Both the position numbers and the translations under genes were made by a program. Positions 1 through 64,000 of a DNA stretch of 64,000 nucleotides are shown piece after piece; the first letter of the stretch is position 1; each line of letters begins with the position of its first letter. Below the pieces are notes generated by a model, which was given only the letters and a program-made list of their open reading frames with translations, had not been told where the DNA came from and did not search any database. This DNA comes from a virus, in the IMG/VR virus record IMGVR_UViG_3300025890_000018; one strand, 5' to 3'.

Positions 1-591
1 GGTAAACATTACTAAGGATGATTTTGACACAAAATTTTCTACATTATTACTACAATGAAAATGAATACTAGGAAATACTACTAACTTATTAAATTCAAAT
101 TCAAATTGATTTGCTATACTAAATCCTATTTTATCATTATTCATTATATGGGACAATTCTAAAGTATCTGGTAATTTTAAGGCTTTATTCCATTTTTCTA
201 TAATGTTTCTATTTTCTAATGGTAATAATTTATTATAATTGCTATTATAATATGGATCTAAACTGTAACTAAAATTATGCGCGTATTGATCAAAAACTGT
301 AACCCCTCCTTGTGGTTCAAGGTCAAGGGGCAAAATGCACGTAAATTTAGAAGTATATTCATTTCTAGAATCTGTGTGAATTCTATAAGGTTCTTGAAGT
401 TCATACACTTCTGCTTTTCTAATATTTCCATATGGAGATATTTTATCTCTAATCGATTGAGGAACATTAATCTGGTAAAGATTAAGTTTTTTACCTTCAT
501 TTGAAATATACGTATTAGGATGCAGTTTTAATTCTTCAATAAATAATAATTCAATATCAGTTAAAAAATTAGGAATTTCAAAAGTGAGCAT
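1..591 (-). CDS. Cupin/2OG-Fe(II) oxygenase-like protein, partial (3' end lies beyond the left edge)
   Basis: Absent from the ORF track because it runs off the window. My minus-strand translation from ATG 591..589 is stop-free for 197 codons down to position 1 (MLTFEIPNFLTDIELLFIEELK...). It has 'YRIHTDS' (H-x-D) and a distal 'PSIHFHC' His, as in Fe(II) facial triads. Confidence 0.55.
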   Translation of the reverse strand, partial: MLTFEIPNFLTDIELLFIEELKLHPNTYISNEGKKLNLYQINVPQSIRDKISPYGNIRKAEVYELQEPYRIHTDSRNEYTSKFTCILPLDLEPQGGVTVFDQYAHNFSYSLDPYYNSNYNKLLPLENRNIIEKWNKALKLPDTLELSHIMNNDKIGFSIANQFEFEFNKLVVFPSIHFHCSNNVENFVSKSSLVMFT

Positions 592-1303
592 AATTCAATC
601 TTATAAAGAAATTATTTTAGGTTATGATTATATATCCTTAGATAACTGGTCTTTAGATATGCCAGATTTATCTAACTTGCCAGAATACTATTGGCAAATA
701 CCATATGGCGATGATGAAAATGATTCGTATAATGAAAATGCTTTAAGATCGTCTACACTAAATGATGATATAAAATCCGTAGGTTGGAGTGGATTAATTT
801 TAAAAAATAAAAGTGGCAATTATACGGACAATGCTATTGATAATATACACCCATCATATGATAGTTTATCTGATCTTATACAAACTTACAGAAAATTTAA
901 AGGAAAATTCACAGAAGTATCTGAATATTTACCGAATACAACTAGTTTTATTAAAAATGATTTAGAAAAATATTTCACAATAGGTCATGCATATATTTTA
1001 AAAGTGACATCACATGGATTTATTAAAGAACACAGAGATATTCCAGCAAAGTATAATAGTAAAATACATAAAAATTATAATATGCTTAACACTTTTATGA
1101 TGCCGATTAATGATCCAAGTAATTCTTATTTTATTTTAAATAAAAAACAAATGCCTTTAGCCCAAAACAGAGTATTATGGTTTAATAGTTCATTACCTCA
1201 TCTTTATTTTAATATGTCAAATAAAAGTAAATATTTCTTGTTGTTTACTGGTTTGGCTAAAAAGAATTGGATTGAGATGACAGTAGGTAATATGTTGCAT
1301 TGA
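584..1303 (+). CDS. Hypothetical protein, possibly cupin/hydroxylase-like
   Basis: A 239-aa ORF, which is long for AT-rich DNA. 'GFIKEHRDIP' (H-x-D) and a later 'LPHLYF' are only weakly suggestive. The start is uncertain: GTG 584 overlaps the divergent start at 591, and ATG 659 is the alternative. Confidence 0.45.
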   Translation: MSIIQSYKEIILGYDYISLDNWSLDMPDLSNLPEYYWQIPYGDDENDSYNENALRSSTLNDDIKSVGWSGLILKNKSGNYTDNAIDNIHPSYDSLSDLIQTYRKFKGKFTEVSEYLPNTTSFIKNDLEKYFTIGHAYILKVTSHGFIKEHRDIPAKYNSKIHKNYNMLNTFMMPINDPSNSYFILNKKQMPLAQNRVLWFNSSLPHLYFNMSNKSKYFLLFTGLAKKNWIEMTVGNMLH

Positions 1304-1798
1304 TCCAGTCCCGGTAACATCTATTTGGTTTTCTAAAATATGCCATTTATAATTCGTCACATTTGATAACTTATTACTGAGATAAGATAGATATCTTTTT
1401 GCTCCACCTTCAATTGATATAAATATAGAATCTAGATTATGTTGTGATGCAATTTCTAAATGGATAGGTACTATGGATAAACTTGTTATATCAGAATCTT
1501 TTATATATTTCCCAAATGTCGGCGCTCTTAGAGATTGTGCTTTCCACACTCTGTTCATCGTTCTTGCTTTATTACCGTAATAAGGTTTTTTATATAATGT
1601 GGATAACAAAACAATCTTATCATTTATTGTACCAAATGTTACTGCCAATTGGTTATCTAAATCAAAATTTTTTTCTGAATAATTTTTACTTAATGGATCA
1701 TCAGATAAATGTATTTGCTCTAGCAAATTTAAAAGAGCTAAAGTACTGTCTTTATTTTCGTAGGGAGTAAATGTGTGATATTTCAACAAATTAGTCAT
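1217..1798 (-). CDS. Hypothetical protein
   Basis: A 193-aa ORF in AT-rich DNA with no motif I recognise. Its 3' end overlaps the convergent gene 584..1303 by 87 nt. Confidence 0.45.
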   Translation of the reverse strand: MTNLLKYHTFTPYENKDSTLALLNLLEQIHLSDDPLSKNYSEKNFDLDNQLAVTFGTINDKIVLLSTLYKKPYYGNKARTMNRVWKAQSLRAPTFGKYIKDSDITSLSIVPIHLEIASQHNLDSIFISIEGGAKRYLSYLSNKLSNVTNYKWHILENQIDVTGTGSMQHITYCHLNPILFSQTSKQQEIFTFI

Positions 1799-2191
1799 GG
1801 TACAGCTTTACAGTGGATTAAAAATAATGAATCTCTTAAAGGCACTATTCATGAAGATTTTCATAAATGGATACTACATCTTTCCGAATCAAAATTAAAA
1901 TATTTTCTTAAAGGAAATCATTATTGGTCTGCTGCCTTCGATAGATCTATTATTGGTATATATTACTATACTATTTATGATGACAAAATGTATGATGGTT
2001 ATTTAATATCAGATAGACCGACTGTTGGTTTAAAGTTAGATAGATATCAAAGACAATATACTAAAGCAAGGTATAATTGGAAAATTAATTGGACTATGTG
2101 TAATACAAAACACTTAAAATATAACTTAAGATTAGGGTATAAAATAGCCTCAAAGAAAATTGATGACTATTATTATATGTATAGAAAATGA
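1775..2191 (+). CDS. Hypothetical protein
   Basis: A 138-aa ORF whose stop overlaps the downstream aminotransferase start (ATGA at 2188), suggesting translational coupling. The GTG start overlaps the divergent start at 1798. Confidence 0.45.
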   Translation: MIFQQISHGTALQWIKNNESLKGTIHEDFHKWILHLSESKLKYFLKGNHYWSAAFDRSIIGIYYYTIYDDKMYDGYLISDRPTVGLKLDRYQRQYTKARYNWKINWTMCNTKHLKYNLRLGYKIASKKIDDYYYMYRK

Positions 2192-3240
2192 TTGAACTTG
2201 GTAGTTTTGTAAAACCATTTATTAAACCACAACAAATAGAAAAAGCGCATGACTATACAATATATTTGGACGGAGTTCCATATATTGATACTATGTCTGG
2301 ATTGTGGTGCACTCCTTTAGGATATTCTGTACAGAATATTAAAGATAGAATATATTCTCAATTAAATGATTTGCCTTTCTATAATAATTATTTTGAAAGC
2401 CAATGTAAGGTGACCGAAGAATATGCTGAAAGACTTTGCAGTATCACTGAAATGGATAGAGTATATTTCTCACTAAGTGGCTCGGCCGCTGTAGAAACTG
2501 CTATAAAATTAGCTCATCACAAAAGGCCGACCGGCAAATGCTGTGTATTTAGAAGAAGCTATCATGGAGCTTCGGTTCTGTCTGGATATACATCTGACTA
2601 TGATCTTCATTCGTTTCATAAACTAAAAGCACCAATTGAGGTACATTATTACAAACCTGATATTGATCTCGCAGACATGAGCTTTGTTCTTATTGAACCT
2701 ATTATTTGTGCCGGCGGAGTTCATAGACACGATGATTCAATATGGTGGGATTTACTCGAATATCAATTAAATGGAGGCATTGTTATATTTGATGAGACAG
2801 TTACAGGATTTGGTAAAACGGGTACAATGTTTGCAAAACAATGGGCACTTATAGAACCGGATATCATGATACTTGGGAAAGCAATTACAAATGGTTATAT
2901 GCCTTATGCTGCAACCCTTATGAAAAAGGAAATGCTACCAAATAAAACATTTGAACATGGTTACACTTGTTCTGGTCATCCAGTAGCCTCTGCTGCTGCT
3001 TTAGCAATGCTTGATGAATTAGATAAAATTCAATTTAGAGATGATTATATGGGAGCTTTCCAATTTGATTCTATAAGAAAGGCTTTAAAATTCAAACAAC
3101 ACATGAAATCTTCGGGGTTTATTACTGAACTTTCAAGTAGCGATCCTTGTAGAGTAGTATATTGTTTGCCGTATATTATAAGTGAAAAAGACAAAGAAAG
3201 ATTTTTTGAGGCTTCCGATGAATACATTCACAGCAATTAA
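2188..3240 (+). CDS. Class III PLP-dependent aminotransferase (compact, 350 aa)
   Basis: 'FDETVTGFGKTGTMFA' matches the class III DEV-TGFGRTG motif. 'ILGKAITNGYMP' is the PLP-lysine region, and 'GHPVASAAALA' follows it. Confidence 0.8.
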   Translation: MIELGSFVKPFIKPQQIEKAHDYTIYLDGVPYIDTMSGLWCTPLGYSVQNIKDRIYSQLNDLPFYNNYFESQCKVTEEYAERLCSITEMDRVYFSLSGSAAVETAIKLAHHKRPTGKCCVFRRSYHGASVLSGYTSDYDLHSFHKLKAPIEVHYYKPDIDLADMSFVLIEPIICAGGVHRHDDSIWWDLLEYQLNGGIVIFDETVTGFGKTGTMFAKQWALIEPDIMILGKAITNGYMPYAATLMKKEMLPNKTFEHGYTCSGHPVASAAALAMLDELDKIQFRDDYMGAFQFDSIRKALKFKQHMKSSGFITELSSSDPCRVVYCLPYIISEKDKERFFEASDEYIHSN

Positions 3241-3814
3241 TTTAGATATAGAGAAATATATACCAGTAATGTTAAGCGAAATTATTGCTGTAAAAGAAGG
3301 CTGGTATTTTAATGAATTTCGAAACTGTGAAATTATAAGACTTCATGATGGAAAAAATAATGATTGGAATGAATATGGATTTGCCTGTCCAACTTTACAG
3401 CATATTGTAGAGGAATATGTTTTTCCATGGATGGATCCAAAGGGTAAGGTTAATGTATTAAAGACTCAACCGCACGATCCTCTTCATATTCATTTAGATA
3501 CAAAACCTCAGGAAATAGGAACACTTCAAGACAAATTCAGAATAGTTTTAAAAGGTTCTATACAAGAATTATTCTTTATAGGATCACAGAAAGAAAAAGT
3601 TTCTATTCCTCAGCATTACAGTCAATATATATTAGATGGTGCGCATCCACACGGATTATATCCACATCCAGAAGAAAAAGTAACTTTGTGTATCGGATCT
3701 CCTTGGAATGGAAAGAGAACAAAGGAGTATGCCGATATGCTACATAATAGTACACTATTCTCAATGAAGGTAGCAAGACCTGAAATAGAAAAGGAATGGT
3801 CTGAATATGACTAA
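3218..3814 (+). CDS. Cupin/aspartyl-asparaginyl beta-hydroxylase-like oxygenase
   Basis: 'LHIHLDTKP' (H-x-D) and 'LDGAHPHG' are present. ATG 3218 (MNTFTAINLD) is preferred to the track start 3182, which lies deep inside the aminotransferase gene. Confidence 0.55.
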   Translation: MNTFTAINLDIEKYIPVMLSEIIAVKEGWYFNEFRNCEIIRLHDGKNNDWNEYGFACPTLQHIVEEYVFPWMDPKGKVNVLKTQPHDPLHIHLDTKPQEIGTLQDKFRIVLKGSIQELFFIGSQKEKVSIPQHYSQYILDGAHPHGLYPHPEEKVTLCIGSPWNGKRTKEYADMLHNSTLFSMKVARPEIEKEWSEYD

Positions 3815-4646
3815 TTACAGATTGCCTGAATATAATTGGATGTCTTCGACAAAAGCAAATCAATGGTATTATGATCAAGGTAAAATAACAAAGCAAACTC
3901 GTGATTTTTATAATGATAGAACAGCTAAATTTAAAATGCTGTATCATCAACAGTTAAATAAAGTTGCTGAATTGCAAAATATCCCCTTTTATAAAATAGA
4001 TTTTGATATAGATCATGAAAAAATTAAAGAAGAACTAGAATCTGTTTTACATATGAAACAAGATATCAAGAGAGGATCCACTAAAGGTTGGTTTAGTATT
4101 GCTTTATATGATGTAATTGATAATACCGCTGACAGTACTACACTTCATTCTGGTGCAAAAGAAGATTTTCATATTGACTATCATAACGACGGCAGTCCTG
4201 TTTGGAAAGTTACAGATGCCGGCAGATTATGTCCATATACTATTGAAACCGTATTAAAGATGACAGATAATCCTAATAGAATTCACTTTCGCAGTCTTCC
4301 ACCAGAAAGCGTAGTTCGTTGGCACACTCATGTTCGATTACCGCAAGTAGCAAATACTATAGAAAAAAAGGAATTTTATCACGAGTTTCCAGTACATATT
4401 CCAACAATCACTAATAAATACTGTTATGCGATGGTGGGTGATACGGAAGAATTCATTCACTCAAAAGAAGATTATACAGTTAGAAATTTTGTAGGAAAGC
4501 ACTTTCCTTTGGGTGAAGTCTGGGGATTAAATAGTGCTAAGAACCATCAAGTTTGGAACGGTGGTGACGAAGAAAGATGGCATCTTTTCTTTTATACAAA
4601 TTTTTTAGGTTACGAAAACACAAATAAGTTCGCGAGGTTTTTATGA
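3807..4646 (+). CDS. Aspartyl/asparaginyl beta-hydroxylase-family 2OG oxygenase-like protein
   Basis: 'VRWHTHV' and the C-terminal 'GEVWGLNSAKNHQVWNGGDEERWHLFF' resemble the Asp/Asn hydroxylase-fold C-terminal signature (G-E-x-F-D-x-x-H-x-x-N-x-x-x-x-R-x-x-L). Confidence 0.55.
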   Translation: MTNYRLPEYNWMSSTKANQWYYDQGKITKQTRDFYNDRTAKFKMLYHQQLNKVAELQNIPFYKIDFDIDHEKIKEELESVLHMKQDIKRGSTKGWFSIALYDVIDNTADSTTLHSGAKEDFHIDYHNDGSPVWKVTDAGRLCPYTIETVLKMTDNPNRIHFRSLPPESVVRWHTHVRLPQVANTIEKKEFYHEFPVHIPTITNKYCYAMVGDTEEFIHSKEDYTVRNFVGKHFPLGEVWGLNSAKNHQVWNGGDEERWHLFFYTNFLGYENTNKFARFL

Positions 4647-5251
4647 GTTACACATTTGAATTCGGTCAAGATTTTAATTTATTAAAAGAAATTCTAATGA
4701 GCAGAACAGATTTAGATTACCCATATCAAATGGATAACTTTTTTGATACAATGGGCTCAGTTACCAGATCTGAGCTTGTATACTTTGAAATGATTGGAAT
4801 AGAAAATTTACCAGAAAATAAAAAATTCACTTTATTTGCAAAAGATGAAGACGGTAAGGTCGTAGCAACATACGGGGCAAGAGTTTTAGATTTTTCTGAA
4901 TATGCGGCTTTTTTTAAAATTAGAACAGAATTTACCAATGGAATCTATCATAATCCTACAATGCCTGAAGGTGTGCAATGGTACAGCAGTTGTCAGTGGG
5001 TACATTCAGACCATAGAGGCAAAAGACTCGGTATTGATATGGATAGAATGAAAAAAGATAAAATTTGGGAACTTGGTGGTGATATAAACTATGCAAATTG
5101 TAGAGAAAAATTAGTCGATTATCATATTAGTTCAGACGGTCTTGCATATGATGTTGTACAACCTCAGGCATATATCCCTTCTGGTGGTGTAGGTGGAGCA
5201 GGTTCTAACGAGGATAAAAATTATTTTCTTGTTTATGAAATTCTGACTTAA
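4643..5251 (+). CDS. GNAT-like acyl/acetyltransferase (tentative)
   Basis: 'WVHSDHRGKRLGIDM' resembles GNAT motif A (R/Q-x-x-G-x-G/A). ATGA overlap with the upstream gene. Confidence 0.4.
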   Translation: MSYTFEFGQDFNLLKEILMSRTDLDYPYQMDNFFDTMGSVTRSELVYFEMIGIENLPENKKFTLFAKDEDGKVVATYGARVLDFSEYAAFFKIRTEFTNGIYHNPTMPEGVQWYSSCQWVHSDHRGKRLGIDMDRMKKDKIWELGGDINYANCREKLVDYHISSDGLAYDVVQPQAYIPSGGVGGAGSNEDKNYFLVYEILT

Positions 5252-5888
5252 TGATATCTAAATTTAAAATATAGGGTTCATAATCAATAGTATATTCTTT
5301 ATAATGTGGATCGCAGTAAATATTAAACATATCACATAAAGAATCATGAGAAACATCTTCTAGATATATTTTAGAACCTTTATGCGTTTCTGATAAAGTA
5401 TATTCTTCAAACCACCACTTCACTCTATTTACGTTTACAAGAAAAGGTTTTAGATTAGAAACCATTTCATCTTGTCTATTGTGTGTTGTACGTACATTCC
5501 ATTTCAAATAAGACTGTATTTCATAACTCAAATATGCTCTCCACCTATCTTTTCTCAACAAAATAATTTTATCCCAATCTTTATAAAATTCATCAAACCA
5601 TTCTCTATAGTTTTTAACTTGATATGCTAAGACTTTTACAGAATATTCTCTACCAAAGGTTCTTTCATTTTCTAGAAAAGTCGATTTTTCTGATACTGAG
5701 TTAAGTATAGGTAAATGATGTAAATGATATGAAGGTTCATATTGCGTGTAAAAGGCATTCCATCTTACATTAAAAAACTCGGTTGATGGTCCTAAAACAT
5801 TAAGTCCGTAAAATTTTTCATTTGCTCTTTTAACGTACATATCTAAAAATGTAGAACCGCACCTTGCATGTGATATTATCATATACAT
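5205..5888 (-). CDS. Stf0-like sulfotransferase
   Basis: N-terminal 'IISHARCGSTFL' matches the PAPS 5'-phosphosulfate-binding loop (R-S/C-G-S-T). It is a paralog of 6722..7288: both share the N-terminal R-[SC]-G-S-T-F PAPS-binding loop and similar size, though I did not align them further. Confidence 0.6.
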   Translation of the reverse strand: MYMIISHARCGSTFLDMYVKRANEKFYGLNVLGPSTEFFNVRWNAFYTQYEPSYHLHHLPILNSVSEKSTFLENERTFGREYSVKVLAYQVKNYREWFDEFYKDWDKIILLRKDRWRAYLSYEIQSYLKWNVRTTHNRQDEMVSNLKPFLVNVNRVKWWFEEYTLSETHKGSKIYLEDVSHDSLCDMFNIYCDPHYKEYTIDYEPYILNLDIIKSEFHKQENNFYPR

Positions 5889-6337
5889 CCTACAATATGA
5901 ATCCTTTCTTCAAATGATGCATTAATTGCAGTGTGCCATAATGTAGTGTCGATCAGATGCCATTTACCATTAGCTGGATATCTTCGTACTTCGTCATCAA
6001 TAATAAACATACACTTTTCATTTGTAATAATAGGAATATGAATTCTTTTTGAAAAATCTTTATGGTATGTGTAACATGTCTTCGGTTTCATTTTCATTAA
6101 TCTTGTTCGATGCATACCAAGCATTTCAATAATAGAATTTGTATAGTGTAGTTCTTCGAATAAAGGCACAGTAAATTCTTCTTCGGTGTGACTAAGCTGT
6201 TTTTGCCCTTGCAGCATCACTCTACCTATGCCATAAAATGGATCATCAATTCCTTCGACCGTTTGTAACATAATTTGACTATCATATTCAGGTAATGATT
6301 TAATTTCTAATAAAATTTTTTCAATATCTATGGACAT
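5879..6337 (-). CDS. Aspartyl/asparaginyl beta-hydroxylase-like 2OG oxygenase
   Basis: 'CYTYHKDFSKRIHIPI' and 'LWHTAINASFEERIHIV' fit the hydroxylase-fold signature. I chose the internal ATG at 6337 (MSIDIEK) because the track start at 6379 overlaps the upstream gene by 52 nt. Confidence 0.55.
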   Translation of the reverse strand: MSIDIEKILLEIKSLPEYDSQIMLQTVEGIDDPFYGIGRVMLQGQKQLSHTEEEFTVPLFEELHYTNSIIEMLGMHRTRLMKMKPKTCYTYHKDFSKRIHIPIITNEKCMFIIDDEVRRYPANGKWHLIDTTLWHTAINASFEERIHIVGCI

Positions 6338-6750
6338 ACTGTTATTTCTTTTACTCGATGTGGTTGTTCTAATATCCAATCAATAACTGAAATGCAATAT
6401 TCTATTGACATCTTAGGTTTATTTATATGTTCAACTCTAGGTGTATCAAAATATCCAAACCTTACGTTAGTTGTATTTACACCTTGGTAAAATAGTTGAT
6501 CATTCGCCTTGTCTAACGCAAACTTTTCGATAGCATACTTATGTGGTTTGCGCTTTGTTTCATCTGGTGCATTGGAACCAATATTAATAATTCTTTTTTT
6601 AAGCGCAGCTGCTTCATATAACAAATCAACTTGATTTTCATGCTTACAATTTATAAACACATCGCATTCTTCAATTGTTAACACTGTGGGATATGTTTCG
6701 CTTAAAATCTTTCCTAGACCTCTACGTGTACCTGTTATATAAAACTTCAT
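6328..6750 (-). CDS. Short-chain dehydrogenase/reductase-like Rossmann protein (short, 140 aa)
   Basis: N-terminal 'MKFYITGTRRGLGKIL' matches the SDR T-G-x-x-x-G-x-G dinucleotide-binding motif. It is too short for a full SDR and I see no obvious YxxxK. Confidence 0.45.
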   Translation of the reverse strand: MKFYITGTRRGLGKILSETYPTVLTIEECDVFINCKHENQVDLLYEAAALKKRIINIGSNAPDETKRKPHKYAIEKFALDKANDQLFYQGVNTTNVRFGYFDTPRVEHINKPKMSIEYCISVIDWILEQPHRVKEITVCP

Positions 6751-7288
6751 AATAAGATTTAATCTCTCCTATGTTTGTAAAATATTTTTCATAATTTATA
6801 TATTTAGAAAATATTATATGATCTATTTTATACTCTATGTCTTCATAGTAGATAGTATCATAATTGAAATCATTTAATCTATCTTGCCAAGTCAGAAATA
6901 ACTTTAATGTATTTTTGTAGTTAAAAGCTTCTTTCGGAGTTTTATTAATCGCATGTGGAAATACAGTATTTGTTAATCGCCACTTGTTTTCATGTTGATA
7001 TAGGTGGCTAAGATATTGGTTCCACAAATTTCTTCTACGTAAGATATATATTTCTTCTGGCTTATAAAAACGTTGAAACCAATCTAAATGTTCTTCTATA
7101 TGATGTATATGAACTTTATAACAATATTCTTTACCGAGCTTTCTTTCTGATTCTAAGAATTGAATAGGGTTTCCTTCCCAAAATGGTTCGTCACTTCTAC
7201 ATGTTTTAAGTAACTTATTTTCATTAAGTAACCACTTAATAGCAAACGTAGATCCGGATCGCGGTGTACATAATAAAACTTTTTTCAT
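6722..7288 (-). CDS. Stf0-like sulfotransferase
   Basis: 'VLLCTPRSGSTFAIKWL' is a PAPS-binding loop. Paralog of 5205..5888. Confidence 0.6.
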   Translation of the reverse strand: MKKVLLCTPRSGSTFAIKWLLNENKLLKTCRSDEPFWEGNPIQFLESERKLGKEYCYKVHIHHIEEHLDWFQRFYKPEEIYILRRRNLWNQYLSHLYQHENKWRLTNTVFPHAINKTPKEAFNYKNTLKLFLTWQDRLNDFNYDTIYYEDIEYKIDHIIFSKYINYEKYFTNIGEIKSYYEVLYNRYT

Positions 7289-7306
7289 TTTAAGTGCATT
7301 TTTTCC

Positions 7307-7335
7307 TGTACATTACTGAAAAACTGTGGTATAAT
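7307..7335 (+). promoter_or_regulatory. Sigma70-type early promoter cassette
   Basis: -35 TGTACA (7307..7312), 17-nt spacer, extended -10 TGgTATAAT (TATAAT at 7330..7335). It is followed by ATATCTATAA, a one-mismatch variant of the repeated 22-mer. Confidence 0.6.
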
Positions 7336-7368
7336 ATATCTATAAAATAAACAAAGAGGAGTTTTATA

Positions 7369-7545
7369 ATGGTTAAGTTTGAGTTTCAGAATCCAGATCA
7401 CAATGATATTTGGAAATTTATCATTGCATTTTGTATGACAAAGCCTGAGGGCACTACTCCAAAAGCTCTTCAGTATATGCTAGCTAAAGAGCTCGGTATC
7501 GAAGCAAGTGAAACAGCTTGTGCATTAGCTGCAATCAGATTCTAG
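7369..7545 (+). CDS. Small hypothetical protein (58 aa)
   Basis: Below the ORF-track size cutoff. ATG 7369 is preceded by AAGAGGAG and is the first ORF after the early promoter. MVKFEFQNPDHNDIWKFIIAFCMTKPEG... Confidence 0.45.
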   Translation: MVKFEFQNPDHNDIWKFIIAFCMTKPEGTTPKALQYMLAKELGIEASETACALAAIRF

Positions 7546-7554
7546 GAGATTATT

Positions 7555-7626
7555 ATGGGACAGATTATTTTAGGTATCATCTTTATGTTTGCTATGGCTG
7601 CACTTCCAATCCTGATGTTTGTCTAA
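7555..7626 (+). CDS. Possible 23-aa hydrophobic micropeptide
   Basis: AGGAG lies 6 nt upstream of ATG 7555. The peptide MGQIILGIIFMFAMAALPILMFV is a single transmembrane-like helix. Its stop overlaps the next start (TAATG at 7624..7628). Confidence 0.3.
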   Translation: MGQIILGIIFMFAMAALPILMFV

Positions 7627-7823
7627 TGGCACACGAATCAGAAGTCATTAACACCAAAGGCCACCACTTAGTCGGTGTCCAATGGCCTGTCACTGGAAGT
7701 AAAGGTAACAACTACCTTGTTGGTATGTACGATTCAGGTTTCGATTGTACCTGCATTGCTTTCAGAAAGTGCAAACATATTAAATCAGTAGAGGAGCTAC
7801 TCTGTGAAGAACCCAATAGCTAA
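7626..7823 (+). CDS. SWIM zinc-finger protein
   Basis: 'FDCTCIAFRKCKHI' matches the SWIM C-x-C-x(n)-C-x-H signature. ATG 7626 (MAHESEV) is preferred to the track start 7518. Confidence 0.5.
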   Translation: MAHESEVINTKGHHLVGVQWPVTGSKGNNYLVGMYDSGFDCTCIAFRKCKHIKSVEELLCEEPNS

Positions 7824-8049
7824 ATATCTCATGTGTTCATATGCTTATTATAAAGAAGATAACCCTTTAATTTCTGATGCCGAGTTTGATGAGCTAGGTA
7901 AGTGGCTATTAGAAAACTGGGATAGTGTTGATCACCGTCATAAGTTGTATATTACAAAGCATGACCTCGAGGCTGGAACATTTCTAGGTAAGTATCCTTC
8001 AATGATTCCAGGTGCAGTCAAAAGTTATCGAAAAATAAATGCACTTTAG
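7804..8049 (+). CDS. Small protein resembling NAD-dependent DNA ligase domain Ia
   Basis: 'YAYYKEDNPLISDAEFDELGKWL' matches the LigA N-terminal pattern Y-Y-x-x-D-x-P-x-I-S-D-x-E-Y/F-D-x-L. The start may be GTG 7804 or ATG 7831. Confidence 0.5.
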   Translation: MKNPIAKYLMCSYAYYKEDNPLISDAEFDELGKWLLENWDSVDHRHKLYITKHDLEAGTFLGKYPSMIPGAVKSYRKINAL

Positions 8050-8062
8050 ATGCATTTTATCC

Positions 8063-8091
8063 TTTACATTAAGTGAAAACTGTGGTATAAT
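8063..8091 (+). promoter_or_regulatory. Sigma70-type early promoter cassette
   Basis: -35 TTTACA (8063..8068), 17-nt spacer, TGgTATAAT (TATAAT at 8086..8091). The identical 22-mer CTGTGGTATAATAGATCTATAA occupies 8080..8101. An upstream hairpin AAATGCA/TGCATTT is followed by T residues. Confidence 0.65.
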
Positions 8092-8124
8092 AGATCTATA
8101 AAATGGAAATGAGAGGAATATATA

Positions 8125-8400
8125 ATGTTAAGTAAGTCTCAAATGTCAAAGATTCAAGCCCTGTTTGTAGAAGCATCAGACGAACAGATGAGTGAAATTG
8201 CTAGTATGTTCAATGATGCTCGCAATATCAAAGTAGCTCGAGCTGCTAGGTCTTTTAAAGTTGGACAATCTGTTTCATGGTCAGGCCGTAAAGGTGCCAT
8301 GTCAGGTAAGGTTATTAAAGTTCTTAAAAAGAACATTCGTGTAAAAACTGAAGCAGATGGCATATGGAATGTTACTGCATCACTTGTAAAAGCTGCTTAA
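8125..8400 (+). CDS. Hypothetical protein
   Basis: A 91-aa ORF with GAGAGGAA upstream, the first gene after an early promoter. Confidence 0.55.
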   Translation: MLSKSQMSKIQALFVEASDEQMSEIASMFNDARNIKVARAARSFKVGQSVSWSGRKGAMSGKVIKVLKKNIRVKTEADGIWNVTASLVKAA

Positions 8401-8411
8401 GGAGATATATA

Positions 8412-9368
8412 ATGGCACATCAAGTAGAAACAATGGCGTATGCGGGGCAGGTTCCTTGGCATGGTTTAGGTGTACCAGTCAGCAATGACTTAACACCAGT
8501 TCAAATGATGGACAAAGCTGAACTCAATTGGTCAGTCCGTGAAGTCGAATCATTCATTGAGTTTGATGGTAAGCGTATGCCAACAGGTCAAAAGTCTTTG
8601 GTCCGTGAAACAGACGGTAAGATCCTGACTAATGTCGGTGAAAACTGGAATCCAGTTCAGAATGAAAAAGCTTTTGACTTCTTCTCTGAGTTTGTAATGT
8701 CAGGCGATATGGAGATGCATACAGCTGGTTCACTCAAAGGTGGACAGATGGTATGGGCATTGGCTAAAGTCAAGGATTCATTTGAAATTCTTGGTGGTGA
8801 TCGTATCGATTCATACCTTCTTTTCTCGAATCCACATCAGTATGGCAAGTCAATTGACATTCGCTTTACTCCTATCCGTGTGGTATGCAACAACACTCTC
8901 TCTTACTCGCTTGAGTCAAAGACTGATAACTCAGTAAGAGTTGGCCATCGTGTAGAGTTTGATGCATCAAGCGTTAAGAGTGCATTAGGCATTGCAGCAA
9001 AGAAAATGAATACATATAGCGATGTAGCTCAGTTCCTTGCTGGTAAGCGATTCACCAACGACTCTTACATTGAATACCTTAACACAGTATTCCCTCGTAC
9101 TGCAGACAAGCGTGTACAAGGTAAAGGACTCTCTGTTGATACTCTATCACGTAATGCAAAACTTGCATATGATGCATTAGAGACTCAGCCGGGTGCAGAA
9201 TACGGTGAAGGTTCATGGTGGCAAGCATTCAATTCAGTTACCTTTATTACAGATCACGTACAGGGTCGTAATTCAGATAACCGGTTGTATTCATCATGGT
9301 TCGGCGGAAACCAAGTCCGCAAAACAAAAGCACTATCGTCAGCAATTGAATATGCAGAAGTAGCCTAA
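8412..9368 (+). CDS. DUF932-family (phage/plasmid-associated) protein
   Basis: AAGGAG precedes ATG 8412. The N-terminus 'MAHQVETMAYAGQVPWHGLG' and the overall length fit my recollection of the DUF932/TIGR03299-type family. Confidence 0.6.
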   Translation: MAHQVETMAYAGQVPWHGLGVPVSNDLTPVQMMDKAELNWSVREVESFIEFDGKRMPTGQKSLVRETDGKILTNVGENWNPVQNEKAFDFFSEFVMSGDMEMHTAGSLKGGQMVWALAKVKDSFEILGGDRIDSYLLFSNPHQYGKSIDIRFTPIRVVCNNTLSYSLESKTDNSVRVGHRVEFDASSVKSALGIAAKKMNTYSDVAQFLAGKRFTNDSYIEYLNTVFPRTADKRVQGKGLSVDTLSRNAKLAYDALETQPGAEYGEGSWWQAFNSVTFITDHVQGRNSDNRLYSSWFGGNQVRKTKALSSAIEYAEVA

Positions 9369-9382
9369 GGAGGGCTTATATT

Positions 9383-9742
9383 ATGAAAAAAACTGTGATT
9401 AAAAGAACTATTTTTACTATACCTCTACTAAATGTTCCATCTGGTAGGGCATTTAGTGATCGAAAGCATGAAGAAAATTATATACCAACTAAACCTGAAA
9501 AAATGCATGTTGTAACACGTTATGCTAACAAACCTTCACAACTAGCTTTTTATTATGATTTACTTCATAAAATTGGTCCAGATATTAAAGGATCAATCAA
9601 ACATACAAAAGATATTGGTCAATCAATTCCAGTACATGGATGTCCTGAGCAAGTTAGAGAAATAGCATATAGAAAATTTCTAAATTTATCTAGTAAAGGT
9701 TGGGATAGAAAAAACTGGTACTTAGAATTGGAAGCCGCATAA
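9383..9742 (+). CDS. Hypothetical protein
   Basis: A 119-aa ORF with AAGGAGG upstream. Confidence 0.5.
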   Translation: MKKTVIKRTIFTIPLLNVPSGRAFSDRKHEENYIPTKPEKMHVVTRYANKPSQLAFYYDLLHKIGPDIKGSIKHTKDIGQSIPVHGCPEQVREIAYRKFLNLSSKGWDRKNWYLELEAA

Positions 9743-9886
9743 ATGCGAATTTTATTTGGTATCATAATAGTAGTCTCTATGAGTGGTTGTACCGCCATAG
9801 AGACTTCTAGTCAGTTATATCAAATGTGTAAATATCAGAACAAGTGTCCTATAGAAGTAGTTGGCAATTGGTTAGGTGGTGGTTAA
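9743..9886 (+). CDS. Small putative lipoprotein (47 aa)
   Basis: Below the track cutoff. MRILFGIIIVVSMSGCTAIE... has a signal peptide and an 'SMSGC' lipobox-like cysteine. It sits between abutting genes (TAAATG, then the next GTG start). Confidence 0.4.
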   Translation: MRILFGIIIVVSMSGCTAIETSSQLYQMCKYQNKCPIEVVGNWLGGG

Positions 9887-10318
9887 GTGTACCGCGTTAA
9901 AGGATACTTTAGAGATCATACTGTAGTTCGATATTTTATTGATCAGTACGATGCTATAGAGTTTAAAGACATAGTGGATGCTCACTATCCGCTAAAAGTA
10001 ACATATGAAAAAGGAGTTTATCCAGTGAGAACATTTGTAGTTAATGGTTGGAATGCTGTAATGGATGACAAACGAAATCCACTTAGTAATATTCCAGATC
10101 TTCAAGTACGACATCTAGTCATGCAAGTGTTAGCTTGGATGTGGTGTATTGTATTTGCGTTTATCGTTGGTAGTTGGACAGCATTTGGCGTAAGTGTTAT
10201 TGGCCACGTTATTCTACTTGCAGCGATTGCAATTACTGTCGGAACATTTGAAACAGCTAGACGAGCTCCACAATATTTCGGTGGACTTGGTCGAGGTAAT
10301 GGTGGAGAACACGAATGA
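9887..10318 (+). CDS. Membrane protein
   Basis: The C-terminal half has two hydrophobic helices ('VLAWMWCIVFAFIVGSWTAFGVSVIGHVILLAAIAITVG'). GTG start. Confidence 0.5.
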   Translation: MYRVKGYFRDHTVVRYFIDQYDAIEFKDIVDAHYPLKVTYEKGVYPVRTFVVNGWNAVMDDKRNPLSNIPDLQVRHLVMQVLAWMWCIVFAFIVGSWTAFGVSVIGHVILLAAIAITVGTFETARRAPQYFGGLGRGNGGEHE

Positions 10319-10515
10319 GAAGTGTAGATAGAGATGTAAAGGCTATGGCACAGGGTATCGATGCTATTAATAAAGAGATAGATATTTTAAGTGGTAATAT
10401 TAAAATACATAAAGCAGAACGCATGAGACTTGAAAGGTTATCTGCAGTCAAAAGTCAATTGATAGATAATCCTAAAGATTGTGCAAAATTAGTGAAACGA
10501 TACAAGGAAATGTAA
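10315..10515 (+). CDS. Hypothetical protein
   Basis: A 66-aa ORF with ATGA overlap to the upstream gene. Confidence 0.45.
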   Translation: MRSVDRDVKAMAQGIDAINKEIDILSGNIKIHKAERMRLERLSAVKSQLIDNPKDCAKLVKRYKEM

Positions 10516-10516
10516 A

Positions 10517-10708
10517 ATGAACGAAGGCCCTTTGAAATCAGCACTTGACAACTTATCGAGTCAAGGTGTAATTAGACGTGAATTAGTCACGTATAAAATG
10601 AAAAGCGGTAAGATGATTCGTGAAATTATTTGTAGAGAATATCGATCAGATGGAGATTATACTGATCATTCTATTTCTACTCCTCTCAGTGGAGGAAGTA
10701 CAGTATGA
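10517..10708 (+). CDS. Hypothetical protein
   Basis: A 63-aa ORF tightly packed with its neighbours. Confidence 0.45.
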   Translation: MNEGPLKSALDNLSSQGVIRRELVTYKMKSGKMIREIICREYRSDGDYTDHSISTPLSGGSTV

Positions 10709-10875
10709 AAGCGCATAGTATAGAACAAACCGCAGCATGGGCTAAAAGCTGGAACATGAAAGGATTTGAGCATCTATATCCTGAGAATCGTGAGAAAGCT
10801 CGGCAGCAAGGCATTAAACAATACAATGATCGAAAGAGAAACAATGAGTACAAAACTTTGGAAAAAGGTAGGTAA
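10705..10875 (+). CDS. Small hypothetical protein (56 aa)
   Basis: Below the track cutoff. ATG 10705 overlaps the upstream stop (ATGA). MKAHSIEQTAAWAKSWNMKGFEHLYPEN... Confidence 0.35.
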   Translation: MKAHSIEQTAAWAKSWNMKGFEHLYPENREKARQQGIKQYNDRKRNNEYKTLEKGR

Positions 10876-10876
10876 A

Positions 10877-11320
10877 ATGGAACTCGGCAATCCTGTTCTT
10901 ACGACGCTTGTAGGCCTCGTAGTTTTTTATATTGGATTGAAAATGTTTGCAGGTGGCATGAAGTCTATGGGAAACATAGAACACCTTGCATACTTTACAC
11001 ATAGTCCTCTTTGGATGTTTGCAGGTGGAATCATTATGACTCTACTTTGGCAGTCATCTTCTCTATCAACCACGGCAATCATTGGATTGGTTGCATCTGG
11101 TGCAGTACCACTACCGGCAGCGATTGCTGCGGTGCTTGGTGCTAACATTGGAACAACCGGTACGATCTGGCTGGCAGGTGCTCTTGTCTCGGATGGAATG
11201 CCTAAGGGTGATACGTTGCGAATAGCAATGGCTCATACTGGTGTGAATCTTCTGATGGCAATATCATTGTTACCATTTGTTCGACCTATCGCACAATGGA
11301 TAACTAAGGTTACATCATAA
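10877..11320 (+). CDS. Single-repeat Na+/Pi-cotransporter-domain membrane protein (half-size)
   Basis: 'LWQSSSLSTTAIIGLVASGAVPLPAAIAAVLGANIGTTGT' matches the Na/Pi cotransporter repeat signature (QSSS...GANIGTT). It is only about 147 aa, one repeat. ATG 10877 follows the upstream stop, and ATG 10844 is an alternative. Confidence 0.65.
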   Translation: MELGNPVLTTLVGLVVFYIGLKMFAGGMKSMGNIEHLAYFTHSPLWMFAGGIIMTLLWQSSSLSTTAIIGLVASGAVPLPAAIAAVLGANIGTTGTIWLAGALVSDGMPKGDTLRIAMAHTGVNLLMAISLLPFVRPIAQWITKVTS

Positions 11321-11336
11321 TCCTACACCCCAGTAG

Positions 11337-11365
11337 AAAAAGACGGTTAACGCCGTCTTTTTTTG
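11337..11365 (+). terminator. Rho-independent terminator
   Basis: Stem AGACGG/CCGTCT with a 6-nt loop, followed by a T7 run, immediately after the transporter-like gene. Confidence 0.7.
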
Positions 11366-11394
11366 TTTACTTTCTTGTATAAATAGGGTATAAT
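11366..11394 (+). promoter_or_regulatory. Composite promoter: sigma70-type plus an embedded T4-late-type TATAAATA box
   Basis: -35 TTTACT (11366..11371), 17-nt spacer, TATAAT (11389..11394). TATAAATA lies at 11378..11385 inside the spacer. Confidence 0.5.
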
Positions 11395-11414
11395 AAGTCA
11401 AAGTGGAGAAGTAT

Positions 11415-12215
11415 ATGTTACGATTTCGAACATTTGATATGATAAAGGAAATGTCAATGGGTGCAGAATTAGAAATGGATATGGATTTTCTTCGGAGAGC
11501 TGAAAGAGTATCATCGTTTAATTTAATTGAAAAAGACTTTCAGTCAAATACATATCAAAAAGAAATTAGATACTTATACACAAAAAACTTTTTTCCTAAT
11601 TTTGATCAAAAGTTTTTTGTTAAGGCTCCTACTAAAGATGGACTTAACAAAGCTATCACTGCTTTAAAACAAGAAAGCCGAAGAAGCTTTGAAGCATTAC
11701 ATAATTTTCGTCCGGGTGGAACGGGGCCGGCTGAAGTACTTCTTTTCTTTTTAATTGATGGTGCTCAACTAGGTGGTGCCGGTTCTGCAGGAATGGATTT
11801 ATTTGTTAATCGAAAAGGTTATGAGATGAAATCTGTGCATGTATCTACTGATGGATTTATAAAAGATTTTAAGCTAGGTGGTACTGCTAACTTATCTGGA
11901 ATAATAAATGAAAGTATAGCTTTAAAAAGAAAAGCTGATCCTAGAGCATCAAACAAACCGGGTGAAATTAATAAGACACAACAAGACAAGATTGCTAGAA
12001 TGTTTCCAACACAATGGAAAAATATACAAAAGAAATTTCGAAAAGAAGCTGCAGATTATTTTGGAGACACAAATATAATTTTTACTCGTAGTAAATCAAA
12101 TAAAGCTCAAATGGGGAATGTTTTAGGAATAGGAACTGTTCCGGAACGGGCTATAGAAATTGATATGTTTACTAGTGGAACTATTAAACCTCTTATTAGA
12201 GTGAGCGATATGTAA
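11415..12215 (+). CDS. CTS-like N-terminus protein with a possible PD-(D/E)XK nuclease motif
   Basis: GGAG lies 6 nt upstream of ATG 11415. The N-terminus is MLRFRTFDMIKE. 'GPAEVLLFF...GMDLFVNRKGYEMKSV' has an E...D...E-x-K arrangement. Confidence 0.5.
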   Translation: MLRFRTFDMIKEMSMGAELEMDMDFLRRAERVSSFNLIEKDFQSNTYQKEIRYLYTKNFFPNFDQKFFVKAPTKDGLNKAITALKQESRRSFEALHNFRPGGTGPAEVLLFFLIDGAQLGGAGSAGMDLFVNRKGYEMKSVHVSTDGFIKDFKLGGTANLSGIINESIALKRKADPRASNKPGEINKTQQDKIARMFPTQWKNIQKKFRKEAADYFGDTNIIFTRSKSNKAQMGNVLGIGTVPERAIEIDMFTSGTIKPLIRVSDM

Positions 12216-13441
12216 TGAAGTTTGTTGAATATATAACTGAACAAAAGAATACTCATATGACTCATATAGAAGACAAGGTAGTCTACGGTGGAGTCAAAGG
12301 AACTAGAGACGCAATCATGGCATTGCGTTCTTTAAGAGATATGCTAGGAGGCGTACATGATGGAAATGTTAGTGTCAAATGGGATGGTGCTCCTGCTGTG
12401 TTTGCTGGGATCGACCCTAGTGATGGTAGATTCTTCGTGGCGAAAAAGGGGATCTTTAACAAATCTCCCAAAGTATACAAGAGTAATGCTGATATTGATG
12501 CTGATACTAGCGGCGATCTCAGTACAAAGCTTAAGCTCGCTTTACAGTATCTACCCGAGCTAGGAATCAAAGGAGTAGTCCAAGGTGATTTTTTGTATAG
12601 TAAAGCGGATCTTAAAACACAAAAAATCAAAAATAAATCGTATGTTACGTTCCACCCCAATACAATCTTATATGCAGTACCGGCTGGCACGGACATGGCC
12701 GGGGAAATTAAGGCAGCAAAGATTGGAATCGTGTGGCATACGAGCTACACAGGAAACTCATTCGAAGGAATGAAGCAAAGCTTTGGTGTAGATATATCTA
12801 AATTTAAAAAATCAAAGAATGTATGGTCACAAGATGCTATGCTTCGAGATTTAACTCGATATACTATGACACAGCAAGATACAGAAGAAGTAAATGAACA
12901 CCTTAGGAATGCAGGATTTATATTCAATAAGATTGCGGGTAATACACTACGACAACTACAAAATAATAAAATCCTTACACAACTAATTGAGCAACATACT
13001 AATTCATATGTAAGAGCTCAAGCAATGCCGCCTGATCCGGCCAAAAGAGTAGATGCTCTTATAAAATTTATTCAACAGAAGTATAAAAAAGAAATTGATA
13101 AAAGATCTACCGATCAAGGTAAAGATTCACAACGATTAAAACTTGGTGAGATACTAAATTTCTTCTCAAGTAAAAATAAAACAGCACTTAAAAATATCTT
13201 TGAATTACAAAGATCTATAATTCTAGCAAAACTAAAACTTATAAATATACTTAATCAGCTACAGTCTGTAAGGGCTTTCTTAAAAACTAAACGAGGGTTT
13301 AGAACTACGGGCCAAGAAGGATATGTAGCAATTGACAAACTTGGTAGTGATGCAGTGAAAATTGTGGACCGTATGGAGTTCTCATACGCAAACTTTTCAC
13401 CCAATATATTAAAAGGATGGGATACACCAGGAAGGAACTAA
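12215..13441 (+). CDS. CTS-like N-terminus protein with covalent nucleotidyltransferase (ligase-like) motifs
   Basis: The N-terminus is MKFVEYITEQ. 'VSVKWDGAPAVF' resembles motif I (K-x-D-G). 'QEGYVAID...AVKIVDR' resembles motifs IV and V. The spacing between motifs is unusually long. Confidence 0.5.
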   Translation: MKFVEYITEQKNTHMTHIEDKVVYGGVKGTRDAIMALRSLRDMLGGVHDGNVSVKWDGAPAVFAGIDPSDGRFFVAKKGIFNKSPKVYKSNADIDADTSGDLSTKLKLALQYLPELGIKGVVQGDFLYSKADLKTQKIKNKSYVTFHPNTILYAVPAGTDMAGEIKAAKIGIVWHTSYTGNSFEGMKQSFGVDISKFKKSKNVWSQDAMLRDLTRYTMTQQDTEEVNEHLRNAGFIFNKIAGNTLRQLQNNKILTQLIEQHTNSYVRAQAMPPDPAKRVDALIKFIQQKYKKEIDKRSTDQGKDSQRLKLGEILNFFSSKNKTALKNIFELQRSIILAKLKLINILNQLQSVRAFLKTKRGFRTTGQEGYVAIDKLGSDAVKIVDRMEFSYANFSPNILKGWDTPGRN

Positions 13442-13443
13442 CG

Positions 13444-13998
13444 ATGGCAGAAAAACTGCTGCGCTTTAAAGATTTATACACTGTAGAATATCGTCCTGGT
13501 GAGGATGAGCTTACTAATTATCGTGCATACAAACGTAAGAGACATATGTACGAAGCTACAAAAATGATATGTAAAGACTGTGGTGATGAACAAGGTAAGC
13601 CAACGACTGATTGTCCACACGATTGTAGTGGTGGCCCTCACTTTGCTCCACAAAACGACGATGGTAAATCTACAGTTGAAGCTCTGACCCTCCAACAACG
13701 TATGGCTAAATCCCGCCAGCTTAAACGAATGAAAGCCAAGATTAAAATTGGCCGTGACCGTGCTAAACGTAAAATGGCTGACACTAAAAAATTAAGAAGC
13801 AGAGCCCGTAAACAAGCTCGTACATTTATTCTTAAGAAACTTACTAAGGGTAAAGGTAAAAGCGAATTATCATTTGCACGTAGAGCAGAACTAGAAAAAC
13901 GTATGGCTGCTCCTGCTGTAAAGAAAAGAATAGATATGTTCGCTAAGCGTATGTTTAAAGATGTTCGTAAAAAAGAAGTTGAAAGAAAAAAGGGTTAA
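13444..13998 (+). CDS. Basic, Lys/Arg-rich protein with a Cys cluster
   Basis: MAEKLLRFKDLYTVE at the N-terminus. 'CKDCGDEQGKPTTDCPHDC' is a Cys cluster, and the C-terminal half is K/R-rich. ATG 13444 is preferred to 13417. Confidence 0.5.
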   Translation: MAEKLLRFKDLYTVEYRPGEDELTNYRAYKRKRHMYEATKMICKDCGDEQGKPTTDCPHDCSGGPHFAPQNDDGKSTVEALTLQQRMAKSRQLKRMKAKIKIGRDRAKRKMADTKKLRSRARKQARTFILKKLTKGKGKSELSFARRAELEKRMAAPAVKKRIDMFAKRMFKDVRKKEVERKKG

Positions 13999-15221
13999 TG
14001 AGTTATTCGTTTAAAACTTTTCTAGCTGAAGAAGAAAAGCGAGTTTATTTTACTTTCGGTAGAATGAATCCGCCTACTATTGGTCATGGTAAATTACTAG
14101 AAAAGCTAGCAACAATGGCCGGTAATAATCAATATCGAGTTTATCTGTCTCAATCACAAGATAGTAAAGATAATCCATTACAGTATAACGATAAGATAAA
14201 GATTGCACGAAAAATGTTTCCGCGTTATGCACGTCGAATCATGTTAAACAAAAAAATTAAAACAGTATTCGATGCTTTACAATCATTATATGATGAAGGT
14301 TTTGTTAATGTGGTTATGGTTGTAGGTTCTGATCGTGTAAATGAGTTTGATATTCTTATCAAGAAATATAATGGTAAGAAAGCTAAACACGGCTTGTATA
14401 ACTTTCGAAGAATAGATGTTGTTTCTGCAGGCCAAAGAGATCCAGATGCAAAGGGAGCTGAAGGTGCATCTGCAACAAAACAAAGAGATGCTGCAAGGGC
14501 AAATGACTTTACTACATTTAGCCAAGGATTGCCTAGAGTTGTTAATAACTTTGATGCTAAGAAGATATTCAATAGTGTCCGTAAAGGTATGGGACTCAAG
14601 GAACAAAAAGAATTCAAGAATCATATACAATTAGAGCCAGTCAATGAAACAAGAGAATCATATGTAAGTGGTGAGCTCTACAAAGTTGGTGATCAAGTAA
14701 TTATAAAGGATACCGAAGAGATAGCTGAAGTCAAAGTATGTGGTGCAAACTATGTTATTGTAGAAACAGCTAATGGCCAATACCGAAAATGGTTGGAGGC
14801 AATTGAACCTATGGAAGAAGGACTATGGGCAAATATCCGTGCACGTCGTGCAGCAGGCAAGCCAAAGAAAAAACCTGGGCAAAAGGGTTATCCTAAAACT
14901 CTTGATATTGAAAGTGCTGCTTATCATAAGGGTGTATCTAAATCTACATCTGATAAAAGGAAAGCACATTTTAATAAGAATGCTAAAAAGGCTGACAATG
15001 ATGCTTCTGCATATAAACCAGCACCTGGTGATAAGACAGCTAAAACAAAAACAAGTGTGCATACTAAAAGATTCAAACAAATGTTTGGTGAATCTGAAAT
15101 GCAAGCTATAGCAAAAAAGAAAATTGATCGTGAAAAAGAAATCGATAAAATTAAACACGATCGAATGTTAGACCGTGCTCGAACAAGAGATACCACAAAG
15201 AAAAATAAGGAAACAAAATGA
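13998..15221 (+). CDS. Cytidylyltransferase-fold (HxGH) nucleotidyltransferase with a long basic C-terminal extension
   Basis: The N-terminus is MSYSFKTFLAEEE. 'FGRMNPPTIGHGKLL' is an H-x-G-H motif and 'GASATKQRDAA' is ISST-x-x-R-like. The C-terminal roughly 200 aa are K-rich and include 'GLWANIRARRAAGKPKKK'. Confidence 0.65.
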   Translation: MSYSFKTFLAEEEKRVYFTFGRMNPPTIGHGKLLEKLATMAGNNQYRVYLSQSQDSKDNPLQYNDKIKIARKMFPRYARRIMLNKKIKTVFDALQSLYDEGFVNVVMVVGSDRVNEFDILIKKYNGKKAKHGLYNFRRIDVVSAGQRDPDAKGAEGASATKQRDAARANDFTTFSQGLPRVVNNFDAKKIFNSVRKGMGLKEQKEFKNHIQLEPVNETRESYVSGELYKVGDQVIIKDTEEIAEVKVCGANYVIVETANGQYRKWLEAIEPMEEGLWANIRARRAAGKPKKKPGQKGYPKTLDIESAAYHKGVSKSTSDKRKAHFNKNAKKADNDASAYKPAPGDKTAKTKTSVHTKRFKQMFGESEMQAIAKKKIDREKEIDKIKHDRMLDRARTRDTTKKNKETK

Positions 15222-15469
15222 TTAGATTTAGCCAATATCTCTCGGAAGAAGAAAAGAAAGGTTTAGCAGCTAAGGCTGAAAAATCAGGTATGCCGATTGG
15301 TATACTACGTAAAGTCTATAATCGTGGTATGGCAGCATGGAAAACTGGTCATCGGCCAGGGACAACACCACAACAATGGGCTATGGCTCGAGTTAATTCA
15401 TTTACAACTAAATCCTCAGGCACTTGGGGAAAGGCAGACAAAGATCTGGCAGCAAAGGTAAGAGGATAA
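15218..15469 (+). CDS. Small conserved-motif protein with a CTS-like N-terminus
   Basis: The N-terminus is MIRFSQYLSEEE. 'LRKVYNRGMAAWKTGHRPGTTPQQWAMARVNSF' resembles a motif I recall from small viral proteins of unknown function. Confidence 0.55.
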   Translation: MIRFSQYLSEEEKKGLAAKAEKSGMPIGILRKVYNRGMAAWKTGHRPGTTPQQWAMARVNSFTTKSSGTWGKADKDLAAKVRG

Positions 15470-15470
15470 A

Positions 15471-16088
15471 ATGAAGACGTTCCATCAAATCCGAGAAAAA
15501 TTAGGAATGGCCACAGCAGGCGAGCATGAAGATGCAGCGCATGCACATAGAACTGCTTCAAAGCAACCTAAACAAGATTTAAGAGCGGTAAAAGCTCATG
15601 AAAAAGCAGCTGAACACCATGATAATGCCGCTAAGCACCTTAGAAACGGTAATTCATATGCTGCTCAAAATGCACATATCAATGCTAAAAATGAAGCTGA
15701 TAAAGCTAAAGATCACGGCAATGTTCACTCTAGTAGAGCACATGCTGATACACGTGCTATTGGCGAAGGTAAAGCTAATTTGGCGGAGCTTTCACCTGAT
15801 CTATTAACACGATATGCAAAGAAAGCAATACCTCGCCAATTTAAAGCGCAAGACCGGGCCCGTGATTATGGAATGCGCGGTACTGCAAAAGGCGATAAGC
15901 TACAGCACACAGCCGATAAGCGTAAAAAAGGTATTGACAGTGTACGCAAACGGTCAAACCCTAATGACAAGGGCCAATCTAAGACTGGTAGAGCATCAAG
16001 ACCTCATGGTGGAATGCGCCCAGGTAAGGGAAGTCCCTATCAGCAGAAATCTGCTGGTGGATTTAACAGCAAATATTTAGATCAGTAA
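15471..16088 (+). CDS. Basic low-complexity protein with a CTS-like N-terminus
   Basis: The N-terminus is MKTFHQIREK. The protein is rich in K, A and H. Confidence 0.55.
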   Translation: MKTFHQIREKLGMATAGEHEDAAHAHRTASKQPKQDLRAVKAHEKAAEHHDNAAKHLRNGNSYAAQNAHINAKNEADKAKDHGNVHSSRAHADTRAIGEGKANLAELSPDLLTRYAKKAIPRQFKAQDRARDYGMRGTAKGDKLQHTADKRKKGIDSVRKRSNPNDKGQSKTGRASRPHGGMRPGKGSPYQQKSAGGFNSKYLDQ

Positions 16089-16097
16089 GAGGGTAAA

Positions 16098-17039
16098 ATG
16101 AAAACGTTCGATGAAATAAGAGAAGGTTATGCATCTATGGCTCAACAACGAGCTGTATGGGCTACTCGTAAAGATGGCGGTAAAGGTCATCCGGATAATA
16201 AAAGAAAAAGAAAAAAAGAAGATGTGGATGAAGTCAAGTCTGCTGACAAGAAACCTGAAAAGTATGTTGCATCTGACGGTAAAACAAAAATCCGTATGGT
16301 TCCAGTTGTCAGAGAACAAGATGAAGTCAATGAATTAGACACCTCTACTTTAGTTTCTTATAGAAAAAAAGCTAATAAGCAAAGATATAGCAACGATATC
16401 TCAAAAAGAGGTAAAAGAACTGATGGTGTCGATAGAGCTGATAAAAAGTTAAGAAAACGGAATATTGATAAGTTTGGTAAACACTCTCCAAAGGGTGTTG
16501 ATAAAATGGGTAATCCTAAAGAAGATTCCTCTGATGCGGTAAAAGCATTCCTTGCCAAAGGTGGTAAGATTAAAAAGCTTCCACCAGCAAAAGCTCAAGG
16601 TTACCATGGTAAAGATGATCCGGGTAAAGACATGCATGGTGTAATGGACAAGCCTGATACCAAAGCTATGGGTACTCGTAAAAAAGTTAAGTCCATGGAA
16701 GCTAATCAGGTTGATGAAATCTCTCAAGATACTAAAAAGAGATACATTAAAAAAGCAGTTGGTGATATAGATAATCGCTCCTTTGCACAAGGATTAAGAG
16801 ATAAAAATCCAACCTATACAAGTGCTGATAGCAAAAACAATAGGAAGATTAAAAATCGTCGTGCAGGTATTAATAGAGCGTTAGAAGCTAAAGAAACAGA
16901 TCCTCCATTTGATGATGCTAAAAAAATATCGACTACACCTAGTAAAGATCAGTTCGGTAATATCATTAAGAACCGTGCAAAGCATCTTGCAAGGCAAGCC
17001 GCCAAGAAAGCTGGTGGCGATATGGGAGATAAGAAATGA
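16098..17039 (+). CDS. Basic Lys-rich protein with a CTS-like N-terminus
   Basis: The N-terminus is MKTFDEIREG. Lysine-rich throughout. Confidence 0.55.
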   Translation: MKTFDEIREGYASMAQQRAVWATRKDGGKGHPDNKRKRKKEDVDEVKSADKKPEKYVASDGKTKIRMVPVVREQDEVNELDTSTLVSYRKKANKQRYSNDISKRGKRTDGVDRADKKLRKRNIDKFGKHSPKGVDKMGNPKEDSSDAVKAFLAKGGKIKKLPPAKAQGYHGKDDPGKDMHGVMDKPDTKAMGTRKKVKSMEANQVDEISQDTKKRYIKKAVGDIDNRSFAQGLRDKNPTYTSADSKNNRKIKNRRAGINRALEAKETDPPFDDAKKISTTPSKDQFGNIIKNRAKHLARQAAKKAGGDMGDKK

Positions 17040-18064
17040 AATCGTTTAAATCTTTTTACGAAGATCTAACATTTAAAGTGGAGGTTGAAGGACTTCCGGC
17101 AATGTGGATGTCTGGTAATTCGCCAGGTCAAGTAAAGAACCATCTTCGTAAATTGGTTAAGCAACCATCAATGATTAAGTCTGTAAAACGGCAGACTAAA
17201 TTTGATGTAAAGAAAATGTACCGCGATAAAGCTCAGGGTAAAGAAGTTGACGAAATGACTCAACAGAGTAAAACACATCCTAATCTCAAGATTGCTGTAG
17301 GTAAATCTGCTCAATCTGCAAAAGACACAAAAGCTCGGGCAGATAAAAGAAAAGCAAATAAGCAGGGTACATCTTTAGCAGCTGGTACCGCATGTGAATC
17401 TACTGTTAAGGATAATCGTCCGGATCATGAAATAATGCAAGGATCACAAGGTGATGCAAGAAGAAAGCATGATGCTGTACATGGTCACGGTTCTTATCAT
17501 AAACTTCCTGCTCACCAAAGAGAGAAATTACATAGAAAAGAAATAGATCAACGTTTTTCTGATAGAGGGAGAAAACCTCCAAAGTATACTGTTAAACATA
17601 CCGGTAACAAGGTTGGTCATGTAGGAAGTTTCGAAATTCATCATACACCATTACAAAAAGTTCGTAATCATCTCAGGACACCTACGAGAACAGAAGCTAC
17701 ATCCGGTGAAGTTGATTATGGAACTGATAAGTCAGTTAAGATAATGAAGAAAGTTACACCTAACGAAGCACAAGAGGGTAAAGGTCTATGGGCAAACATT
17801 CATGCTAAGCGTAAACGTGGTGAGCGCATGCGTAAAAAAGGCGAGAAAGGTGCACCAACGCCAGCCGCTATTAAAAGTGCACAAAAAGAAGATGTAACAG
17901 AAAAACTTACAATTGGCAAGATTCGTAAAGCAGCATATAAAACTGCAAAGGTTCTTGGTGATGTTAATGCTGTTAAAAAAGGTAAAGTAGCTAGACGAGT
18001 AAAAAATCGAGTTGTCGGTAAGATGCTCGGTAAAGCAGTTAGCAAATTAGGATTGTTCAGGTAA
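17036..18064 (+). CDS. Basic Lys-rich protein with a CTS-like N-terminus
   Basis: The N-terminus is MKSFKSFYEDL. It contains 'GLWANIHAKRKRGERMRKKGEKG', also found in 13998..15221. ATGA overlap with the upstream gene. Confidence 0.55.
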   Translation: MKSFKSFYEDLTFKVEVEGLPAMWMSGNSPGQVKNHLRKLVKQPSMIKSVKRQTKFDVKKMYRDKAQGKEVDEMTQQSKTHPNLKIAVGKSAQSAKDTKARADKRKANKQGTSLAAGTACESTVKDNRPDHEIMQGSQGDARRKHDAVHGHGSYHKLPAHQREKLHRKEIDQRFSDRGRKPPKYTVKHTGNKVGHVGSFEIHHTPLQKVRNHLRTPTRTEATSGEVDYGTDKSVKIMKKVTPNEAQEGKGLWANIHAKRKRGERMRKKGEKGAPTPAAIKSAQKEDVTEKLTIGKIRKAAYKTAKVLGDVNAVKKGKVARRVKNRVVGKMLGKAVSKLGLFR

Positions 18065-18351
18065 TGGAAAGATTCAAAACATTTATAGAAGCTCGTGGCG
18101 AAGATTCAAAGGGTCATAAAAGATCTACTGCATCAGGCGCAGGTCTTACTCAAAAAGGTGTAGATGCTTATAATCGAAAAACTGGTGGTAATCTAAAAAC
18201 TGCGGTGACTGGTAAAGTTAAGCGCGGTAGTAAAGCTGCAGGTAGAAGGAAATCATTTTGTGCTCGCATGGGTGGCATGCCGGGACCAATGAAAGATGAG
18301 AAAGGTAGACCTACACGTAAGGCAATGTCTTTACGTCGATGGAAATGTTAG
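18064..18351 (+). CDS. Small basic conserved-motif protein with a CTS-like N-terminus
   Basis: The N-terminus is MERFKTFIEAR. 'RRKSFCARMGG...PTRKAMSLRRWKC' resembles a motif I recall from small marine-phage proteins. Confidence 0.55.
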   Translation: MERFKTFIEARGEDSKGHKRSTASGAGLTQKGVDAYNRKTGGNLKTAVTGKVKRGSKAAGRRKSFCARMGGMPGPMKDEKGRPTRKAMSLRRWKC

Positions 18352-18355
18352 ATAG

Positions 18356-18814
18356 ATGGCGACGAAATTAAATGACGGTACAGAAGTAGCACTGCCACTT
18401 CGTAATATTATAAGCATGATCGCAATTACATCAATTGCAACATGGGCATACTTTGGTATTGTAGAGAGATTGAATGGTTTAGAAACTACACAAACGATGA
18501 TGAAATCAGATCTTAATTTTAATACAGAGTTTCGTATTAAATGGCCAAGAGGTGAGATGGGTAGTTTACCTGCCGACTCAGAACAGTTTATGATGATTGA
18601 ACATTTGGCAGAAGAACTTGAAAAGTTAACAGTAGAGATTGAAAGCGGTGAAGCACCATTTGATCAGCAACAGAAATTGCAGATTAATTTTATGATGAAA
18701 CGTATTGAGAATCTTGAAGAAACACACGAAAAGATTCGTAACGACATTATGGATCTAATACATTCAAATAGTCAAATACCGGCACCAAGAGCAAACACGC
18801 ACGAAGGTCACTAA
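18356..18814 (+). CDS. Membrane-anchored coiled-coil protein
   Basis: Transmembrane helix 'IISMIAITSIATWAYFGIV' near the N-terminus, then heptad-like E/K/L-rich sequence. Confidence 0.5.
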   Translation: MATKLNDGTEVALPLRNIISMIAITSIATWAYFGIVERLNGLETTQTMMKSDLNFNTEFRIKWPRGEMGSLPADSEQFMMIEHLAEELEKLTVEIESGEAPFDQQQKLQINFMMKRIENLEETHEKIRNDIMDLIHSNSQIPAPRANTHEGH

Positions 18815-18815
18815 T

Positions 18816-18992
18816 ATGGAAACGATAGCAATAGTACTAATGTTGATGAAACCAGATCATTCTATGATGGAACTGGGCGATTTTAAGTCAATGGAAAAAT
18901 GCCACGTTGCTATGGAAATGGCCAAGACACAGTTTAAGAAGGGTCATTTATCTTGCCTTAAAAAGGGTGAGAAGATGAAGATGAAACACTAA
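18816..18992 (+). CDS. Small hypothetical protein (58 aa)
   Basis: Below the track cutoff. It fills the gap exactly, and its stop overlaps the next start (TAATG at 18990..18994). Confidence 0.4.
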   Translation: METIAIVLMLMKPDHSMMELGDFKSMEKCHVAMEMAKTQFKKGHLSCLKKGEKMKMKH

Positions 18993-19207
18993 TGACTTCG
19001 GTAGAGTTTGTTTTACTGCTGTTTATGAATGGCACAGAGCTTAAAGAATATACTGTTAGAGATGGTATGTCTGAGTGTCTGAAAGCAAAACGAATGGCTT
19101 CACGAGAACTAAGTAAATCAAATAAAGCTACAAGATATGCGTGTCAAAAAATGGAAGTTATACTTGACGACAGTGGTAAAATACTAGAAATTGTAGCAAA
19201 GCAATAG
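18992..19207 (+). CDS. Hypothetical protein
   Basis: A 71-aa ORF coupled to the upstream small ORF. Confidence 0.45.
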   Translation: MTSVEFVLLLFMNGTELKEYTVRDGMSECLKAKRMASRELSKSNKATRYACQKMEVILDDSGKILEIVAKQ

Positions 19208-19294
19208 ATGTCAAAAACCTGACAGAAAGGGATGTCAAATTATTATAGGTGTCATTTTTTTGACAACCAATAAATATCTATTTGGCAAAAGCGC

Positions 19295-19582
19295 ATGAAA
19301 GAAGATCATATGGAGTCCCACTCAAGGTTAGATAGGATCGAGTTAAAACTCGACAAGCTTACGGAAGCGATGGTTTTAATGGCACGGACTGACGAAAAAG
19401 TAACTGCATTAAAAGATGATCATGATAATATGTATGAACGTATTAATCGATTATCTATGAAATTAGATGATATTGAAAAGAAGGTTGACGATAATCACCG
19501 CACGGTGTGCCTTATAAATAAACTAGTATATGCTGCTCTAATCGCAGCGGTTGGAGCGTATGTGGCTCAATTTTTAACTTAG
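19295..19582 (+). CDS. Coiled-coil protein with a C-terminal transmembrane anchor
   Basis: 'LINKLVYAALIAAVGAYVAQFL' forms a C-terminal hydrophobic helix. The start could be ATG 19295 or 19310. Confidence 0.5.
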   Translation: MKEDHMESHSRLDRIELKLDKLTEAMVLMARTDEKVTALKDDHDNMYERINRLSMKLDDIEKKVDDNHRTVCLINKLVYAALIAAVGAYVAQFLT

Positions 19583-19592
19583 GAGAAGACAA

Positions 19593-20696
19593 ATGGATTA
19601 TAATCCTTTTAGGAGTGGGGCCACTCAAAAGGTCCAAGAAAAAGCAGATGATGATACAGTACGTATGATGAAAGACAACCCAAAGATGATGAAAAAAGGT
19701 GGACCTGGTGGCTTAAAAGGTCTGAATAAAGATGCACAAAAAAATGTTAAAAAGGCAATGAAGGATGATGTCAATGAATCAAAGTTTGTGATTCCAGAAG
19801 AAGTACCAGCTACAGAGCGTACGGCATTCCATGGTGCTGCAGCAGCTGCTCATAAAGCAGGTAAGTCTTCATTTAGTTTTGCTGGTAAGAAACATCCAGT
19901 AACTATGAAAAAAGATACAGCCAATGCAATTGCCGACCAAAAAGAAGGCTACTATAAAGATATGGAAATCAAAAAACAAGATAAAGCAATGGGTGCCAAG
20001 CCAGTTCCTTCAAAGAAAAAGAAAGAAGCAAAGGGCGGTGGTAAAGAAGGTGATGTAGAAATGAATCCAAAAATGGAAAAAGATTCTAAATCAACTCCGG
20101 TTGAAGCAAAAGAGTCAAAAATCCGAAGTGCACTAAGGTCAGTACTTTCAGAAAAGTCTAGAGATGATCATTACAAATCTTCAACTGATCCTGAAATGAT
20201 GAAGGATAAGATTAAAGGTAAAGGCGCCGAAGACATGATGAAAGGTGCTGATGACGAAATTGCAAAGGGACCTGATGCGCATCTTGACGAGCCAGCAATG
20301 GTTAATAAAGATGCAGCTAAGATGACTTCAAATGTACCAAAGGGCAAAGCCCGTAGTAATGATAACATGAAGGGTGATACTAAAATCAAACCCGGTGGTA
20401 CACCAATGAAAGATCCTGCTGCAATGAAGGCAGAATCATTTGGTTCTCAAGTATCAAATATGGCATCAGCTTATGCTTCAATGCAACCAATTGAAATTGA
20501 TGAGTTGGACGAGTCTATGTTAGGCCATAAAGGTGCAAGTGCTGTTAATGGTGGTAAATCAAAAGATCCTCGTTTCAAATCATCTGCTTCTCACATTGAC
20601 TATCATCATAGACGAAGTGATGGTCATATGAAATCAGGCGGTGATGAAGATCAGCACCGGTATCAAGTTGCTAAAAAACTTGGATATAAAGTATAG
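19593..20696 (+). CDS. Lys/Met/Asp-rich low-complexity protein
   Basis: A 367-aa ORF with AGGAGAAG upstream. It has repeated MMK/KKG-type low complexity and no CTS-like N-terminus. Confidence 0.55.
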   Translation: MDYNPFRSGATQKVQEKADDDTVRMMKDNPKMMKKGGPGGLKGLNKDAQKNVKKAMKDDVNESKFVIPEEVPATERTAFHGAAAAAHKAGKSSFSFAGKKHPVTMKKDTANAIADQKEGYYKDMEIKKQDKAMGAKPVPSKKKKEAKGGGKEGDVEMNPKMEKDSKSTPVEAKESKIRSALRSVLSEKSRDDHYKSSTDPEMMKDKIKGKGAEDMMKGADDEIAKGPDAHLDEPAMVNKDAAKMTSNVPKGKARSNDNMKGDTKIKPGGTPMKDPAAMKAESFGSQVSNMASAYASMQPIEIDELDESMLGHKGASAVNGGKSKDPRFKSSASHIDYHHRRSDGHMKSGGDEDQHRYQVAKKLGYKV

Positions 20697-20705
20697 GAGA
20701 GAAGA

Positions 20706-20963
20706 ATGGCTATCAAAGGACCTAAAGGTGCGCACCCAACTACACGTGGTTGGGAAAGCGCTAAAGGCGAATTATTAAAATCGCAAAAGATTAGTGAAGA
20801 TCAAATTGCAGAATGGAATAATGAAATGAATCCAAAGCCTCAAGTGTTACGTGAAGCACCAGTAACTGAAGAAGAAGTAATTGAAGAGCACATGGAAATT
20901 GAAGAAGAAGTAGAAGTAAAAGAAGAACCAAAGAAGAGTATGATGGGCAAGTTGTTTTCATAA
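20706..20963 (+). CDS. Hypothetical protein with an acidic C-terminus
   Basis: An 85-aa ORF with AGGAGAGAAG upstream. Confidence 0.5.
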   Translation: MAIKGPKGAHPTTRGWESAKGELLKSQKISEDQIAEWNNEMNPKPQVLREAPVTEEEVIEEHMEIEEEVEVKEEPKKSMMGKLFS

Positions 20964-20996
20964 TATATAGGAGGTAACTACTCTTATAGGATCATT

Positions 20997-21359
20997 ATGA
21001 TTAACCAATTAACCGAAGATACTTTGTTTTTCTATGCGGCTCAAAATTATTATAAGCCTCAGTTTTCTGATGTTGAAGAATTCTTTGAAGATTTGAAACG
21101 ATTTAAATATATCAAAAGATTAGTCAATCGATATATTGAAACCGGAAACTTTCCGCATAGATTATTATTGAATCATATAATTATTATATTCAATGTGTTT
21201 GGTATTGAAGCTGCAAATAACATATTGGATTTGCGATTAGATGATAGACACTGGCCGGTAATAAAACCTATATTGTTATATCTCAATTATATTACTGAAG
21301 AGGATAAAGAACATATTGAGTCCGATCCATACGTTGTAAAATTTTTAGGAACTATCTAA
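20997..21359 (+). CDS. Hypothetical protein
   Basis: A 120-aa ORF whose stop overlaps the next start (TAATG). Confidence 0.5.
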   Translation: MINQLTEDTLFFYAAQNYYKPQFSDVEEFFEDLKRFKYIKRLVNRYIETGNFPHRLLLNHIIIIFNVFGIEAANNILDLRLDDRHWPVIKPILLYLNYITEEDKEHIESDPYVVKFLGTI

Positions 21360-21946
21360 TGGGAATAGTAAAACGAGCGGCTGATTTAGCATACACATTT
21401 AGATTCATTCGAATGCTCGTATTGGATTGGAAGGAATGGGATGCTTACAAACTTGGCCTCATTGATGAAGAAGGCAAGCGAAACCGAAAAACAAAAATTC
21501 AATCAGACGAACAAAAGTCAGCCTACACACCGTTCATCAGACTCTGTGCAAACATTAAACGTTTGGTATCGAAGCTTCCGGGTGGCGGTAGTAAGCTTGG
21601 TTCTTTTGCTTCTGCTCTTTATCTTATAAAAGAAAAATACAATCTTAAAGATCGCGATCTCGAAAAAATCATAGAAAAATGTGGTGCAGACGTGCTTGAC
21701 ATTATCAATGAAGGGAATGAATGGTTCCTTCTTGATGACGGTTCAATCGCGCCCGGTGTATATAAAATTCGAGAAAATAAATTATTAACTCGCAACTGCG
21801 GTGAAATGGTATGGGCTAAAGATCAAGTACGAATAAGAGAAGAATGTCATTCTATTGGTGACGTATTTGGTATACCGATTTATGAGGCAATCCATATAAA
21901 TACTAATCAAAGCATTTATATAACCACAAACGAGATTTATAAATGA
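21359..21946 (+). CDS. Hypothetical protein
   Basis: A 195-aa ORF with ATGA overlap to the first fibre gene, so probably structural or late. Confidence 0.5.
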   Translation: MGIVKRAADLAYTFRFIRMLVLDWKEWDAYKLGLIDEEGKRNRKTKIQSDEQKSAYTPFIRLCANIKRLVSKLPGGGSKLGSFASALYLIKEKYNLKDRDLEKIIEKCGADVLDIINEGNEWFLLDDGSIAPGVYKIRENKLLTRNCGEMVWAKDQVRIREECHSIGDVFGIPIYEAIHINTNQSIYITTNEIYK

Positions 21947-23697
21947 GTAAACCAAGAGATGTTGCCAGAATACTAGGTAGAACCGAAGCAGCCAATCCAA
22001 ATAACTTAGTACTAAGTCTTGATGGTTCAACAGAACCGACAACACAATATGACTCTATTGGTCTTTTACCTGTTACCGGTTTAACAGCTGGAACCCAGGC
22101 TTTCGTAACTTCAACCAACAGACTTTATGTATCAAATGGATCTGGCTGGTATAACACTGCACTAATTAATGCCACTCCAGCGTTATCATTAAGTTCATCC
22201 GGTACTATTGCTTTGACACCTGGATCAGCTACGACTATTACAATGACAGCTACAGATTCAGATAATGCTGATGCTAATCTAGTGCTATCACTTGATTCTG
22301 GTGGAGATCTATTTAAATTTGCAACAGTATCTCAAGATTCAAGTGTGGTAACTATTACTCCGCGAACTGAAGATTCTGCTACCACATTAGGATCTGATGG
22401 ATCAGCTACATTAACATTTAAAGCAAGTGATGGTATTAACCAAGCCACAGTGCAGAATACATTTACATTATCGTTTGGTCCGGACTGGTCAGCTACTCCT
22501 ACTGAAACCAAATTTAATGCATCAGATATTGCAGCTAATAGTAATTTTGGCGAAATGGTTGAAATAAGTAGTGATGGAAATTATGCAATTGTAGGTTCAC
22601 CTCGCCAAGATACCGGTGGTACTGATACCGGTGCAGTATATATTTACGTCAGGTCTGGATCTAGTTGGTCTCAACAAGTTAAATTGCAGTCATCAGATAG
22701 AACAACTAACTATAGATTTGGTACTGATGTTTCACTAAGCGATGATGGTACTTATGCTATTATTGGTGCACATTATGGAAATTCTGGGCATGGTTCTGCT
22801 TATGTGTTTATTAGATCAGGTACTAGTTGGTCACAACAAGCTATATTAACTGCATCAGATTCCGTGAATGGCGCTAGATATGGCGAAAGTGTTTCAATAA
22901 GTTCTGATGGTACATACGTAATTGTTGGTGCACCATATGATACTCCAAGCAGTCTTTCTAATGCTGGATCATCTTATGTATATATTAGATCTGGCACCAG
23001 TTGGACACAACAAGCTAAACTCGTAACCTCTGATATTCAAAGCGGTGATACTGCTGGTTTTCATGTCACTATAAGCGGTGATGGTAATTATGCTATGATG
23101 GGGGCACGTAATGAGGATACTGGCGGATATAATGCTGGCGCGGCCTATGTGTTTATTAGATCAGGTACAAGTTGGTCACAACAAGCTAAATTAGTTTCAT
23201 CAGATTTACAAGCAAGTGATGCTTTTGGTTCTGGTGTTTCTTTGAGCTCTGATGGTACTTATGCTATTATTGGTGCCTATGCGTCATATAGTTCAGAAGA
23301 TCCGCCGATTGATGAAGGTTCTGCTTATATCTTTATTAGATCGGGTACTAGTTGGTCGCAACAAGCTATATTAGCTGCATCAGATGGGCAAGCTGGAGAT
23401 GATTTTGGATGGAATGTCGACATATCTAATGATGGATCTCATGCTATAGTTGGTGCACCTGAAGAAGATGCTGGTGGTACTAATGCTGGTGCTGCATATG
23501 TTTTCAAAAGATCTGGTACAAGTTGGTCACAAGTCAAAAAATTGCAGTCATCAGATTTACAAGCGTTTGATAGATATGGTAGAGACGTGGCTTTAAGTAA
23601 TGATGGTACATTTGGTATTGTAGGAGCCTATCAAGAACGAGGTGGTTCTGGTGACTCATATAGCGGTGGTGGTGCGGTATATATTTATGAAGCATAA
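21943..23697 (+). CDS. Fibre/receptor-binding-like structural protein: shared N-terminal module plus FG-GAP-type beta-propeller
   Basis: The N-terminus is MSKPRDVARILGRTEAANPNN. There are about 7 repeats of 'FG-x-x-V-x-x-S-x-DG-x-Y-x-x-x-GA...G-x-AYVFxRSGxxWxQQ', the FG-GAP pattern. It occupies the gp12/wac position upstream of gp13. Confidence 0.65.
   Translation: MSKPRDVARILGRTEAANPNNLVLSLDGSTEPTTQYDSIGLLPVTGLTAGTQAFVTSTNRLYVSNGSGWYNTALINATPALSLSSSGTIALTPGSATTITMTATDSDNADANLVLSLDSGGDLFKFATVSQDSSVVTITPRTEDSATTLGSDGSATLTFKASDGINQATVQNTFTLSFGPDWSATPTETKFNASDIAANSNFGEMVEISSDGNYAIVGSPRQDTGGTDTGAVYIYVRSGSSWSQQVKLQSSDRTTNYRFGTDVSLSDDGTYAIIGAHYGNSGHGSAYVFIRSGTSWSQQAILTASDSVNGARYGESVSISSDGTYVIVGAPYDTPSSLSNAGSSYVYIRSGTSWTQQAKLVTSDIQSGDTAGFHVTISGDGNYAMMGARNEDTGGYNAGAAYVFIRSGTSWSQQAKLVSSDLQASDAFGSGVSLSSDGTYAIIGAYASYSSEDPPIDEGSAYIFIRSGTSWSQQAILAASDGQAGDDFGWNVDISNDGSHAIVGAPEEDAGGTNAGAAYVFKRSGTSWSQVKKLQSSDLQAFDRYGRDVALSNDGTFGIVGAYQERGGSGDSYSGGGAVYIYEA
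22168..22511 (+). repeat. Paralogous DNA block shared with 41067..41410 (fibre N-terminal module)
   Basis: By-eye alignment of two 344-nt segments shows most positions identical, including long identical runs such as GGATCAGCTAC-ACTATTACAATGACAGCTACAGATTCAGATAA. Percent identity was not computed. Confidence 0.8.
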
Positions 23698-23723
23698 TAA
23701 AGATAAAACAAAGAGGATAAAAA

Positions 23724-25517
23724 ATGAGTAGTAGAAATAGAGATATAGCACGAATCCTTGGCAAGACTGAGGCAGCTAATCCAAATAATACAAGATTAAA
23801 AGCAGCCGGCGGATCAACAGCCATAGCGGTATATTCATCATTGGATAGTTTACCTACTACTAGTTTAACTGCCGGCGATCAAGCATATGTATCTGCAAAT
23901 AGCCGGCTTTATGTATCAAACGGATCTGGTTGGTATAACGTAGCGATAGTTAATGCTACTCCTACATTATCTCTTAGTTCAACAGGCACCATTGCACTTG
24001 CATCAGATGGTAGTACCACAACTGTAATAAGGCTAACAGGCACCGATTCAGATAACGCAGATGCAAACTTAGTGTATTCAATTGAATCTGGTGGTGACTT
24101 CTTTAAGTTAGCTACAATTGTTCAAGATTCTGCAAAGCAATATACAATAACACCTCGAACTGAGGATTCTGCCACAGCATTAGGATTCGATGGATCAGCA
24201 ACCATAACATTCAAAGCATCAGATGGTGTTAACCAAGCTACTGTACAGAATACTTTTACATTAGCGTTTACTACTGATTGGGCTACAGTTTCTACTACTG
24301 AAGTTGTCCTTACTCCATCTGGTATTGGAAACAGTGATAGATTTGGTTACGATCATTTCGGTCTAAGCACAGATGGTACATATTTAGTAGTTGGCGCGGC
24401 ACAAGAAGACACTACTAATAGTAATCAAGGTAAAGCGTGGGTTTTCAAATATGGTGGTAGTAGTTGGTCCGAAGAAACAACGCTTTTTCCACCATCATCT
24501 GACAATAAAGCAAACCTGAGGTTTGGCACACATGCAGATATTAGTGGTGATGGCAGTGTTGCGATTATTAGCGCTGCGAATTATGGGACCTACACCGGTG
24601 CAGTTTATGTATATACAAGATCTGGTACTACTTGGTCTTATAGAACAAGATTGACTGCATCTGATGCTGCAGACTATGATTCGTTTGGTGGAGAAGCTCA
24701 AGGCCAAGGTGTAGGAATTAGTAAAGATGGAACATATATTATTGTAGGATCTCATCAAGACGATGACGGTGGTAGTAACCGTGGATCTGCTTATGTGTTT
24801 ACTGGCTCAGGTGCTTCATGGTCACAACAACAAAAATTAGCACCATCATATACTAGCGGTAACAGCATTGCATATGGTAATGCTGTAGTTATAAACAATG
24901 ATGGTACTTATTGCGCAATAGCCGCAAAAAATATGAATAAAAACGGTACCAGTACTAACACCGGTGTAGTATTCATTTACACTAGATCTGGTAGCACTTG
25001 GACTGAACAAGCATATGTTTCACCATCTGATGGTGCCGCTTCTGACAATTTTGGATGGCACATTTCAATGAATGGAGCTGGAGATAGATTATTAGTTCAT
25101 TCTAGATTTGACGATGATGGTGGTGATAGTACTGGATCAATTTATGTTTATACAAGATCAGGTAGTACTTGGACACAAGCTGCTAAGCTTACCAAGACTA
25201 GTCCCACTGCATATGATTACTGGGGTAAATGTAGTATAAACGAAACTGGAGATGTGTTTGTTACATTTGGAGATACAGCATCGAACTCTGTAGCAGGGTC
25301 TGGCAAGTTATATGTTTATAAGGATAATTCATCTGGTACCGATGGTACGTCATGGTCGTTAATAAAAACTTTAACTACCGGAGTAAGTGAAACTTGGGGA
25401 CTAGGAAATGACTATGGTACAGTAAAAATGAGTAGAGACACATCGACTATTGTTAATACTGCAGGTATGGCTCCAAATGGTACTCAGCAAGGTAGAGCAT
25501 ATGTATTTAAAGCTTAG
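23724..25517 (+). CDS. Fibre/receptor-binding-like structural protein (paralog 2), FG-GAP-type propeller
   Basis: The N-terminus is MSSRNRDIARILGKTEAANPNN. It has the same N-terminal module and more divergent FG-GAP-like repeats. Confidence 0.65.
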   Translation: MSSRNRDIARILGKTEAANPNNTRLKAAGGSTAIAVYSSLDSLPTTSLTAGDQAYVSANSRLYVSNGSGWYNVAIVNATPTLSLSSTGTIALASDGSTTTVIRLTGTDSDNADANLVYSIESGGDFFKLATIVQDSAKQYTITPRTEDSATALGFDGSATITFKASDGVNQATVQNTFTLAFTTDWATVSTTEVVLTPSGIGNSDRFGYDHFGLSTDGTYLVVGAAQEDTTNSNQGKAWVFKYGGSSWSEETTLFPPSSDNKANLRFGTHADISGDGSVAIISAANYGTYTGAVYVYTRSGTTWSYRTRLTASDAADYDSFGGEAQGQGVGISKDGTYIIVGSHQDDDGGSNRGSAYVFTGSGASWSQQQKLAPSYTSGNSIAYGNAVVINNDGTYCAIAAKNMNKNGTSTNTGVVFIYTRSGSTWTEQAYVSPSDGAASDNFGWHISMNGAGDRLLVHSRFDDDGGDSTGSIYVYTRSGSTWTQAAKLTKTSPTAYDYWGKCSINETGDVFVTFGDTASNSVAGSGKLYVYKDNSSGTDGTSWSLIKTLTTGVSETWGLGNDYGTVKMSRDTSTIVNTAGMAPNGTQQGRAYVFKA

Positions 25518-25559
25518 GTAAAGCTTACATATTTAATGTTTCTTAGAGAATAAAAAACA

Positions 25560-25567
25560 TATAAATA
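25560..25567 (+). promoter_or_regulatory. T4-type late promoter box
   Basis: TATAAATA lies about 30 nt upstream of the gp13-like start. Confidence 0.5.
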
Positions 25568-25598
25568 GTCAAAAGATTTTTATGTCGGAGACTATTTT

Positions 25599-26354
25599 AT
25601 GGCTGCACCTAATTCCAGAGATACATTAATAGATTACTGCAAGCGCCGCCTCGGTGACCCTGTCATTGAGATTAACGTTGATGACGAACAGATTGAAGAC
25701 CGTGTAGACGAAGCTATTCAGTATTATCAAGAATACCATACAGATGCTACATTTAGAACATACTTACAACATCTTATTACTTCTACAGACGTAACTAATA
25801 AGTATATTTCTATTCCATCAGATGTTCTTTACATTTCAAAAGTATTCCCACTCAGTAGAACATTCGGCGATAATATGAATTTCTTTGATATTAAATATCA
25901 AATGATGCTCAATGATATTGCTGATCTTCAAAATTTTGCTGGAGACTTAGCATACTATAGACAATTAAATCAGTATTTAAGTATGCTCGACCAAACTCTC
26001 AATGGTCATCCACAAACTACATTTTCACGGCACCAAGATAGACTATATATTCATGGCGAATTTGAAACACAAGATCTTATTGAAGGCGAGTATCTTGTTG
26101 CAGAAATATACAAACAAGTAGATCCGGATACTAATACTTCGGTCTATAACGATATGTGGCTTAAAGAATATACAACTTCACTCATTAAACAACAATGGGG
26201 TTCTAACTTACTTAAATTTGAAGGTGTACAATTGCCGGGTGGTGTAACATTCAATGGAAGACAGATTTACGATGATTCACTTACAGAAATACAATCACTA
26301 AGGGAACGAATTAGAGAAGAGCACGATCTACCACCTGACTTTTTTGTAGGATAA
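25599..26354 (+). CDS. gp13: Neck protein, T4 gp13-like
   Basis: 'LIDYCKRRLGDPVIEINVDDEQIEDRVDEAIQYYQEYH' resembles the gp13 N-terminal region. Its position upstream of gp14/gp15/gp16/gp17 matches T4 order. Confidence 0.6.
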   Translation: MAAPNSRDTLIDYCKRRLGDPVIEINVDDEQIEDRVDEAIQYYQEYHTDATFRTYLQHLITSTDVTNKYISIPSDVLYISKVFPLSRTFGDNMNFFDIKYQMMLNDIADLQNFAGDLAYYRQLNQYLSMLDQTLNGHPQTTFSRHQDRLYIHGEFETQDLIEGEYLVAEIYKQVDPDTNTSVYNDMWLKEYTTSLIKQQWGSNLLKFEGVQLPGGVTFNGRQIYDDSLTEIQSLRERIREEHDLPPDFFVG

Positions 26355-26357
26355 ACT

Positions 26358-27533
26358 ATGGCCAGAAATTTCTATTTCACTGAAAAGGTTAGATCTGAAC
26401 AATTACTCTATGAAGATTTAGTGATTGAAGCCTTAAAGATCTACGGCAGTGATGTATATTATCTTCCACGTACAATCGTAAATGAAGATGTGCTATTTGG
26501 TGAAGATCCATCTTCATCATTCGATAACGCGTTTAAAATAGAAATGTACATTGATAATATAGAAGGCTTTGACGGTGAAGGAGATCTGTTTACAAAATTT
26601 GGAGTAGAAATACGAGATGAAGCTACCTTTGTAGTTTCTAGGGCGAGATGGAAGAAACAAGTAGTAAGAGCTTCTGATGCTGAGCAAGGAGACCGGCCAA
26701 CTGAAGGAGATCTTATTTATCTTCCATTAACTAAATCTATTTTTCAAATTAATCATGTTGAACATGAACAACCATTTTATCAATTAGCAAATGTTCCAGT
26801 ATTCAAAATGCGGTGTACTCTCTTTGAGTATAGCAACGAAGATATGGAAACGGGTGTTGATGTTATTGATCAAATCGATCGTGATTTTGCATATCAATAT
26901 AAGCTACAATTAGCTTCACCTAAAGCCGCAACTGTTTCTGTTACAATGGATAGCGGTTCTTTAAGTGCTATTAACATATTACAAAGTGGAAGATATTACA
27001 CAGCAGCACCTACTATTCTTATTAGTGGTGGAATGGATTCAAGTGCTGTACCTACAGACAGTGCAACTGCGATAGCAACTATCGACTCAGCGGCCGGAGT
27101 ATTATCAACTATATCAATTACCAATGCTGGATCCGGTTATGATTCATCAGTAGTCATAAATCTTATCGGTGGAAATATAGTTGATAGTTCATATATAATT
27201 GGTGATTCAGCATTCCAGACTCTTGCTAATAATGTAATTATGTCTGGTGAAATTATGCATTATGCAATGGATTCAGATTTAGATTCAAATAGGTATTTGT
27301 ATCTTGGTCTTGCTGGTGCTAATGATGGTAAGTTCCACACCTTTACTTCAGGTGCATATCCAAATGGAACAGTTGTTAAAACAACTAGAGCAGCATCAGG
27401 ACTTCAGGTTATAGGTGTTACAGAACCTAACAACCTTTCAGAGAATGAACAAAATGACGCATTCAGTTCATTCTCTACAGACTTCTTAGACTTTAGTGAA
27501 AATAACCCATTTGGTGATCCGGAGAATCAATAA
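26358..27533 (+). CDS. gp14: Neck protein, T4 gp14-like, with an extra C-terminal repeat domain
   Basis: It lies between the gp13-like and gp15-like genes. The N-terminal block 'EQLLYEDLVIEALKIYGSDVYYLPR...PTEGDLIYLPL' is conserved-looking. The C-terminal part has 'SGRYYTAAPTILISGG' and 'ITNAGSGYDSSVVINLIGG' repeats. Confidence 0.5.
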   Translation: MARNFYFTEKVRSEQLLYEDLVIEALKIYGSDVYYLPRTIVNEDVLFGEDPSSSFDNAFKIEMYIDNIEGFDGEGDLFTKFGVEIRDEATFVVSRARWKKQVVRASDAEQGDRPTEGDLIYLPLTKSIFQINHVEHEQPFYQLANVPVFKMRCTLFEYSNEDMETGVDVIDQIDRDFAYQYKLQLASPKAATVSVTMDSGSLSAINILQSGRYYTAAPTILISGGMDSSAVPTDSATAIATIDSAAGVLSTISITNAGSGYDSSVVINLIGGNIVDSSYIIGDSAFQTLANNVIMSGEIMHYAMDSDLDSNRYLYLGLAGANDGKFHTFTSGAYPNGTVVKTTRAASGLQVIGVTEPNNLSENEQNDAFSSFSTDFLDFSENNPFGDPENQ

Positions 27534-28324
27534 TGTTTGGTGGACACTTCTATCATGAAAAAATGAGAAAGTCAGTCTCCATATTTGGTAGACTGTTCAA
27601 TAACATTTATATTTTAAGAAAAGATAAATCCGGTGCTGTGTTGAACCAACTAAAGGTTCCACTTGCTTATGCACCTAAAATGAAATATTTAGAAAGAATA
27701 AGAGAAAATCCAGACTTAGTTAATGATACTCGAGTAGCACTTAAGTTACCACGCATGTCATTTGAGATTGTTAATATAACTTATGATTTGACTAGACAGT
27801 TATCGAAAGTAAGTAACTTTTCTACACTAGGTGCAACTAATTCAAATAGACAAAAGTTCTATTCACCTGTACCTTATAACTTGGATTTTCAATTAAACAT
27901 ATTTGCAAAGAATCAAGACGATGCTTTGCAGATTGTTGAGCAAATACTGCCAACGTTTAATCCACAATACACATTAACAATTAAACCTTTTCCAACGGAA
28001 TATCCAAACTTTGTTGAAGATATACCAATTGTGATTCAGGGAGTTACATTCGCTGATGACTACGAAGGCGCTTTAGAACAAAGACGCACGATCATCTACA
28101 CGATAAACTTTGAAATGAAAACACAATTTTATGGTGATATCGCCGATAAAGCTATTATCCGTTCTGCAATTAATAACATATACGACATTAATGCAGGTTT
28201 ACTTGATTCTGATGTAAAACTAGAAACTATAACTACTAAACCGAATCCTCTTACAACATTTGGCACGGCAGATAGCGATTTTGGATTTACGAATACTATA
28301 GAAATGACAGGTGATAGTTCATGA
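27533..28324 (+). CDS. gp15: Tail sheath stabiliser/tail completion protein, T4 gp15-like
   Basis: The N-terminus MFGGHFYHEKMRKSVSIFGRLFNNIYILRK parallels the T4 gp15 N-terminus as I recall it (MFGYFYNSSFRRY...). Synteny agrees. Confidence 0.65.
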   Translation: MFGGHFYHEKMRKSVSIFGRLFNNIYILRKDKSGAVLNQLKVPLAYAPKMKYLERIRENPDLVNDTRVALKLPRMSFEIVNITYDLTRQLSKVSNFSTLGATNSNRQKFYSPVPYNLDFQLNIFAKNQDDALQIVEQILPTFNPQYTLTIKPFPTEYPNFVEDIPIVIQGVTFADDYEGALEQRRTIIYTINFEMKTQFYGDIADKAIIRSAINNIYDINAGLLDSDVKLETITTKPNPLTTFGTADSDFGFTNTIEMTGDSS

Positions 28325-28662
28325 GTGATAATGTAAAAAGTGATTATGATTATTCTAGACAAACATATTATGACTTAATTGAAAAAGGCCGTGAAAGTTT
28401 AGAAGACATGATTGAAGTTGCTCGACAATCTGAGCATCCAAGAGCATATGAAGTTTTATCTGGTATGATAAAAAATATATCAGATGTAAATGACAAGCTT
28501 ATGGATTTAAATAAGAAACAAAAAGATATAGATAAAAAGGATGAAGCACCTCAAATAGCAGGTGGTACTACTAATAACTTATTTTTGACAACAGCTGATC
28601 TTCAAAAAATGATGGTTACTAAAGATGATGAAAAACTGGTAGATGTCACTCCTACAGAATGA
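28321..28662 (+). CDS. gp16: Terminase small subunit, T4 gp16-like
   Basis: 'ARQSEHPRAYEVLSGMIK' is a gp16-like block. It lies immediately upstream of, and overlaps, the large terminase gene. Confidence 0.65.
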   Translation: MSDNVKSDYDYSRQTYYDLIEKGRESLEDMIEVARQSEHPRAYEVLSGMIKNISDVNDKLMDLNKKQKDIDKKDEAPQIAGGTTNNLFLTTADLQKMMVTKDDEKLVDVTPTE

Positions 28663-30283
28663 AGCATATCTAGGAAATCCAAATGTTAAAAGAGATGGAG
28701 TACTTCAAGTATGGACTCCGGAACTTTTACAAATATACAAAAAATGTATGGATGATCCTATTTACTTTGCAGAAGAATACGTAAAAGTTATTTCTTTAGA
28801 CCAAGGTCTAGTTCCGTTTAAACTATATCCTTACCAAAAAGAAATGTTTGGACACTTTAATGACAATCGCTTCTCAATTATTCTTGCTTGTCGCCAATCT
28901 GGAAAATCAATCTCAGCATGCGCATATCTCCTCTGGTACGCGCTCTTTCATCCGGAAAAAACAATTGCGATTCTTGCGAACAAAGGGGCGACTGCTCGTG
29001 AAATGCTATCTCGTATTACGCTCATGCTGGAAAACATTCCGTTCTTTTTACAGCCGGGTTCGAAAGCTCTTAATAAAGGAAGCTTGGAATTCAGCAATAA
29101 CTCACGGATCCTTGCGGCTGCAACTAGTGGTAGCTCTATTCGTGGTATGTCAGTTAATCTATTATACTTGGATGAGTTTGCTTTCGTAGAAAGAGCATCT
29201 GAGTTTTATACTTCCACATATCCAGTTGTATCTGCGGGTACAGGCACGAAAGTAATTGTTACTTCTACAGCAAATGGTATTGGCAATCAGTTTCATAAAA
29301 TATGGGAAGGATCTGTACAAGGAATAAACGAGTTCCGTAATTTTCGTGTAGATTGGTGGGACGTCCCGGGACGTAATGAAGAATGGAAAACTCAAACAAT
29401 TTCCAATACGAGTCAATTGCAATTTGACCAAGAGTTTGGGAATACATTCTTTGGAACAGGTGATACACTTATAAGTGCTGATTGTTTGTTATCATTAAGA
29501 TCTAAACTATACAAACGAGAAATGGAAGGCGGAGCCTTACGTATATATGAAGAGCCTGTAGAAAAACATGACTATATAATGACAGTTGATGTAAGTAAGG
29601 GAAGAGGGCAGGATTTTTCTACTTTTACTTTAATCGATATTAGCGTTCGCCCATTTGCACAGGTGGCTGTTTATCGGAACAACACTATCTCTCCTATTCT
29701 CTTCCCTAATATTATATATAAGTATGCAAAAGTCTACAACGAAGCTTATGTAGTAATTGAAGCAAATGATCAGGGTGGTGTAGTTTGTAATGGATTATAT
29801 CACGATTTAGAATATGAAAATGTACATGTTGAATCATCTGTAAAAGCCAATGCTATCGGCATTGAAATCACAAGAAAAACTAAAAGACTTGGTTGTTCTG
29901 CTATTAAAGATATACTTGAAACACATAAGCTAGAAATTGTTGATGATCAAACTATCTTAGAAATATCTACATTTGAAGCACGAGGTCAATCATACGAAGC
30001 CAGTGATGGTAACCATGATGACCTTATGATGAATCTTGTTATGTTCGGTTACTTTTGTTCTACTCAATATTTTGGTGATATGACAGATATCAACTTAAAG
30101 CAAATGTTATTTGATCAACGAATGAAAGAAATAGAAGAAGACATTGTGCCATTTGGATTTATTCAAAATGGACAAGATGATGTGGATTTAGATATAAGAA
30201 ATGATCCGGATAACTGGCAAGTACAAGGATATGAGCCAGATCTTAGCACAACTGACGGAATCTTCGATAGAATTAAAGATTAG
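28643..30283 (+). CDS. gp17: Terminase large subunit, T4 gp17-like
   Basis: Walker A 'ACRQSGKS', Walker B 'LLYLDEFAF', and a C-terminal nuclease region. 546 aa. Confidence 0.9.
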   Translation: MSLLQNEAYLGNPNVKRDGVLQVWTPELLQIYKKCMDDPIYFAEEYVKVISLDQGLVPFKLYPYQKEMFGHFNDNRFSIILACRQSGKSISACAYLLWYALFHPEKTIAILANKGATAREMLSRITLMLENIPFFLQPGSKALNKGSLEFSNNSRILAAATSGSSIRGMSVNLLYLDEFAFVERASEFYTSTYPVVSAGTGTKVIVTSTANGIGNQFHKIWEGSVQGINEFRNFRVDWWDVPGRNEEWKTQTISNTSQLQFDQEFGNTFFGTGDTLISADCLLSLRSKLYKREMEGGALRIYEEPVEKHDYIMTVDVSKGRGQDFSTFTLIDISVRPFAQVAVYRNNTISPILFPNIIYKYAKVYNEAYVVIEANDQGGVVCNGLYHDLEYENVHVESSVKANAIGIEITRKTKRLGCSAIKDILETHKLEIVDDQTILEISTFEARGQSYEASDGNHDDLMMNLVMFGYFCSTQYFGDMTDINLKQMLFDQRMKEIEEDIVPFGFIQNGQDDVDLDIRNDPDNWQVQGYEPDLSTTDGIFDRIKD

Positions 30284-30289
30284 TAATAT

Positions 30290-30297
30290 TATAAATA
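30290..30297 (+). promoter_or_regulatory. T4-type late promoter box
   Basis: TATAAATA in the terminase-sheath intergenic region. Confidence 0.5.
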
Positions 30298-30359
30298 ATG
30301 GTATATTGAACAATAACCGTATTATGAAATCATATAATTAGTTAAAAGGAAACAAAGCT

Positions 30360-32120
30360 ATGGCACTCGGCACACCGTCAGAAAGTCCAGCGGTTGTTGT
30401 AAAGGAAATAGATCTGACAGGTGGCGTTCCTAACGTCCAGTCAACTACCGGAGCAATCGTAGGTAACTTTCGCTGGGGTCCTGTTGAACAAAGAGTTTTA
30501 ATTGACAATGAGGCAACTCTAGTCGATAACTTTGCAACACCAGACTCCGCAAATACCATAGACTTCCACTCAGCACAATACTTCTTGCGCTATTCAAGTG
30601 CACTGCAAGTAGTGAGGGAAGTTACTAGTGCAGCTAAGAATTCTCGTTCTATTATCGGTCAAACTGCCGTTGATTCAGATGGTGGATTACCTACACCAAC
30701 TGTAAAGAACGAAGCAAATTTTAATGCTCAGCTGTCAACACTAACATCTAATTCACACACATTTGTTGCGAAATACCCAGGTGATCTTGGTAACTCAATT
30801 CGTGTGTCAATTTGTCCTGCAGACTCAGGAACTGCAACATTTACCGGATGGGCTTATCAAAACGAATTTGATAAAGCACCACAAACTTCAACCTATGCTT
30901 CTAGTCGTGCAGCTTCATTTGATGAAATGCATGCAGTAGTAATTGACCAAGAAGGTAAGTTTACTGGAACAAAAGGTACAGTTCTAGAAACATTCCCATT
31001 TGTGTCTGTAGGTAAAGATGCTAAGAATCCAGATGGAACCAATAACTTCGCAAAGGATGTTATTAACGAGCGTTCCGAATATATTTGGATGGCCGGATTT
31101 GATTCTGCATTTAATGCTGCAGGGGCAGGCACAGACATCGATAGTGGAGATAACTTTAAGTTAACTTCTCCATCACCGGTTGATCACACATTCACAAAAG
31201 GTGTTAACTCAGACGCGTTAACAACTGCAGAGTTTCTTTCTGGATTTGATCTTTTTGAAGATGAAAACCAAGTAGAAGTAGACTTCTTGATTGCACCGGG
31301 AATGACAAACAGCACTGATCAAGCCACAGTCGTAAATGACTTGGTATCAACTGCTCAGTCACTTCGCAAAGACTGTATAGTAAATGCATCTCCAGCAAGA
31401 GATGATGTAGTAAATGTATCTACAGCAGCAACTGCAGTAACCAATGTAGTAGCAACTGCCGATGCATTTACAAACTCATCATACCTTGTTGCAGATAACA
31501 ACTACTTGAAAGTCTATGATAAGTACAATGATCAGTATATCCATATTCCAGCAGCATCATCTACTGCCGGTATTTGTGCAGCCACAGATCTTGAAAGAGC
31601 ACCTTGGTTCTCTCCAGCAGGTCAAAGGCGTGGTAACTATTTAGGAATTACAGGTCTTGCCTATACTCCTAATAAGTCACAAAGAGATACACTGTATAAA
31701 GCAGATGTAAATCCAATTGCCAATATTCCTGGGCAAGGAACAATTCTTTACGGTGATAAGACAATGTTGGGTAGACCTTCAGCATTTGATCGAGTCAATG
31801 TACGAAGACTCTTCCTTGTACTCGAAAGAGCAATCGGCCGAGCCGCTCAACAGGTACTCTTTGAATTCAATGATGAATTCACAAGAGCAGAGTTTGTCAA
31901 CATTGTAGAGCCAGTCCTTCGAGAAGTTAAAGGCCGGCGTGGTATTACAGACTTTAGAGTAGTCTGTGATGAGACAAACAATACACCAGCTATTGTTGAT
32001 CGTAATGAATTCATCGCAAACATCTTCATCAAACCAGCACGTTCTATTAACTACGTCACTCTGAATTTTGTGGCAGTTAGAACAGGTGTTGACTTTGAAG
32101 AAGTAGTTGGCACGGTTTAA
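30360..32120 (+). CDS. gp18: Contractile tail sheath protein, T4 gp18-like
   Basis: 586 aa. The C-terminal conserved block 'INPIANIPGQGTILYGDKT...FDRVNVRRLF' is typical of sheath proteins. It lies between the terminase and tube genes. Confidence 0.85.
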   Translation: MALGTPSESPAVVVKEIDLTGGVPNVQSTTGAIVGNFRWGPVEQRVLIDNEATLVDNFATPDSANTIDFHSAQYFLRYSSALQVVREVTSAAKNSRSIIGQTAVDSDGGLPTPTVKNEANFNAQLSTLTSNSHTFVAKYPGDLGNSIRVSICPADSGTATFTGWAYQNEFDKAPQTSTYASSRAASFDEMHAVVIDQEGKFTGTKGTVLETFPFVSVGKDAKNPDGTNNFAKDVINERSEYIWMAGFDSAFNAAGAGTDIDSGDNFKLTSPSPVDHTFTKGVNSDALTTAEFLSGFDLFEDENQVEVDFLIAPGMTNSTDQATVVNDLVSTAQSLRKDCIVNASPARDDVVNVSTAATAVTNVVATADAFTNSSYLVADNNYLKVYDKYNDQYIHIPAASSTAGICAATDLERAPWFSPAGQRRGNYLGITGLAYTPNKSQRDTLYKADVNPIANIPGQGTILYGDKTMLGRPSAFDRVNVRRLFLVLERAIGRAAQQVLFEFNDEFTRAEFVNIVEPVLREVKGRRGITDFRVVCDETNNTPAIVDRNEFIANIFIKPARSINYVTLNFVAVRTGVDFEEVVGTV

Positions 32121-32134
32121 GGAGGTAATGTAAA

Positions 32135-32662
32135 ATGGCTGTTCTCGGAGTAGACGATTTTAAGTCGAAACTTAGAGGCGGTGGGGCACGTCCCAACCTC
32201 TTTAAAGTAACTATTAACTATCCGGGTTTTGCAAACGGTGATGCTGAATTAACATCATTCCTTTGTGAAGCTGCATCATTGCCCGGTTCAACTTTCGGAA
32301 TCATTCCAGTTGCATTTAGAGGACGTATCCTCAAAATGGCTGGTGATAGGACATTCGCTGAATGGAATACTACTATCATTAATGACACCGACTTTTCAGT
32401 TCGTGATGCAATTGAAAGATGGATGAATGGTATCAATGCACATAGTGCTAATACCGGACTTACATCTCCAATTGCTTACGAGGCTGATCTAAAAGTTGAA
32501 CAGCTTGATCGTGATTCATCGGTATTGAAGACATACACATTCCGTGGTGCTTATCCACAGGATTTGTCAGAGATAGCTTTGAGTTATGGTGATAATGATA
32601 ATATTGAAAGATTCAATTGTATCTGGGCATACCAGTACTATGAGTCTAATACCACTTCATAA
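32135..32662 (+). CDS. gp19: Tail tube protein, T4 gp19-like
   Basis: 175 aa, directly after the sheath gene. 'ARPNLFKVTINYPG...FLCEAASLPGSTF' is a tube-family pattern. Confidence 0.8.
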   Translation: MAVLGVDDFKSKLRGGGARPNLFKVTINYPGFANGDAELTSFLCEAASLPGSTFGIIPVAFRGRILKMAGDRTFAEWNTTIINDTDFSVRDAIERWMNGINAHSANTGLTSPIAYEADLKVEQLDRDSSVLKTYTFRGAYPQDLSEIALSYGDNDNIERFNCIWAYQYYESNTTS

Positions 32663-32677
32663 GTAATAAATAGAGAG

Positions 32678-32706
32678 GAGCCGGCAACGGTCGGCTCTTC
32701 TTCTTT
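32678..32706 (+). terminator. Probable intrinsic terminator or attenuator
   Basis: Stem GAGCCG/CGGCTC with an 8-nt loop, followed by a T-rich tract (TTCTTCTTT). Confidence 0.45.
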
Positions 32707-32723
32707 AATGTAAGGTAATTATA

Positions 32724-34289
32724 ATGGCAGAACAATCAGGACAAGACGGCGTTAAACTATTTGGTTTTGAAATCAAGCGCGCCAAAAAGAAAGATGAGAT
32801 GAAATTACCATCAGTCGTTCCTCCGCGGGATGATGAAGGTGGTAGTTATGCAACTGCATCTGGTTCGCACTATGGTCAGTACCTGAATCTAGGTGATGAC
32901 GATTCAAAAGACAACTATCAATTAATTATGAAATATCGCGGTAATGCAATGCATCCTGAAGTTGATGCTGCTATTGAAGATATCGTAAACGAGTCAATTA
33001 CTGGTAGCCAGTTAGAACAAACTTTAGAATTGAATATGGAGGAAGTAAAAGCTCCTGATTCTATTAAAAAGAAAATTACAGAAGAATTCGATAACATATA
33101 TGGAATGCTTAACTTTAAGGAGTTAGGTCATGATATTTTCCGTAGGTGGTATGTAGATGGAAGAATCTATCATCATCTTGTTTTGAATGAAGCAAATCCT
33201 AAAGAAGGTATTCAAGAAATACGACCTATTGATGCTGCTAAAATGCGCAAGGTCAAAAAGATTAAGAAGAAAAAAGATCCAGTAACTGGTGCAGATATTA
33301 TTGAGAATACCGAAGAGTTTTATATCTTCCAAGAAAAGCCAGGGTCATCTACATCCGGTGTAAAGATGACAAATGATGCAGTAAGTTATGTTACATCTGG
33401 TTTGCTTAGTGAAGATCGTAAAAAGATTATTTCATTTTTACATAAAGCACTAAAGCCTATCAATCAATTACGAATGATGGAAGACTCATTAGTTATCTAT
33501 CGCCTCGCACGTGCACCCGAGCGAAGAATCTTTTATGTAGATGTTGGTAGCTTACCACGTGGTAAAGCTGAACAATACATGAAAGATATTATGACTAAGT
33601 ATCGTAATAAGCTTGTGTATGATGCAGCAACTGGTCAAATTAAAGATGATCGTAAGCATATGTCAATGCTAGAAGACTTCTGGTTGCCAAGACGTGAAGG
33701 CGGTAAAGGTACAGAGATATCTACATTGCCCGGCGGAGAAAACCTTGGACAAATTGATGATGTAATTTTCTTTCAAAAGAAAGTTTACCGGTCATTGAAT
33801 GTACCACTTAGTCGACTAGAACAAGAGAATCAATTTAATCTTGGTAGATCGACTGAGGTAAATAGAGATGAATTAAAATTCCAAAAGTTTATCGATAGAT
33901 TACGTATGAGGTTTGCTCATCTATTCTATGGTATTCTAAAAACTCAACTTATTCTGAAAGGTATCATTACCGAAGAAGATTGGGAAGAGTGGAAAAATGA
34001 TATTACCGTTGACTATGTAAGGGATAACCACTTTACAGAATTACGGGATATGGAAGTATTGAGAGAAAGAGTACAAACACTCGATCAAATCAATAACTAT
34101 GCTGGAGAGTATTTCTCTAAAGAATGGATTCAAAAGAATGTACTTATGCTTTCTGATGAAGATGTAGAGAAGATGAATAAAGAAATCAATGGTGAACAAG
34201 AAGAAAAGCCTGAGGAAGAACCTCAGGATCAAGAAGCACCATCACAAAAATTTGAATTGAAACCTGTACAAGGAGATGACAGTGAGTGA
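32724..34289 (+). CDS. gp20: Portal protein, T4 gp20-like
   Basis: 'VIYRLARAPERRIFYVDVGSLPRGKAEQYM' is the hallmark gp20 block. 521 aa. Confidence 0.9.
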   Translation: MAEQSGQDGVKLFGFEIKRAKKKDEMKLPSVVPPRDDEGGSYATASGSHYGQYLNLGDDDSKDNYQLIMKYRGNAMHPEVDAAIEDIVNESITGSQLEQTLELNMEEVKAPDSIKKKITEEFDNIYGMLNFKELGHDIFRRWYVDGRIYHHLVLNEANPKEGIQEIRPIDAAKMRKVKKIKKKKDPVTGADIIENTEEFYIFQEKPGSSTSGVKMTNDAVSYVTSGLLSEDRKKIISFLHKALKPINQLRMMEDSLVIYRLARAPERRIFYVDVGSLPRGKAEQYMKDIMTKYRNKLVYDAATGQIKDDRKHMSMLEDFWLPRREGGKGTEISTLPGGENLGQIDDVIFFQKKVYRSLNVPLSRLEQENQFNLGRSTEVNRDELKFQKFIDRLRMRFAHLFYGILKTQLILKGIITEEDWEEWKNDITVDYVRDNHFTELRDMEVLRERVQTLDQINNYAGEYFSKEWIQKNVLMLSDEDVEKMNKEINGEQEEKPEEEPQDQEAPSQKFELKPVQGDDSE

Positions 34290-34635
34290 AGTAGAAGCGC
34301 AAGAAGCTGAGAATGCAGTTTCAGAACCTAATGAGTATATTAAAGATTTAATTGCTAATGCATTAGAACAAGATTATAACGGTGCCAATAAGATCTTTGG
34401 TGATGTCATGACAGTTAGGCAAAATGATTTATTAGATCAAGAAAAAATTAAATTGGCTGATCAACTTTTCAACGGAGCAGAAGAAGATGACGATGCTGAT
34501 GAAGATGACGAGTTGGGGGATGAGGATGACGATCAGCTCGAACTTGAGCTTGACTCAGAAGATGGCGATGAAGAGGAAGATGATGAAGAAGAATCTGATG
34601 ATGAAGCCGCCGAAGATGATCAAGAAGAAGTATAA
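34276..34635 (+). CDS. Prohead core-position protein with an extremely acidic C-terminal tail
   Basis: It occupies the T4 gp67/gp68 position between portal and protease. The last roughly 55 aa are almost entirely D/E ('EEDDDADEDDELGDEDDDQLELELDSEDGDEEEDDEEESDDE'). Confidence 0.55.
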   Translation: MTVSEVEAQEAENAVSEPNEYIKDLIANALEQDYNGANKIFGDVMTVRQNDLLDQEKIKLADQLFNGAEEDDDADEDDELGDEDDDQLELELDSEDGDEEEDDEEESDDEAAEDDQEEV

Positions 34636-34661
34636 TTCTTTTAAGTAAAAAGTAATAAAAG

Positions 34662-34669
34662 TATAAATA
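34662..34669 (+). promoter_or_regulatory. T4-type late promoter box
   Basis: TATAAATA about 19 nt upstream of ATG 34688. Confidence 0.45.
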
Positions 34670-34687
34670 AAGCTAAAGGATTGTAAA

Positions 34688-34903
34688 ATGTTAACATTTA
34701 CTCAACTAAGAGAAAAGATGGAGAAGGGCATGCCGCCTGGTGAACATGTTTTCGATAAAAAAGTTGATGGTAAAGAACTTATGATCCATAAAGAAAAAGG
34801 CAAATTTTGTACGTACATAGATAGGGAAAAACTAGATACGTATCCTACTTTAGGTATGGCAAAGAAAGCCGGAACTGAATTTATAAAGGCAGCAAATAAA
34901 TGA
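34688..34903 (+). CDS. Small prohead core-position protein with a CTS-like N-terminus
   Basis: The N-terminus is MLTFTQLREK. ATGA overlap with the protease gene. It occupies the gp68 position. Confidence 0.55.
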   Translation: MLTFTQLREKMEKGMPPGEHVFDKKVDGKELMIHKEKGKFCTYIDREKLDTYPTLGMAKKAGTEFIKAANK

Positions 34904-35550
34904 AACTGATTGCAGAATATACAGATCAAAGTTTAGAGATTCTCACTGAAGAAAAAGAAGGTGGTGGGAAGAGCTATTCTATTGAAGGCGTGTTCATGCA
35001 AGCAGAACAAAAGAATCGTAACGGTCGAATATATCCAAAGCCTATCATGGAAAAAGCACTCGGTAAATATAATACTGAGCAAGTTTCAAAAGGTAGAGCA
35101 GTCGGTGAATTGAACCACCCTGAAGGACCGACCGTTAATTTAGACAAAGTTTCTCACAAGATCGAATCCCTTGATTGGAAGGGTAATGATGTTGTGGGCA
35201 AGGCGACTATTTTGGAAACTCCTATGGGACAAATTGTAAAAGGTTTGCTCGATGGTGGTGTCAGATTAGGCGTTTCAACTCGTGGTATGGGAAGCTTGCA
35301 GAACAATGGTAACGCAATGGTCGTCAAAGACGACTTTATTCTTAATGCGGTAGACATCGTTCAAGATCCATCTGCACCTAGCGCATTTGTTAATGGAGTT
35401 ATGGAAGGTGTTGAATGGGTTTGGAATAACGGAATCATTGAACCACAAGCAATTGAAATAATGGAGACTGAAATTAAGAAAGCTCCTCGTGCGGATCTCT
35501 ATGAGACACAAGTTCGTGAGTTTAAGAATTTCCTCTCGTTGCTCAAATAA
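34900..35550 (+). CDS. gp21: Prohead core protease, T4 gp21-like
   Basis: 'NRNGRIYPKPIMEKAL...GELNHPEGPTVNLDKVSH' is the gp21-family signature as I recall it. It lies between the core proteins and the scaffold gene. Confidence 0.8.
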   Translation: MKLIAEYTDQSLEILTEEKEGGGKSYSIEGVFMQAEQKNRNGRIYPKPIMEKALGKYNTEQVSKGRAVGELNHPEGPTVNLDKVSHKIESLDWKGNDVVGKATILETPMGQIVKGLLDGGVRLGVSTRGMGSLQNNGNAMVVKDDFILNAVDIVQDPSAPSAFVNGVMEGVEWVWNNGIIEPQAIEIMETEIKKAPRADLYETQVREFKNFLSLLK

Positions 35551-35568
35551 TAAATAAAGGAGTCAATT

Positions 35569-36624
35569 ATGACTGAAGATCAAAATCAAGATCAAGAGAT
35601 TGACCTCCATGATGACAACGAAGTCGTGGAAGCAGCAACTCACGATCCGAAAAATGCTGAGGCTCAGTCTGTAGCATCTGTTGATAAAGCAGGTGAAGCT
35701 ACAGGTAAAGCGCCAACGCGTAAAGGTGATCAAACAAAACAAGATCCAATGATCAAAACTAAAGCAGGACTAATTACTGCTATGGTTGGAAAAATGCAAA
35801 AAATGGGCAAGACTGATTTACAGGCAATGTACCATAAAGACGACTTTGATGTAGAGAATTTTGAAGGTGAAGCAATTGCTGAATCTCCAGAGCTCGATTA
35901 TCAAGTTGATTTTTCTGAGGATCTAAACGCACTCGTCGAATCAGAGGCAACTCTGTCAGATGAATTCAAGGCAAAAGCAGAGACAATCTTTGAAGCAGCT
36001 ATCAAGTCTAAGCTATCTGAAGAGATCGATCGCCTTGAAGAGAAGTACAACGAAGAGTTGGCAGAAGAAGTAGAATCTACTAAAGCTGACCTAGTTGAAA
36101 AAGTCGACAATTATCTTAACTACGTAGTTGAGAGCTGGATGGAAGAGAATAAGCTTGCAGTCCAGTCAGGCCTAAGAACAGAAATTGCTGAGAACTTCAT
36201 GTCAAGTCTGAAAGATTTGTTTGAAGAGTCTTACATTGAAGTTCCGGAAGCTAAGGTTGACTTAGTTGACGAAATGGCAGATCAAGTATCAGAACTCGAA
36301 GAGTCACTAAATGATACAACTGCTAAAAACATTGAGATGATGGGAGTACTCGAAGAGCTAATGCGGGAAAAAATTATCCGTGAAGCATCTGAAGGTCTTG
36401 CAGAAACTCAAGTTGAAAAACTAAAGTCACTGGTAAGTGATATCGATTTTGATTCAGAAGAAACTTTCGCTGAGAAAGTAGAGACTGTTAAAGAATCATA
36501 CTTTACCAAAAAAGTTACTGAAACAGCTTCTATCGAAGAAGATGTGTCGGATGACGATGGTGTTCAAGTAGCATCGGGTTCTATGGCTCAGTATCTAACA
36601 GCAATCCAAAAAACAAATAAATAA
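35569..36624 (+). CDS. gp22: Prohead scaffolding core protein, T4 gp22-like
   Basis: Acidic, helical, E/K/L-rich 351-aa protein directly upstream of the major capsid gene. Confidence 0.7.
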   Translation: MTEDQNQDQEIDLHDDNEVVEAATHDPKNAEAQSVASVDKAGEATGKAPTRKGDQTKQDPMIKTKAGLITAMVGKMQKMGKTDLQAMYHKDDFDVENFEGEAIAESPELDYQVDFSEDLNALVESEATLSDEFKAKAETIFEAAIKSKLSEEIDRLEEKYNEELAEEVESTKADLVEKVDNYLNYVVESWMEENKLAVQSGLRTEIAENFMSSLKDLFEESYIEVPEAKVDLVDEMADQVSELEESLNDTTAKNIEMMGVLEELMREKIIREASEGLAETQVEKLKSLVSDIDFDSEETFAEKVETVKESYFTKKVTETASIEEDVSDDDGVQVASGSMAQYLTAIQKTNK

Positions 36625-36642
36625 TTTGGGAGTCCAAAAAAA

Positions 36643-37980
36643 ATGCAAACCGTATCATACGATCGACTGATCGAAAAATGGGCACCGGTACTGAACGAAG
36701 AGTCTGCCGGCACTATTAAAGATCATCACCGGAAAGCAGTTACTGCTGCTATTCTAGAAAACCAAGAGCGTGCATTCGCAGAAGAAGCGGCCCAAGGCCA
36801 ATTCATGACAGAAGCAGCTCCAACAAACAACACAGGCAATGCTGCTAACTGGAATCCAGTTCTTATTGCCCTTGTCCGCCGTGCAATGCCAAACCTTATG
36901 GCATATGACATGTGTGGAGTCCAGCCAATGTCCGGACCAACAGGCTTGATCTTCGCAATGAAGTCAACCTTTGAAAAGACAAAAGCAGGTGTATCAGACG
37001 GTGCAGAAGCACTCTTCAACGAAGCACCAATTGGCTTCTCCGGAGATTCTGCAACAACTGCAAACGGTTCATCCTCTGGTTTGGCTGATTCTTCATCTTC
37101 TGGTGTAGGATCAATTGATGATGAGCGTACTGATCCTATATCAGCTAATGATCCATACTCAACAGCCGAAGCTGAAGCTTTGGGTGACGGTGTTGGTGAG
37201 AGCTTTGCTGAAATGGGTTTCACCATCGAAAAAGCAACTGTGACTGCCAAGTCACGGGCACTGAAAGCAGAATATAGCTTGGAACTTGCTCAGGATCTTA
37301 AAGCCATTCATGGCCTCGATGCTGAAACAGAACTTGCTAACATTCTGTCAACTGAGATCATGGCTGAAATTAACCGTGAAGTTATTCGCACAGTTAACTC
37401 ACAAGCTAAGACAGGTGCACTAACTGCTAACACAGCAATTAACGGTATCTTCAACCTCTCAACAGATGCAGACGGTCGTTGGTCAGTGGAGAAATTCAAA
37501 GGCCTGATCGTACAAATCGAGCGTGAAGCTAACACAATTGCTAAAGAAACACGTCGGGGTAAAGGTAACTTTATGATCTGTTCATCAGATGTTGCTTCTG
37601 CTCTCTCAGCTTCTGGCATGCTTGACTATACTCCAGCAATGTCAACCAACTTGCAAGTAGATGATACTGGCAATACTTTTGCTGGTGTTATGAATGGTCG
37701 CACACGGGTCTACATTGATCCATATGCAACTCAGGACTATGTCAATGTTGGTTATAAGGGAACTAACCCTTATGATGCAGGTCTCTTCTATTGCCCATAC
37801 GTACCACTAACAATGGTCCGTGCAGTAGGTGAGCAAAGCTTCCAGCCAAAAATTGGATTTAAGACACGTTACGGTATGGTATCAAACCCATTCGTAGGTG
37901 CTGCTCCAGCTAATGGCCTAGCTACTGCTAAGACTAACCAATACTACCGGATCTTCCGTGTAGACAATATTCTTGCATAA
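36643..37980 (+). CDS. gp23: Major capsid protein, T4 gp23-like
   Basis: 'LIEKWAPVLNEE' and 'VRRAMPNLMAYDMCGVQPMSGPTGLIFAMK' are hallmark gp23 blocks. Confidence 0.9.
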   Translation: MQTVSYDRLIEKWAPVLNEESAGTIKDHHRKAVTAAILENQERAFAEEAAQGQFMTEAAPTNNTGNAANWNPVLIALVRRAMPNLMAYDMCGVQPMSGPTGLIFAMKSTFEKTKAGVSDGAEALFNEAPIGFSGDSATTANGSSSGLADSSSSGVGSIDDERTDPISANDPYSTAEAEALGDGVGESFAEMGFTIEKATVTAKSRALKAEYSLELAQDLKAIHGLDAETELANILSTEIMAEINREVIRTVNSQAKTGALTANTAINGIFNLSTDADGRWSVEKFKGLIVQIEREANTIAKETRRGKGNFMICSSDVASALSASGMLDYTPAMSTNLQVDDTGNTFAGVMNGRTRVYIDPYATQDYVNVGYKGTNPYDAGLFYCPYVPLTMVRAVGEQSFQPKIGFKTRYGMVSNPFVGAAPANGLATAKTNQYYRIFRVDNILA

Positions 37981-38005
37981 AGAATAAAAAAATAGAATAC
38001 AAACT

Positions 38006-38031
38006 GGACCGGCGAAAGCCGGTCCTTTTTT
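38006..38031 (+). terminator. Rho-independent terminator after the major capsid gene
   Basis: Stem GGACCGGC/GCCGGTCC with a GAAA tetraloop, then T6. Confidence 0.85.
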
Positions 38032-38062
38032 ATAGGTATCCTCCCTCTCCAAACCACAGTTT

Positions 38063-38091
38063 ATTATACCATAGTTTGTTGAGTTTGTAAA
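38063..38091 (-). promoter_or_regulatory. Minus-strand sigma70-type promoter pointing into the capsid gene 3' end
   Basis: The minus strand reads TTTACA (38091..38086), 17-nt spacer, TGgTATAAT (TATAAT at 38068..38063). The architecture matches the + strand early cassettes. Confidence 0.5.
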
Positions 38092-38101
38092 GGAAAAAAC
38101 A

Positions 38102-38109
38102 TATAAATA
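38102..38109 (+). promoter_or_regulatory. T4-type late promoter box
   Basis: TATAAATA 6 nt upstream of ATG 38115, close enough to give a very short leader. Confidence 0.45.
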
Positions 38110-38114
38110 AGAGT

Positions 38115-38624
38115 ATGGCAACACTAACTGAAAATTTTAATTACCTACAACCGACTAGCTTTAAGCTGGTTATTGATAGACGTAATTTTCCTAACCTTGA
38201 ATTCTTTTGTCAAAATATTACACATCCCGGAATGATATTCAATCCTGTTGAACTTCCATATTCTCGAATTGCAGGTGTACCACTTCCGGGTGATGCACTT
38301 ACTTTTAACGAGCTAGCATGTAATATTATATTGGATGAAGATCTTAAAGGCTATGATGAGATGTATCAATGGATACGTAGATTACTTGAAACACCGATGA
38401 CAAAGCGCACAGCATTTCAAGCATCTGCTGGCCAACCTGGGACTTATGCCGATATTACTTTATCAATTTTATCGAGTCATAATAATCAGACAAAGCGAGT
38501 AAGGTATGTTGATTGTGTACCTACATCATTAGGTGACATTGCATTCGAATCAACTGCAAGTGGAAACGAATTTATTACCTTTGCCGCATCATTTAGATTT
38601 AACTATTTTGAATTAACTAAGTAA
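38115..38624 (+). CDS. Tail-tube-fold paralog (gp19/gp48/gp54-family-like)
   Basis: 'TSFKLVIDRRNFPNLEFFCQNITHPGMIFNPVELPYSRIAGVPLPGDALTF' aligns by eye with tube protein 32135 ('NLFKVTINYPG...LTSFLCEAASLPGSTFGIIPVAFRGRILKMAGDRTF'). Confidence 0.55.
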   Translation: MATLTENFNYLQPTSFKLVIDRRNFPNLEFFCQNITHPGMIFNPVELPYSRIAGVPLPGDALTFNELACNIILDEDLKGYDEMYQWIRRLLETPMTKRTAFQASAGQPGTYADITLSILSSHNNQTKRVRYVDCVPTSLGDIAFESTASGNEFITFAASFRFNYFELTK

Positions 38625-38633
38625 GGACCCACT

Positions 38634-38930
38634 ATGGCAGAAACAAAAGCGAGGAATATAAACAAATCATTTAGTCCTACTGGAGGAATAGAACACAGTT
38701 CTATTCAAAATGATGCTGGAGCTCCAGCCTTACCAGCAGGAAAAGTTTTAGATTCCGCAGGTGTTATTGCACTAGCAGCTCACGTAGAAGCAGGCATTTT
38801 TAGAGTTAATCCACAATCTATATCTGTAAATCATACAATTGATAGCGCTGATAACGCAATGTCGGCTGGACCAATTAGTATAGATAGTGGTGTAACAATA
38901 ACAATTAATGGAAATTGGAGTGTTGTATAA
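38634..38930 (+). CDS. Hypothetical structural-region protein
   Basis: A 98-aa ORF whose stop overlaps the next start (TAATG). Confidence 0.5.
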   Translation: MAETKARNINKSFSPTGGIEHSSIQNDAGAPALPAGKVLDSAGVIALAAHVEAGIFRVNPQSISVNHTIDSADNAMSAGPISIDSGVTITINGNWSVV

Positions 38931-39424
38931 TGGCTTCAATATTAAATGTAGATCAGATTAATGAAGCTACCGCCGCCGGCGGTGTGCAGATTCCGGGTCA
39001 TGTAATTCAAGTTGTAAATGTTGCTTATAACACAGGTGTTACTCTAAGTGCCGCTGGTAGCGCAGTTGAAACAGGCTTGGCCGCTACAATAACTCCCAAA
39101 TCTAATACGAGTAAAATTCTAGTTTTAGCTAACCAAAACATCCAAGTTGGTGGGGCGAGTTATGCTCAAATAGTTTTGAGAAAAGGCACAATAGCAAGCA
39201 ATACAATTTTAGCAATTATGTCTTCCCCAGAGGGTTATACTAACTCAACAGACACTGAGGTTAACACAATTCCAATGTGCTATGAAGATAGCCCAGCAAC
39301 AACCTCTGCAACCAGATACTTTTGTTCAATGGAGCTATTATTGGCTGGCAGTGCAATGTACGCTCAAACTTCCACTGGTGGTACTTCGGTTAGCACAATG
39401 ACCTTAATGGAGATTGCACAATGA
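38930..39424 (+). CDS. Small fibre/collar-like structural paralog A
   Basis: MASILNVDQINEATAAGGVQIPGHVIQVV...TLMEIAQ. Both ends are shared with 39421..39885. ATG 38930 is preferred to 38915. Confidence 0.55.
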   Translation: MASILNVDQINEATAAGGVQIPGHVIQVVNVAYNTGVTLSAAGSAVETGLAATITPKSNTSKILVLANQNIQVGGASYAQIVLRKGTIASNTILAIMSSPEGYTNSTDTEVNTIPMCYEDSPATTSATRYFCSMELLLAGSAMYAQTSTGGTSVSTMTLMEIAQ

Positions 39425-39885
39425 GTAAGCTTTTTGTAAATGACATTATTGAGAAGACCACCGGCAACGGTGTGCAGATTCCGGGTCATGTGGTTCAGGT
39501 TGTAAGCAATTTTACCACTGCTAATATATCAACAACCAGCACCAGTTTTGTATCTACTGGGCTTTCAGCAAGCATTACTCCATCATCTACGTCTAGCAAA
39601 GTCTTTGTAATTGTAAGCTCACCTAGCTGGTATTGTGACAACAATAACGCATATGCAACAGTTTTTAGAGATACTACTAATATTGGCAACGGCGATTACG
39701 GTTTAATGCAGGTTTATGTTGGTGCAGCATATGCACCATCAACAACTCAAGTTATGGATTCGCCTTCTAGCACATCCTCTTTGACTTATACGGTTCACCA
39801 TCGTGTACGCGTAGGTGGTTCATCGTACATTTCGTATTCTACTTACGGACATTTCACAATAACCCTTATGGAGATTGCCCAATGA
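39421..39885 (+). CDS. Small fibre/collar-like structural paralog B
   Basis: MSKLFVNDIIEKTTGNGVQIPGHVVQVV...TLMEIAQ. ATGA overlaps on both sides. Confidence 0.55.
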   Translation: MSKLFVNDIIEKTTGNGVQIPGHVVQVVSNFTTANISTTSTSFVSTGLSASITPSSTSSKVFVIVSSPSWYCDNNNAYATVFRDTTNIGNGDYGLMQVYVGAAYAPSTTQVMDSPSSTSSLTYTVHHRVRVGGSSYISYSTYGHFTITLMEIAQ

Positions 39886-40388
39886 CAAGTATTCTAAAGG
39901 TCAATCAAATCCAGAACACGGCGGGTACTACTGCACTGACTGTTGATACCAGTGGTAGAGTTGCTATGCCAAATAGAATTGCTTTTACTGCGGGATATAA
40001 CACTACCAGCGGTAATTACATAGCTCTTGTTACTTCATTGGGTCTTGCTGGCTGTGTTCCGTTTAATTTTGTAACTCAAGGAGGCACTAACGGAGTTTAT
40101 CCTAATTGGAGCAACACAACACATGCTTTTACAGTTCCGGTTGCAGGAATGTATTTAGTATCCGCGTGGGGATTGTGGGAAACGAATCAAGATGGCGAAC
40201 TTAGAATAGCTAAAAATCAAAACATTGTCAGTCAAGCTAGATTTTATGCAGTGGCCGATAGAGGAGTAAGCGGCACTGTTATTTTACAGTTAGCAGTAAA
40301 TGATGTAATTCAATTGTCGGCAAATCAAAACTTATATTTAGATTACGATAACGTGTATAGCGGCATGTCGATAGCATTCTTAGGATAG
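39882..40388 (+). CDS. Small fibre-like protein with a C1q/TNF-like jelly-roll domain
   Basis: Related N-terminus (MTSILKVNQIQNTAG). 'HAFTVPVAGMYLVSAWG...LQLAVNDVIQL...YSGMSIAFLG' fits the C1q-domain pattern (F-T-x-P-x-x-G-x-Y...L-x-x-G-D-x-V...F-S-G-x-L). Confidence 0.5.
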   Translation: MTSILKVNQIQNTAGTTALTVDTSGRVAMPNRIAFTAGYNTTSGNYIALVTSLGLAGCVPFNFVTQGGTNGVYPNWSNTTHAFTVPVAGMYLVSAWGLWETNQDGELRIAKNQNIVSQARFYAVADRGVSGTVILQLAVNDVIQLSANQNLYLDYDNVYSGMSIAFLG

Positions 40389-40399
40389 GAGTAAACAAA

Positions 40400-40783
40400 A
40401 TGAGTATATCAGAAGCACTAACAGAGCTAGGCATCACCGAATGGGTGCTTAGAGGTGAGCCAACAACAGAGGCCGAATTTGGCCAGATGTTCCGTAAAGT
40501 TACGGGCGCTGATTCTAATGGCTCGGCTATCGAAAGCAACAATCCATCTGACTGGGGTACAACTTGGTCGGCGGTCAAAGCAAAATCTGATGAGCTAAAT
40601 GCAGCAGAGCCTATGAAGCTACTTCGTGCAGAGCGTGATAAACGCCTTGCAGAAGTAGACTGGTGGGCTTCAAGCGACCTTACAATGAATTCAGCTCGTA
40701 CAACTTATCGTCAAGCACTGCGTGACATTACTAGTAGTGCAACTAGCTTAGACGATGTAACTTGGCCTACGAAGCCGGCATAA
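40400..40783 (+). CDS. Tail fibre assembly/chaperone-like protein
   Basis: 'LRAERDKRLAEVDWWASSDLTMNSARTTYRQALRDIT...VTWPTKP' resembles the C-terminal motif of phage tail fibre assembly proteins. Confidence 0.5.
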   Translation: MSISEALTELGITEWVLRGEPTTEAEFGQMFRKVTGADSNGSAIESNNPSDWGTTWSAVKAKSDELNAAEPMKLLRAERDKRLAEVDWWASSDLTMNSARTTYRQALRDITSSATSLDDVTWPTKPA

Positions 40784-40802
40784 GAAAACTAAGGAAGATA
40801 TA

Positions 40803-42548
40803 ATGAGTAGAGTACGAGACATAACGAAATTCTTAGAAGAAACACGTAAGACTAATACTAATTTAAAAGCCTTACGTCCTTCTACTACTTCAGTTATTGA
40901 TTCAGCTGCAGTTCTTGTAATGAAGTCTGCATCTGGAATGTCAGTGTTTTCTACACTTGATTCATTACCGGTGACAAGTTTAACTACCGGCCAACAAGCA
41001 TATGTAACTGAAAACTCAAGAATATACATTTCAAATGGTAATGGTTGGTATAACGTAGCAGTAGTTAATGCCACACCAGCATTAACACTAAGTGCATCAG
41101 GAACAATTGCTTTAACTGCTGGATCAGCTACAACTATTACAATGACAGCTACAGATTCAGATAACGCCGATGCAAACTTAGCTTTAACACTTGAATCTGG
41201 TGGAGACTTGTTTAAATTTGCTACGGTATCTCAGGATTCTTCAGTTGTAACTATTACGCCAAGAACTGCAGATTCCGCAACAGCACTAGGATCTGATGGA
41301 TCTGCCACATTGACATTTAAAGCAAGTGACGGTGTTAACCAAGCCACAGTACAAAATACTTTCACAATATCATTTGGTCCAGATTGGTCGGCTACTCCTA
41401 CTGAAACTAAAATAACCGCTTCTGACGCAGCCGCAAATGATAGATTTGCAAGAAGTTTAGCAATCAGCGGTGATGGATCTTATGCAATTTCTGGAGCAAT
41501 ATACGAATCGGCCGGCGGTTCCAATGCTGGCGCAGCTTATATTTTTGTAAAATCTGGTGGAAGTTGGTCTCAACAGCAAAAAATAGTAGCATCTGATGCA
41601 GCAACAGAACAGTGGTTTGGCCAGTCAGTCGCGATAAATTCTGATGGTACATATGCTGTTGTTGGTGCGTTTAAGCACGATCTTTATGGAACAGATGCTG
41701 GAGCGGCATATGTATTTACAAGATCCGGATCAACTTGGACACAACAACAAAGAATAGTAGGATCAACTGCTACTGCTTCTGATAATTTTGGTGCATCTGT
41801 AGCAATTAATAGTGATGGTACTTATATTGCAGTTGGCGCACAAACAGAAAATTCTGTTTTTATATTTACACGATCAGGTTCTACTTGGTCAGAACAAGCG
41901 AAATGCCAATCATCAGATGGACCATATAATACGGCGTTTGGTTTAACAGTAGAAATTAATAGTGATGGTACTTATTTTATTACCGGCGATTCGAATAAAT
42001 CCGGCGGTGGGTCGGCTTATGTCTTTACAAGATCAGGCACCAGTTGGTCACAACAAGCTAAATTAGTCTCAACAGATCTTCAAGCGTCTGATTATTTTGG
42101 TTATGATGTTTCATTAAATTCTGATGCTACATATGCTGTTGTTGGATCAGCTTTTGAAGACACTGGTCAATCAAATGCAGGTTCTGCATATGTATTTACA
42201 AGATCCGGATCAACTTGGACACAACAAGCAAAAATTCAAGCAAGTGATGTAACAGGAAGCGCTTTTTTTGGTGCTGGTGCATCCATGAATAGTAGCGGCG
42301 ATCATGTTATTATCGGTGCTTCTGGATTAAACAATAGAATTGGGTCTGTGTATATTTTTGAAAGATCTGGTTCCACTTGGACACAAAAAGTAAAGCTAAG
42401 AGGATCAGATGCCACCACGACTTATTCTGATGGTGGCTCTACAAACGTGTCAATCACTAGTGATGGAAGCAGTGTTATTTACGGTCATTACTACCAAACA
42501 GTGAGTAGTACTGCCGGTGTTGGCGCTGCATACATTTTCGAAGTTTGA
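40803..42548 (+). CDS. Fibre/receptor-binding-like structural protein (paralog 3), FG-GAP-type propeller
   Basis: The N-terminus is MSRVRDITKFLEETRKTN. Its N-terminal module is very similar at the DNA level to 21943..23697. There are about 7 FG-GAP-like repeats. Confidence 0.65.
   Translation: MSRVRDITKFLEETRKTNTNLKALRPSTTSVIDSAAVLVMKSASGMSVFSTLDSLPVTSLTTGQQAYVTENSRIYISNGNGWYNVAVVNATPALTLSASGTIALTAGSATTITMTATDSDNADANLALTLESGGDLFKFATVSQDSSVVTITPRTADSATALGSDGSATLTFKASDGVNQATVQNTFTISFGPDWSATPTETKITASDAAANDRFARSLAISGDGSYAISGAIYESAGGSNAGAAYIFVKSGGSWSQQQKIVASDAATEQWFGQSVAINSDGTYAVVGAFKHDLYGTDAGAAYVFTRSGSTWTQQQRIVGSTATASDNFGASVAINSDGTYIAVGAQTENSVFIFTRSGSTWSEQAKCQSSDGPYNTAFGLTVEINSDGTYFITGDSNKSGGGSAYVFTRSGTSWSQQAKLVSTDLQASDYFGYDVSLNSDATYAVVGSAFEDTGQSNAGSAYVFTRSGSTWTQQAKIQASDVTGSAFFGAGASMNSSGDHVIIGASGLNNRIGSVYIFERSGSTWTQKVKLRGSDATTTYSDGGSTNVSITSDGSSVIYGHYYQTVSSTAGVGAAYIFEV
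41067..41410 (+). repeat. Paralogous DNA block shared with 22168..22511
   Basis: See the partner entry. Weaker copies lie in 23.9-24.3 kb and 42.8-43.1 kb. Confidence 0.8.
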
Positions 42549-42564
42549 TAACTAAACAAGGAAG

Positions 42565-42572
42565 TATAAATA
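42565..42572 (+). promoter_or_regulatory. T4-type late promoter box
   Basis: TATAAATA about 18 nt upstream of ATG 42590. Confidence 0.45.
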
Positions 42573-42589
42573 GGTAAAAAGGAAAAGGC

Positions 42590-45058
42590 ATGTCTTCTAT
42601 TAATAGAAAAATGGCAAATCTCATAACGAGTACTGGAGATGTTGCAAGCTCTGCTCTAGACAATGCCGCTAGTATGTCAGTATTTAGTTCCGTTGACTCA
42701 TTACCTGTTAGCGGTTTATCTGCTGGAGATCAGGCTTTAGTTGGAACAAGACTTTACATTTCAAATGGTTCTGGTTGGTATAACGTAGCTCTTATTAATG
42801 CCACTCCAACATTAACTGTATCTCCTAGTGGCACAATTTCTCTAGCAACTGACGGTGCCACTGCAACGACTGTAACTTTAACTGCCGCCGACTCTGATAA
42901 CAGTGATGCTAATCTTGTATTGACTGCAGAATCTGGTGGTGACTTCTTTAAGATGGCTACGGTATCTCGGGATTCTTCGGTGTTTACTATTACTCCAAGA
43001 TCTAAAGATTCAGCAACATCGCTTGGTGATGATGGAACATCTACGCTTACATTCAAAGCTTCAGATGGAATATCATTTGGTAGTAACCAAGTAACATTTA
43101 CATTATCATTCAGTATTGCAAACTCTAAATACACAACGTTATTGTCAAAAGCAGATGCTGCTAGTACAGATGACCAAGTTGATGCAGGTCCAACCACACA
43201 TGCTATTACCGAAACTGGTCCCATAACCTCAACTGCGCTTTCACCATATCATCCGGGTGGTTATAGCACTTATATTGATGGAACTAATGATTGGTTAGTT
43301 GCTGATCTTGGCACAAATATTGGAACTTCAGATTTTACAATAGAAGGCTGGGTAAAATCGGATGTAAATGCGCATCATGGTATTCTTCAAATATCCGGCG
43401 ATACTGCTGGATATTTAGCAACAGGTTATGGAAATACATTAGCACTACTTTTTCAGTCGGGTTACGGTTGGCAGATATACGGTAGAGGTGGCGCGACAAA
43501 CTCTGGTGGTCCATCTGCAATAACTGTAAATCAGTGGTATCATTTTGCTTACGTAAAAACCGGAGGAAACGCTAAATTATATATTGATGGTGTACAAGTT
43601 ATTACTGCAGCTGATACAACTAATTACGCTGTTAGATATATTTCAATTGGCAGAGTTTATAATGCAAACTTTGATTGGACGGGACACATTAGAGATGTTA
43701 GAGTTGTAGTAGGAACTGCCGTTTATACAAGTAGCTTTACACCACCAACTGAGCCATTAACTGCAATAACAAATACTAAATTACTTACATGTCATTTACC
43801 ATATTTTGGTGACGGTTCTGCTGATTCTCGAGCCATTACTGTAAATGGCCATCCACCAAACGAACGAATAAGTCCTTATGATTATTTGGGATACAGTAAG
43901 TCTTCTCATGCAGGATCTGTATACTTTGATGATGCTGCCAATACTCATATGGTCACTGGGCCCAATAATCACGCTGACTTTGGATTTGGCACCGGTGATT
44001 GGACAGTTGAGATGTGGATCTGGGTTCCATCTGGTTATACACAAGCAAATAATTATATTATTGATATCGGCTCGAATGGACTAATTTTCCGTATTGTAAA
44101 TAATAAATTTACTTATACAAACTCAACTTTAGGATTTGGCGGTAATTTATATAATACTGGTGCAGACTTTACAAATGATTCGTGGCATCACATGGCTGTA
44201 TGTAGAATTAGCGGCACAGTAAAAATGTACATGAATGGAAAAGAAACTGCTAGTGAAACAGACACTCACAGCTCTTCTTCTACAAAGGTTGCTTTTGGTC
44301 GATACGGCGGTAGTGTTGCCTATCAGTATACTGGTTATGTGTCTGACTTGAGAATTGTTAAGGGTACCGGTGTTTATACTAGTAATTTTACTCCACCAAC
44401 TGAGCCATTAACTGCAATAACAAATACTGTATTACTTACATGTACAAATAAAAATGATATTTGGGAACAAGCTGATGGTAAGCCATTTACTAAAGTATCT
44501 GGCGGACCTACTGTAAGTAATACACAAAGAAAATTTACTACTTCTTCCGCTTTATATTTTGCCGGTACTAGTAACACTTACCTTTTAAAAGATCTTGGTG
44601 AAACAATAGGAACAAGAGATTTTACCGCTGAAGCTTGGGTTTATCCTACGACAACCGGCGCGCAGCATGTGTTTCAGATTTCAAACCAAAGTGTTGGCTA
44701 TCAATCAATAACTTCTCAAAACACGCAAGTTGGAATTGGAATGAACGGCGGGTTTTGGCGATATGGGACCACGGGTTGGAATTTTGGTTATGTACATACA
44801 ACAACTGCTGTAGTGGTTAATACATGGCATCACGTTGCTTATGTTAGAACTGGTGGTTATTCAAAACTATATCTAAATGGAACTGAAATTCATTCTAATG
44901 CTGATACATCTAATTATAGTGCCAGATATTTAGCATATGGTGTTGGACATCAATCTAATAATGTTTGGAATGGTTATACACAAGGTCTTAGAATTGCTAT
45001 AGGTTATGCTAGGTACACTGGTGCATTTACACCTCCAACTACAGAATTTGCAGGATAG
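42590..45058 (+). CDS. Fibre-like structural protein (paralog 4) with three LamG/concanavalin-like lectin modules
   Basis: It has the shared N-terminal module, then three modules of the type 'DFT-x-E-x-W-V...W-H-H/F-x-A-Y/V-x-x-x-G-x-x-K-L/M-Y-x-N/D-G', the Laminin_G_3 pattern. Each ends in 'Y/FT-x-x-FTPPT'. Confidence 0.65.
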   Translation: MSSINRKMANLITSTGDVASSALDNAASMSVFSSVDSLPVSGLSAGDQALVGTRLYISNGSGWYNVALINATPTLTVSPSGTISLATDGATATTVTLTAADSDNSDANLVLTAESGGDFFKMATVSRDSSVFTITPRSKDSATSLGDDGTSTLTFKASDGISFGSNQVTFTLSFSIANSKYTTLLSKADAASTDDQVDAGPTTHAITETGPITSTALSPYHPGGYSTYIDGTNDWLVADLGTNIGTSDFTIEGWVKSDVNAHHGILQISGDTAGYLATGYGNTLALLFQSGYGWQIYGRGGATNSGGPSAITVNQWYHFAYVKTGGNAKLYIDGVQVITAADTTNYAVRYISIGRVYNANFDWTGHIRDVRVVVGTAVYTSSFTPPTEPLTAITNTKLLTCHLPYFGDGSADSRAITVNGHPPNERISPYDYLGYSKSSHAGSVYFDDAANTHMVTGPNNHADFGFGTGDWTVEMWIWVPSGYTQANNYIIDIGSNGLIFRIVNNKFTYTNSTLGFGGNLYNTGADFTNDSWHHMAVCRISGTVKMYMNGKETASETDTHSSSSTKVAFGRYGGSVAYQYTGYVSDLRIVKGTGVYTSNFTPPTEPLTAITNTVLLTCTNKNDIWEQADGKPFTKVSGGPTVSNTQRKFTTSSALYFAGTSNTYLLKDLGETIGTRDFTAEAWVYPTTTGAQHVFQISNQSVGYQSITSQNTQVGIGMNGGFWRYGTTGWNFGYVHTTTAVVVNTWHHVAYVRTGGYSKLYLNGTEIHSNADTSNYSARYLAYGVGHQSNNVWNGYTQGLRIAIGYARYTGAFTPPTTEFAG
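43742..43792 (+). repeat. Direct repeat copy 1 inside the LamG fibre gene
   Basis: CCACCAACTGAGCCATTAACTGCAATAACAAATACT-nn-ATTACTTACATGT differs from the copy at 44393..44443 at only 2 positions. The two copies are 651 nt (217 codons) apart. Confidence 0.9.
44393..44443 (+). repeat. Direct repeat copy 2 inside the LamG fibre gene
   Basis: See 43742..43792. Confidence 0.9.
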
Positions 45059-45064
45059 AAAAAA

Positions 45065-46240
45065 ATGAGTAGATCAAGAGATATCTCACAAATACTTGGT
45101 AAGACAGATGCTACCAATGTAAATAATCACCCTCTACTAGACACTTCTGCTGCAGTGGATTCTGCAGAAGTCGTAACATTAATTACAGCACACAGTAGCA
45201 ATTTAGATTCTGCAGATATACAAATAATTTCAGCACCATTAACTAATAGAAACCTTATTATAAATGGTGCGATGAACGTGGCGCAACGCGCAACCTCAGT
45301 GGCTGACATGGGTGGGTCTGGTGGATATATCACTGTGGACAGGTTTAGAATAGACACAAACGGTGCTTCCGCTGGAAGATTTACCATGACACAAACAGCG
45401 GATGGCCCTAGTGGCTTTGCTAATTGCACAAAACTTGATGTCACAACTGCCGATACATCTATAGCTGCTGGCGAAAGACTTTTTCTTCAACAGAACATAG
45501 AAGGTCAAAACTTACAGAGGGTTGCAAAAGGCACATCTGATGCACAGAGTTTAACTTTAAGTTTTTATGTAAAGGGAAATGCTGCTGCCACTTATGTAGC
45601 AGGGTTCTACGATAATGATAACAACAGGCAAGTTAGTAAACAATTTGCAGTAACAACATCATGGAATAGAATAACACTAACCTTTCCCCCAGATACAACA
45701 GGGGCGTTAGATGACGACAATGCTGCAAGTTTGCAATTAAGATTTTATCTTCATGCGGGTTCTAATTACACAAGCGGAACTATATCTGAGACATGGATTG
45801 CGGCTGATGGAACTAAGAGTGTAGGTAGCGGAACTACCTCTATTTTTGATAGCACAGACCGTACATTTTTTATCACAGGCATTCAGCTTGAAGTTGGCGA
45901 ACAGGCCACGCCGTTTGAACACCGCAGCTATGCCGATGAGTTGATACAGTGTCAGAGGTATTATCAATCAATAGACTATTATTGGGCCACAGGTACTTCA
46001 TCATTAAACGTACATTATTACACGCCTTTTCCTTTTCCAATAACGATGAGAGCGACCCCAACAATGACAGCAAGTGCTTATCAGCAGAATGATGGAAACG
46101 CTACGACAAGATACAATACAACAGTAGTTAATGGGTGGATTATGCACACAGCAAGCAAGACAAGTTGTTTTATGCGTGGTAACCACGGCAACATTTACAA
46201 CATTATGAGTGGTCGTGGAAAATTTGAAGCGGAGTTATAA
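45065..46240 (+). CDS. Fibre-like structural protein (paralog 5) with a distinct C-terminal domain
   Basis: The N-terminus MSRSRDISQILGKTDATNVNN is shared with paralogs 1 and 2. The remainder is unrelated to the propeller or LamG modules. Confidence 0.55.
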   Translation: MSRSRDISQILGKTDATNVNNHPLLDTSAAVDSAEVVTLITAHSSNLDSADIQIISAPLTNRNLIINGAMNVAQRATSVADMGGSGGYITVDRFRIDTNGASAGRFTMTQTADGPSGFANCTKLDVTTADTSIAAGERLFLQQNIEGQNLQRVAKGTSDAQSLTLSFYVKGNAAATYVAGFYDNDNNRQVSKQFAVTTSWNRITLTFPPDTTGALDDDNAASLQLRFYLHAGSNYTSGTISETWIAADGTKSVGSGTTSIFDSTDRTFFITGIQLEVGEQATPFEHRSYADELIQCQRYYQSIDYYWATGTSSLNVHYYTPFPFPITMRATPTMTASAYQQNDGNATTRYNTTVVNGWIMHTASKTSCFMRGNHGNIYNIMSGRGKFEAEL

Positions 46241-46242
46241 AA

Positions 46243-46413
46243 ATGAATATTACATCAGCACAATACATTGCATTAGATAGCGTTAATGAAAGCATCATAG
46301 CCACCATTGACGGCACAGAAATGCAAGTTCCAATTGACGCAGCCAACCGCCACTACGCAGAAATCCTGCGTCAGGTAGACGCTGGTACTCTAACCATTGC
46401 AGATGCTGACTAA
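46243..46413 (+). CDS. Small hypothetical protein (56 aa)
   Basis: Below the track cutoff. It fills the gap, and its stop overlaps the next start (TAATG at 46411..46415). Confidence 0.4.
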   Translation: MNITSAQYIALDSVNESIIATIDGTEMQVPIDAANRHYAEILRQVDAGTLTIADAD

Positions 46414-46916
46414 TGCTTAGAATATACATTTTAATATTTGTTATGGCGATCATTGGTGCTGTTGCGTATGGTGCTAAATACTATTATGACACTACACAAA
46501 ACAAGATTGCGATCCTTACTGAAAATAATGCACAACTCGAAGTTGCAATACAGACAGCATCCGCGAGTTTAGATGCAGCAATCGAAAATCAAGAAAAATT
46601 AGGAGCACTCAATAAATCTCTACAAGTAGATTTACAAAAGGCTGAACAATACGGAGATAGTCTCCGTGATAAATTACAACAACTCAATCTAGTCAAAGAT
46701 GCACTGACTGATGCAAAAGACTTAGAAGGTAGAATGAATGGTGCAACTGCTAAAATCTGGCGTGAGATTACTACCGATACCGGTGGCGATGGTGGCCGTC
46801 CTATTCCTAACTGGCTGCAGCAGTCTAAGGCTGCCAGCGGAAGTGAAGACGGTAACCAAGATCGAAAAAGTAACGATACCGACGGTAGCACGACCGAAGC
46901 CAGTACAACTCAATGA
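46413..46916 (+). CDS. i-spanin-like protein (N-terminal transmembrane helix plus coiled coil)
   Basis: 'IYILIFVMAIIGAVAYGA' is a transmembrane helix, followed by heptad-rich periplasmic sequence. A lipoprotein ORF is embedded out of frame in its 3' third. Confidence 0.6.
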   Translation: MLRIYILIFVMAIIGAVAYGAKYYYDTTQNKIAILTENNAQLEVAIQTASASLDAAIENQEKLGALNKSLQVDLQKAEQYGDSLRDKLQQLNLVKDALTDAKDLEGRMNGATAKIWREITTDTGGDGGRPIPNWLQQSKAASGSEDGNQDRKSNDTDGSTTEASTTQ

Positions 46917-47130
46917 TGTTCGAGTTTACGTAGTAAACGAAGAGATCTATGAAGAATTCGTACAAGAGTTTACCGAAGAAAATGGTGAGCTTGCTTTTGT
47001 TGCTTTATCAATGAAAGACTATGAAAACTTAGCTCTTAATATTGCAGAGCTTCGAAGATATATTAACCAACAAAAAAATATTATTGTATATTACGAAGAA
47101 GCTGTAACAGATAAGGAGAAAGAAGAATGA
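46738..47130 (+). CDS. o-spanin-like lipoprotein, overlapped with the i-spanin gene
   Basis: The signal peptide with lipobox 'VLFLTGC' is followed by the Pro-rich 'IPTVARPKPVQL'. It starts inside the i-spanin gene in another frame and extends beyond it, the overlapped spanin architecture. Confidence 0.55.
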   Translation: MVQLLKSGVRLLPIPVAMVAVLFLTGCSSLRLPAEVKTVTKIEKVTIPTVARPKPVQLNDVRVYVVNEEIYEEFVQEFTEENGELAFVALSMKDYENLALNIAELRRYINQQKNIIVYYEEAVTDKEKEE

Positions 47131-47753
47131 TGTCTTTCATTATAGAACAACTTATAACATGGTGGCAGTTTACCGTAGTCGGTATTCTTATCATTATTGG
47201 ATGGATAATTAATAGACTTGGTGTAGACCAAGACGAAGAGCTTATTGGATTCGAATATAATGTAATGCCAAAGCTAAGGCCGATTCCTATACCAACAGCC
47301 GGCAAAGGTTTCTGGGGTGCAATATGGATGTGGTTGATGGGTACACGTCATTGGGAAGTTGCTGATGACTGGGCATTTAGGATTGGAGGCGAAGGATATA
47401 TAATACCACAAGGATTCCAATTTGATGGTGCATCAATTCCAAAATTTTTACATACATGGTTATCACCAACAGGAGTTTTATTGATGGGTGGTCTTGTACA
47501 TGACTATGCATATAAGTACGAAACTCTACTACGATCTGGTCAAAAAGAAACAATGGGAGTGATTGATCAGAAGAAGGCCGATGAAATATTTAGAGATATT
47601 AACATCGAGCAAAATGGTTTCCATTTCCTTAACAACCTTGCTTATTGGGCACTACGTATTGGTGGCTTTATGGCATGGAATGGACACCGTAAACGTAACT
47701 GTAAAATCGAAGGACTTAATGAGTTTAACGAAAAAAAATTGTTAGGAGAGTAG
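47127..47753 (+). CDS. Membrane-anchored DUF1353-domain protein
   Basis: N-terminal transmembrane helix 'WWQFTVVGILIIIGWII'. 'GFQFDGASIPKFLHTWL...GGLVHDYAYKY' matches the DUF1353 signature. ATGA overlap with the o-spanin gene. Confidence 0.6.
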   Translation: MMSFIIEQLITWWQFTVVGILIIIGWIINRLGVDQDEELIGFEYNVMPKLRPIPIPTAGKGFWGAIWMWLMGTRHWEVADDWAFRIGGEGYIIPQGFQFDGASIPKFLHTWLSPTGVLLMGGLVHDYAYKYETLLRSGQKETMGVIDQKKADEIFRDINIEQNGFHFLNNLAYWALRIGGFMAWNGHRKRNCKIEGLNEFNEKKLLGE

Positions 47754-47754
47754 C

Positions 47755-47916
47755 ATGACAAGTTGGATAAATAACAGAGTAGCAGAAAGAACATCATGGG
47801 ACGGCGCAGCACTTATTGCTATAGGTGTTGTAATTTTATTTGCCGGACCTTTTGCAAAAATCGCAGCATACGCAGCTATAGCTTATGGTGCATGGACAAT
47901 TTGGAAATCGGAGTAA
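47755..47916 (+). CDS. Small two-helix membrane protein (53 aa), holin-class candidate
   Basis: Below the track cutoff. GGAGAG precedes ATG 47755. 'GAALIAIGVVILFAGPFAKIAAYAAIAYGAWTIW' is hydrophobic. Confidence 0.4.
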   Translation: MTSWINNRVAERTSWDGAALIAIGVVILFAGPFAKIAAYAAIAYGAWTIWKSE

Positions 47917-47925
47917 AACTTAAAA

Positions 47926-48144
47926 ATGATAATTGATACACAAAGAGATGATATGTTAGATGCGGTTGAGCATTATGCAACTGGTAACATTGCGATTCAT
48001 AAAATGAATGTTGAAGTATACCTTTCTAATCCTGCTGGTATTGGAGAGCACTCAGATGTTACTGAAGCAGTAGTAGCTGAAATGGAAAAAATTGCTCGTT
48101 GGCAGGATGTAGTAGATACTATTAACGAACACTTTCGCAAATAA
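47926..48144 (+). CDS. Hypothetical protein
   Basis: A 72-aa acidic ORF. Confidence 0.45.
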   Translation: MIIDTQRDDMLDAVEHYATGNIAIHKMNVEVYLSNPAGIGEHSDVTEAVVAEMEKIARWQDVVDTINEHFRK

Positions 48145-48192
48145 AAAGAAAATATTTTTACCAAAACGCAGTCTTTACGGCCATTTTAAGGG

Positions 48193-48221
48193 TTTACAAA
48201 GATTGCGTTTTGATATATAAT
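48193..48221 (+). promoter_or_regulatory. Sigma70-type promoter upstream of the RNR gene
   Basis: -35 TTTACA (48193..48198), 17-nt spacer, TATAAT (48216..48221). It is embedded in a 14-bp-stem inverted repeat (48163..48176 / 48198..48211). Confidence 0.55.
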
Positions 48222-48262
48222 AGTACCAATAAATTAAATCAGCTATATGTTAGGACAGAGGT

Positions 48263-50482
48263 ATGCAAACACCGTTTGTAGACACCAGAGAGTTTTTATC
48301 GCAAACTAAATTTTACGAAGGATACTCTCGGTTTAAAGAGACCGGTAACGGCGGTTATGAGTCATGGGATGAATCGGTAGATCGAGTTATTACCATGCAT
48401 GAAGAAAATTATAATGAAGCTGTAGACAAATTGCACCCGTATTTGCAAGAAGCTCGTACTGCTTATAAAGAGCAAAGAGTACTAGGCGCTCAACGAGCTT
48501 TACAGTTTGGTGGTGAACAACTACTTAAGCATCAAATGCGTATGTATAATTGCACATCATCTTATGCTGATCGTGCAGAATTCTTTGGTGAGTTCTTTTA
48601 TATTTTATTGTGTGGTGCTGGTGCTGGATTCTCTGTACAACAACATCACGTAGCTAAATTTCCGGAAATTCAAACAAGGACTAAGCAAGCCAAAGGTTAT
48701 ATTGTAGAAGACTCTATTGAAGGTTGGGCTTCAGCTCTCGACGTGTTGATGTCTTCTTACTTTGTATCCGGTGGTAAGTTCCCAGAGTATGAAGGCCGTA
48801 GAGTATTTTTTGATCTAACTAATATTAGACCAAAAGGTGCTAAAATCTCAGGTGGATTTAAAGCTCCAGGGCCAGAAGGTTTACGTAAAGCATTGGATAA
48901 GATTGAACTCTTATTGCAAAATCAAGTTATTGATTCAAAAGAACCTGTTAAACTAAAACCAATTACTGTATACGACATTTGCATGCATGCGGCTGATGCA
49001 GTATTATCTGGTGGTGTTCGTCGTTCAGCTACTATTTGTTTGTTCTCACCAGAAGATGATGAGATGATGAATGCAAAAACCGGTAACTGGTTTATGGATA
49101 ATGCTCAACGCGGTAGATCTAATAACTCAGCAGTAATTGTTCGTGATGAAGCAACTCCTGAAATGTTTGCTAAGATTATGGAATCAGTAAAATCGTTTGG
49201 TGAGCCGGGATTCTACTTTACAACTTCAAAAGAACACACTACAAACCCTTGTGTTGAGATTGGAATGTATCCACAATACGAAGGTGAGTCCGGTTGGCAA
49301 GGTTGTAACCTTACAGAGATCAATGGTGGTCTATGTAAAACTCCTGAAGATTTCTATACAGCATGTCGTGCAGGTGCTATCCTTGGTACACTACAGGCAG
49401 GTTATACAGACTTTAAGTTTCTTTCTCCAGTATCTAAAAAGATCTTTGATCGTGAAGCATTATTGGGTGTATCAGTTACTGGTTGGATGAACAATCCTGA
49501 AGTACTCTTTGATGCTAAGGTTCTTGAAAAAGGAGCTAAAATTGTTAAGAAAATTAATAGAGAGGTTGCTGCTATCATTGGCATTAATCCTGCTGCTCGG
49601 ACTACATGTGTTAAACCAAGCGGTAACGCAAGCGTCCTCTTACAAACAGCAAGTGGCATCCACGCCGAACATTCCCCGATGTACATCCGTAACATCCAAA
49701 TGAATAAAGAATCTGAAATTACGCAATCGATTATCAAATCAAATCCGTATATGGTTGAAGAATCAGTATGGTCTGCTAATGGTACTGATGTAGTAATTTC
49801 ATATCCTATTGTACCACATAAAGGTTCAATGTATAAGGATGATCTTATTGGTGTTAAACATCTTGAGCTTGTTAAGAAAGCTCAAAAGCATTGGGTTATT
49901 GCCGGTACAAATGAAGAGCTATGTGCTGATGAAGGTATCCGTCATAACGTATCAAATACAATTATTGTAGATGATTGGGATGAAGTAGAAAAATATGTAT
50001 TTGAGAATCGGTATTCTTTCTCAGGTATTTCATTCCTTAGTATGTCAGGTGATAAAGATTACAATCAAGCACCGAACACCGCGGTGATTGATGAAAAGCA
50101 AATGGTAAAGCTATATGGAGCTGCATCAATCTTTGCATCAGGATTAGTAGTAGATGCTATGAAAGTATTCCCTAACTTGTGGGATGCTTGTGCTACTGCT
50201 CAAGGAATGGGTATGGATATTAGTCTTGAATCTTCAGAAAATTCTGCAAGGCAAGATTGGGTCCGCCGGTTTGAAAACTTTGCAAATAACTATCTCAAAG
50301 GTGATATTAAGAAGACTGAATATTGTTTGAAAGATGCTTATCTCATGCATAAATGGAATAAGATCCAACAGTATCTAGTAATGCCAAATTGGAATGAAGA
50401 TTTGACAGAACAGGTATTTACTGATGTTGATACTATGGGTGCTGCCGCATGCGCCGGCGGAGCCTGTGAAATTGACTTCTAG
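48263..50482 (+). CDS. nrdJ: Class II (adenosylcobalamin-dependent) ribonucleotide reductase
   Basis: A 739-aa single chain. 'NPCVEIGM' contains the catalytic Cys region and 'CNLTEING' is present. The C-terminal Cys pair 'AAACAGGACEIDF' is typical of the reductant-interacting tail. Confidence 0.8.
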   Translation: MQTPFVDTREFLSQTKFYEGYSRFKETGNGGYESWDESVDRVITMHEENYNEAVDKLHPYLQEARTAYKEQRVLGAQRALQFGGEQLLKHQMRMYNCTSSYADRAEFFGEFFYILLCGAGAGFSVQQHHVAKFPEIQTRTKQAKGYIVEDSIEGWASALDVLMSSYFVSGGKFPEYEGRRVFFDLTNIRPKGAKISGGFKAPGPEGLRKALDKIELLLQNQVIDSKEPVKLKPITVYDICMHAADAVLSGGVRRSATICLFSPEDDEMMNAKTGNWFMDNAQRGRSNNSAVIVRDEATPEMFAKIMESVKSFGEPGFYFTTSKEHTTNPCVEIGMYPQYEGESGWQGCNLTEINGGLCKTPEDFYTACRAGAILGTLQAGYTDFKFLSPVSKKIFDREALLGVSVTGWMNNPEVLFDAKVLEKGAKIVKKINREVAAIIGINPAARTTCVKPSGNASVLLQTASGIHAEHSPMYIRNIQMNKESEITQSIIKSNPYMVEESVWSANGTDVVISYPIVPHKGSMYKDDLIGVKHLELVKKAQKHWVIAGTNEELCADEGIRHNVSNTIIVDDWDEVEKYVFENRYSFSGISFLSMSGDKDYNQAPNTAVIDEKQMVKLYGAASIFASGLVVDAMKVFPNLWDACATAQGMGMDISLESSENSARQDWVRRFENFANNYLKGDIKKTEYCLKDAYLMHKWNKIQQYLVMPNWNEDLTEQVFTDVDTMGAAACAGGACEIDF

Positions 50483-50624
50483 TCCATGCATTCAAATCTG
50501 TACAATTGTTGATGACTACTGTATCGGTTGTGATAGACACAAGGATGAAATAACCGAGTGGCTTACCGCGACCGATAAAAGAAAAATAGAAATCCTAGAA
50601 AGGATTGAACGTGATCGAACATAA
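50424..50624 (+). CDS. DUF1289-like small Cys-rich protein
   Basis: 'SPCIQICTIVDDYCIGCDRHKDEITEWL' matches the DUF1289 pattern (SPC-x-x-x-C...C-x-G-C-x-R-x-x-x-E-I-x-x-W). The start is uncertain: ATG 50424 overlaps nrdJ by 59 nt, while GTG 50466 or TTG 50472 are plausible. Confidence 0.5.
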   Translation: MLILWVLPHAPAEPVKLTSSPCIQICTIVDDYCIGCDRHKDEITEWLTATDKRKIEILERIERDRT

Positions 50625-50757
50625 AATTGAATGTGAAGAATGCGAAAACACCTCGTTTGTATCAAGCTATGAAGAACCAATGTATTGTCCGGTCTGCGGT
50701 AGAAGAGCAGTAATTCAATTAGTAAAGGAAGATGATGACTATTGGGAAGATGAATAA
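50611..50757 (+). CDS. Small zinc-ribbon protein (48 aa)
   Basis: Below the track cutoff, with a GTG start. 'CEECEN...(17 aa)...CPVCG' gives two CxxC pairs. Confidence 0.4.
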   Translation: MIEHKIECEECENTSFVSSYEEPMYCPVCGRRAVIQLVKEDDDYWEDE

Positions 50758-50765
50758 ATACATGT

Positions 50766-51194
50766 ATGTGGTATTATAAAAATGAACAATATGAATATAC
50801 TCCCGAAGAGTTCCAAGGATTTGTTTATCTCATCACAGAACTGGATACAGATAAGAAATATATCGGTAAAAAGAACTTCTGGAGGCCTAAGACATTACCA
50901 AAGAATTCAAAAAGAACTAGAAGGGTCAAGACAAGAGTTGAGTCTGACTGGAAATCATATTATGGATCAAATAAAGAAGTTCAAATTCTCGTTGAACGAA
51001 AAGGGACAAGTAACTACAAAAGACAAATACTAAGATTATGTACTACTAAAGGCGAAATGTCTTATTACGAAGCCAAATTACAATTCGAACATGATGTGTT
51101 ATTAAGTGATGAGTATTACAACGAGTTTATTGGATGTAAGATTCACTCAAAACACATAAGGAAAAAATCATGTTCGAATATAGATGCAACGTAA
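50766..51194 (+). CDS. GIY-YIG-family nuclease (free-standing homing-endonuclease candidate)
   Basis: 'GFVYLITELDTDKKYIGKK' gives GIY-(10 residues)-YIG spacing with downstream Arg residues. It lies directly downstream of the RNR gene. Confidence 0.55.
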   Translation: MWYYKNEQYEYTPEEFQGFVYLITELDTDKKYIGKKNFWRPKTLPKNSKRTRRVKTRVESDWKSYYGSNKEVQILVERKGTSNYKRQILRLCTTKGEMSYYEAKLQFEHDVLLSDEYYNEFIGCKIHSKHIRKKSCSNIDAT

Positions 51195-51577
51195 CAAGAG
51201 TTGTTGATGGAGATACTGTTGACATCGATGTAGATCTTGGATTTGGAGTTTGGTTACATAAAGAACGAGTAAGACTCTATGGTGTAGATACACCTGAATC
51301 AAGAACATCTGATAAGGAAGAAAAAGTTTATGGTAACAATGCTAAAAACTTTGTAAAGAAATTCCTTGAAGGACAAGAAGTAATACTAGTAACTCGTAAG
51401 TATGATGCTAAGGGAAAGTTCGGTAGAATACTTGGAGATCTACATGTAGGTGAAGATAGTCTTTGTGAAGCTCTTATTGAATCTCATAACGCTGTTCCAT
51501 ACCATGGACAAGCAAAAGAAGATATTGAAGAAGCTCATTTAGTTAATCGAGATCTTGTACAATTAATGACTGAATAA
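51170..51577 (+). CDS. Staphylococcal-nuclease-like (thermonuclease/SNase fold) nuclease
   Basis: 'VTRVVDGDTVDIDV...ERVRLYGVDTPE' and 'KYDAKGKFGRILGDL' match the SNase catalytic core pattern (DGDT...R-L-x-G-I/V-D-x-PE). Confidence 0.75.
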   Translation: MFEYRCNVTRVVDGDTVDIDVDLGFGVWLHKERVRLYGVDTPESRTSDKEEKVYGNNAKNFVKKFLEGQEVILVTRKYDAKGKFGRILGDLHVGEDSLCEALIESHNAVPYHGQAKEDIEEAHLVNRDLVQLMTE

Positions 51578-51589
51578 CACATTTAGCGG

Positions 51590-51618
51590 TTTACTTTTCT
51601 AGAAATCTGTGGTATAAT
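51590..51618 (+). promoter_or_regulatory. Sigma70-type early promoter cassette
   Basis: -35 TTTACT (51590..51595), 17-nt spacer, TGgTATAAT (TATAAT at 51613..51618). The identical 22-mer occupies 51607..51628. Confidence 0.65.
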
Positions 51619-51646
51619 AGATCTATAATTGTAATGGAGCTTATTA

Positions 51647-52504
51647 ATGATTATTATGGATTTTAGCGGTATTGCTGTCAGTAATATTATTGTACAGAAA
51701 ATGAATGACGAGTCTATGATTCGCCACATGATTCTTAATTCTATTCGTATGTATCGTAAAAGATACAAAGAACAATACGGTACCAATATTATATTGGCAT
51801 GTGATGCTGGTAATAATTGGCGTAGACAATACTATCCGCAATACAAAGCCAACCGTAAGAAAAGCCGTGATGCATCAGACTTTGATTGGAATAAAGCATG
51901 GACTATTCTAAGTCAAGTCCGTGACGAAATCAAAGAAAACTTTCCTTATAAAGTTATTCATATAGATGGTTGCGAAGCCGATGACATTATCGGTACTTTA
52001 GTTGAACAGACTCAAGAGTTTGGCCACCACGAAGATGTTATGATTGTTTCTGCTGATGGTGACTTTAAACAATTACAAAAATACAATAATGTTAAGCAGT
52101 TCTCTCCACTTACTAAGAAAGAAGTAAAGGATGATAACCCGCGGCTTAACCTCATCGATAAAATATTAAGAGGTGATGCTGGCGATGGTGTCCCTAATGT
52201 GTTATCACATGATGATACTTTTGTTAATGGCGATAGACAAACACCGTTATCAAAGAAAAAGAAAGAAGCTATTATAGAAGATCTATCTGAAGGTGAGTTA
52301 CTATATGCGGCTTCTTGGTATCGTAACTATCAACGCAATGAAAAGCTAATTGATCTTACACAAACTCCACAAGAACTAAAAAATCAAATCATTGACGAAT
52401 TTTGGATAACAGTGCCGGCAGAAAACACAGCTCGTGTACTTCCTTATCTTATAAATAAACAATGTAAGATGTTGATTGAATCCGTAGAGGAATTTATTAA
52501 GTAA
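51647..52504 (+). CDS. rnh: T4-type RNase H / 5'-3' flap exonuclease
   Basis: 'MDFSGIAVSNI', 'ILACDAGNNWRRQYYPQYKANRKK' and 'GCEADDIIGTL' match the FEN/T4 RNase H acidic-cluster motifs. Confidence 0.8.
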   Translation: MIIMDFSGIAVSNIIVQKMNDESMIRHMILNSIRMYRKRYKEQYGTNIILACDAGNNWRRQYYPQYKANRKKSRDASDFDWNKAWTILSQVRDEIKENFPYKVIHIDGCEADDIIGTLVEQTQEFGHHEDVMIVSADGDFKQLQKYNNVKQFSPLTKKEVKDDNPRLNLIDKILRGDAGDGVPNVLSHDDTFVNGDRQTPLSKKKKEAIIEDLSEGELLYAASWYRNYQRNEKLIDLTQTPQELKNQIIDEFWITVPAENTARVLPYLINKQCKMLIESVEEFIK

Positions 52505-52917
52505 TGGATATATTCGAAATACTAAGAAAAGTAGATAAGCAAAGACATAAAGCCGATAAGGTGAAGGTCTTAAAAGAAAATGAGACTTGGGCATTGAAAG
52601 ATATTATAAGAGGGTCAATGGATTCTAATATCAAATGGAAGTTGCCCGGAGGAACTCCTCCATACACTCCATGCGAAGAACATAATTATCCAGCCAGCTT
52701 ACATCGAGAACATAAACAATTTGTTTATTTTGTCCAAGGCCAAAACAAATGTGAATCATTACCAGCATATAAAAGAGAAAAACTATTCTTGGGAATGCTT
52801 GAAGGCGTTCATCCTCAAGATGCGTTGGTACTTATTGATATGATTAATAAAGAAACACCAAAGGGTATTACTCGCCCAATCGTAGAGGAGGCATTTCCTG
52901 GTCTTCTTACTGATTAA
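52504..52917 (+). CDS. Hypothetical protein
   Basis: A 137-aa ORF whose start overlaps the rnh stop (TAATG). Confidence 0.5.
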   Translation: MDIFEILRKVDKQRHKADKVKVLKENETWALKDIIRGSMDSNIKWKLPGGTPPYTPCEEHNYPASLHREHKQFVYFVQGQNKCESLPAYKREKLFLGMLEGVHPQDALVLIDMINKETPKGITRPIVEEAFPGLLTD

Positions 52918-52937
52918 CCTCAACCATAGGAATTCAG

Positions 52938-53162
52938 ATGAAATTAGAACTGAAGCCGTTAAGGCAAAAGAAACTCTACCAGCAGATGAAAAAACAAATA
53001 ATTCGGCATGATAAAAGAGTGAAGTTGTATTTTATAAATCAGAATTGGCTAAAGATAAGAAAACAAAAGGATAGACGAAGACGGAGAGTTCTAATGAGAT
53101 TATGGAAAATAAAACAATTAGATTTATTAAAAACAGGAAGGTTACCTTTATTAGGTAGTTAA
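52938..53162 (+). CDS. Doubtful ORF (extremely basic 74 aa)
   Basis: It is the only ORF in this gap. The composition (K/R/Q/L repeats) could be an artefact of A-rich sequence, and there is no clear RBS. Confidence 0.2.
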   Translation: MKLELKPLRQKKLYQQMKKQIIRHDKRVKLYFINQNWLKIRKQKDRRRRRVLMRLWKIKQLDLLKTGRLPLLGS

Positions 53163-53169
53163 TTAATAG

Positions 53170-53198
53170 TGTACATTTAGAATAAATTGTGGTATAAT
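53170..53198 (+). promoter_or_regulatory. Sigma70-type early promoter cassette (variant)
   Basis: -35 TGTACA (53170..53175), 17-nt spacer, TGgTATAAT (TATAAT at 53193..53198). Confidence 0.6.
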
Positions 53199-53229
53199 TA
53201 TATAATTAATAAAGCGAAAAGGTTACAGT

Positions 53230-53808
53230 ATGAATATTTTTATTCTCGATGAAGATCCGGTTATTGCCGCGCAAATGCAATGTGATAAGCATATTCCAAA
53301 AATGGTTGTGGAATCTGCACAAATGTTGTCCACTGCCCATCGTGTTCTTGATGGCCAGCTTACTAAACGCCCCTCAAAATCTGGCAAGACTATGGTAAAG
53401 TATTGGGATCTATACGAAGGTTCCGATGACCTTGAAGCCGAGCTGTTATACTACAAAGCTGTGCATGTCGGTCATCCTTGTACTCAATGGACAATGGAAA
53501 GCGATACAAACTATCGTTGGCACTACGAGCATTTTATTGCCTTGTGTGAAGAATATACATATAGGTATGATAAAACACATAAGACTGCTCGAGATCTAGG
53601 TTCACCACTATGGACTATGCCAAGGAATATACCAACCGGTCCACTTACACCATTTAGACTAGCAATGGGTTCAAATCCAGAATGCTTTTTTTACAATGAG
53701 CCAGTAAGATCTTATCGAGCATTCTACAAAACAAAACAAGCTCGATTTAAAATGGTATGGACTAAACGTAAAATGCCTGAATGGTTTATGGAGAAATGTG
53801 ATGGATAA
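53230..53808 (+). CDS. Conserved hypothetical protein
   Basis: A 192-aa ORF. The N-terminal 'ILDEDPVIAAQMQCDKHIPKMVVESAQMLSTAH' resembles a block I have seen in viral hypothetical proteins, and I do not assign a function. Confidence 0.5.
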   Translation: MNIFILDEDPVIAAQMQCDKHIPKMVVESAQMLSTAHRVLDGQLTKRPSKSGKTMVKYWDLYEGSDDLEAELLYYKAVHVGHPCTQWTMESDTNYRWHYEHFIALCEEYTYRYDKTHKTARDLGSPLWTMPRNIPTGPLTPFRLAMGSNPECFFYNEPVRSYRAFYKTKQARFKMVWTKRKMPEWFMEKCDG

Positions 53809-53977
53809 ATTAGATCAAATAGATATTATTGAAAATGAAATTGCTTATGCTAAATCATGCTTACAACCACATGATACAGGACATATCAATACTGCTATTA
53901 GTTGGATGTCAAAACGTGTTACTGCTATAAAGGAAGAAATTCGAAAAGATGCCAACCTACACATTGAAAGACATTAA
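53801..53977 (+). CDS. Possible small ORF (58 aa)
   Basis: Below the track cutoff. ATG 53801 overlaps the upstream stop. Its 3' end overlaps 53949..54185 by 29 nt. Confidence 0.3.
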   Translation: MDKLDQIDIIENEIAYAKSCLQPHDTGHINTAISWMSKRVTAIKEEIRKDANLHIERH

Positions 53978-54185
53978 GACGCAAAAAGAACATGATGTAA
54001 ATTGTTCTTACGATGAATTGCAAGAAATCTTAGATGCACAACCTGATTTAATTAAGGTTCTGTCTACACCAGGATTTGTATCATCGACTAAAACACATGC
54101 TAACTCAAAAACCAGTAATGGCTGGAAGGATCTTTTAGGTAGAATTAAAAAAGGTTCTGGAAAGAATAACACTATTAAGACATGA
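53949..54185 (+). CDS. Hypothetical protein
   Basis: A 78-aa ORF with ATGA overlap to the downstream nuclease gene. Confidence 0.45.
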   Translation: MPTYTLKDIKTQKEHDVNCSYDELQEILDAQPDLIKVLSTPGFVSSTKTHANSKTSNGWKDLLGRIKKGSGKNNTIKT

Positions 54186-54856
54186 TGGAGTTTACACATG
54201 AAACGATTGATCTTGGATATAAAGACTTGGTTGCTGACACACGCAAGTCAGGTAGAACCTATCACACTCCTGATGGTAGGACTTTTCCTTCTATTACTAC
54301 TGTTTTAGGAATACTATCTGAAGCTGGTATTGCTGCCTGGCGTAAACGTGTAGGAGAAGAAGAAGCAAACCGCGTGGGCGGGCGGGCATCCGCGCGCGGG
54401 ACTCTTGTACACTCTATAGTAGAAAAGTATTTACTCAATGAAAACACTACAGATTATTTGCCGCACATTAGACAAAGCCTCGAAAACTTACGTCCAATTC
54501 TGGATAGCAGGATCGGAACGATCTACGGTCTCGAGGTACCTCTTTATAGTTCTTACCTCGGTGTTGCTGGCCGATGCGATTGTGTCGCTGAGTTTGACGG
54601 TGTTCCATCCATAGTAGATTTTAAGACATCTAAGCGTGTAAAGAAAAAAGAATACATTTCAAATTACTTTGCTCAAATGGCAGGTTATGCGGTGATGTGG
54701 GAAGAAAGAACTGGCATGCCGATTACTAATACAGTTATTATCATGGATGTAGATGATAATGAGCCTTTAGTATTCAAAGAACACCGTGACAATCATATTG
54801 AACTCCTTATCGATACTAAAAAAGAATATGATAGACGAAAATTATTTTCACATTAA
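54182..54856 (+). CDS. PD-(D/E)XK (RecB/Cas4-like) nuclease
   Basis: 'GTLVHSIVE', 'GRCDCVAEFDGVPSIVDFKTSK' (D...D/E-x-K) and 'YFAQMAGY' (Q-x-x-x-Y) fit the RecB-like nuclease motifs. Confidence 0.65.
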   Translation: MMEFTHETIDLGYKDLVADTRKSGRTYHTPDGRTFPSITTVLGILSEAGIAAWRKRVGEEEANRVGGRASARGTLVHSIVEKYLLNENTTDYLPHIRQSLENLRPILDSRIGTIYGLEVPLYSSYLGVAGRCDCVAEFDGVPSIVDFKTSKRVKKKEYISNYFAQMAGYAVMWEERTGMPITNTVIIMDVDDNEPLVFKEHRDNHIELLIDTKKEYDRRKLFSH

Positions 54857-54869
54857 ATGCATTTAACGG

Positions 54870-54898
54870 TGTACATTTGCTGAAAACTGTGGTATAAT
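54870..54898 (+). promoter_or_regulatory. Sigma70-type early promoter cassette
   Basis: -35 TGTACA (54870..54875), 17-nt spacer, TGgTATAAT (TATAAT at 54893..54898). The identical 22-mer occupies 54887..54908. The palindrome TTAAATGCATTTAA lies just upstream. Confidence 0.65.
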
Positions 54899-54931
54899 AG
54901 ATCTATAATAAAGAAAGAGGAGAATTTTATT

Positions 54932-55114
54932 ATGGAATATATTACTACACAGGTTCTTAAAATGTCTCAATTAGAAGCATTCCGGAATGAATATACAGCA
55001 TTAACAGATGTTGTAAAACCCGGTGCAGATATTTTAGACAGAATTGGTTACCTTGAACAAACATTCGATCTAGTCGATATGGGTGAAATCCTTATTAACA
55101 TGAGGAGCAAATAA
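54932..55114 (+). CDS. Hypothetical protein
   Basis: A 60-aa ORF with GAGGAG upstream, the first gene after an early promoter. Confidence 0.5.
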   Translation: MEYITTQVLKMSQLEAFRNEYTALTDVVKPGADILDRIGYLEQTFDLVDMGEILINMRSK

Positions 55115-55650
55115 TGACAGTATATCTTGATATGGATGGAGTCATTGCAGACTTCTTTAGTGGCATCGAATTAAAATACGGTGTAGATCATTGGAAGTCT
55201 ATTCAAGATCGTGAAATCAAATTCAAAGAACTTGCTAACACAAACTTCTTTTACACACTTCCAATCTTTAGAGAAGATCGTGGACCTCGGCGAGCAGGTC
55301 CTAGTATATCCTGTGAAATCATAAGATTTGTAAAAGAAATATCCAATGGCGATTGGGGAATTTGTTCTTCACCATTACGTGGTGATACAATGAATTCATC
55401 TTATTGGAAACGCAGATGGTTAGAAGATAAAGATTATATGCCACCTTTAGTTGAGAACATGATCTTTACTGGTAACAAACATAAGTATGCTTGGAATGCA
55501 CTAACTCGTAAGCCAAACATTTTAGTTGATGATAAACCTGAAAACATCAAGCGTTGGATAGAAGCTGGAGGTATTGGTATTCGCTTCCAAGCAAATGAAG
55601 ATGATCTAGAAGAATACCTATTTGTAGAACTGGAGAAAGCATGCCAATAA
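55114..55650 (+). CDS. 5'(3')-deoxyribonucleotidase (NT5C-type HAD phosphatase)
   Basis: 'VYLDMDGVIADF' is HAD motif I (D-x-D) in its NT5C form. 'LVDDKPENI' is the distal Asp motif. Confidence 0.7.
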   Translation: MTVYLDMDGVIADFFSGIELKYGVDHWKSIQDREIKFKELANTNFFYTLPIFREDRGPRRAGPSISCEIIRFVKEISNGDWGICSSPLRGDTMNSSYWKRRWLEDKDYMPPLVENMIFTGNKHKYAWNALTRKPNILVDDKPENIKRWIEAGGIGIRFQANEDDLEEYLFVELEKACQ

Positions 55651-55880
55651 GCACAATACTTAATATGCGTACAGAATTTGAAGATATAACTGAAAATTAT
55701 AATATGAACGGGCATGCTGGTAGTAGTATAAATAGTCTTAATTGGTTTGTTGAGAATGGACATAAGTCCAACTCACTTCGTAATGGATTTGATGATGCAA
55801 TGGAAATAGCAAACAAAATCCTAGCGGAGGCTAATCAATGGCAAAAACTCTCGAAAAAGGATCATTATTCGAGCATTTAG
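55641..55880 (+). CDS. Hypothetical protein
   Basis: A 79-aa ORF that overlaps its neighbours on both sides. Confidence 0.4.
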   Translation: MPISTILNMRTEFEDITENYNMNGHAGSSINSLNWFVENGHKSNSLRNGFDDAMEIANKILAEANQWQKLSKKDHYSSI

Positions 55881-56197
55881 ATGCGGATGGTGATGGCATT
55901 ATTACAGATGATGAAATGGCAAGAGCAAAAGAAATAGCAGAGTTCGAACATAAGCGAGCTATGCAAAATAATGAAGATGCAAAGGAAGATCAAATTAGAC
56001 GCATGGCGTGGTTTGCGCTATGGGGTATGCTTTTATATCCTGTCGGTATTTTCTGCGCAGATATGGTCGGCTACGAAACAACTGGACAATTACTTGCAGA
56101 TATCGCGCCTACATACTTTGTCGCAATCTCAGCTCTAGTCGGTGCTTTCTTTGGTGCACAAGCGTACCAGAAAACAAAGAAGAATGGCACTAGTTAA
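55838..56197 (+). CDS. EF-hand-containing membrane protein
   Basis: GGAGG is upstream. 'DADGDGIITDDE' is a canonical 12-residue EF-hand loop. Two C-terminal hydrophobic helices follow ('MAWFALWGMLLYPVGIF', 'YFVAISALVGAFFGA'). Confidence 0.55.
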   Translation: MAKTLEKGSLFEHLDADGDGIITDDEMARAKEIAEFEHKRAMQNNEDAKEDQIRRMAWFALWGMLLYPVGIFCADMVGYETTGQLLADIAPTYFVAISALVGAFFGAQAYQKTKKNGTS

Positions 56198-56403
56198 TGT
56201 ACCAAGCCCTAGTGTGGGTGTGTTTAATGTCAAATCCAGCAGAGTGCATAACTTTAGAAGATCAAAGAGGCCCATACAAGACTTATGAAAGATGTGAATC
56301 CCGTGCTTATGAAATGTCTCGTGCAGTTCATATACATATGAAGGGATACAAACCAAAGAGGTGGTCATGCCGTGGTTTAGCAAAGGGCCAGCTTACTAAA
56401 TAA
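56197..56403 (+). CDS. Small Cys-containing hypothetical protein
   Basis: A 68-aa ORF whose start overlaps the upstream stop. Confidence 0.45.
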   Translation: MYQALVWVCLMSNPAECITLEDQRGPYKTYERCESRAYEMSRAVHIHMKGYKPKRWSCRGLAKGQLTK

Positions 56404-56416
56404 TTGAAAGTATATT

Positions 56417-57181
56417 ATGCGTAATTTAGTCTTCCAATATTATATTCCTTATGAGTCTTTTGATGCTGATATGGGTGGAGTGAATATGCCTGAATGGGCA
56501 AAGGCTGGACAAAGATCTGCTATGGCATATGCTGATGCATGTGGTGCTGAATACATGCTTAGCCACGATAGATATTTTACACACCTTGATCCTCGTTTAG
56601 ATTCGCTCCGGTTATTTTATGATTCGCAGTTTGAACAATACGATAATATCTTTTGCTTAGATTTAGATATGCTTATCTCTAGTAAAGATAATGTATTCAT
56701 TCGTGACATTCAAGATGTTGCAATGGTACATGAATATGGTGTGCATACCGGTGGACCTGCAGGATGGTTGCGCAATGTAATGGATAAGCCTCTACATGAA
56801 AGAGGTGTTATTGCATACGGTAAACATTTATTTGGCCAAGACTGGATGTTTCCTAAATCAACTCGTTATCCAGATGAAAGGTTCCGTTATCTTAATGGAG
56901 GCTTTCAATTGTGGAGTAAAGAAGGTAGAGCTAAAGCCAAAGAGCACTTTACTTCTGTAGATGACTATGTCCTTCATACTCGATATACAGAACAAATGTA
57001 TGTCAATCTTCAACTATCACAACCCGTTTTTAATGTAACCGAGTTTAGTACAACTTGGAATCGCATGCCATATCAATGGCGTGGTAAACCTGACGGTAAA
57101 CTCAATCACTTCTTGGCTCGTACTAAATTTGAAATGCCAAGACTAGAACATACGGAGTTAAGTATATGGCAACCTTCTTAG
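56417..57181 (+). CDS. Nucleotide-sugar glycosyltransferase (GT-A, DxD) paralog 1
   Basis: 'IFCLDLDMLI' is a DxD motif in a GT8-like context. It is paralogous in layout to 58123..58809 and 59816..60694. Confidence 0.55.
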   Translation: MRNLVFQYYIPYESFDADMGGVNMPEWAKAGQRSAMAYADACGAEYMLSHDRYFTHLDPRLDSLRLFYDSQFEQYDNIFCLDLDMLISSKDNVFIRDIQDVAMVHEYGVHTGGPAGWLRNVMDKPLHERGVIAYGKHLFGQDWMFPKSTRYPDERFRYLNGGFQLWSKEGRAKAKEHFTSVDDYVLHTRYTEQMYVNLQLSQPVFNVTEFSTTWNRMPYQWRGKPDGKLNHFLARTKFEMPRLEHTELSIWQPS

Positions 57182-57771
57182 AAATTGCTGGTGAAGCAAG
57201 GCGTGGAATTAACTGGGAAATAGTAAATGGTTTCCGTACAGATAAAACCATGGATGCTGAAATATGGGATATGAGAGATCTTCCTATGAAAAAATCTGCA
57301 GCTTCGTATGATGGAATTTATTCTGAACATTTTATTGAGCATATACATAAGTACCAAGGAATCAATTTCTTTAAGGAAGCATTTAGATTGTTAAAGCCGG
57401 GTGGAACTCTTCGTACTGTATGGCCTAAGTATGAAATTATTGAATGGCTTGTTGGTCCAGAAGATTTAAGTAATGATACTTTTGTAAACCATTACTACCA
57501 AGTATATGTAAAAAAACACAAGTTTCCTGAAGAAGGTAATGAACATAGAAGACCACAAGAGCAAGTTGCATTAGGATTATTACATCAAGGTGGTGAGCAT
57601 AAGTATCTTTGGGGTGAAGCAGAAATGATTACTACATTAAAAGATCTTGGTTTTTCTAGTGTACAAACTTGGCCGTATGGTGTTAGTGGTAGAGCAGATT
57701 TTAATGGAATTGAAAAGCCTGATGTTATTAGGGCTGCACATTCTGGTGTAGTGGAAGCAACCAAATGGTAA
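57166..57771 (+). CDS. SAM-dependent methyltransferase-like protein
   Basis: 'YDGIYSEHFIEHI...EAFRLLKPGGTL' matches the post-motif-II/III region of class I methyltransferases. Motif I is degenerate. Confidence 0.5.
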   Translation: MATFLEIAGEARRGINWEIVNGFRTDKTMDAEIWDMRDLPMKKSAASYDGIYSEHFIEHIHKYQGINFFKEAFRLLKPGGTLRTVWPKYEIIEWLVGPEDLSNDTFVNHYYQVYVKKHKFPEEGNEHRRPQEQVALGLLHQGGEHKYLWGEAEMITTLKDLGFSSVQTWPYGVSGRADFNGIEKPDVIRAAHSGVVEATKW

Positions 57772-58151
57772 CTATAATTATCGATTGTACTAAGTCTCAT
57801 TATAAGTTTCCTGAGTACTGGAAACCATTGCAGCTAAAGCATGCTAAAATAGAGTTTATTTTTAATGAGCATTCAATCTTATATGCAATAAAAAAAGCAA
57901 GCAATAAACATGTATTTGTTACTTCACCAAATTTAATACCGACATATGAAACAATGGTTAAGCTAGAAACATTGCGGGAAAATACTATGTTAGCTCCGCA
58001 AAATCATATTGGTATAAGTACTAACTCAATTACACCTGTTAGCTATGAAAAAGATAAGTGCTTATCAATGGATGAAACCTTTAGTATGAATTCATATATA
58101 GATAAATTCAATCCAGAAATAATTGAAGAAGGAAGTATGTATAGTGTCTAA
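57765..58151 (+). CDS. Hypothetical protein
   Basis: A 128-aa ORF overlapping both neighbours within the glycosyltransferase operon. Confidence 0.45.
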   Translation: MVTIIIDCTKSHYKFPEYWKPLQLKHAKIEFIFNEHSILYAIKKASNKHVFVTSPNLIPTYETMVKLETLRENTMLAPQNHIGISTNSITPVSYEKDKCLSMDETFSMNSYIDKFNPEIIEEGSMYSV

Positions 58152-58809
58152 TATAATTCTACAACATTTTGATGGTGAATTGCGAGAACTGGATCATTTA
58201 TCAATTGAAAACATGAAGCAGTATGCTCATACACACGGTGCTGAATACCAGCTAGTTAGGGGTAAACCATTTAGGGAACATCTGACGGGTGCATGTCAGA
58301 AGGTGCATATGTTATCAGATCATTATGATCAATATGATCAGGTGCTTATGGTTGATATTGATATGTTTGCACCAAAAGGTATGTTTACAAATGTGTTCGG
58401 AGTTTCTGGTATTGGTCTATATGCTGGCACTCAACAAATGTTACATCGTAAAATAGCAAACACTGCCGGCGGTAGCATGCTTTATCCTTACTGGGGCGGA
58501 GCAATATACAAAATGGATCTTAAAACTCGAATGATTTTAAGAGAACAGTTAGGTGGTGATGAGTCTTGGATGGATAAATTTAATGAAGCATATAAGTTTG
58601 AGGATGAAGGTATTATGCACATCCTTGCTAAGAAAGCTAACTTCCAACCTGAAGATGCATATATGCATCAAAAATGGTGTCAGTGTTCTTTCTTACCTAA
58701 TCCCGAAAAAGCTGGATTTATTCATGTGAGAACAAAGATTACACCACAAGGACCTAAGAAAGAAAAGATTGAAAACTATTATGATCTTAAAGTAAAAGGT
58801 ATCCTATGA
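58123..58809 (+). CDS. Nucleotide-sugar glycosyltransferase (GT-A, DxD) paralog 2
   Basis: 'VLMVDIDMFA' is a DxD motif. The start may be ATG 58123 or a downstream codon. Confidence 0.5.
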   Translation: MKKEVCIVSNIILQHFDGELRELDHLSIENMKQYAHTHGAEYQLVRGKPFREHLTGACQKVHMLSDHYDQYDQVLMVDIDMFAPKGMFTNVFGVSGIGLYAGTQQMLHRKIANTAGGSMLYPYWGGAIYKMDLKTRMILREQLGGDESWMDKFNEAYKFEDEGIMHILAKKANFQPEDAYMHQKWCQCSFLPNPEKAGFIHVRTKITPQGPKKEKIENYYDLKVKGIL

Positions 58810-59816
58810 ACATATTAGTTGTGGGAGCCGGTTTTGCTGGTGCTGTAGTTGCACATGAATTAGCCAATGCTGGACATAAGATTCAAGTCATTGAGAAACG
58901 CAACCACATTGCTGGTAATGCATATGACTACACTAACAAGCACGGCATCCGCATTCACAAATATGGACCACATTTATTCCATACAAACAATAAAAAAGTT
59001 TATGACTGGGTTACGCAGTTTGGTGAATGGGTTGAGTATAGACATAAAGTTAAAGCGATGCTAAGCACTGGCCAGTATGTTACTCTTCCAGTCAATAGTG
59101 AAACCAAAGAAATCGTTGGCGAAGAAAATATTATTAGCACGTTCTATGCACCATACACATATAAAATGTGGGGAAAAACTATAGAAGAACTCGATCCATC
59201 TATCATTAAAAGAGTTGCAATAAGAGATGATGATAACGAAGAGTACTTTCCAAATGACGAGTTTCAGGCTTTACCTAAAGATGGTTATGAAAAAGTCTTT
59301 AAGCAGATTTTAAATCATGAAAACATAACAGTCGAATTAAATAAACCTTTTAAAAAATACATGGAAAGTGAATATGATCATGTATTCAATTCAATGGCGA
59401 TTGATGAGTATTATGATTATGAGTTCGGTGATCTACCATATCGCTCTATCAAATTCCATAATGTAGATCTACCATTGCCAAAACTATTACCGGCCGCTGT
59501 AGTTAACTTTACACACGATGGACCATACACTCGAATGACAGAGTGGAAAAACATGCCGGCACATGGTGTTAATGATGTAATGACTTCTGTAACATATGAA
59601 GAACCATGTGACTATAAAGATAATAACCATGAGCGATACTATCCAGTTAAAGATATAGATGGTAGTAATAGAGACATATATAATAAGTATAAGAACATAA
59701 CAAAAGAAAACATGACATTCATAGGAAGATGCGGTATGTACGTATATGTTGATATGCACCAAGCTATAAGTTCTTCTCTTGCTACAACTGAAAAATTTAT
59801 TAAGGAAAACACATAA
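58806..59816 (+). CDS. glf: UDP-galactopyranose mutase
   Basis: 'ILVVGAGFAGAVVAHELA' is an FAD Rossmann motif. 'IEKRNHIAGNAYD...IHKYGPHLFHT' is the characteristic Glf block. ATGA overlap with the upstream gene. Confidence 0.8.
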   Translation: MNILVVGAGFAGAVVAHELANAGHKIQVIEKRNHIAGNAYDYTNKHGIRIHKYGPHLFHTNNKKVYDWVTQFGEWVEYRHKVKAMLSTGQYVTLPVNSETKEIVGEENIISTFYAPYTYKMWGKTIEELDPSIIKRVAIRDDDNEEYFPNDEFQALPKDGYEKVFKQILNHENITVELNKPFKKYMESEYDHVFNSMAIDEYYDYEFGDLPYRSIKFHNVDLPLPKLLPAAVVNFTHDGPYTRMTEWKNMPAHGVNDVMTSVTYEEPCDYKDNNHERYYPVKDIDGSNRDIYNKYKNITKENMTFIGRCGMYVYVDMHQAISSSLATTEKFIKENT

Positions 59817-60694
59817 TGAAAAATATAATTTACCAATACTGGAAAGGCGATTTAAAGCCCGGTGTTAAATATAGCTGTAAGCTTATGAAAGAATATGCTA
59901 AACGTATTGGTGTAGAATATAGATTTGATCATAATAAAACGATTGCCGGCAAGGTAGTTAATGTTCCAATCTATTATGAACCAGCCAATCCGTTAGTATC
60001 TGATGACTTTGATGAGTATGACAATGTTATGCTATGTGATGTTGATGTATTTCCAACTGAAGGATTATCTGATAACATTTTTGATTTATTAGATGGAGAA
60101 GATGCCGGTATTTGCACAGAACCAAAGCAGCCTTACTTTAGAACCATATATGCATCTGGTGGTATCACTAGTGACATTGATAAACGTTGGGCAAAGGTGT
60201 GTAAAGATAACTGGGGTGTAGATTATCCTGTCGACAAATTGGATAGACCAGAAGTATTTAACACCGGTGTTGTAGTTATCTCTAAAGCTGGTTTGAAGAA
60301 GATGAAAACAGAGTGGCCAACATTTCAAGAATATGTAAACCAAATGCGTGAATTCCCTAATTTTTATAGACTATTCCAAGATTATTTTTCAGCGTTTATT
60401 CACTTACCTAATTTTAATTTAAAGCGATTGCCTAATGAATGGAACTGCTATATGCATAAAGTAGGTTCACATCCAAACGCAAAGATCGGTGATAATAGAC
60501 CAGAGAATGCTAAGCTAGTTCATATTATGTTTCGCACCGCTGATGACTGGTCAACTGATGTTCTTTGGAGAATCACTAATAAACCGATAGCCGAATGGAA
60601 TTTACATCTACACAAAGAGTGGCCAAACGAGCCATCGAAAACAGATAATAGTTTACTAGGTCAACTAAAGGATATTTCTAATGTTAACAGCTGA
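59816..60694 (+). CDS. Nucleotide-sugar glycosyltransferase (GT-A, DxD) paralog 3
   Basis: 'VMLCDVDVFP' is a DxD motif, and 'FNTGVVVISK' is typical of GT8-like folds. Confidence 0.55.
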   Translation: MKNIIYQYWKGDLKPGVKYSCKLMKEYAKRIGVEYRFDHNKTIAGKVVNVPIYYEPANPLVSDDFDEYDNVMLCDVDVFPTEGLSDNIFDLLDGEDAGICTEPKQPYFRTIYASGGITSDIDKRWAKVCKDNWGVDYPVDKLDRPEVFNTGVVVISKAGLKKMKTEWPTFQEYVNQMREFPNFYRLFQDYFSAFIHLPNFNLKRLPNEWNCYMHKVGSHPNAKIGDNRPENAKLVHIMFRTADDWSTDVLWRITNKPIAEWNLHLHKEWPNEPSKTDNSLLGQLKDISNVNS

Positions 60695-61271
60695 AATAGA
60701 TCATGTAGAATCAGTTGAAGAATTTTATAAAGAAATTCGTACTCAGCAAGAATTGTTTCATGGTGATCATTATTGCGCAATGCATGATGCAATTCAAAAG
60801 TTTATGAAAGACTGTAGGTCGTATAAAGAACTTGGTACACACCAAGGTGCTAGTGCTGCAGCTGCAATGTTAGGTGAACATAAGCCAAAGTATATGGAAT
60901 TGATTGATATTGATCACGTTAAATATCGTAAGACTCTTAAGAGATTAGCAGAACCATATTGTAAAGAACACGGCATTGAACTTGTAGTACGTGAAGCAGA
61001 TTCTGGTGGTCTTGGTTCTATGTCCAATAAAGCAGTGGATATGCTTATGATTGATTCAATTCATAAAAGACCACATATGGAAAAAGAATTGCAGATTCAC
61101 GGGCAAATGGTTACTAAATATATCGTAGCCCACGATACTAGTAAAGCACAATCAAGTAATTTAATTGAGCTTTATGAATGTTTAGTTAATTTTTGTATAG
61201 ACAATCCATCTTGGAAAGTCGAAGAACGAGGTGTTGAAAACGTTGGATACACCGTATTGAAAAGGAGTTAA
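60681..61271 (+). CDS. Class I SAM-dependent methyltransferase-like protein
   Basis: 'YKELGTHQGASAAAA' is motif I-like (E-x-G-x-x-x-G). 'MLMIDSIH' is an acidic/hydrophobic strand, as in O-methyltransferase family 3-like proteins. Confidence 0.5.
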   Translation: MLTAEIDHVESVEEFYKEIRTQQELFHGDHYCAMHDAIQKFMKDCRSYKELGTHQGASAAAAMLGEHKPKYMELIDIDHVKYRKTLKRLAEPYCKEHGIELVVREADSGGLGSMSNKAVDMLMIDSIHKRPHMEKELQIHGQMVTKYIVAHDTSKAQSSNLIELYECLVNFCIDNPSWKVEERGVENVGYTVLKRS

Positions 61272-61274
61272 ATA

Positions 61275-61511
61275 ATGGAAGCACTACTTATTATCGCAGC
61301 ATTGGCGGCCGGAGCACATTATCTTCAAGATGATGATGTGCCTAATAACGCAATCCATAGTTCACAGACTACAAAAAATATTTCAACTTTTAAAGCAGAT
61401 ATCAATCATGAATTAAGCTTAGCACAGATTGATTGGAGTAAAGCTGGCAACTTTAAAGTTGGTGATTCACCTGAAACTGGTGTACAGTGGGTATTTTTAA
61501 CAGGTAAGTAA
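61275..61511 (+). CDS. Small protein with an N-terminal hydrophobic segment
   Basis: A 78-aa ORF. 'MEALLIIAALAAGAHYL' could be a signal or anchor sequence. Confidence 0.45.
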   Translation: MEALLIIAALAAGAHYLQDDDVPNNAIHSSQTTKNISTFKADINHELSLAQIDWSKAGNFKVGDSPETGVQWVFLTGK

Positions 61512-61512
61512 A

Positions 61513-62208
61513 ATGCAAGCGTATGCAATCGTAATTAAAGATCACGAAGTATCTGAGACTGGTTATAACAATCTAAAAGTTTCTTCTGAAAAATTTAAAA
61601 ATTCTTTTAAGATTAGAAGGTTCGATGCTATTACACCTAAGATGGCAAGAACTGTTATGTCTGGTAATGGTCTTAAGTGGAAGTACCCTTGGGAAGGAAA
61701 AGAAACAGATTTGAAAACCGGTTTAATTAAATCGGCATATCAAACTGCTAACAAGAATACGAGGATTGCATGTGCATTAAGTCACTGGTTATTGTGGCAT
61801 AAATGTTTTACAGAAGATACACCTCTTCTTATATTAGAACACGATGCGTTGTTTATTGAAAAGCTAGAACATAGTTCAATACTAAAAAGCGAATTTGATA
61901 TTATAGGAATTAATAGTCCAGCAGCCGCAACACGTAAAGCTCATGAATTTCATGATATGGTTCAAGCCAAAAGATCATTGATCCAACCGGTTCCTACAGT
62001 TGATGAATTTAATGTGCCACAAGGATTGGCTGGAAATAGCGCATATATAATTAAACCAGCTGGAGCAAAGTCTATACTAGATGCTGCTCGAGAACATGGG
62101 CTTTGGCCTAATGATGCATTAATGTGTAAGCAAATTATTTCAAACCTCGGTGTGACTAAGACTTATTATACTCGAGTTCAAGGTCTACCATCAACAACGG
62201 TAAGTTAA
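61513..62208 (+). CDS. Glycosyltransferase family 25-like (LPS/LOS-type) protein, copy 1
   Basis: 'MQAYAIVIKDH', 'ACALSHWLLWHKC' and 'LILEHDALF' match the GT25 layout (the H-x-x-x-W and E-D/H-D-A blocks). Confidence 0.65.
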   Translation: MQAYAIVIKDHEVSETGYNNLKVSSEKFKNSFKIRRFDAITPKMARTVMSGNGLKWKYPWEGKETDLKTGLIKSAYQTANKNTRIACALSHWLLWHKCFTEDTPLLILEHDALFIEKLEHSSILKSEFDIIGINSPAAATRKAHEFHDMVQAKRSLIQPVPTVDEFNVPQGLAGNSAYIIKPAGAKSILDAAREHGLWPNDALMCKQIISNLGVTKTYYTRVQGLPSTTVS

Positions 62209-62859
62209 ATGAAAGCATTTGTAATAACAATTAAAGATAATGAAAGATCGGTGAAATATGCTCAACGGTGTATTGAATCAGGTAAAAAACACGGGCTTGA
62301 AATTAAACAATTTAATGCGTTTACTCCTAAAGATAATCCTGAAAAATTTTTAGAGTCTCGTGGAATTAATCCAAATAGATTTAAAGAAAAATATTCAAGG
62401 CCAGAAAATTGTATGTCTGCTTTTATTTCTCATTATTCATGTTGGGAAATATCAAGAGATATGAATGAAACAGTAGTTATTTTTGAACATGATGCTCTTA
62501 TAACTGGACAAGTTCCGGTTGATGTTGAGTTTGATAAAGTCATGACATTTTCTAAACCTTCTTATGGAAAATACAATACTCCACTTAAACTTGGTGTAGA
62601 TGGACTAATTCAAAAACAATACTTTGGTGGTGCTCATGGTTACATCGTTAAACCAGAAGGTGCTAAAGAATTAGTTACCAAAGCGGTGTCACATGCAGGA
62701 CCTACGGATATATACCTCAATACGCAAAATTTCCCTTGGTTGCAAGAATATTATCCGTGGGTCTGCATGGCGGCTGATTCATTTTCTACAATACAAAATG
62801 AAACCGGTTGTTTAGCTAAACATAATTATAAAATAGGATATAAGATAATCGATGCCTAA
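62209..62859 (+). CDS. Glycosyltransferase family 25-like protein, copy 2
   Basis: 'MKAFVITIKDNERS', 'CMSAFISHYSCWE' and 'VIFEHDALI'. It is a tandem paralog of 61513..62208. Confidence 0.65.
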   Translation: MKAFVITIKDNERSVKYAQRCIESGKKHGLEIKQFNAFTPKDNPEKFLESRGINPNRFKEKYSRPENCMSAFISHYSCWEISRDMNETVVIFEHDALITGQVPVDVEFDKVMTFSKPSYGKYNTPLKLGVDGLIQKQYFGGAHGYIVKPEGAKELVTKAVSHAGPTDIYLNTQNFPWLQEYYPWVCMAADSFSTIQNETGCLAKHNYKIGYKIIDA

Positions 62860-63532
62860 AATGCCAGATAATTTATTCCTAACAGGATGTGATGAAAAAA
62901 CTGAATGGCAGCTGCCATGGTTTTTAGAAAACTATTTTAAACATAACAATACGCCTATTGCCATTGGCAATTTCGGTATGTCTGATGAGATGGTGCGTTG
63001 GTGTGAAACTAAAAGTCATGCTTTTTGCTTAATGCATCATGATCAAGTTGGTCAGTTTGAAAAAGCTTGGTTCTTGAAACCAGCTGCAATGTTAAAAGCA
63101 CCGGGTAAAAAAGTAGTATGGCTTGACACAGATTGCCAAGTAATGTCAAATCTAGATCATATCTTTCGAATCCTTGTACCAAATAAACTTAATATGGTAA
63201 TGGATAGACCTTGGCTTAAGCGTAGGAAAGAAGAGTGGTTTAATTCAGGTGTTGTAGGATTTATTGGTAAGCCAGAAATTCTACATAAATGGGCTAAGCA
63301 AGTTGAAGATACACCTAACGTTGGTGATCAAGAAGTATTACACTCGATGCTTGATCCTCTTAATAGACAGATATATATTCATGAGTTACCGAATAAATGG
63401 AATTGGTTAAGGCTACAAATTGAACATGATAATGAAGATTCAAATGATAAGAAAATTATGCACTGGACTGGTGCCAAAGGTAATGATAGGATTAAAGGGT
63501 TGATGAAGATTAAGGAGGTTATTCGTGCCTAG
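62852..63532 (+). CDS. Glycosyltransferase (GT-A, DxD)-like protein
   Basis: 'VVWLDTDCQV' is a DxD motif, and 'FNSGVVGF' is GT8-like. Confidence 0.5.
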   Translation: MPKMPDNLFLTGCDEKTEWQLPWFLENYFKHNNTPIAIGNFGMSDEMVRWCETKSHAFCLMHHDQVGQFEKAWFLKPAAMLKAPGKKVVWLDTDCQVMSNLDHIFRILVPNKLNMVMDRPWLKRRKEEWFNSGVVGFIGKPEILHKWAKQVEDTPNVGDQEVLHSMLDPLNRQIYIHELPNKWNWLRLQIEHDNEDSNDKKIMHWTGAKGNDRIKGLMKIKEVIRA

Positions 63533-64000
63533 AACAGTACACATTATTGGTAATGGCGATTCAGCTGTATTATATCATGAAGAGCCACGTAAAGGTTTAA
63601 AGCTTACATGTAACCTACCACCATTTGCCGTGCCGGATGCATATGCCACATGTATGGTTGACTTTAAGATGATGCATACTATTAATACCGGTGTTATCGA
63701 TGTTCCCGGTGAATGGATTCTTGGTGCTCGTCCAAAGTTGTATATGGAAAAACATCCAATCTATTACACCAAACGTGCTCCACAAATTAAACAATTTTAT
63801 ACCAAACTTCCAAAATATGCTGCAAATTATACAGACTTTAATTGTGGTCATATGGCAACATACTTTTCACTTGAGCATCTTAAAGCTGAAGTGATCCATA
63901 TGTATGGATTTGATTCTATCTTTGATTTTAATTTAAGATCAAGTACAGATTTTTATATTACTTCTGATAGAGGCAATATGAATAATAATCGGTTGACTAA
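63525..64000 (+). CDS. Partial ORF (3' end beyond window), possibly a glycosyltransferase or accessory-factor-like protein
   Basis: Absent from the ORF track because it runs off the edge. TAAGGAGG lies 6 nt upstream of GTG 63525, and the frame is stop-free to position 64000 (VPRTVHIIGNGDSAVLYHEEPRKG...). 'HIIGNGDS' resembles the N-terminal IIGNGPS block of some bacterial sialyl/glycosyltransferase-like families. Confidence 0.5.
   Translation, partial: MPRTVHIIGNGDSAVLYHEEPRKGLKLTCNLPPFAVPDAYATCMVDFKMMHTINTGVIDVPGEWILGARPKLYMEKHPIYYTKRAPQIKQFYTKLPKYAANYTDFNCGHMATYFSLEHLKAEVIHMYGFDSIFDFNLRSSTDFYITSDRGNMNNNRLT

Follow-up and report, generated by a model that had tools for sequence, protein, structure and literature searches.

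Nine neighbouring genes and a head-module ORF of an uncultured marine T4-like phage begin with a leader resembling the T4 capsid-targeting sequence

In the 64,000 nucleotides of an uncultured marine T4-like phage analysed here (the window), nine neighbouring ORFs (11415-18351) and a further ORF at position 34688 begin with a leader resembling the capsid-targeting sequence (CTS) of the T4 internal proteins (IPs). The nine genes probably form a late operon whose products are carried as cargo in the phage head, with packaging through the CTS-like leader being well supported by indirect evidence. Directly observed are the leader motif with its statistical specificity, its retention on protein bodies that are unrelated, its association with the head module and a late-promoter-like motif. 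As all ten ORFs carry such leaders, their products are probably enzymes and basic proteins located inside the virus particle. The source phage is a T4-core, Kyanoviridae-like virus, with C48C1 (genome 156 kb) as its closest complete relative.

Distribution of the leader in the window and in related phages

The CTS of the T4 internal proteins was reportedly the subject of work by Mullaney and Black in 1996. The N-terminus of T4 IPI is MKTFKEF, while that of IPII and IPIII is MKTYQEFIAE. The targeting sequence of these three proteins has been reviewed (PMC9026906; PMC3012670), with residues 4 and 7 controlling targeting and residues 8 and 10 controlling processing (PMC9026906, reviewing Mullaney and Black).

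All nine ORFs of the cluster are located on the plus strand and, together with the tenth ORF, have the N-termini quoted in a first-pass annotation of the window: MLRFRTFDMIKE (11415), MKFVEYITEQ (12215), MAEKLLRFKDLYTVE (13444), MSYSFKTFLAEEE (13998), MIRFSQYLSEEE (15218), MKTFHQIREK (15471), MKTFDEIREG (16098), MKSFKSFYED (17036), MERFKTFIEA (18064) and MLTFTQLREK (34688). The spacing is tight, with stops and starts overlapping or abutting between ORFs, and ordinary Shine-Dalgarno sequences are found upstream of the starts. The annotation held that all ten fit M-x-x-F-x-x-[FILY]-x-(x)-E; this is correct for five of the nine (15218, 15471, 16098, 17036 and 18064) and for 34688, but not for ORFs 1-4, which match only when the aromatic position is allowed to shift by -1 to +4 or the Glu to lie farther along the sequence. 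Among the 582 ATG starts in six frames with at least 50 codons downstream, seven match the literal pattern, namely the five in the cluster, 34688 and 57166. Counted per gene, this strict pattern is present in 5/9 cluster genes versus 2/85 others (Fisher p=4.5e-5), while a looser pattern, aromatic-x-x-hydrophobic followed after zero to three residues by E near the N-terminus, is present in 9/9 versus 4/85 (p=6.7e-10), two of the four outside matches being the 34688 ORF and gp23. The comparison of motif frequency with the other ORFs, which the annotation had suggested, thus confirms that the N-terminal enrichment is real and far beyond chance. A hydrophobic-x-E site, said to occur at almost every N-terminus, ends at residues 8-15 in 8/9 cluster proteins versus 13/85 others (p=1.4e-5), and the canonical form [L/I]-x-E is found in six of the nine leaders and in that of 34688. 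The ten proteins have pI values of 9.3 to 11.2, and their bodies belong to different Pfam/PHROG families, with no relation among themselves or to the T4 IPs.

A comparison set of 82 related loci extends this picture. The leader is present in 44% of the ORFs at gene index -2 to +9 from the DUF6267 gene versus 5% elsewhere (p=8e-65), although the relatives' start codons were chosen partly by the same leader regex used for these counts, so that foreground and background are both somewhat inflated. Comparison of homologs, another check that had been proposed, showed the leader to be conserved across these loci and the attached bodies to be variable or unrelated, and the conserved families flanking the cluster lack it altogether (0/47, 0/33 and 0/29). 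The consensus of 267 distinct leaders in the relatives is M-x-x-F(93%)-K-x-[FY](78%)-[IL](62%)-x-E(77%). In the related loci the leader is confined to the cluster and a ~70-aa ORF upstream of gp21: of 66 relatives in which that position holds an ORF, approximately 50 have one of 61-72 aa starting MK[TS]Fx[QE][IL]RE, the conserved residues of which are retained through synonymous codon variation. A scan of the whole C48C1 genome gave twelve matches: seven lie in the homologous cluster, one is the ORF that precedes gp21, and the remainder comprises gp23, UvsW, a 122-aa ORF and a 57-aa minus-strand ORF. In T4, used as a positive control, the same regex finds ipII and ipIII, while ipI is found with the core form; off-target matches occur in gp2 and 24.2. 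The cluster had been described as oversized, and its nine genes plus one (~260 kDa at one copy each) do exceed the three small IPs of T4; the term is nevertheless relative, as the ten longest related loci each have roughly four to eight ORFs that match the leader regex, as read from their listed ORFs.

Genes of the cluster and of the head module

Profile searches on the protein bodies, likewise proposed earlier, identified cytidylyltransferase-like, DUF6267, DUF5824 and DUF6321 domains, but none in ORF1, ORF6 and ORF7. ORF1 (11415..12215; 266 aa, pI 9.7) has its predicted cleavage site after I-K-E (residue 12), and its relatives (family 9) have leaders such as MKKFRTYLKE and MMKFKSYITE. ORF2 (12215..13441; 408 aa) is a DUF6267 protein with an invariant K55-W-D-G58 motif and the leader MKFVEYITE, with a predicted cut after I-T-E (residue 9). 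The leader is present in 73/85 DUF6267 homologs; the cyanophage homologs S-PM2d138 and S-SZBM1_141 lack it, and their sequences begin precisely where the mature protein is predicted to begin. The protein encoded by ORF3 (13444..13998; 184 aa, pI 10.3) is rich in Lys/Arg (29%) and has an atypical leader, in which the targeting half F-x-x-L is kept and T-V-E replaces [L/I]-x-E; its counterparts in relatives are MLRFKDMMTVEY, MAKPLSFKDFMVVDY and MLDFKDFIVADY. ORF4 (13998..15221; 407 aa) encodes a cytidylyltransferase-like protein (HxGH nucleotidyltransferase) with a basic C-terminal tail containing GLWANIRARR. Its leader, MSYSFKTFLAE, with a predicted cut after L-A-E (residue 11), persists in relatives, including those in which translation starts with GTG or TTG. 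Three enzyme-like bodies had been claimed for the cluster; the fold of ORF4 is confirmed by profile match, the only one to be so, while a search for structural support for a ligase-like ORF2 found none.

In ORF5 (15218..15469; 83 aa, DUF5824) the leader MIRFSQYLSE has exactly the spacing of T4 IPIII (F4, Y7, L8, E10). In HTVC008M, Melnitz and DLP_6, DUF5824 is an internal domain fused at the cytidylyltransferase C-terminus; as a separate gene it matches the leader regex in 28/31 cases, the remaining three being leader-like in appearance. Both ORF6 (15471..16088; 205 aa, pI 10.2) and ORF7 (16098..17039; 313 aa, 18% Lys, pI 10.0) encode basic proteins with a predicted cut after I-R-E at residue 9 of the leaders MKTFHQIRE and MKTFDEIRE, respectively. 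ORF8 (17036..18064; 342 aa, pI 10.4), with a GLWANIHAKR module at its C-terminus, and ORF9 (18064..18351; 95 aa, DUF6321, pI 11.2) have the leaders MKSFKSFYE and MERFKTFIE, where F-Y-E and F-I-E stand in place of [L/I]-x-E.

Profile matches furthermore identified a T4-type head module in the window, comprising gp20, gp67-like, gp21 (S77), gp22 and gp23 proteins, with the genes from gp67-like to gp23 on the plus strand. The gp67-like acidic prohead core protein (34276..34635) matches PF17634 at E=3.9e-5, below the gathering score. It is followed by the 34688 ORF (34688..34903), directly upstream of gp21, whose basic 71-aa product (pI 9.3) has the leader MLTFTQLRE, with the site L-R-E, and may belong to the internal or core proteins of the module. 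The annotated gp21 homolog (34900..35550) is borne out as a prohead core serine protease (Peptidase_S77, E=7e-40) and is the predicted enzyme for leader removal, while the gp22-type scaffolding core protein (35569..36624), in which [L/I]-x-E sites are 2.3-fold enriched (14 versus 6.2 expected), is the predicted docking partner for the leaders. The predicted maturation site of the gp23 major capsid protein (36643..37980), QFMTE57/AAPT (cut at the slash), aligns with SFLTE65/AEIG of T4, and Met is therefore allowed at P3 in this phage. The T4-type late-promoter-like motif TATAAATA is present on the plus strand at 11378..11385, 37 nt upstream of the ORF1 ATG, and probably drives transcription of the nine genes as one operon. 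The same octamer is found before structural genes at 19593, 21943, 25599, 30360, 34688 (34662..34669, plus strand, 26 nt before the ORF), 38115 and 42590.

Homologs in cyanophage virions

Homologs of ORF4 are the 'cytidylyltransferase / NMNAT-like' virion-associated proteins of the cyanomyoviruses S-CREM2, S-SZBM1 and S-SCSM1 (PMC10665884; PMC9146016). Those of S-CREM2 (gp154, MKNFSSFLTE; 36.5% identity to ORF4, E=5e-38) and S-SZBM1 (S-SZBM1_140, MRFRQFIIE) share its leader type. Virion mass spectrometry is reported there to have detected gp154 along with its neighbours gp155, gp156 and gp160 (PMC10665884), as well as S-SZBM1_140 (PMC9146016). S-SZBM1_139 and S-CREM2 gp156 are also found in virions yet have no obvious leader, and packaging there thus need not depend on it. 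The leaderless DUF6267 homolog S-SZBM1_141, encoded beside S-SZBM1_140, is not mentioned in the text or detected-protein table of PMC9146016, and the S-CREM2 authors concede possible contamination of their CsCl preparations (PMC10665884). Within the accessible text, neither paper links virion presence to a targeting leader (PMC10665884; PMC9146016), the word 'internal' is absent from the S-CREM2 paper (PMC10665884), and in the literature as searched 'capsid targeting sequence' together with 'cyanophage' was found only in the T4 review.

Proposed packaging into the head and other readings of the leader

The proposal that CTS-type leaders mark prohead-loaded proteins is supported by the T4 layout, the head module, the relatives, the late-promoter motif and the cyanophage proteomes. 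Each product would possess an N-terminal propeptide of ~9-15 residues, equivalent to the T4 CTS, in which an aromatic residue (usually Phe4) and, three residues further on, another aromatic or hydrophobic one may bind the protein to the scaffolding core of gp22/gp67 type during prohead assembly. The gp21-type serine protease would then cleave after hydrophobic-x-Glu, freeing a mature, strongly basic protein that is presumed to be retained with the DNA within the shell. The putative cargo would include the DUF6267 protein, the cytidylyltransferase-like nucleotidyltransferase, the DUF5824 and DUF6321 modules, several Lys-rich proteins and the small basic protein encoded beside gp21, which has the same leader. 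By analogy with the T4 IPs and Alt, at least some of the cargo may accompany the DNA out of the head and act ahead of phage gene expression; DNA condensation and counter-defence are conceivable roles on the same grounds.

A different destination for the tagged proteins is unlikely. The leader would then be a propeptide or interaction tag that, for example, brings the proteins to a transient assembly factor, with their subsequent degradation by gp21 along with the scaffold and no passage into the next cell, or that attaches them to the neck or tail. Core proteins of the gp22 and gp67 type likewise go to the core and are then destroyed, and the 34688 ORF occupies the position of the T4 core protein gp68. 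Internal [LI]xE sites in the cargo proteins are also not depleted (12 observed versus 10.4 expected), a test that gives no support to packaging into the head; with the count that composition predicts, the bodies are not obviously shielded from the protease. However, peptides of the cytidylyltransferase body are reported from mature CsCl-purified virions of two cyanophages, so that at least this cargo survives maturation, and the bodies, enzyme-like in fold or strongly basic, are more like T4 IPs and Alt than like acidic scaffold proteins.

Still less probable is a role of the shared N-terminus not in targeting but as a recombination or gene-shuffling cassette or as a translation-initiation element with favourable first codons, allowing module swapping and good expression in a hyperplastic region. 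The cluster is indeed mosaic, with DUF5824, DUF6321 and the GLWANI motif fused or split differently among phages, single-linkage clustering joins most of it into one network, and the starts are translationally coupled, including GTG/TTG starts overlapping the previous stop. Conservation is, however, at the amino-acid level (F4, aromatic 7, I/L 8, E 10) and coincides exactly with the positions that matter functionally in the T4 CTS, while other positions vary freely and codons change synonymously. Furthermore, the Shine-Dalgarno sequences already present, the same leader on the isolated small ORF by gp21 far from the cluster, and the detection of homologs in virions all argue against this reading. 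Recombination between conserved stretches of DNA encoding the leaders might in principle help to reassort the cargo genes, a role compatible with targeting rather than alternative to it. Coincidence or simple paralogy of the nine genes has a negligible probability and is effectively refuted by the statistics for the window and the 82 loci: although short K/F/E-rich motifs are common in AT-rich phage genomes and the regex matches unrelated genes (57166, UvsW in C48C1, gp2 and 24.2 in T4), in the C48C1 scan the motif is largely limited to the cluster and the ORF adjoining gp21, and the diversity of families among the bodies opposes paralogy.

As regards packaging into the head, the window resembles T4 in its ~10-residue leaders (aromatic 4, aromatic/hydrophobic 7, I/L 8, E 9-10), in basic cargo with mutually unrelated bodies and the leader alone in common, and in that its genome also encodes a gp21 protease, a gp22 scaffold and a gp23 of the T4 type. 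It differs in that E often stands at position 9 of the leader instead of 10 and P3 is occupied by F or M in some cases, the bodies have no homology to T4 IPs and include 400-aa enzyme-like proteins, and the genes form one conserved operon next to the replication/structural boundary, whereas those of T4 IPs are scattered polymorphic loci. T4 Alt, an ADP-ribosyltransferase, travels in the head, undergoes processing by gp21 and is injected. It provides a precedent for a large, gp21-trimmed enzyme delivered with the DNA, to which the putative enzymes ORF2 and ORF4 would be comparable, although its N-terminus (MELITELFDE) is not of the MKTF type and the window cargo has no ART domain. In the giant phages phiKZ and SPN3US, ejection proteins are reportedly cut after a short motif ending in Glu. 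As T4-core, Kyanoviridae-like, with a relative of 156 kb, the window phage is unlike these giants, but would share with them the loading of many different proteins into the head and their cleavage by a gp21-like prohead protease, the ejection-protein bolus of SPN3US being given as >40 MDa in abstracts (PMC5694885; PMC7411985).

Leader-bearing genes and the head module

The nine consecutive + strand ORFs between 11415 and 18351 (ORF1 to ORF9; starts at 11415, 12215, 13444, 13998, 15218, 15471, 16098, 17036 and 18064) are arranged head to tail, with stop and start codons which overlap or abut, and all encode basic proteins (pI 9.7-11.2). Their N-termini were quoted exactly in the first-pass annotation, which likened them to the approximately 10-residue capsid-targeting sequence (CTS) of the T4 internal proteins. 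A tenth gene with this leader, the 34688 ORF (34688-34903, +; 71 aa; pI 9.3), is located between the gp67-like gene and the gp21 protease gene. The literal pattern proposed for all of these N-termini, M-x-x-F-x-x-[FILY]-x-(x)-E, fits ORFs 5-9 and the 34688 ORF, whose residues at the targeting positions 4 and 7 are F and F/Y/I/L, respectively, while in ORFs 1-4 the core (aromatic-x-x-hydrophobic, then Glu) is present at another offset (-1 to +4). The leader is closed by a canonical gp21 site, [L/I]-x-E, in 6/9 ORFs and the 34688 ORF; non-canonical sites are F-x-E in ORF8 and ORF9, and T-V-E in ORF3.

When ATG starts in all six frames with at least 50 codons downstream were scanned, the literal pattern occurred at seven of 582 starts, five of them in the cluster and one at 34688. 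Motif frequency in the cluster and in the other genes, the comparison by which the first-pass annotation would have its pattern judged, differs under both a strict (5/9 vs 2/85 genes; p=4.5e-5) and a looser pattern (9/9 vs 4/85; p=6.7e-10), with the 34688 ORF and gp23 being two of the four outside matches to the latter. The clustering of the leader pattern in the nine ORFs is thus beyond chance. Internal [L/I]-x-E sites are not depleted in the cargo proteins (12 observed vs 10.4 expected). Outside the cluster, a methyltransferase-like protein (57166-57771; Methyltransf_11/25) starts with MATFLEIAGE, which fits the literal pattern, and could be either a chance match or an additional packaged enzyme.

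Coding is almost entirely on the + strand throughout the 64 kb (G+C 35-40%). The leaders co-occur in one window with a T4-type prohead protease and scaffolding core: profile matches identify the portal protein gp20 (32724-34289; Portal_T4), a gp67-like acidic protein (34276-34635; weak match to GP67, E=3.9e-5), the gp21 prohead protease, already recognized as such in the first pass (34900-35550; Peptidase_S77, E=7e-40), the gp22 scaffold (35569-36624; T4_CASP, E=1.5e-67) and gp23 (36643-37980; Gp23). The gp22 sequence contains 14 [L/I]-x-E sites where 6.2 are expected from composition, as would fit a scaffold that, like that of T4, is completely degraded by the prohead protease. Since the predicted maturation site of gp23 (...QFMTE57/AAPT, with the slash marking cleavage) aligns with that of T4 (...SFLTE/AEIG), the hydrophobic-x-E specificity appears to be retained in this phage, with Met tolerated at P3, the hydrophobic residue of the site. 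The presence of M at P3 in gp23 also makes the predicted F-x-E sites of ORF8 and ORF9 plausible. The gp23 N-terminus is itself CTS-like, both in the window (36643-36681, MQTVSYDRLIEKW; Y6, L9, I10, E11) and in the related phage C48C1 (record position 16399, MNNSFDQLIEKW), and the gp23 propeptide may share its mode of scaffold docking with the cargo leaders.

The ORF directly upstream of the cluster (10766-11320) matches the Na+/Pi-cotransporter family PF02690 (E=4e-15) over approximately 110 residues, and is a putative truncated transporter-like auxiliary gene, conserved in relatives (family 15).

Conservation of the leader among relatives and in T4

By megablast, the 7-kb cluster has no counterpart among GenBank phages, and relatives are reachable at the protein level only. 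The closest is the uncultured Phage C48C1 (Kyanoviridae), with which the major capsid protein shares 67% identity and ORF2 61%, followed by Methylophilales phage Melnitz, Stenotrophomonas phage DLP_6, Pelagibacter phage HTVC008M and the cyanomyoviruses. Near-identical IMG/VR contigs exist, as do many sharing 68-80% identity, and the phage is therefore a member of an abundant environmental clade.

Homologs in C48C1, Melnitz and DLP_6 also open with the leader (MMLDFKNFITE, MLSFKQFVSE, MITFKKYLEE, MKKFTEIREA, MQGFKTFLSE, MKKFSEIIEA, MMKFTQFLAE). To map its distribution, 80 IMG/VR loci around DUF6267 (ORF2) homologs were fetched, and a loose leader regex was applied to the 82 loci with this anchor. 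Leaders occur on 89% of ORFs at the DUF6267 position itself, 45% at position -1, 85% at +2 and 58% down to 26% at +3 to +7; the low 10% at +1, the position of the ORF3 family, arises because the leader of this family is atypical. Overall, 44% of ORFs at positions -2 to +9 carry the leader, as opposed to 5% outside this range (Fisher p=8e-65), and it is found in none of the members of the conserved flanking families (0/47, 0/33, 0/29, 0/26 and 0/19). The slot upstream of DUF6267 is occupied by several different protein families (6, 9, 12, 33, 43 and 44), all with the leader.

A check proposed in the first pass, whether among related phages the leader is conserved while the bodies vary, came out positive, as the leader is common to proteins with unrelated mature parts and is borne by at least eight body families. 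Within the window these bodies include DUF6267 (ORF2), a cytidylyltransferase-like protein (ORF4; CTP_transf_like), DUF5824 (ORF5) and DUF6321 (ORF9), and no Pfam family scores above the curated cutoff for ORFs 1, 3, 6, 7 and 8. Single-linkage clustering of the bodies places ORFs 3-9 and the 19593 ORF in one 336-member network due to shared basic modules, and hence yields no clean family count inside this network. The 19593 ORF (19593-20696) encodes a 367-aa Lys-rich protein which groups with the cargo through these modules and lacks the leader (MDYNPFRSGATQ); the N-termini of the counterparts in relatives vary and are mostly leaderless. The T4-GC198-like gene (20997 in the window) matched the loose regex in 9/22 relatives, but this was judged a false positive, as the match is to LTE within the conserved body and the S-CREM2 homolog gp159 is absent from the virion proteome. 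In the completely assembled 156 kb genome of C48C1, the strict leader occurs 12 times: in seven genes of the homologous cluster, a GTG-initiated ORF upstream of gp21, gp23, UvsW, one 122-aa ORF and one 57-aa minus-strand ORF.

The tenth gene is likewise conserved. Eighty IMG/VR loci were fetched around gp21 homologs and an ORF just upstream of gp21 was found in 66; it encodes 61-72 aa and starts with MK[T/S]Fx[Q/E][I/L]RE in about 50/66 loci. The conserved leader residues are encoded by different codons (Thr 4, Arg 6, Leu/Ile 6 and Glu 2, counted behind a filter which pre-selected the motif), and are maintained through synonymous codon changes.

The CTS of T4 has chiefly been viewed as belonging to the T-even coliphages and their small polymorphic internal proteins. 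As read from the whole T4 genome, the leaders are MKTFKEFTST...TITE/A for IPI and MKTYQEFIAE/A for IPII and IPIII, and the window sequences MKTFHQIRE, MKTFDEIRE, MKSFKSFYE, MERFKTFIE and MIRFSQYLSE belong to this type. When the regex was applied to all T4 starts as a positive control, it found ipII and ipIII, and its core form ipI, with few other real genes (61.1, gp2 and 24.2) as background. Among 267 distinct leaders of relatives, the consensus is M-x-x-F(93%)-K-x-[F/Y](78%)-[I/L](62%)-x-E(77%), of which the regex fixes a part and leaves free the F preference, the aromatic at +3, I/L at +4 and E at +6. The aromatic stands at position 4 in 155/267, the +3 residue is F/Y in 78% and P3 is I/L in 70%. 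In IPIII, residues 4 and 7 chiefly govern targeting, and residues 8 and 10 processing (Black laboratory review, PMC9026906); these are the positions conserved in the leaders of the window and its relatives.

Likeness to T4 does not extend to the mature parts. BLASTP of T4 ipI, ipII, ipIII, alt, gp67, gp68, gp61.1 and gp2 against the cluster yielded no significant similarity, with the best match in the 16-sequence database, ipII to the 34688 ORF, reaching E=0.034; homology of the cluster proteins to the IPI, IPII or IPIII bodies was thus rejected. In T4 itself, gene 61.1 (NC_000866, 18966-19130, minus strand) encodes a 54-aa hypothetical protein whose start, MKTFKEFIKE, is nearly identical to the CTSs of IPI and IPIII, and which may be an unrecognised fourth CTS protein of this phage. 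Partial matches are also present in T4 gp2 (MAIFQIINE) and 57B (MMEFKDFSTG).

Predicted cargo proteins and the occurrence of homologs in virions

The first-pass annotation ascribed enzyme-like motifs to part of the cargo. For ORF4 this holds: matches to PF01467 (E=1.3e-4; 22.6 bits vs a cutoff of 21) and to two PHROGs annotated as cytidyltransferase (phrog_3041, E=1.5e-76; phrog_395, E=2.4e-64), together with a (T/H)xGH motif visible as FGRMNPPTIGHGKL, support a predicted HxGH nucleotidyltransferase fold. For ORF2, a ligase-like reading had arisen from the invariant KWDG (KxDG) motif. An ATP-dependent ligase/capping nucleotidyltransferase was set aside as unsupported by profiles or fold, which is a weak exclusion given the quality of the model: Pfam returned DUF6267 only, phmmer against the PDB found nothing, and an AF2 model built with 33 close homologs was poor at the motif (mean pLDDT 65.5, below 50 around KWDG) and gave no Foldseek match in the PDB at E<=1e-3. 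PDB sequence searches with ORF1, ORF2 and ORF4 returned noise only, and no literature on DUF6267 was found among accessible sources. The suggested DNA-condensing role of the cargo is an idea drawn from basic composition alone. A basic module, GLWANI[R/H]A[R/K]R and then a K/R/G/P-rich stretch, is common to ORF4 (14820-14849) and ORF8 (17783-17812), forms the N-terminus of small proteins from HTVC008M (L004 9224, MAKKGLWYYMNKRRKEG) and another locus (L072 17244, MKEQSQGLWANIWAKRRRGE), and matches several PHROGs without assigned function (16028, 11180 and 22379).

The cytidylyltransferases of HTVC008M, Melnitz and DLP_6 end in a DUF5824 domain. When encoded by a gene of its own, DUF5824 carries its own leader in 28/31 cases by regex, with the other three visibly leader-like, as expected if each separately translated polypeptide needs its own address tag. 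The cytidylyltransferase leader is kept even where the gene has a GTG or TTG start overlapping the previous stop, so that GenBank places the start of the C48C1 gene (MNPPT...) too far downstream; a GTG start 22 codons upstream gives (M)IKNFSQYLLEEE. Also in C48C1, GenBank splits a GTG-initiated ORF of 424 aa, (M)KDFFELREA, into smaller pieces, and the ORF upstream of gp21 (record 14434-14631) has a GTG start, (M)RTFKELREA. From the sequence, the GenBank starts of these C48C1 genes (L001 9619-11028 and 12988-14262; record 14434-14631) appear to be wrong.

Homologs of the cargo have been detected in virions. LC-MS of CsCl-purified S-CREM2 detected the "cytidylyltransferase" gp154 and its neighbours gp155, gp156 and gp160; the passages of that paper on these proteins describe them as frequent in cyanophage virions, leave contamination open and do not mention a targeting sequence (PMC10665884). 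S-CREM2 gp154, a homolog of ORF4 (36.5% identity; E=5e-38), starts with MKNFSSFLTE. Similarly, the virion proteome of CsCl-purified S-SZBM1, also by LC-MS, includes the cytidylyltransferase S-SZBM1_140 and its neighbours _139 and _136 (PMC9146016). The N-terminus of S-SZBM1_140 is MRFRQFIIE, while the adjacent DUF6267 homolog S-SZBM1_141 starts with MAKNTHLEHLED, lacks a leader and is absent from the text of the paper (PMC9146016). Detection of the leader-bearing _140 as opposed to the leaderless _141 fits leader-dependent packaging. However, S-SZBM1_139 and S-CREM2 gp156 are counter-cases, being detected in virions without an obvious leader. In the cyanophage DUF6267 homologs without a leader, the first residue falls exactly on the N-terminus predicted for mature ORF2, which hints, indirectly, at leader removal by the prohead protease.

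Taken together, the window probably encodes a capsid-targeting and processing system of the T4 type, from a distant marine lineage of the T4 superfamily, which serves a conserved operon whose cargo proteins are enzyme-like and basic. Conservation of the same address tag and its critical positions is suggested for distant marine T4-like phages (Kyanoviridae-like; relatives of HTVC008M, Melnitz and the cyanomyoviruses), where the tag marks the whole operon, 400-residue enzyme-like proteins included. We consider it probable that the leaders direct encapsidation, which would offer a mechanistic explanation for the repeated finding of "cytidylyltransferase/NMNAT-like" proteins, suspected contaminants, in cyanophage virions, and a simple sequence criterion to predict encapsidated, possibly injected, proteins of uncultured phages. 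Whether the cargo is also ejected into the host and acts early, by analogy with the T4 IPs and Alt, is an evenly balanced question; such proteins would be concrete candidates for factors of early host takeover or counter-defence in viruses that rank among the most abundant of the ocean. A more speculative and rather unlikely extension is that the clade delivers with its DNA a conserved pre-made enzymatic toolkit, namely the DUF6267 KxDG protein and the HxGH nucleotidyltransferase with its DUF5824 module, active before phage gene expression and, for example, restoring or modifying cofactors or RNA/DNA ends against abortive-infection or depletion defences. DUF6267 homologs number thousands in metagenomes, and, if this were true, the injected proteome of uncultured ocean viruses could be read directly from metagenomes with the leader as a one-line rule.

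The description of the cluster as an oversized battery stands relative to the three IPs of T4, but within the clade the cluster is unexceptional, with roughly four to eight flagged ORFs per locus (leader-regex flags in the ten longest related loci, read off the listing and not tabulated). The mechanism is already known; its extent, its cargo and the explanation for the virion "cytidylyltransferases" appear to be new in the searchable literature. On capsid targeting sequences in cyanophages, that literature yielded the T4 review alone, and subscription papers (Weigele 2007, Clokie 2008, Sullivan 2010) may note CTS-like leaders.

Late-promoter-like motifs and fibre-like paralogs

The T4 late-promoter core TATAAATA precedes ORF1 by 37 nt and the 34688 ORF by 26 nt. 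It is further found on the + strand at 19513, 21895, 25560, 30290, 38102 and 42565, 13-80 nt before the structural genes starting at 19593, 21943, 25599, 30360, 38115 and 42590. The total count in the window is not significant (13 vs 8.8 expected), and it is the placement that matters. This phage seems to have conserved late promoters of the T4 type. Four large fibre-like or structural paralogs (21943-23697, 23724-25517, 40803-42548 and 45065-46240) have in common the N-terminus MS[KSR].R[DN][IV]A[RK][IF]LG[RK]TE..N.NN, which is probably a common attachment domain preceding variable distal parts.

Follow-up and report, generated by a model that had tools for sequence, protein, structure and literature searches.

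The locus described here raises the question of which glycan could be assembled by a dense set of virus-encoded glycosyltransferases (GTs), and onto which acceptor; multi-gene GT clusters as such are already known in marine phages. The window, that is, the whole stretch of 64,000 nt analysed, belongs to a T4-like marine myovirus with portal, sheath and terminase. Its capsid protein is 67% identical to the counterpart in the Kyanoviridae phage C48C1 and 58% identical to those of HTVC008M, Mosig and Melnitz, in agreement with a previous sequence-only reading which had described the island as phage-borne.

Layout and extent of the island

The island is formed by twelve + strand ORFs, all of them found where the earlier reading had placed them in a tight operon, with overlaps of 1–29 nt or gaps of 0–3 nt between neighbours. 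It comprises six supported GTs (three DxD GT-A paralogs, two GT25 and one GT8), a UDP-galactopyranose mutase (Glf), two methyltransferase-like genes, two small genes of unknown function and g12, a candidate only, which had been counted as the last of about seven GTs. All the enzymes are under purifying selection (dN/dS 0.03–0.2), and the catalytic motifs, on whose conservation across homologs the initial interpretation had been made to depend, are invariant (DxD; EHD in GT25).

Upstream, an early-type sigma70-like promoter with an extended -10 (TGTACATTTGCTGAAAACTGTGGTATAAT; 54870..54898, + strand), assigned by consensus match only, is likely to be the start of the operon containing the island. 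It is one of a near-identical family within the window (7307, 8063, 51590, 53170 and 54870) and is kept in the same place in four related loci (L004, L005, L006 and L012), while no terminator-like site was found on the + strand between it and the island. The intervening operon genes (54932..56403, +) are a 60-aa ORF, u2, which is weakly NT5C-like, u3, u4 and u5; u4, with an EF-hand-like loop and two TM-like segments, is the sole membrane-type protein of the operon, and every related lineage has u1-u3-u4, in this order, ahead of the island. A late-promoter motif (TATAAATA) at 55727 is conserved in close relatives.

The island had been thought to continue past the right edge of the window. In fact, inspection of the sequence beyond 64000 through the relatives revealed that only the final 64 codons of g12 remain, so that the island ends about 195 nt beyond the edge; past this point lie small phage ORFs, then a gp33-like coactivator, gp32 and baseplate genes. 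Neither a flippase nor a polymerase nor a priming enzyme lies between the island promoter and gp32, and no protein in that interval exceeds two TM-like segments. Since g12 is the end in the relatives and polytopic membrane proteins are missing as far as gp32, the absence of export machinery, formerly noted for the window, holds for the entire island. This bears directly on undecaprenyl phosphate (Und-P)-linked O-antigen or capsule synthesis (Wzx/Wzy- or ABC-transporter-dependent) with export genes beyond the window. Glf, GT8 enzymes and methyltransferases are also found in O-antigen clusters, and the window alone does end at 64000; nevertheless, a priming transferase, Wzx, Wzy, Wzz, a ligase and an ABC transporter were not found in any variant examined. 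Such synthesis is thus highly improbable and, for the locus itself, effectively refuted by a complete island without export or priming genes.

Conserved core and exchangeable cassette

Comparison of more than 300 related loci showed that the island is built of a conserved core and an exchangeable cassette. The 3' core, GT25-GT25-GT8-g12 (g09 to g12), is present in every variant and its divergence keeps step with that of the backbone genes, while the 5' part differs and recombines, even between near-identical phages: among those with 93–96% identical flanks, Glf was exchanged, g06 was exchanged and a methyltransferase-like gene was inserted. Other variants also contain GT9-like genes.

The cassette of the window includes the three DxD GT-A paralogs already noted from the sequence, a kinship borne out by hhalign (g04 with g06, 98.4%; g04 with g01, 96.6%; g06 with g01 and g04, 98.4%) and by invariant DxD motifs. 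The first, g01 (56417..57181, +), lies in the variable 5' region and has no Pfam match, its assignment to the GT-A fold coming from its invariant DLD motif and from an AF2 model (pLDDT 88.3) which matched retaining GT-A enzymes at E 2e-8. The best Foldseek match in the PDB was PBCV-1 A64R (2p6w, E 2e-8), followed by LARGE1, GT6, LgtC and XXT1. All of its 208 homologs are metagenomic, the family having been seen only in viral and metagenomic data; 185,579 GTDB species genomes yielded no relative at the sensitivity of the search used. The dN/dS of g01 is 0.07–0.09. The second, g04 (58123..58809, +), has an invariant DID motif and a mechanically set TTG start, the true start being uncertain; its position differs among other island variants. 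The third, g06 (59816..60694, +), is weakly GT8-like (E 0.004, below the cut-off), its DxD being invariant in 21 sequences.

The identification of g05 (58806..59816, +) as Glf, which converts UDP-galactopyranose into UDP-galactofuranose, was upheld by a match to PF03275 across the full profile (E 1.3e-51), together with NAD_binding_8; the TIGR00031 score of 283.8 bits falls just below the equivalog cut-off of 303.75. Its GxGxxG motif is invariant in 59 homologs, and at least 93 viral relatives (65–99% identity) were found. Within the island g06 always adjoins this swappable gene, and in near-identical phages lacking Glf, where an unrelated 397-aa gene takes its place, a 42%-identical allele stands in for g06. 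From this co-variation we infer that g06 is a galactofuranosyltransferase. The notion that the glycan is assembled independently of the host was an overstatement, however, as the UDP-Glc/Gal 4-epimerase and sugar-activating genes are absent from the window, the epimerase of the relatives being encoded at a locus separate from the island.

Both methyltransferase-like genes keep conserved motifs, although the calls are weaker than for the other enzymes. In g02 (57166..57771, +), of class I type, the Methyltransf_11 match (E 8.9e-6) covers the C-terminal half alone (profile positions 49–93 of 95), a further match being phrog_6636 'methyltransferase', and the motif-I region, LEIAAExxRG, is conserved yet non-canonical. 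This gene is a mosaic allele, with 52–54% identity where its neighbours show 86–93%. The second, g07 (60681..61271, +), resembles Methyltransf_24 below the cut-off (E 1.7e-4; 22.9 bits against 26.3) and CmcI-type sugar O-methyltransferases (RMNT_CmcI, E 0.017), with invariant ELGxHQG and IDSxH motifs and a dN/dS of 0.06. The two small lineage-specific proteins gave no family match: g03 (128 aa; 57765..58151, +; dN/dS 0.11–0.13), of unknown function, occurs in 5 loci only and is replaced by c40 in other variants, and g08 (78 aa; 61275..61511, +), restricted to 4 loci and under relaxed constraint (dN/dS 0.40–0.43), has a hydrophobic N-terminus scoring under the TM threshold.

The core opens with the tandem GT25 pair, g09 (61513..62208, +; PF01755, E 1.3e-14) and g10 (62209..62859, +; E 1.4e-11), previously called GT25-like and now assigned by these matches and a mutual hhalign probability of 99.4%; the EHD motif is invariant in each, and g09 was found in all island variants, L294–L299 and L333 included. 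The next DxD enzyme, g11 (62852..63532, +), passes the GT8 cut-off (PF01501, E 2.3e-5; 24.6 against 24.3 bits) and both Asp of its DTD motif are invariant; no kinship to g01, g04 or g06 was detectable by hhalign. The last gene, g12 (63525..64000, +), cut by the window edge, is a real ORF of 222 aa in relatives (full-length copy at 2031–2699 of L001), its identity as a GT not being established: none of its approximately 1,210 homologs carries a Pfam domain, nor does g12 itself, and its AF2 model (pLDDT 84) has no significant PDB fold match, with a weak likeness to MptE-like/DUF115 proteins (E 0.01–0.02) and hits in BFVD to uncharacterised viral proteins (E 2e-11). It belongs to a virus-wide uncharacterised family, the one member common to all related islands, and its relatives lie on phage-like contigs only. 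A homolog (39%) closes the syntenic island of C48C1, another lies within a GT/methyltransferase cluster of DSL-LC06, and g12-type GT/methyltransferase modules adjoin packaging and structural genes in an unrelated 30-kb phage. The fold is also found in the eukaryote-infecting giant viruses Pyramimonas orientalis virus and ChoanoV1.

The proposed glycan and its candidate acceptors

The gene set would be best explained by a soluble, self-contained glycan assembly line, working in the cytoplasm without a lipid carrier. The two GT25 enzymes, the GT8-like enzyme and g12 would build, in a presumed order of action, an invariant inner oligosaccharide, to which the recombining cassette, composed in the window of three GT-A paralogs, Glf and two methyltransferase-like enzymes, would add lineage-specific outer residues and caps. 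Glf would draw on UDP-galactopyranose from the host or the phage, g06 may transfer the resulting galactofuranose (Galf), and g02 and g07 may carry out the SAM-dependent O-methylation of sugars. The methylated, Galf-containing oligosaccharide initially proposed is, in this sense, a plausible product. As regards the acceptor, virion proteins and the host envelope, both named at the outset, are still candidates, while a third had been missed, DNA, which must be considered because relatives make hydroxymethylcytosine, carry a homolog of the T4 alpha-glucosyltransferase (AGT) and have Glf in a DNA-modification slot.

Tentatively, the narrowly preferred reading is the carrier-free cytoplasmic glycosylation of the phage's own virion proteins, which would be modified before or during assembly. 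Glycosylation of own virion proteins occurs in chloroviruses, mimiviruses and some mycobacteriophages, and all the characterised viral systems known to us which combine several GTs with methyltransferases decorate virion proteins. A phage-owned acceptor would be favoured over a host one by the lack of cellular relatives of the g01 family and g12, as far as searches of limited sensitivity can establish a restriction to viruses, and by the co-divergence of the core with the backbone; it would also be favoured by the g12 fold in viruses of eukaryotes, whose hosts have no LPS, and by the g12-type module beside structural genes in the 30-kb phage. Weak support may come from the late-promoter motif and from Ser/Thr-rich fibre-type proteins as candidate acceptors. 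Against virion proteins, the operon is early-type and lies amid replication and nucleotide-metabolism genes rather than structural genes, the capsid protein of the window lacks a Ser/Thr-rich tail like that of mycobacteriophage glycosylation targets, and we know of no T4-like phage with glycosylated virions.

Doubtful in itself, though nearly as likely as the virion reading, is the extension of host lipid A-core (LOS-type) by soluble GTs on the cytoplasmic face of the inner membrane, with export of the altered LOS by the host MsbA and Lpt systems. GT25, GT8 and, in other variants, GT9-like enzymes are typical LOS/LPS-core families, and a flippase, a polymerase and an Und-P priming enzyme, all absent here, are dispensable for LOS-type assembly. 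Moreover, the early-type promoter suits early host takeover, the conserved two-TM u4, which every lineage has directly 5' of the island, could anchor the enzymes at the membrane, and an outer part that varies around a conserved core resembles LOS organisation. If true, superinfection exclusion, receptor masking or the sparing of progeny from adsorption to debris would follow. Nevertheless, the island families are without close relatives in cells and diverge together with the phage, rather than looking host-derived, g12-like folds occur in viruses of eukaryotes, and host assignments from MAGs are inconsistent, suggesting mis-binning. To our knowledge, no lytic phage rebuilds LOS by a multi-GT pathway. 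The envelope is the default published reading for the GT clusters of pelagimyophages and cyanophage P-SSM2 (PMC7029224; PMC1079782), itself an inference. In addition, the repurposing of LPS-type GT folds for DNA has been demonstrated (10.1101/2023.12.21.572611), so that family names do not identify the acceptor, and the names GT25 and GT8 are not evidence for an LPS acceptor.

DNA hypermodification, in which the island would lengthen the sugar put on 5-hydroxymethylcytosine by a separate DNA glycosyltransferase, is unlikely, though not far behind the two preceding readings; if it took place, a complex Galf-containing, methylated DNA glycan would block modification-dependent nucleases. Island-bearing genomes encode an ortholog of T4 gp42, the dCMP hydroxymethylase (profile against PDB 1B49, E 4e-89), and a full-length AGT homolog (1XV5, E 9e-36); together with an epimerase, both occupy the position of beta-gt in T4, on the contig that also carries the island (L312, L205). 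The closest Glf relatives (65–72% identity) occupy this slot as c2-Glf-epimerase in sister lineages, the c2-Glf pair follows a TET/JBP dioxygenase in C48C1, and c2 and Glf are adjacent in Aeromonas phage Aes012. Phage Glf has also been proposed as a supplier for DNA glycosylation in RL38J1, a phage with up to tri-hexosyl cytidine in its DNA (PMC13326640). GTs adding secondary sugars to 5hmC are GT8-like with A64R as top PDB match, like g01 (10.1101/2023.12.21.572611), and the A64R-like fold of g01 is consequently non-discriminating, the same best match being reported for enzymes extending DNA-linked glycans. Furthermore, the soluble enzymes, early operon and replication region agree with a DNA acceptor, and cassette swapping suits an arms race with sugar-specific nucleases. 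However, the same B-type island (87% identical GT) accompanies either type of slot, AGT-like or c2-Glf, and so cannot depend on one primary DNA sugar. None of the 119 sampled gp42 loci had island genes within the stretch fetched, Glf travels in the DNA context with c2 and not with an island GT, and the gp42 region is known from relatives outside the window's own sublineage. Six or seven GTs and two methyltransferases would be far beyond known DNA glycans (10.1101/2023.12.21.572611; PMC13326640), and a heptasaccharide on each hydroxymethylcytosine would, by our own estimate, add about 60% to the DNA mass, which would be hard for head-full packaging. Both the independent assortment of island type and slot and this excess of enzymes would favour virion proteins over DNA.

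Relation to known systems

PBCV-1 (A064R and partners) has a viral, cytoplasmic, carrier-independent set of several GTs with sugar methyltransferase activity, and the GT domain of its A64R gave the best match for g01 in the PDB (E 2e-8), a modest likeness (TM 0.53–0.63) common to many retaining GT-A enzymes. It is, however, a eukaryotic virus with N-linked glycans on Vp54. The bacterial LOS outer-core loci (Neisseria lgt, Haemophilus lic2/lgtC, Campylobacter LOS classes) likewise have GT25 and GT8 enzymes in tandem, which work one after another in the cytoplasm and need no polymerase; cassette exchange gives rise to their classes, and they include CstII-type enzymes. These loci are chromosomal and have a defined lipid A-Kdo-Hep acceptor, whereas the genes of the window are viral and without close cellular homologs. 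Mycobacteriophages of the Che8, Corndog and Myrna type have GT operons, some with methyltransferases, which glycosylate capsid and tail proteins without export machinery. Such operons hold 2–4 GTs near structural genes and target Ser/Thr-rich C-terminal extensions, whereas the operon of the window is early-type with six or seven GTs, and the capsid protein has no such tail; virion glycosylation has been mentioned as an inference for a cluster F1 phage (PMC11256854).

The DNA sugar-hypermodification clusters (T4 alpha/beta-GT, 5mYOX/ThyS-associated GT clusters, Rhizobium phage RL38J1) come from the same type of phage lineage, and related genomes carry gp42 and the AGT homolog; in published systems, Glf and GT8-like or A64R-like secondary GTs serve DNA glycans (PMC13326640; 10.1101/2023.12.21.572611). 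The known DNA glycans differ in having one to three sugars and no O-methylation, and the island in having no AGT-, BGT- or c2-type enzyme and lying more than 8 kb from the slot. Closest in setting are the clusters of pelagimyophages and P-SSM2, which are multi-gene, belong to lytic T4-like marine myoviruses, have prominent GT8 and variable content, and whose function is putative (PMC7029224; PMC1079782). Those of pelagimyophages lie largely in the tail-fibre 'host recognition cluster', while the island lies in the replication region upstream of gp33/gp32, and those of P-SSM2 differ in holding sugar epimerase and synthase genes. A g12 homolog was not found in any cultured cyanomyovirus or pelagimyophage, and the island is set apart from both by its fixed GT25-GT25-GT8-g12 core, its Glf and its families, seen only in viral and metagenomic data.

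Genes of the island and their limits

The genome is that of a T4-like marine myovirus, with genes for terminase, sheath, portal, scaffold, baseplate, tail-fibre and ribonucleotide reductase, and a capsid protein 67% identical to that of the Kyanoviridae phage C48C1 and around 58% identical to those of pelagimyophages and the OM43 phage Melnitz. C48C1 was the nearest phage found when a cultured close relative was sought, and no mention of it was found in the literature. Between 56417 and the window edge, the island consists of twelve + strand ORFs, neighbours overlapping by 1-29 nt or lying 0-3 nt apart, and each of the contiguous ORFs described in the sequence-only reading was present. The clear Glf expected at 58806 was confirmed by a match to PF03275 (E 1.3e-51, profile positions 2-203 of 203), together with an N-terminal NAD_binding_8 domain (E 1.5e-19). 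Against TIGR00031 this 336-aa protein scored 283.8 bits in two stretches of the 378-position profile, under the equivalog cut-off of 303.75; by Pfam it is classed in the UDP-galactopyranose mutase family, narrowly below equivalog level.

The two tandem genes g09 (61513) and g10 (62209), taken earlier as GT25-like, exceed the PF01755 gathering cut-off of 24 with 55.0 bits (E 1e-14) and 45.1 bits (E 1e-11), respectively. The GT25 family also includes protein (collagen) galactosyltransferases, and its acceptor, LOS/LPS core or other, cannot be read from sequence. The genes g01 (56417), g04 (58123) and g06 (59816) are mutually related (hhalign probability 96.6-98.4%), none of them with a usable Pfam match: g06 reaches 17.1 bits against PF01501 (GT8), under the cut-off of 24.3, g01 and g04 give no match to that profile, and a PDB sequence-profile search with this family returned chance-level matches only. 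The AlphaFold model of g01 (pLDDT 88) matches retaining GT-A enzymes with E values of 2e-8 to 1e-6, with the capsid glycosyltransferase A64R of PBCV-1 at the top and LARGE1, GT6 enzymes, LgtC and XXT1 after it. A further glycosyltransferase, g11 (62852), barely passes the PF01501 cut-off (24.6 bits). When the catalytic residues were checked across homologs, the DxD of the four GT-A families (g01, g04, g06 and g11), the EHD of both GT25 families and the GxGxxG of Glf (59 homologs) were all invariant, which, with the hhalign and fold results, agrees with the earlier description of three DxD paralogs and one additional DxD enzyme. Of the two proposed SAM-methyltransferase-like genes, g02 (57166) passes Methyltransf_11 (26.7 bits, cut-off 21.2), although over the C-terminal half of the profile only and with an atypical motif I, and g07 (60681), in which ELGxHQG is invariant, stays below Methyltransf_24 (22.9 bits, cut-off 26.3); both are weaker assignments than those above. 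PHROGs and NCBIfam provided names for Glf and one methyltransferase alone among the island proteins.

The ORF cut by the window edge at 63525 (g12) is a real gene, 222 aa long in relatives, although its identity as a glycosyltransferase remains that of a candidate. Its GNGxS and GFDS motifs resemble, as we take it, those of the GT42 (CstII)/DUF115-Maf/MptE-like superfamily, and one homolog was labelled sialyltransferase by its depositor. Nevertheless, membership was not sustained, as no characterised member was matched significantly in sequence or in fold: Pfam, PHROG and NCBIfam gave no match, the PDB sequence-profile search gave chance-level matches only, and Foldseek of the confident model against the PDB gave a best E of 0.07. 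Against BFVD, the fold matches uncharacterised viral proteins strongly and MptE-like/DUF115 proteins weakly (E 0.01-0.02). No g12 homolog was found in cultured cyanomyoviruses and pelagimyophages, and one lies within a different glycosyltransferase/methyltransferase cluster of an unrelated 30-kb phage. By family and fold, the count of supported glycosyltransferases is six plus g12 as a candidate, instead of the seven or so first proposed. The dN/dS values of all enzyme genes (0.03-0.2) are similar to those of the flanking phage genes, indicating that these genes are functional and not decaying cargo.

The island had been thought to continue past the right edge. In fact, in the L001 contig, whose proteins are around 97-99% identical to those of the window, and in six ENA contigs (L208-L213), g12 is the last island gene, only 64 codons of it lying beyond 64000, and is followed by small phage ORFs and then by a gp33-like coactivator, gp32 and baseplate genes on the opposite strand. 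From the likely promoter to gp32 there is no protein with more than two TM-like segments, and no priming (Und-P) transferase, flippase/ABC transporter, polymerase or chain-length regulator was found there or in the island. Since the island end is known from relatives and no polytopic protein occurs, the absence of export genes, noticed earlier within the window alone, is a property of the whole system and not an edge artefact, and a Wzx/Wzy- or ABC-dependent O-antigen or capsule locus was discarded.

The likely operon promoter, of the extended -10 sigma70 type, lies at 54870-54898 and is kept in close relatives. It belongs to a near-identical early-type family with an extended -10 (T[GT]TACA-N-GAAAACTGTGGTATAAT; 7307, 8063, 51590, 53170 and 54870). 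Total counts of sigma70-type promoters and terminators in the window were at chance level, and among the promoter predictions this recurrent family alone is meaningful. T4-type late motifs, TATAAATA, precede structural genes at distances of 13-80 nt (11378, 19513, 21895, 25560, 30290, 38102 and 42565), and another, also conserved, is found at 55727 within the upstream gene u3.

Elsewhere in the window, the left end (584-6379) is low in GC (0.27-0.33) and carries a gene for a class-III aminotransferase (2188-3240) as well as three for 2OG oxygenases resembling Asp/Asn beta-hydroxylases (584, 3807 and 5879 on the - strand). The 'aminotransferase' and 'cytidyltransferase' of this end were considered as further sugar-pathway genes, which was not supported, the former being of class III, beside Asp/Asn-hydroxylase-like oxygenases, and the latter holding a generic CTP_transf-like domain. 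Speculatively, protein hydroxylases and GT25 enzymes in one phage recall hydroxylysine-linked glycosylation. The stretch 12215-15221, ahead of the structural module, encodes a DUF6267 protein (E 1.5e-100) and another of 407 aa whose N-terminus is cytidylyltransferase-like.

Conserved core and exchanged cassettes

At least 93 relatives of Glf, with 65-99% identity, were found in IMG/VR, and the anatomy of the island was established from about 20 syntenic loci, seven mis-binned MAG contigs and gp41-centred loci. In the syntenic loci, u1 (PD-(D/E)XK), u3 and u4 always lie 5' of the island. Throughout the loci compared, the island consists of g09-g10-g11-g12 (GT25-GT25-GT8-g12), an invariant core at the 3' end, and of a 5' region that varies. 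Phages with flanks 93-96% identical in nucleotide sequence to those of the window differ in the centre: Glf is swapped for an unrelated 397-aa gene, an allele of 42% identity stands in for g06 and an extra methyltransferase-like gene is inserted; moreover, g02 is mosaic, with 52-54% identity amid neighbours of about 90%. As g06 is a constant neighbour of Glf and the two are swapped jointly, we infer that g06 is a galactofuranosyltransferase. The Glf replacement (L208 5152-6345) has no Pfam match and shows a C-terminal, nucleotidyltransferase-like GS...DxD pattern, and might thus activate a different sugar donor.

Other islands differ further. C48C1 holds a syntenic island upstream of gp33/gp32 with only g12 in common with the window (L293 1982-9660; OQ984149.1 95704-103382), where the g12 homolog is accompanied by a GT-A enzyme, a carbamoyltransferase of NolO/NodU-like type and a radical-SAM protein (CxxxCxxC); this suggests that glycans of this kind also receive other tailoring, such as carbamoylation. 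A second 5' region, termed B-type (L292 136-3818, - strand; also L323, L325, L328 and L331), contains genes for a GT-A enzyme like g01/g06, a methyltransferase like g07 and a protein whose GSDSGMMHVA motif is GT9-like. It also encodes a RuBisCO-like protein of 380 aa, unexpected in a phage glycan island and judged by eye from its GGADFIKEDE motif.

In the cellular genomes searched, no relatives of g01 were found, and g12 matched GTDB MAG contigs of 3-44 kb (L294-L300) from seven unrelated taxa: Balneola, Bacteroidetes, Opitutia, Rhodobacteraceae, Flavobacteriaceae, Verrucomicrobiales and Melainabacteria. All of them present the gene order of this phage family (u1-u3-u4, island, d1, gp32 region), which almost certainly marks them as mis-binned phage contigs; for this reason they were rejected as a clue to the host.

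Taken jointly, a cytoplasmic assembly line is quite probable, in which a glycan would be built sequentially and without a carrier, with a conserved core and a swappable cap, the Glf product would feed g06, and SAM-dependent enzymes would cap the glycan. The earlier proposal of a phage-borne pathway free of export was borne out, given the T4-like genome and the lack of export genes from promoter to gp32; that the glycan is made independently of the host was an overstatement.

The DNA-modification slot of related phages

About 60 other Glf loci have the order gp42, dCMP deaminase, c2 (a 369-aa protein of no recognised family), Glf, an NAD-dependent epimerase, a C5-methylase-like gene and then UvsX, gp41 and ThyX (for example L014 860-4840, L037 6471-10790 and L331). 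The gp42 ortholog of these loci is a dCMP hydroxymethylase by profile comparison with PDB 1B49 (E 4e-89), and it retains the Asp employed in PMC13326640 to tell hydroxymethylases from 5-hydroxy-dCMP synthases. Since the T4 order is 42, beta-gt, uvsX, 40, 41, the slot occupied by c2 and Glf is the positional equivalent of the T4 DNA glucosyltransferase gene. Among 119 sampled gp42 loci, this slot contains either c2 (about 11, 8 with Glf) or a homolog of the T4 alpha-glucosyltransferase, AGT (about 20), and never both. The AGT homolog matches PDB 1XV5 over its full length (E 9e-36), and an NAD-dependent epimerase always follows it (L204 3581-4855, - strand; L312 5229-6506). At least three cassette types occupy the slot, and L322 carries a 3.1-kb unassigned insert. 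With no PDB or Pfam match, c2 was not recognisable as an AGT/BGT-type enzyme. From the gp42-c2-Glf slot one would predict that the DNA bears galactofuranosyl-hydroxymethylcytosine and that c2 is a new DNA glycosyltransferase. The pair reaches far beyond the marine group: in C48C1 (L084 6513-9960; OQ984149.1 49583-53030) it directly follows a TET/JBP dioxygenase (PF12851, E 3e-17), and in Aeromonas phage Aes012 (L207 7001-9183) a c2-like gene (28% identity) lies directly 3' of Glf, these genes being annotated in the records as hypothetical or putative phage proteins.

The gp42 ortholog is also present in island-bearing relatives (L312, L204 and L205). In the 64 kb of the window no precursor pathway for modified pyrimidines (ThyA-like hydroxymethylase, TET/JBP) was found, the window sublineage was absent among the matches listed in a gp42 motif scan, and a gp42-query scan did not return its 123-kb contig IMGVR_UViG_3300017748_000002. 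In L312 the order is gp42, AGT homolog, epimerase, UvsX, gp41, ThyX, u1-u4, g01-g02-c40-Glf-g06-g07, c40 being the replacement of g03, and L205 and L019 are arranged likewise. As island-bearing phages thus belong to a hydroxymethylcytosine lineage, DNA becomes a serious third candidate acceptor, missed in the sequence-only reading, whose two candidates, virion proteins and the host envelope, both stand. Under this explanation, the T4-type DNA glucosyltransferase homolog would attach a sugar to 5-hydroxymethylcytosine, and the island would elaborate that sugar. Phage RL38J1 DNA has been reported to contain mono- to tri-hexosyl cytidines, its Glf being proposed as the UDP-Galf source (PMC13326640), and the glycosyltransferases responsible for secondary sugars on 5hmC are GT8-like and have PBCV-1 A64R as top PDB match (bioRxiv 10.1101/2023.12.21.572611). 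Just this profile was obtained for g01; neither similarity to A64R nor family names of LPS type speak for or against a DNA acceptor.

Nevertheless, several facts make elaboration of a DNA sugar unlikely. More than 8 kb separate the island from the slot, and the stretches fetched for the 119 gp42 loci hold no island gene. Island type and slot type assort independently, AGT slots occurring with the Glf-containing A-type island (L312) and with the B-type one (L328), and c2-Glf slots with B-type islands (L316, L329, L331 and L333), a B-type glycosyltransferase being 87% identical across both slot types; extension of a primary sugar should track that sugar. Clustering or co-inheritance of the island with a base-modifying enzyme and a primary DNA glycosyltransferase was rejected on these same grounds: distance, absence from the stretches fetched and independent assortment. 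Moreover, six or seven glycosyltransferases and two methyltransferases exceed any known DNA glycan, and a heptasaccharide per hydroxymethylcytosine would, by our estimate, add around 60% to the DNA mass. The virion DNA would have to bear a branched or extended, Galf-containing, O-methylated oligosaccharide, its outer residues cassette-swapped against sugar-specific nucleases, an improbable modification that, if true, would be far more complex than any known on DNA. In the 64 kb of the window no precursor pathway for modified pyrimidines (ThyA-like hydroxymethylase, TET/JBP) was found, the window sublineage was absent among the matches listed in a gp42 motif scan, and a gp42-query scan did not return its 123-kb contig IMGVR_UViG_3300017748_000002.

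Possible virion and envelope acceptors, and known clusters

Decoration of virion proteins is a tentative possibility, ranked slightly ahead of host LOS and then of DNA. To our knowledge, every characterised viral system of multiple glycosyltransferases and methyltransferases without a lipid carrier decorates virions, and the island families appear to be restricted to viruses. Ser/Thr-rich fibre-type proteins are also on hand, which is a permissive feature only: three large FG-GAP-repeat proteins with 24-27% Ser+Thr are encoded among the structural genes (21943-23697, 23724-25517 and 40803-42548). These are probably fibre or decoration proteins, and could serve as glycan acceptors or as lectin-like adhesins. 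On the other hand, the genomic position is early, the promoter is of early type, and a Ser/Thr-rich tail, looked for in the capsid protein as a signature of virion glycosylation, is absent.

That same early-type promoter would suit modification of host LOS or envelope, a rather doubtful reading by which the GT25, GT8 and GT9-like enzymes, classic LOS-core families, would act in an LOS-type assembly needing no export genes, and for which the conserved small membrane protein u4, ahead of the island in all lineages, also speaks. It fits less well with the lack of close cellular relatives of g01 and g12, with a core whose divergence keeps step with that of backbone genes, and with the presence of g12-like folds in viruses of eukaryotes. 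The remaining probability falls to other acceptors.

In abundant marine myoviruses, few kinds of unexplained cargo are commoner than glycosyltransferase clusters, which are routinely called 'LPS genes' from their family names alone. The locus described makes this problem tractable: the pathway is defined and complete, lacks export and keeps a conserved core, the cassette swaps between near-identical phages are natural isogenic controls, and the lineage also holds a separate, recognisable DNA-glycosylation module, so that the virion, envelope and DNA readings predict distinct, testable outcomes. If true, each would be a first, whether T4-like glycosylated virions, LOS rebuilt by a lytic phage or oligosaccharide-bearing DNA. 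Furthermore, the movement of Glf between slot and island underlines the need for caution in assigning function from one marker gene.

Glycosyltransferase clusters of marine T4-like phages were already known, the usual reading being modification of host O-chain/LPS (PMC7029224; PMC1079782). The present island differs from them in sitting in the replication region, upstream of gp32, in combining its fixed GT25-GT25-GT8-g12 core with cassette exchange, in consisting of families which appear virus-restricted, and in coexisting, and exchanging Glf, with a separate DNA-glycosylation slot.
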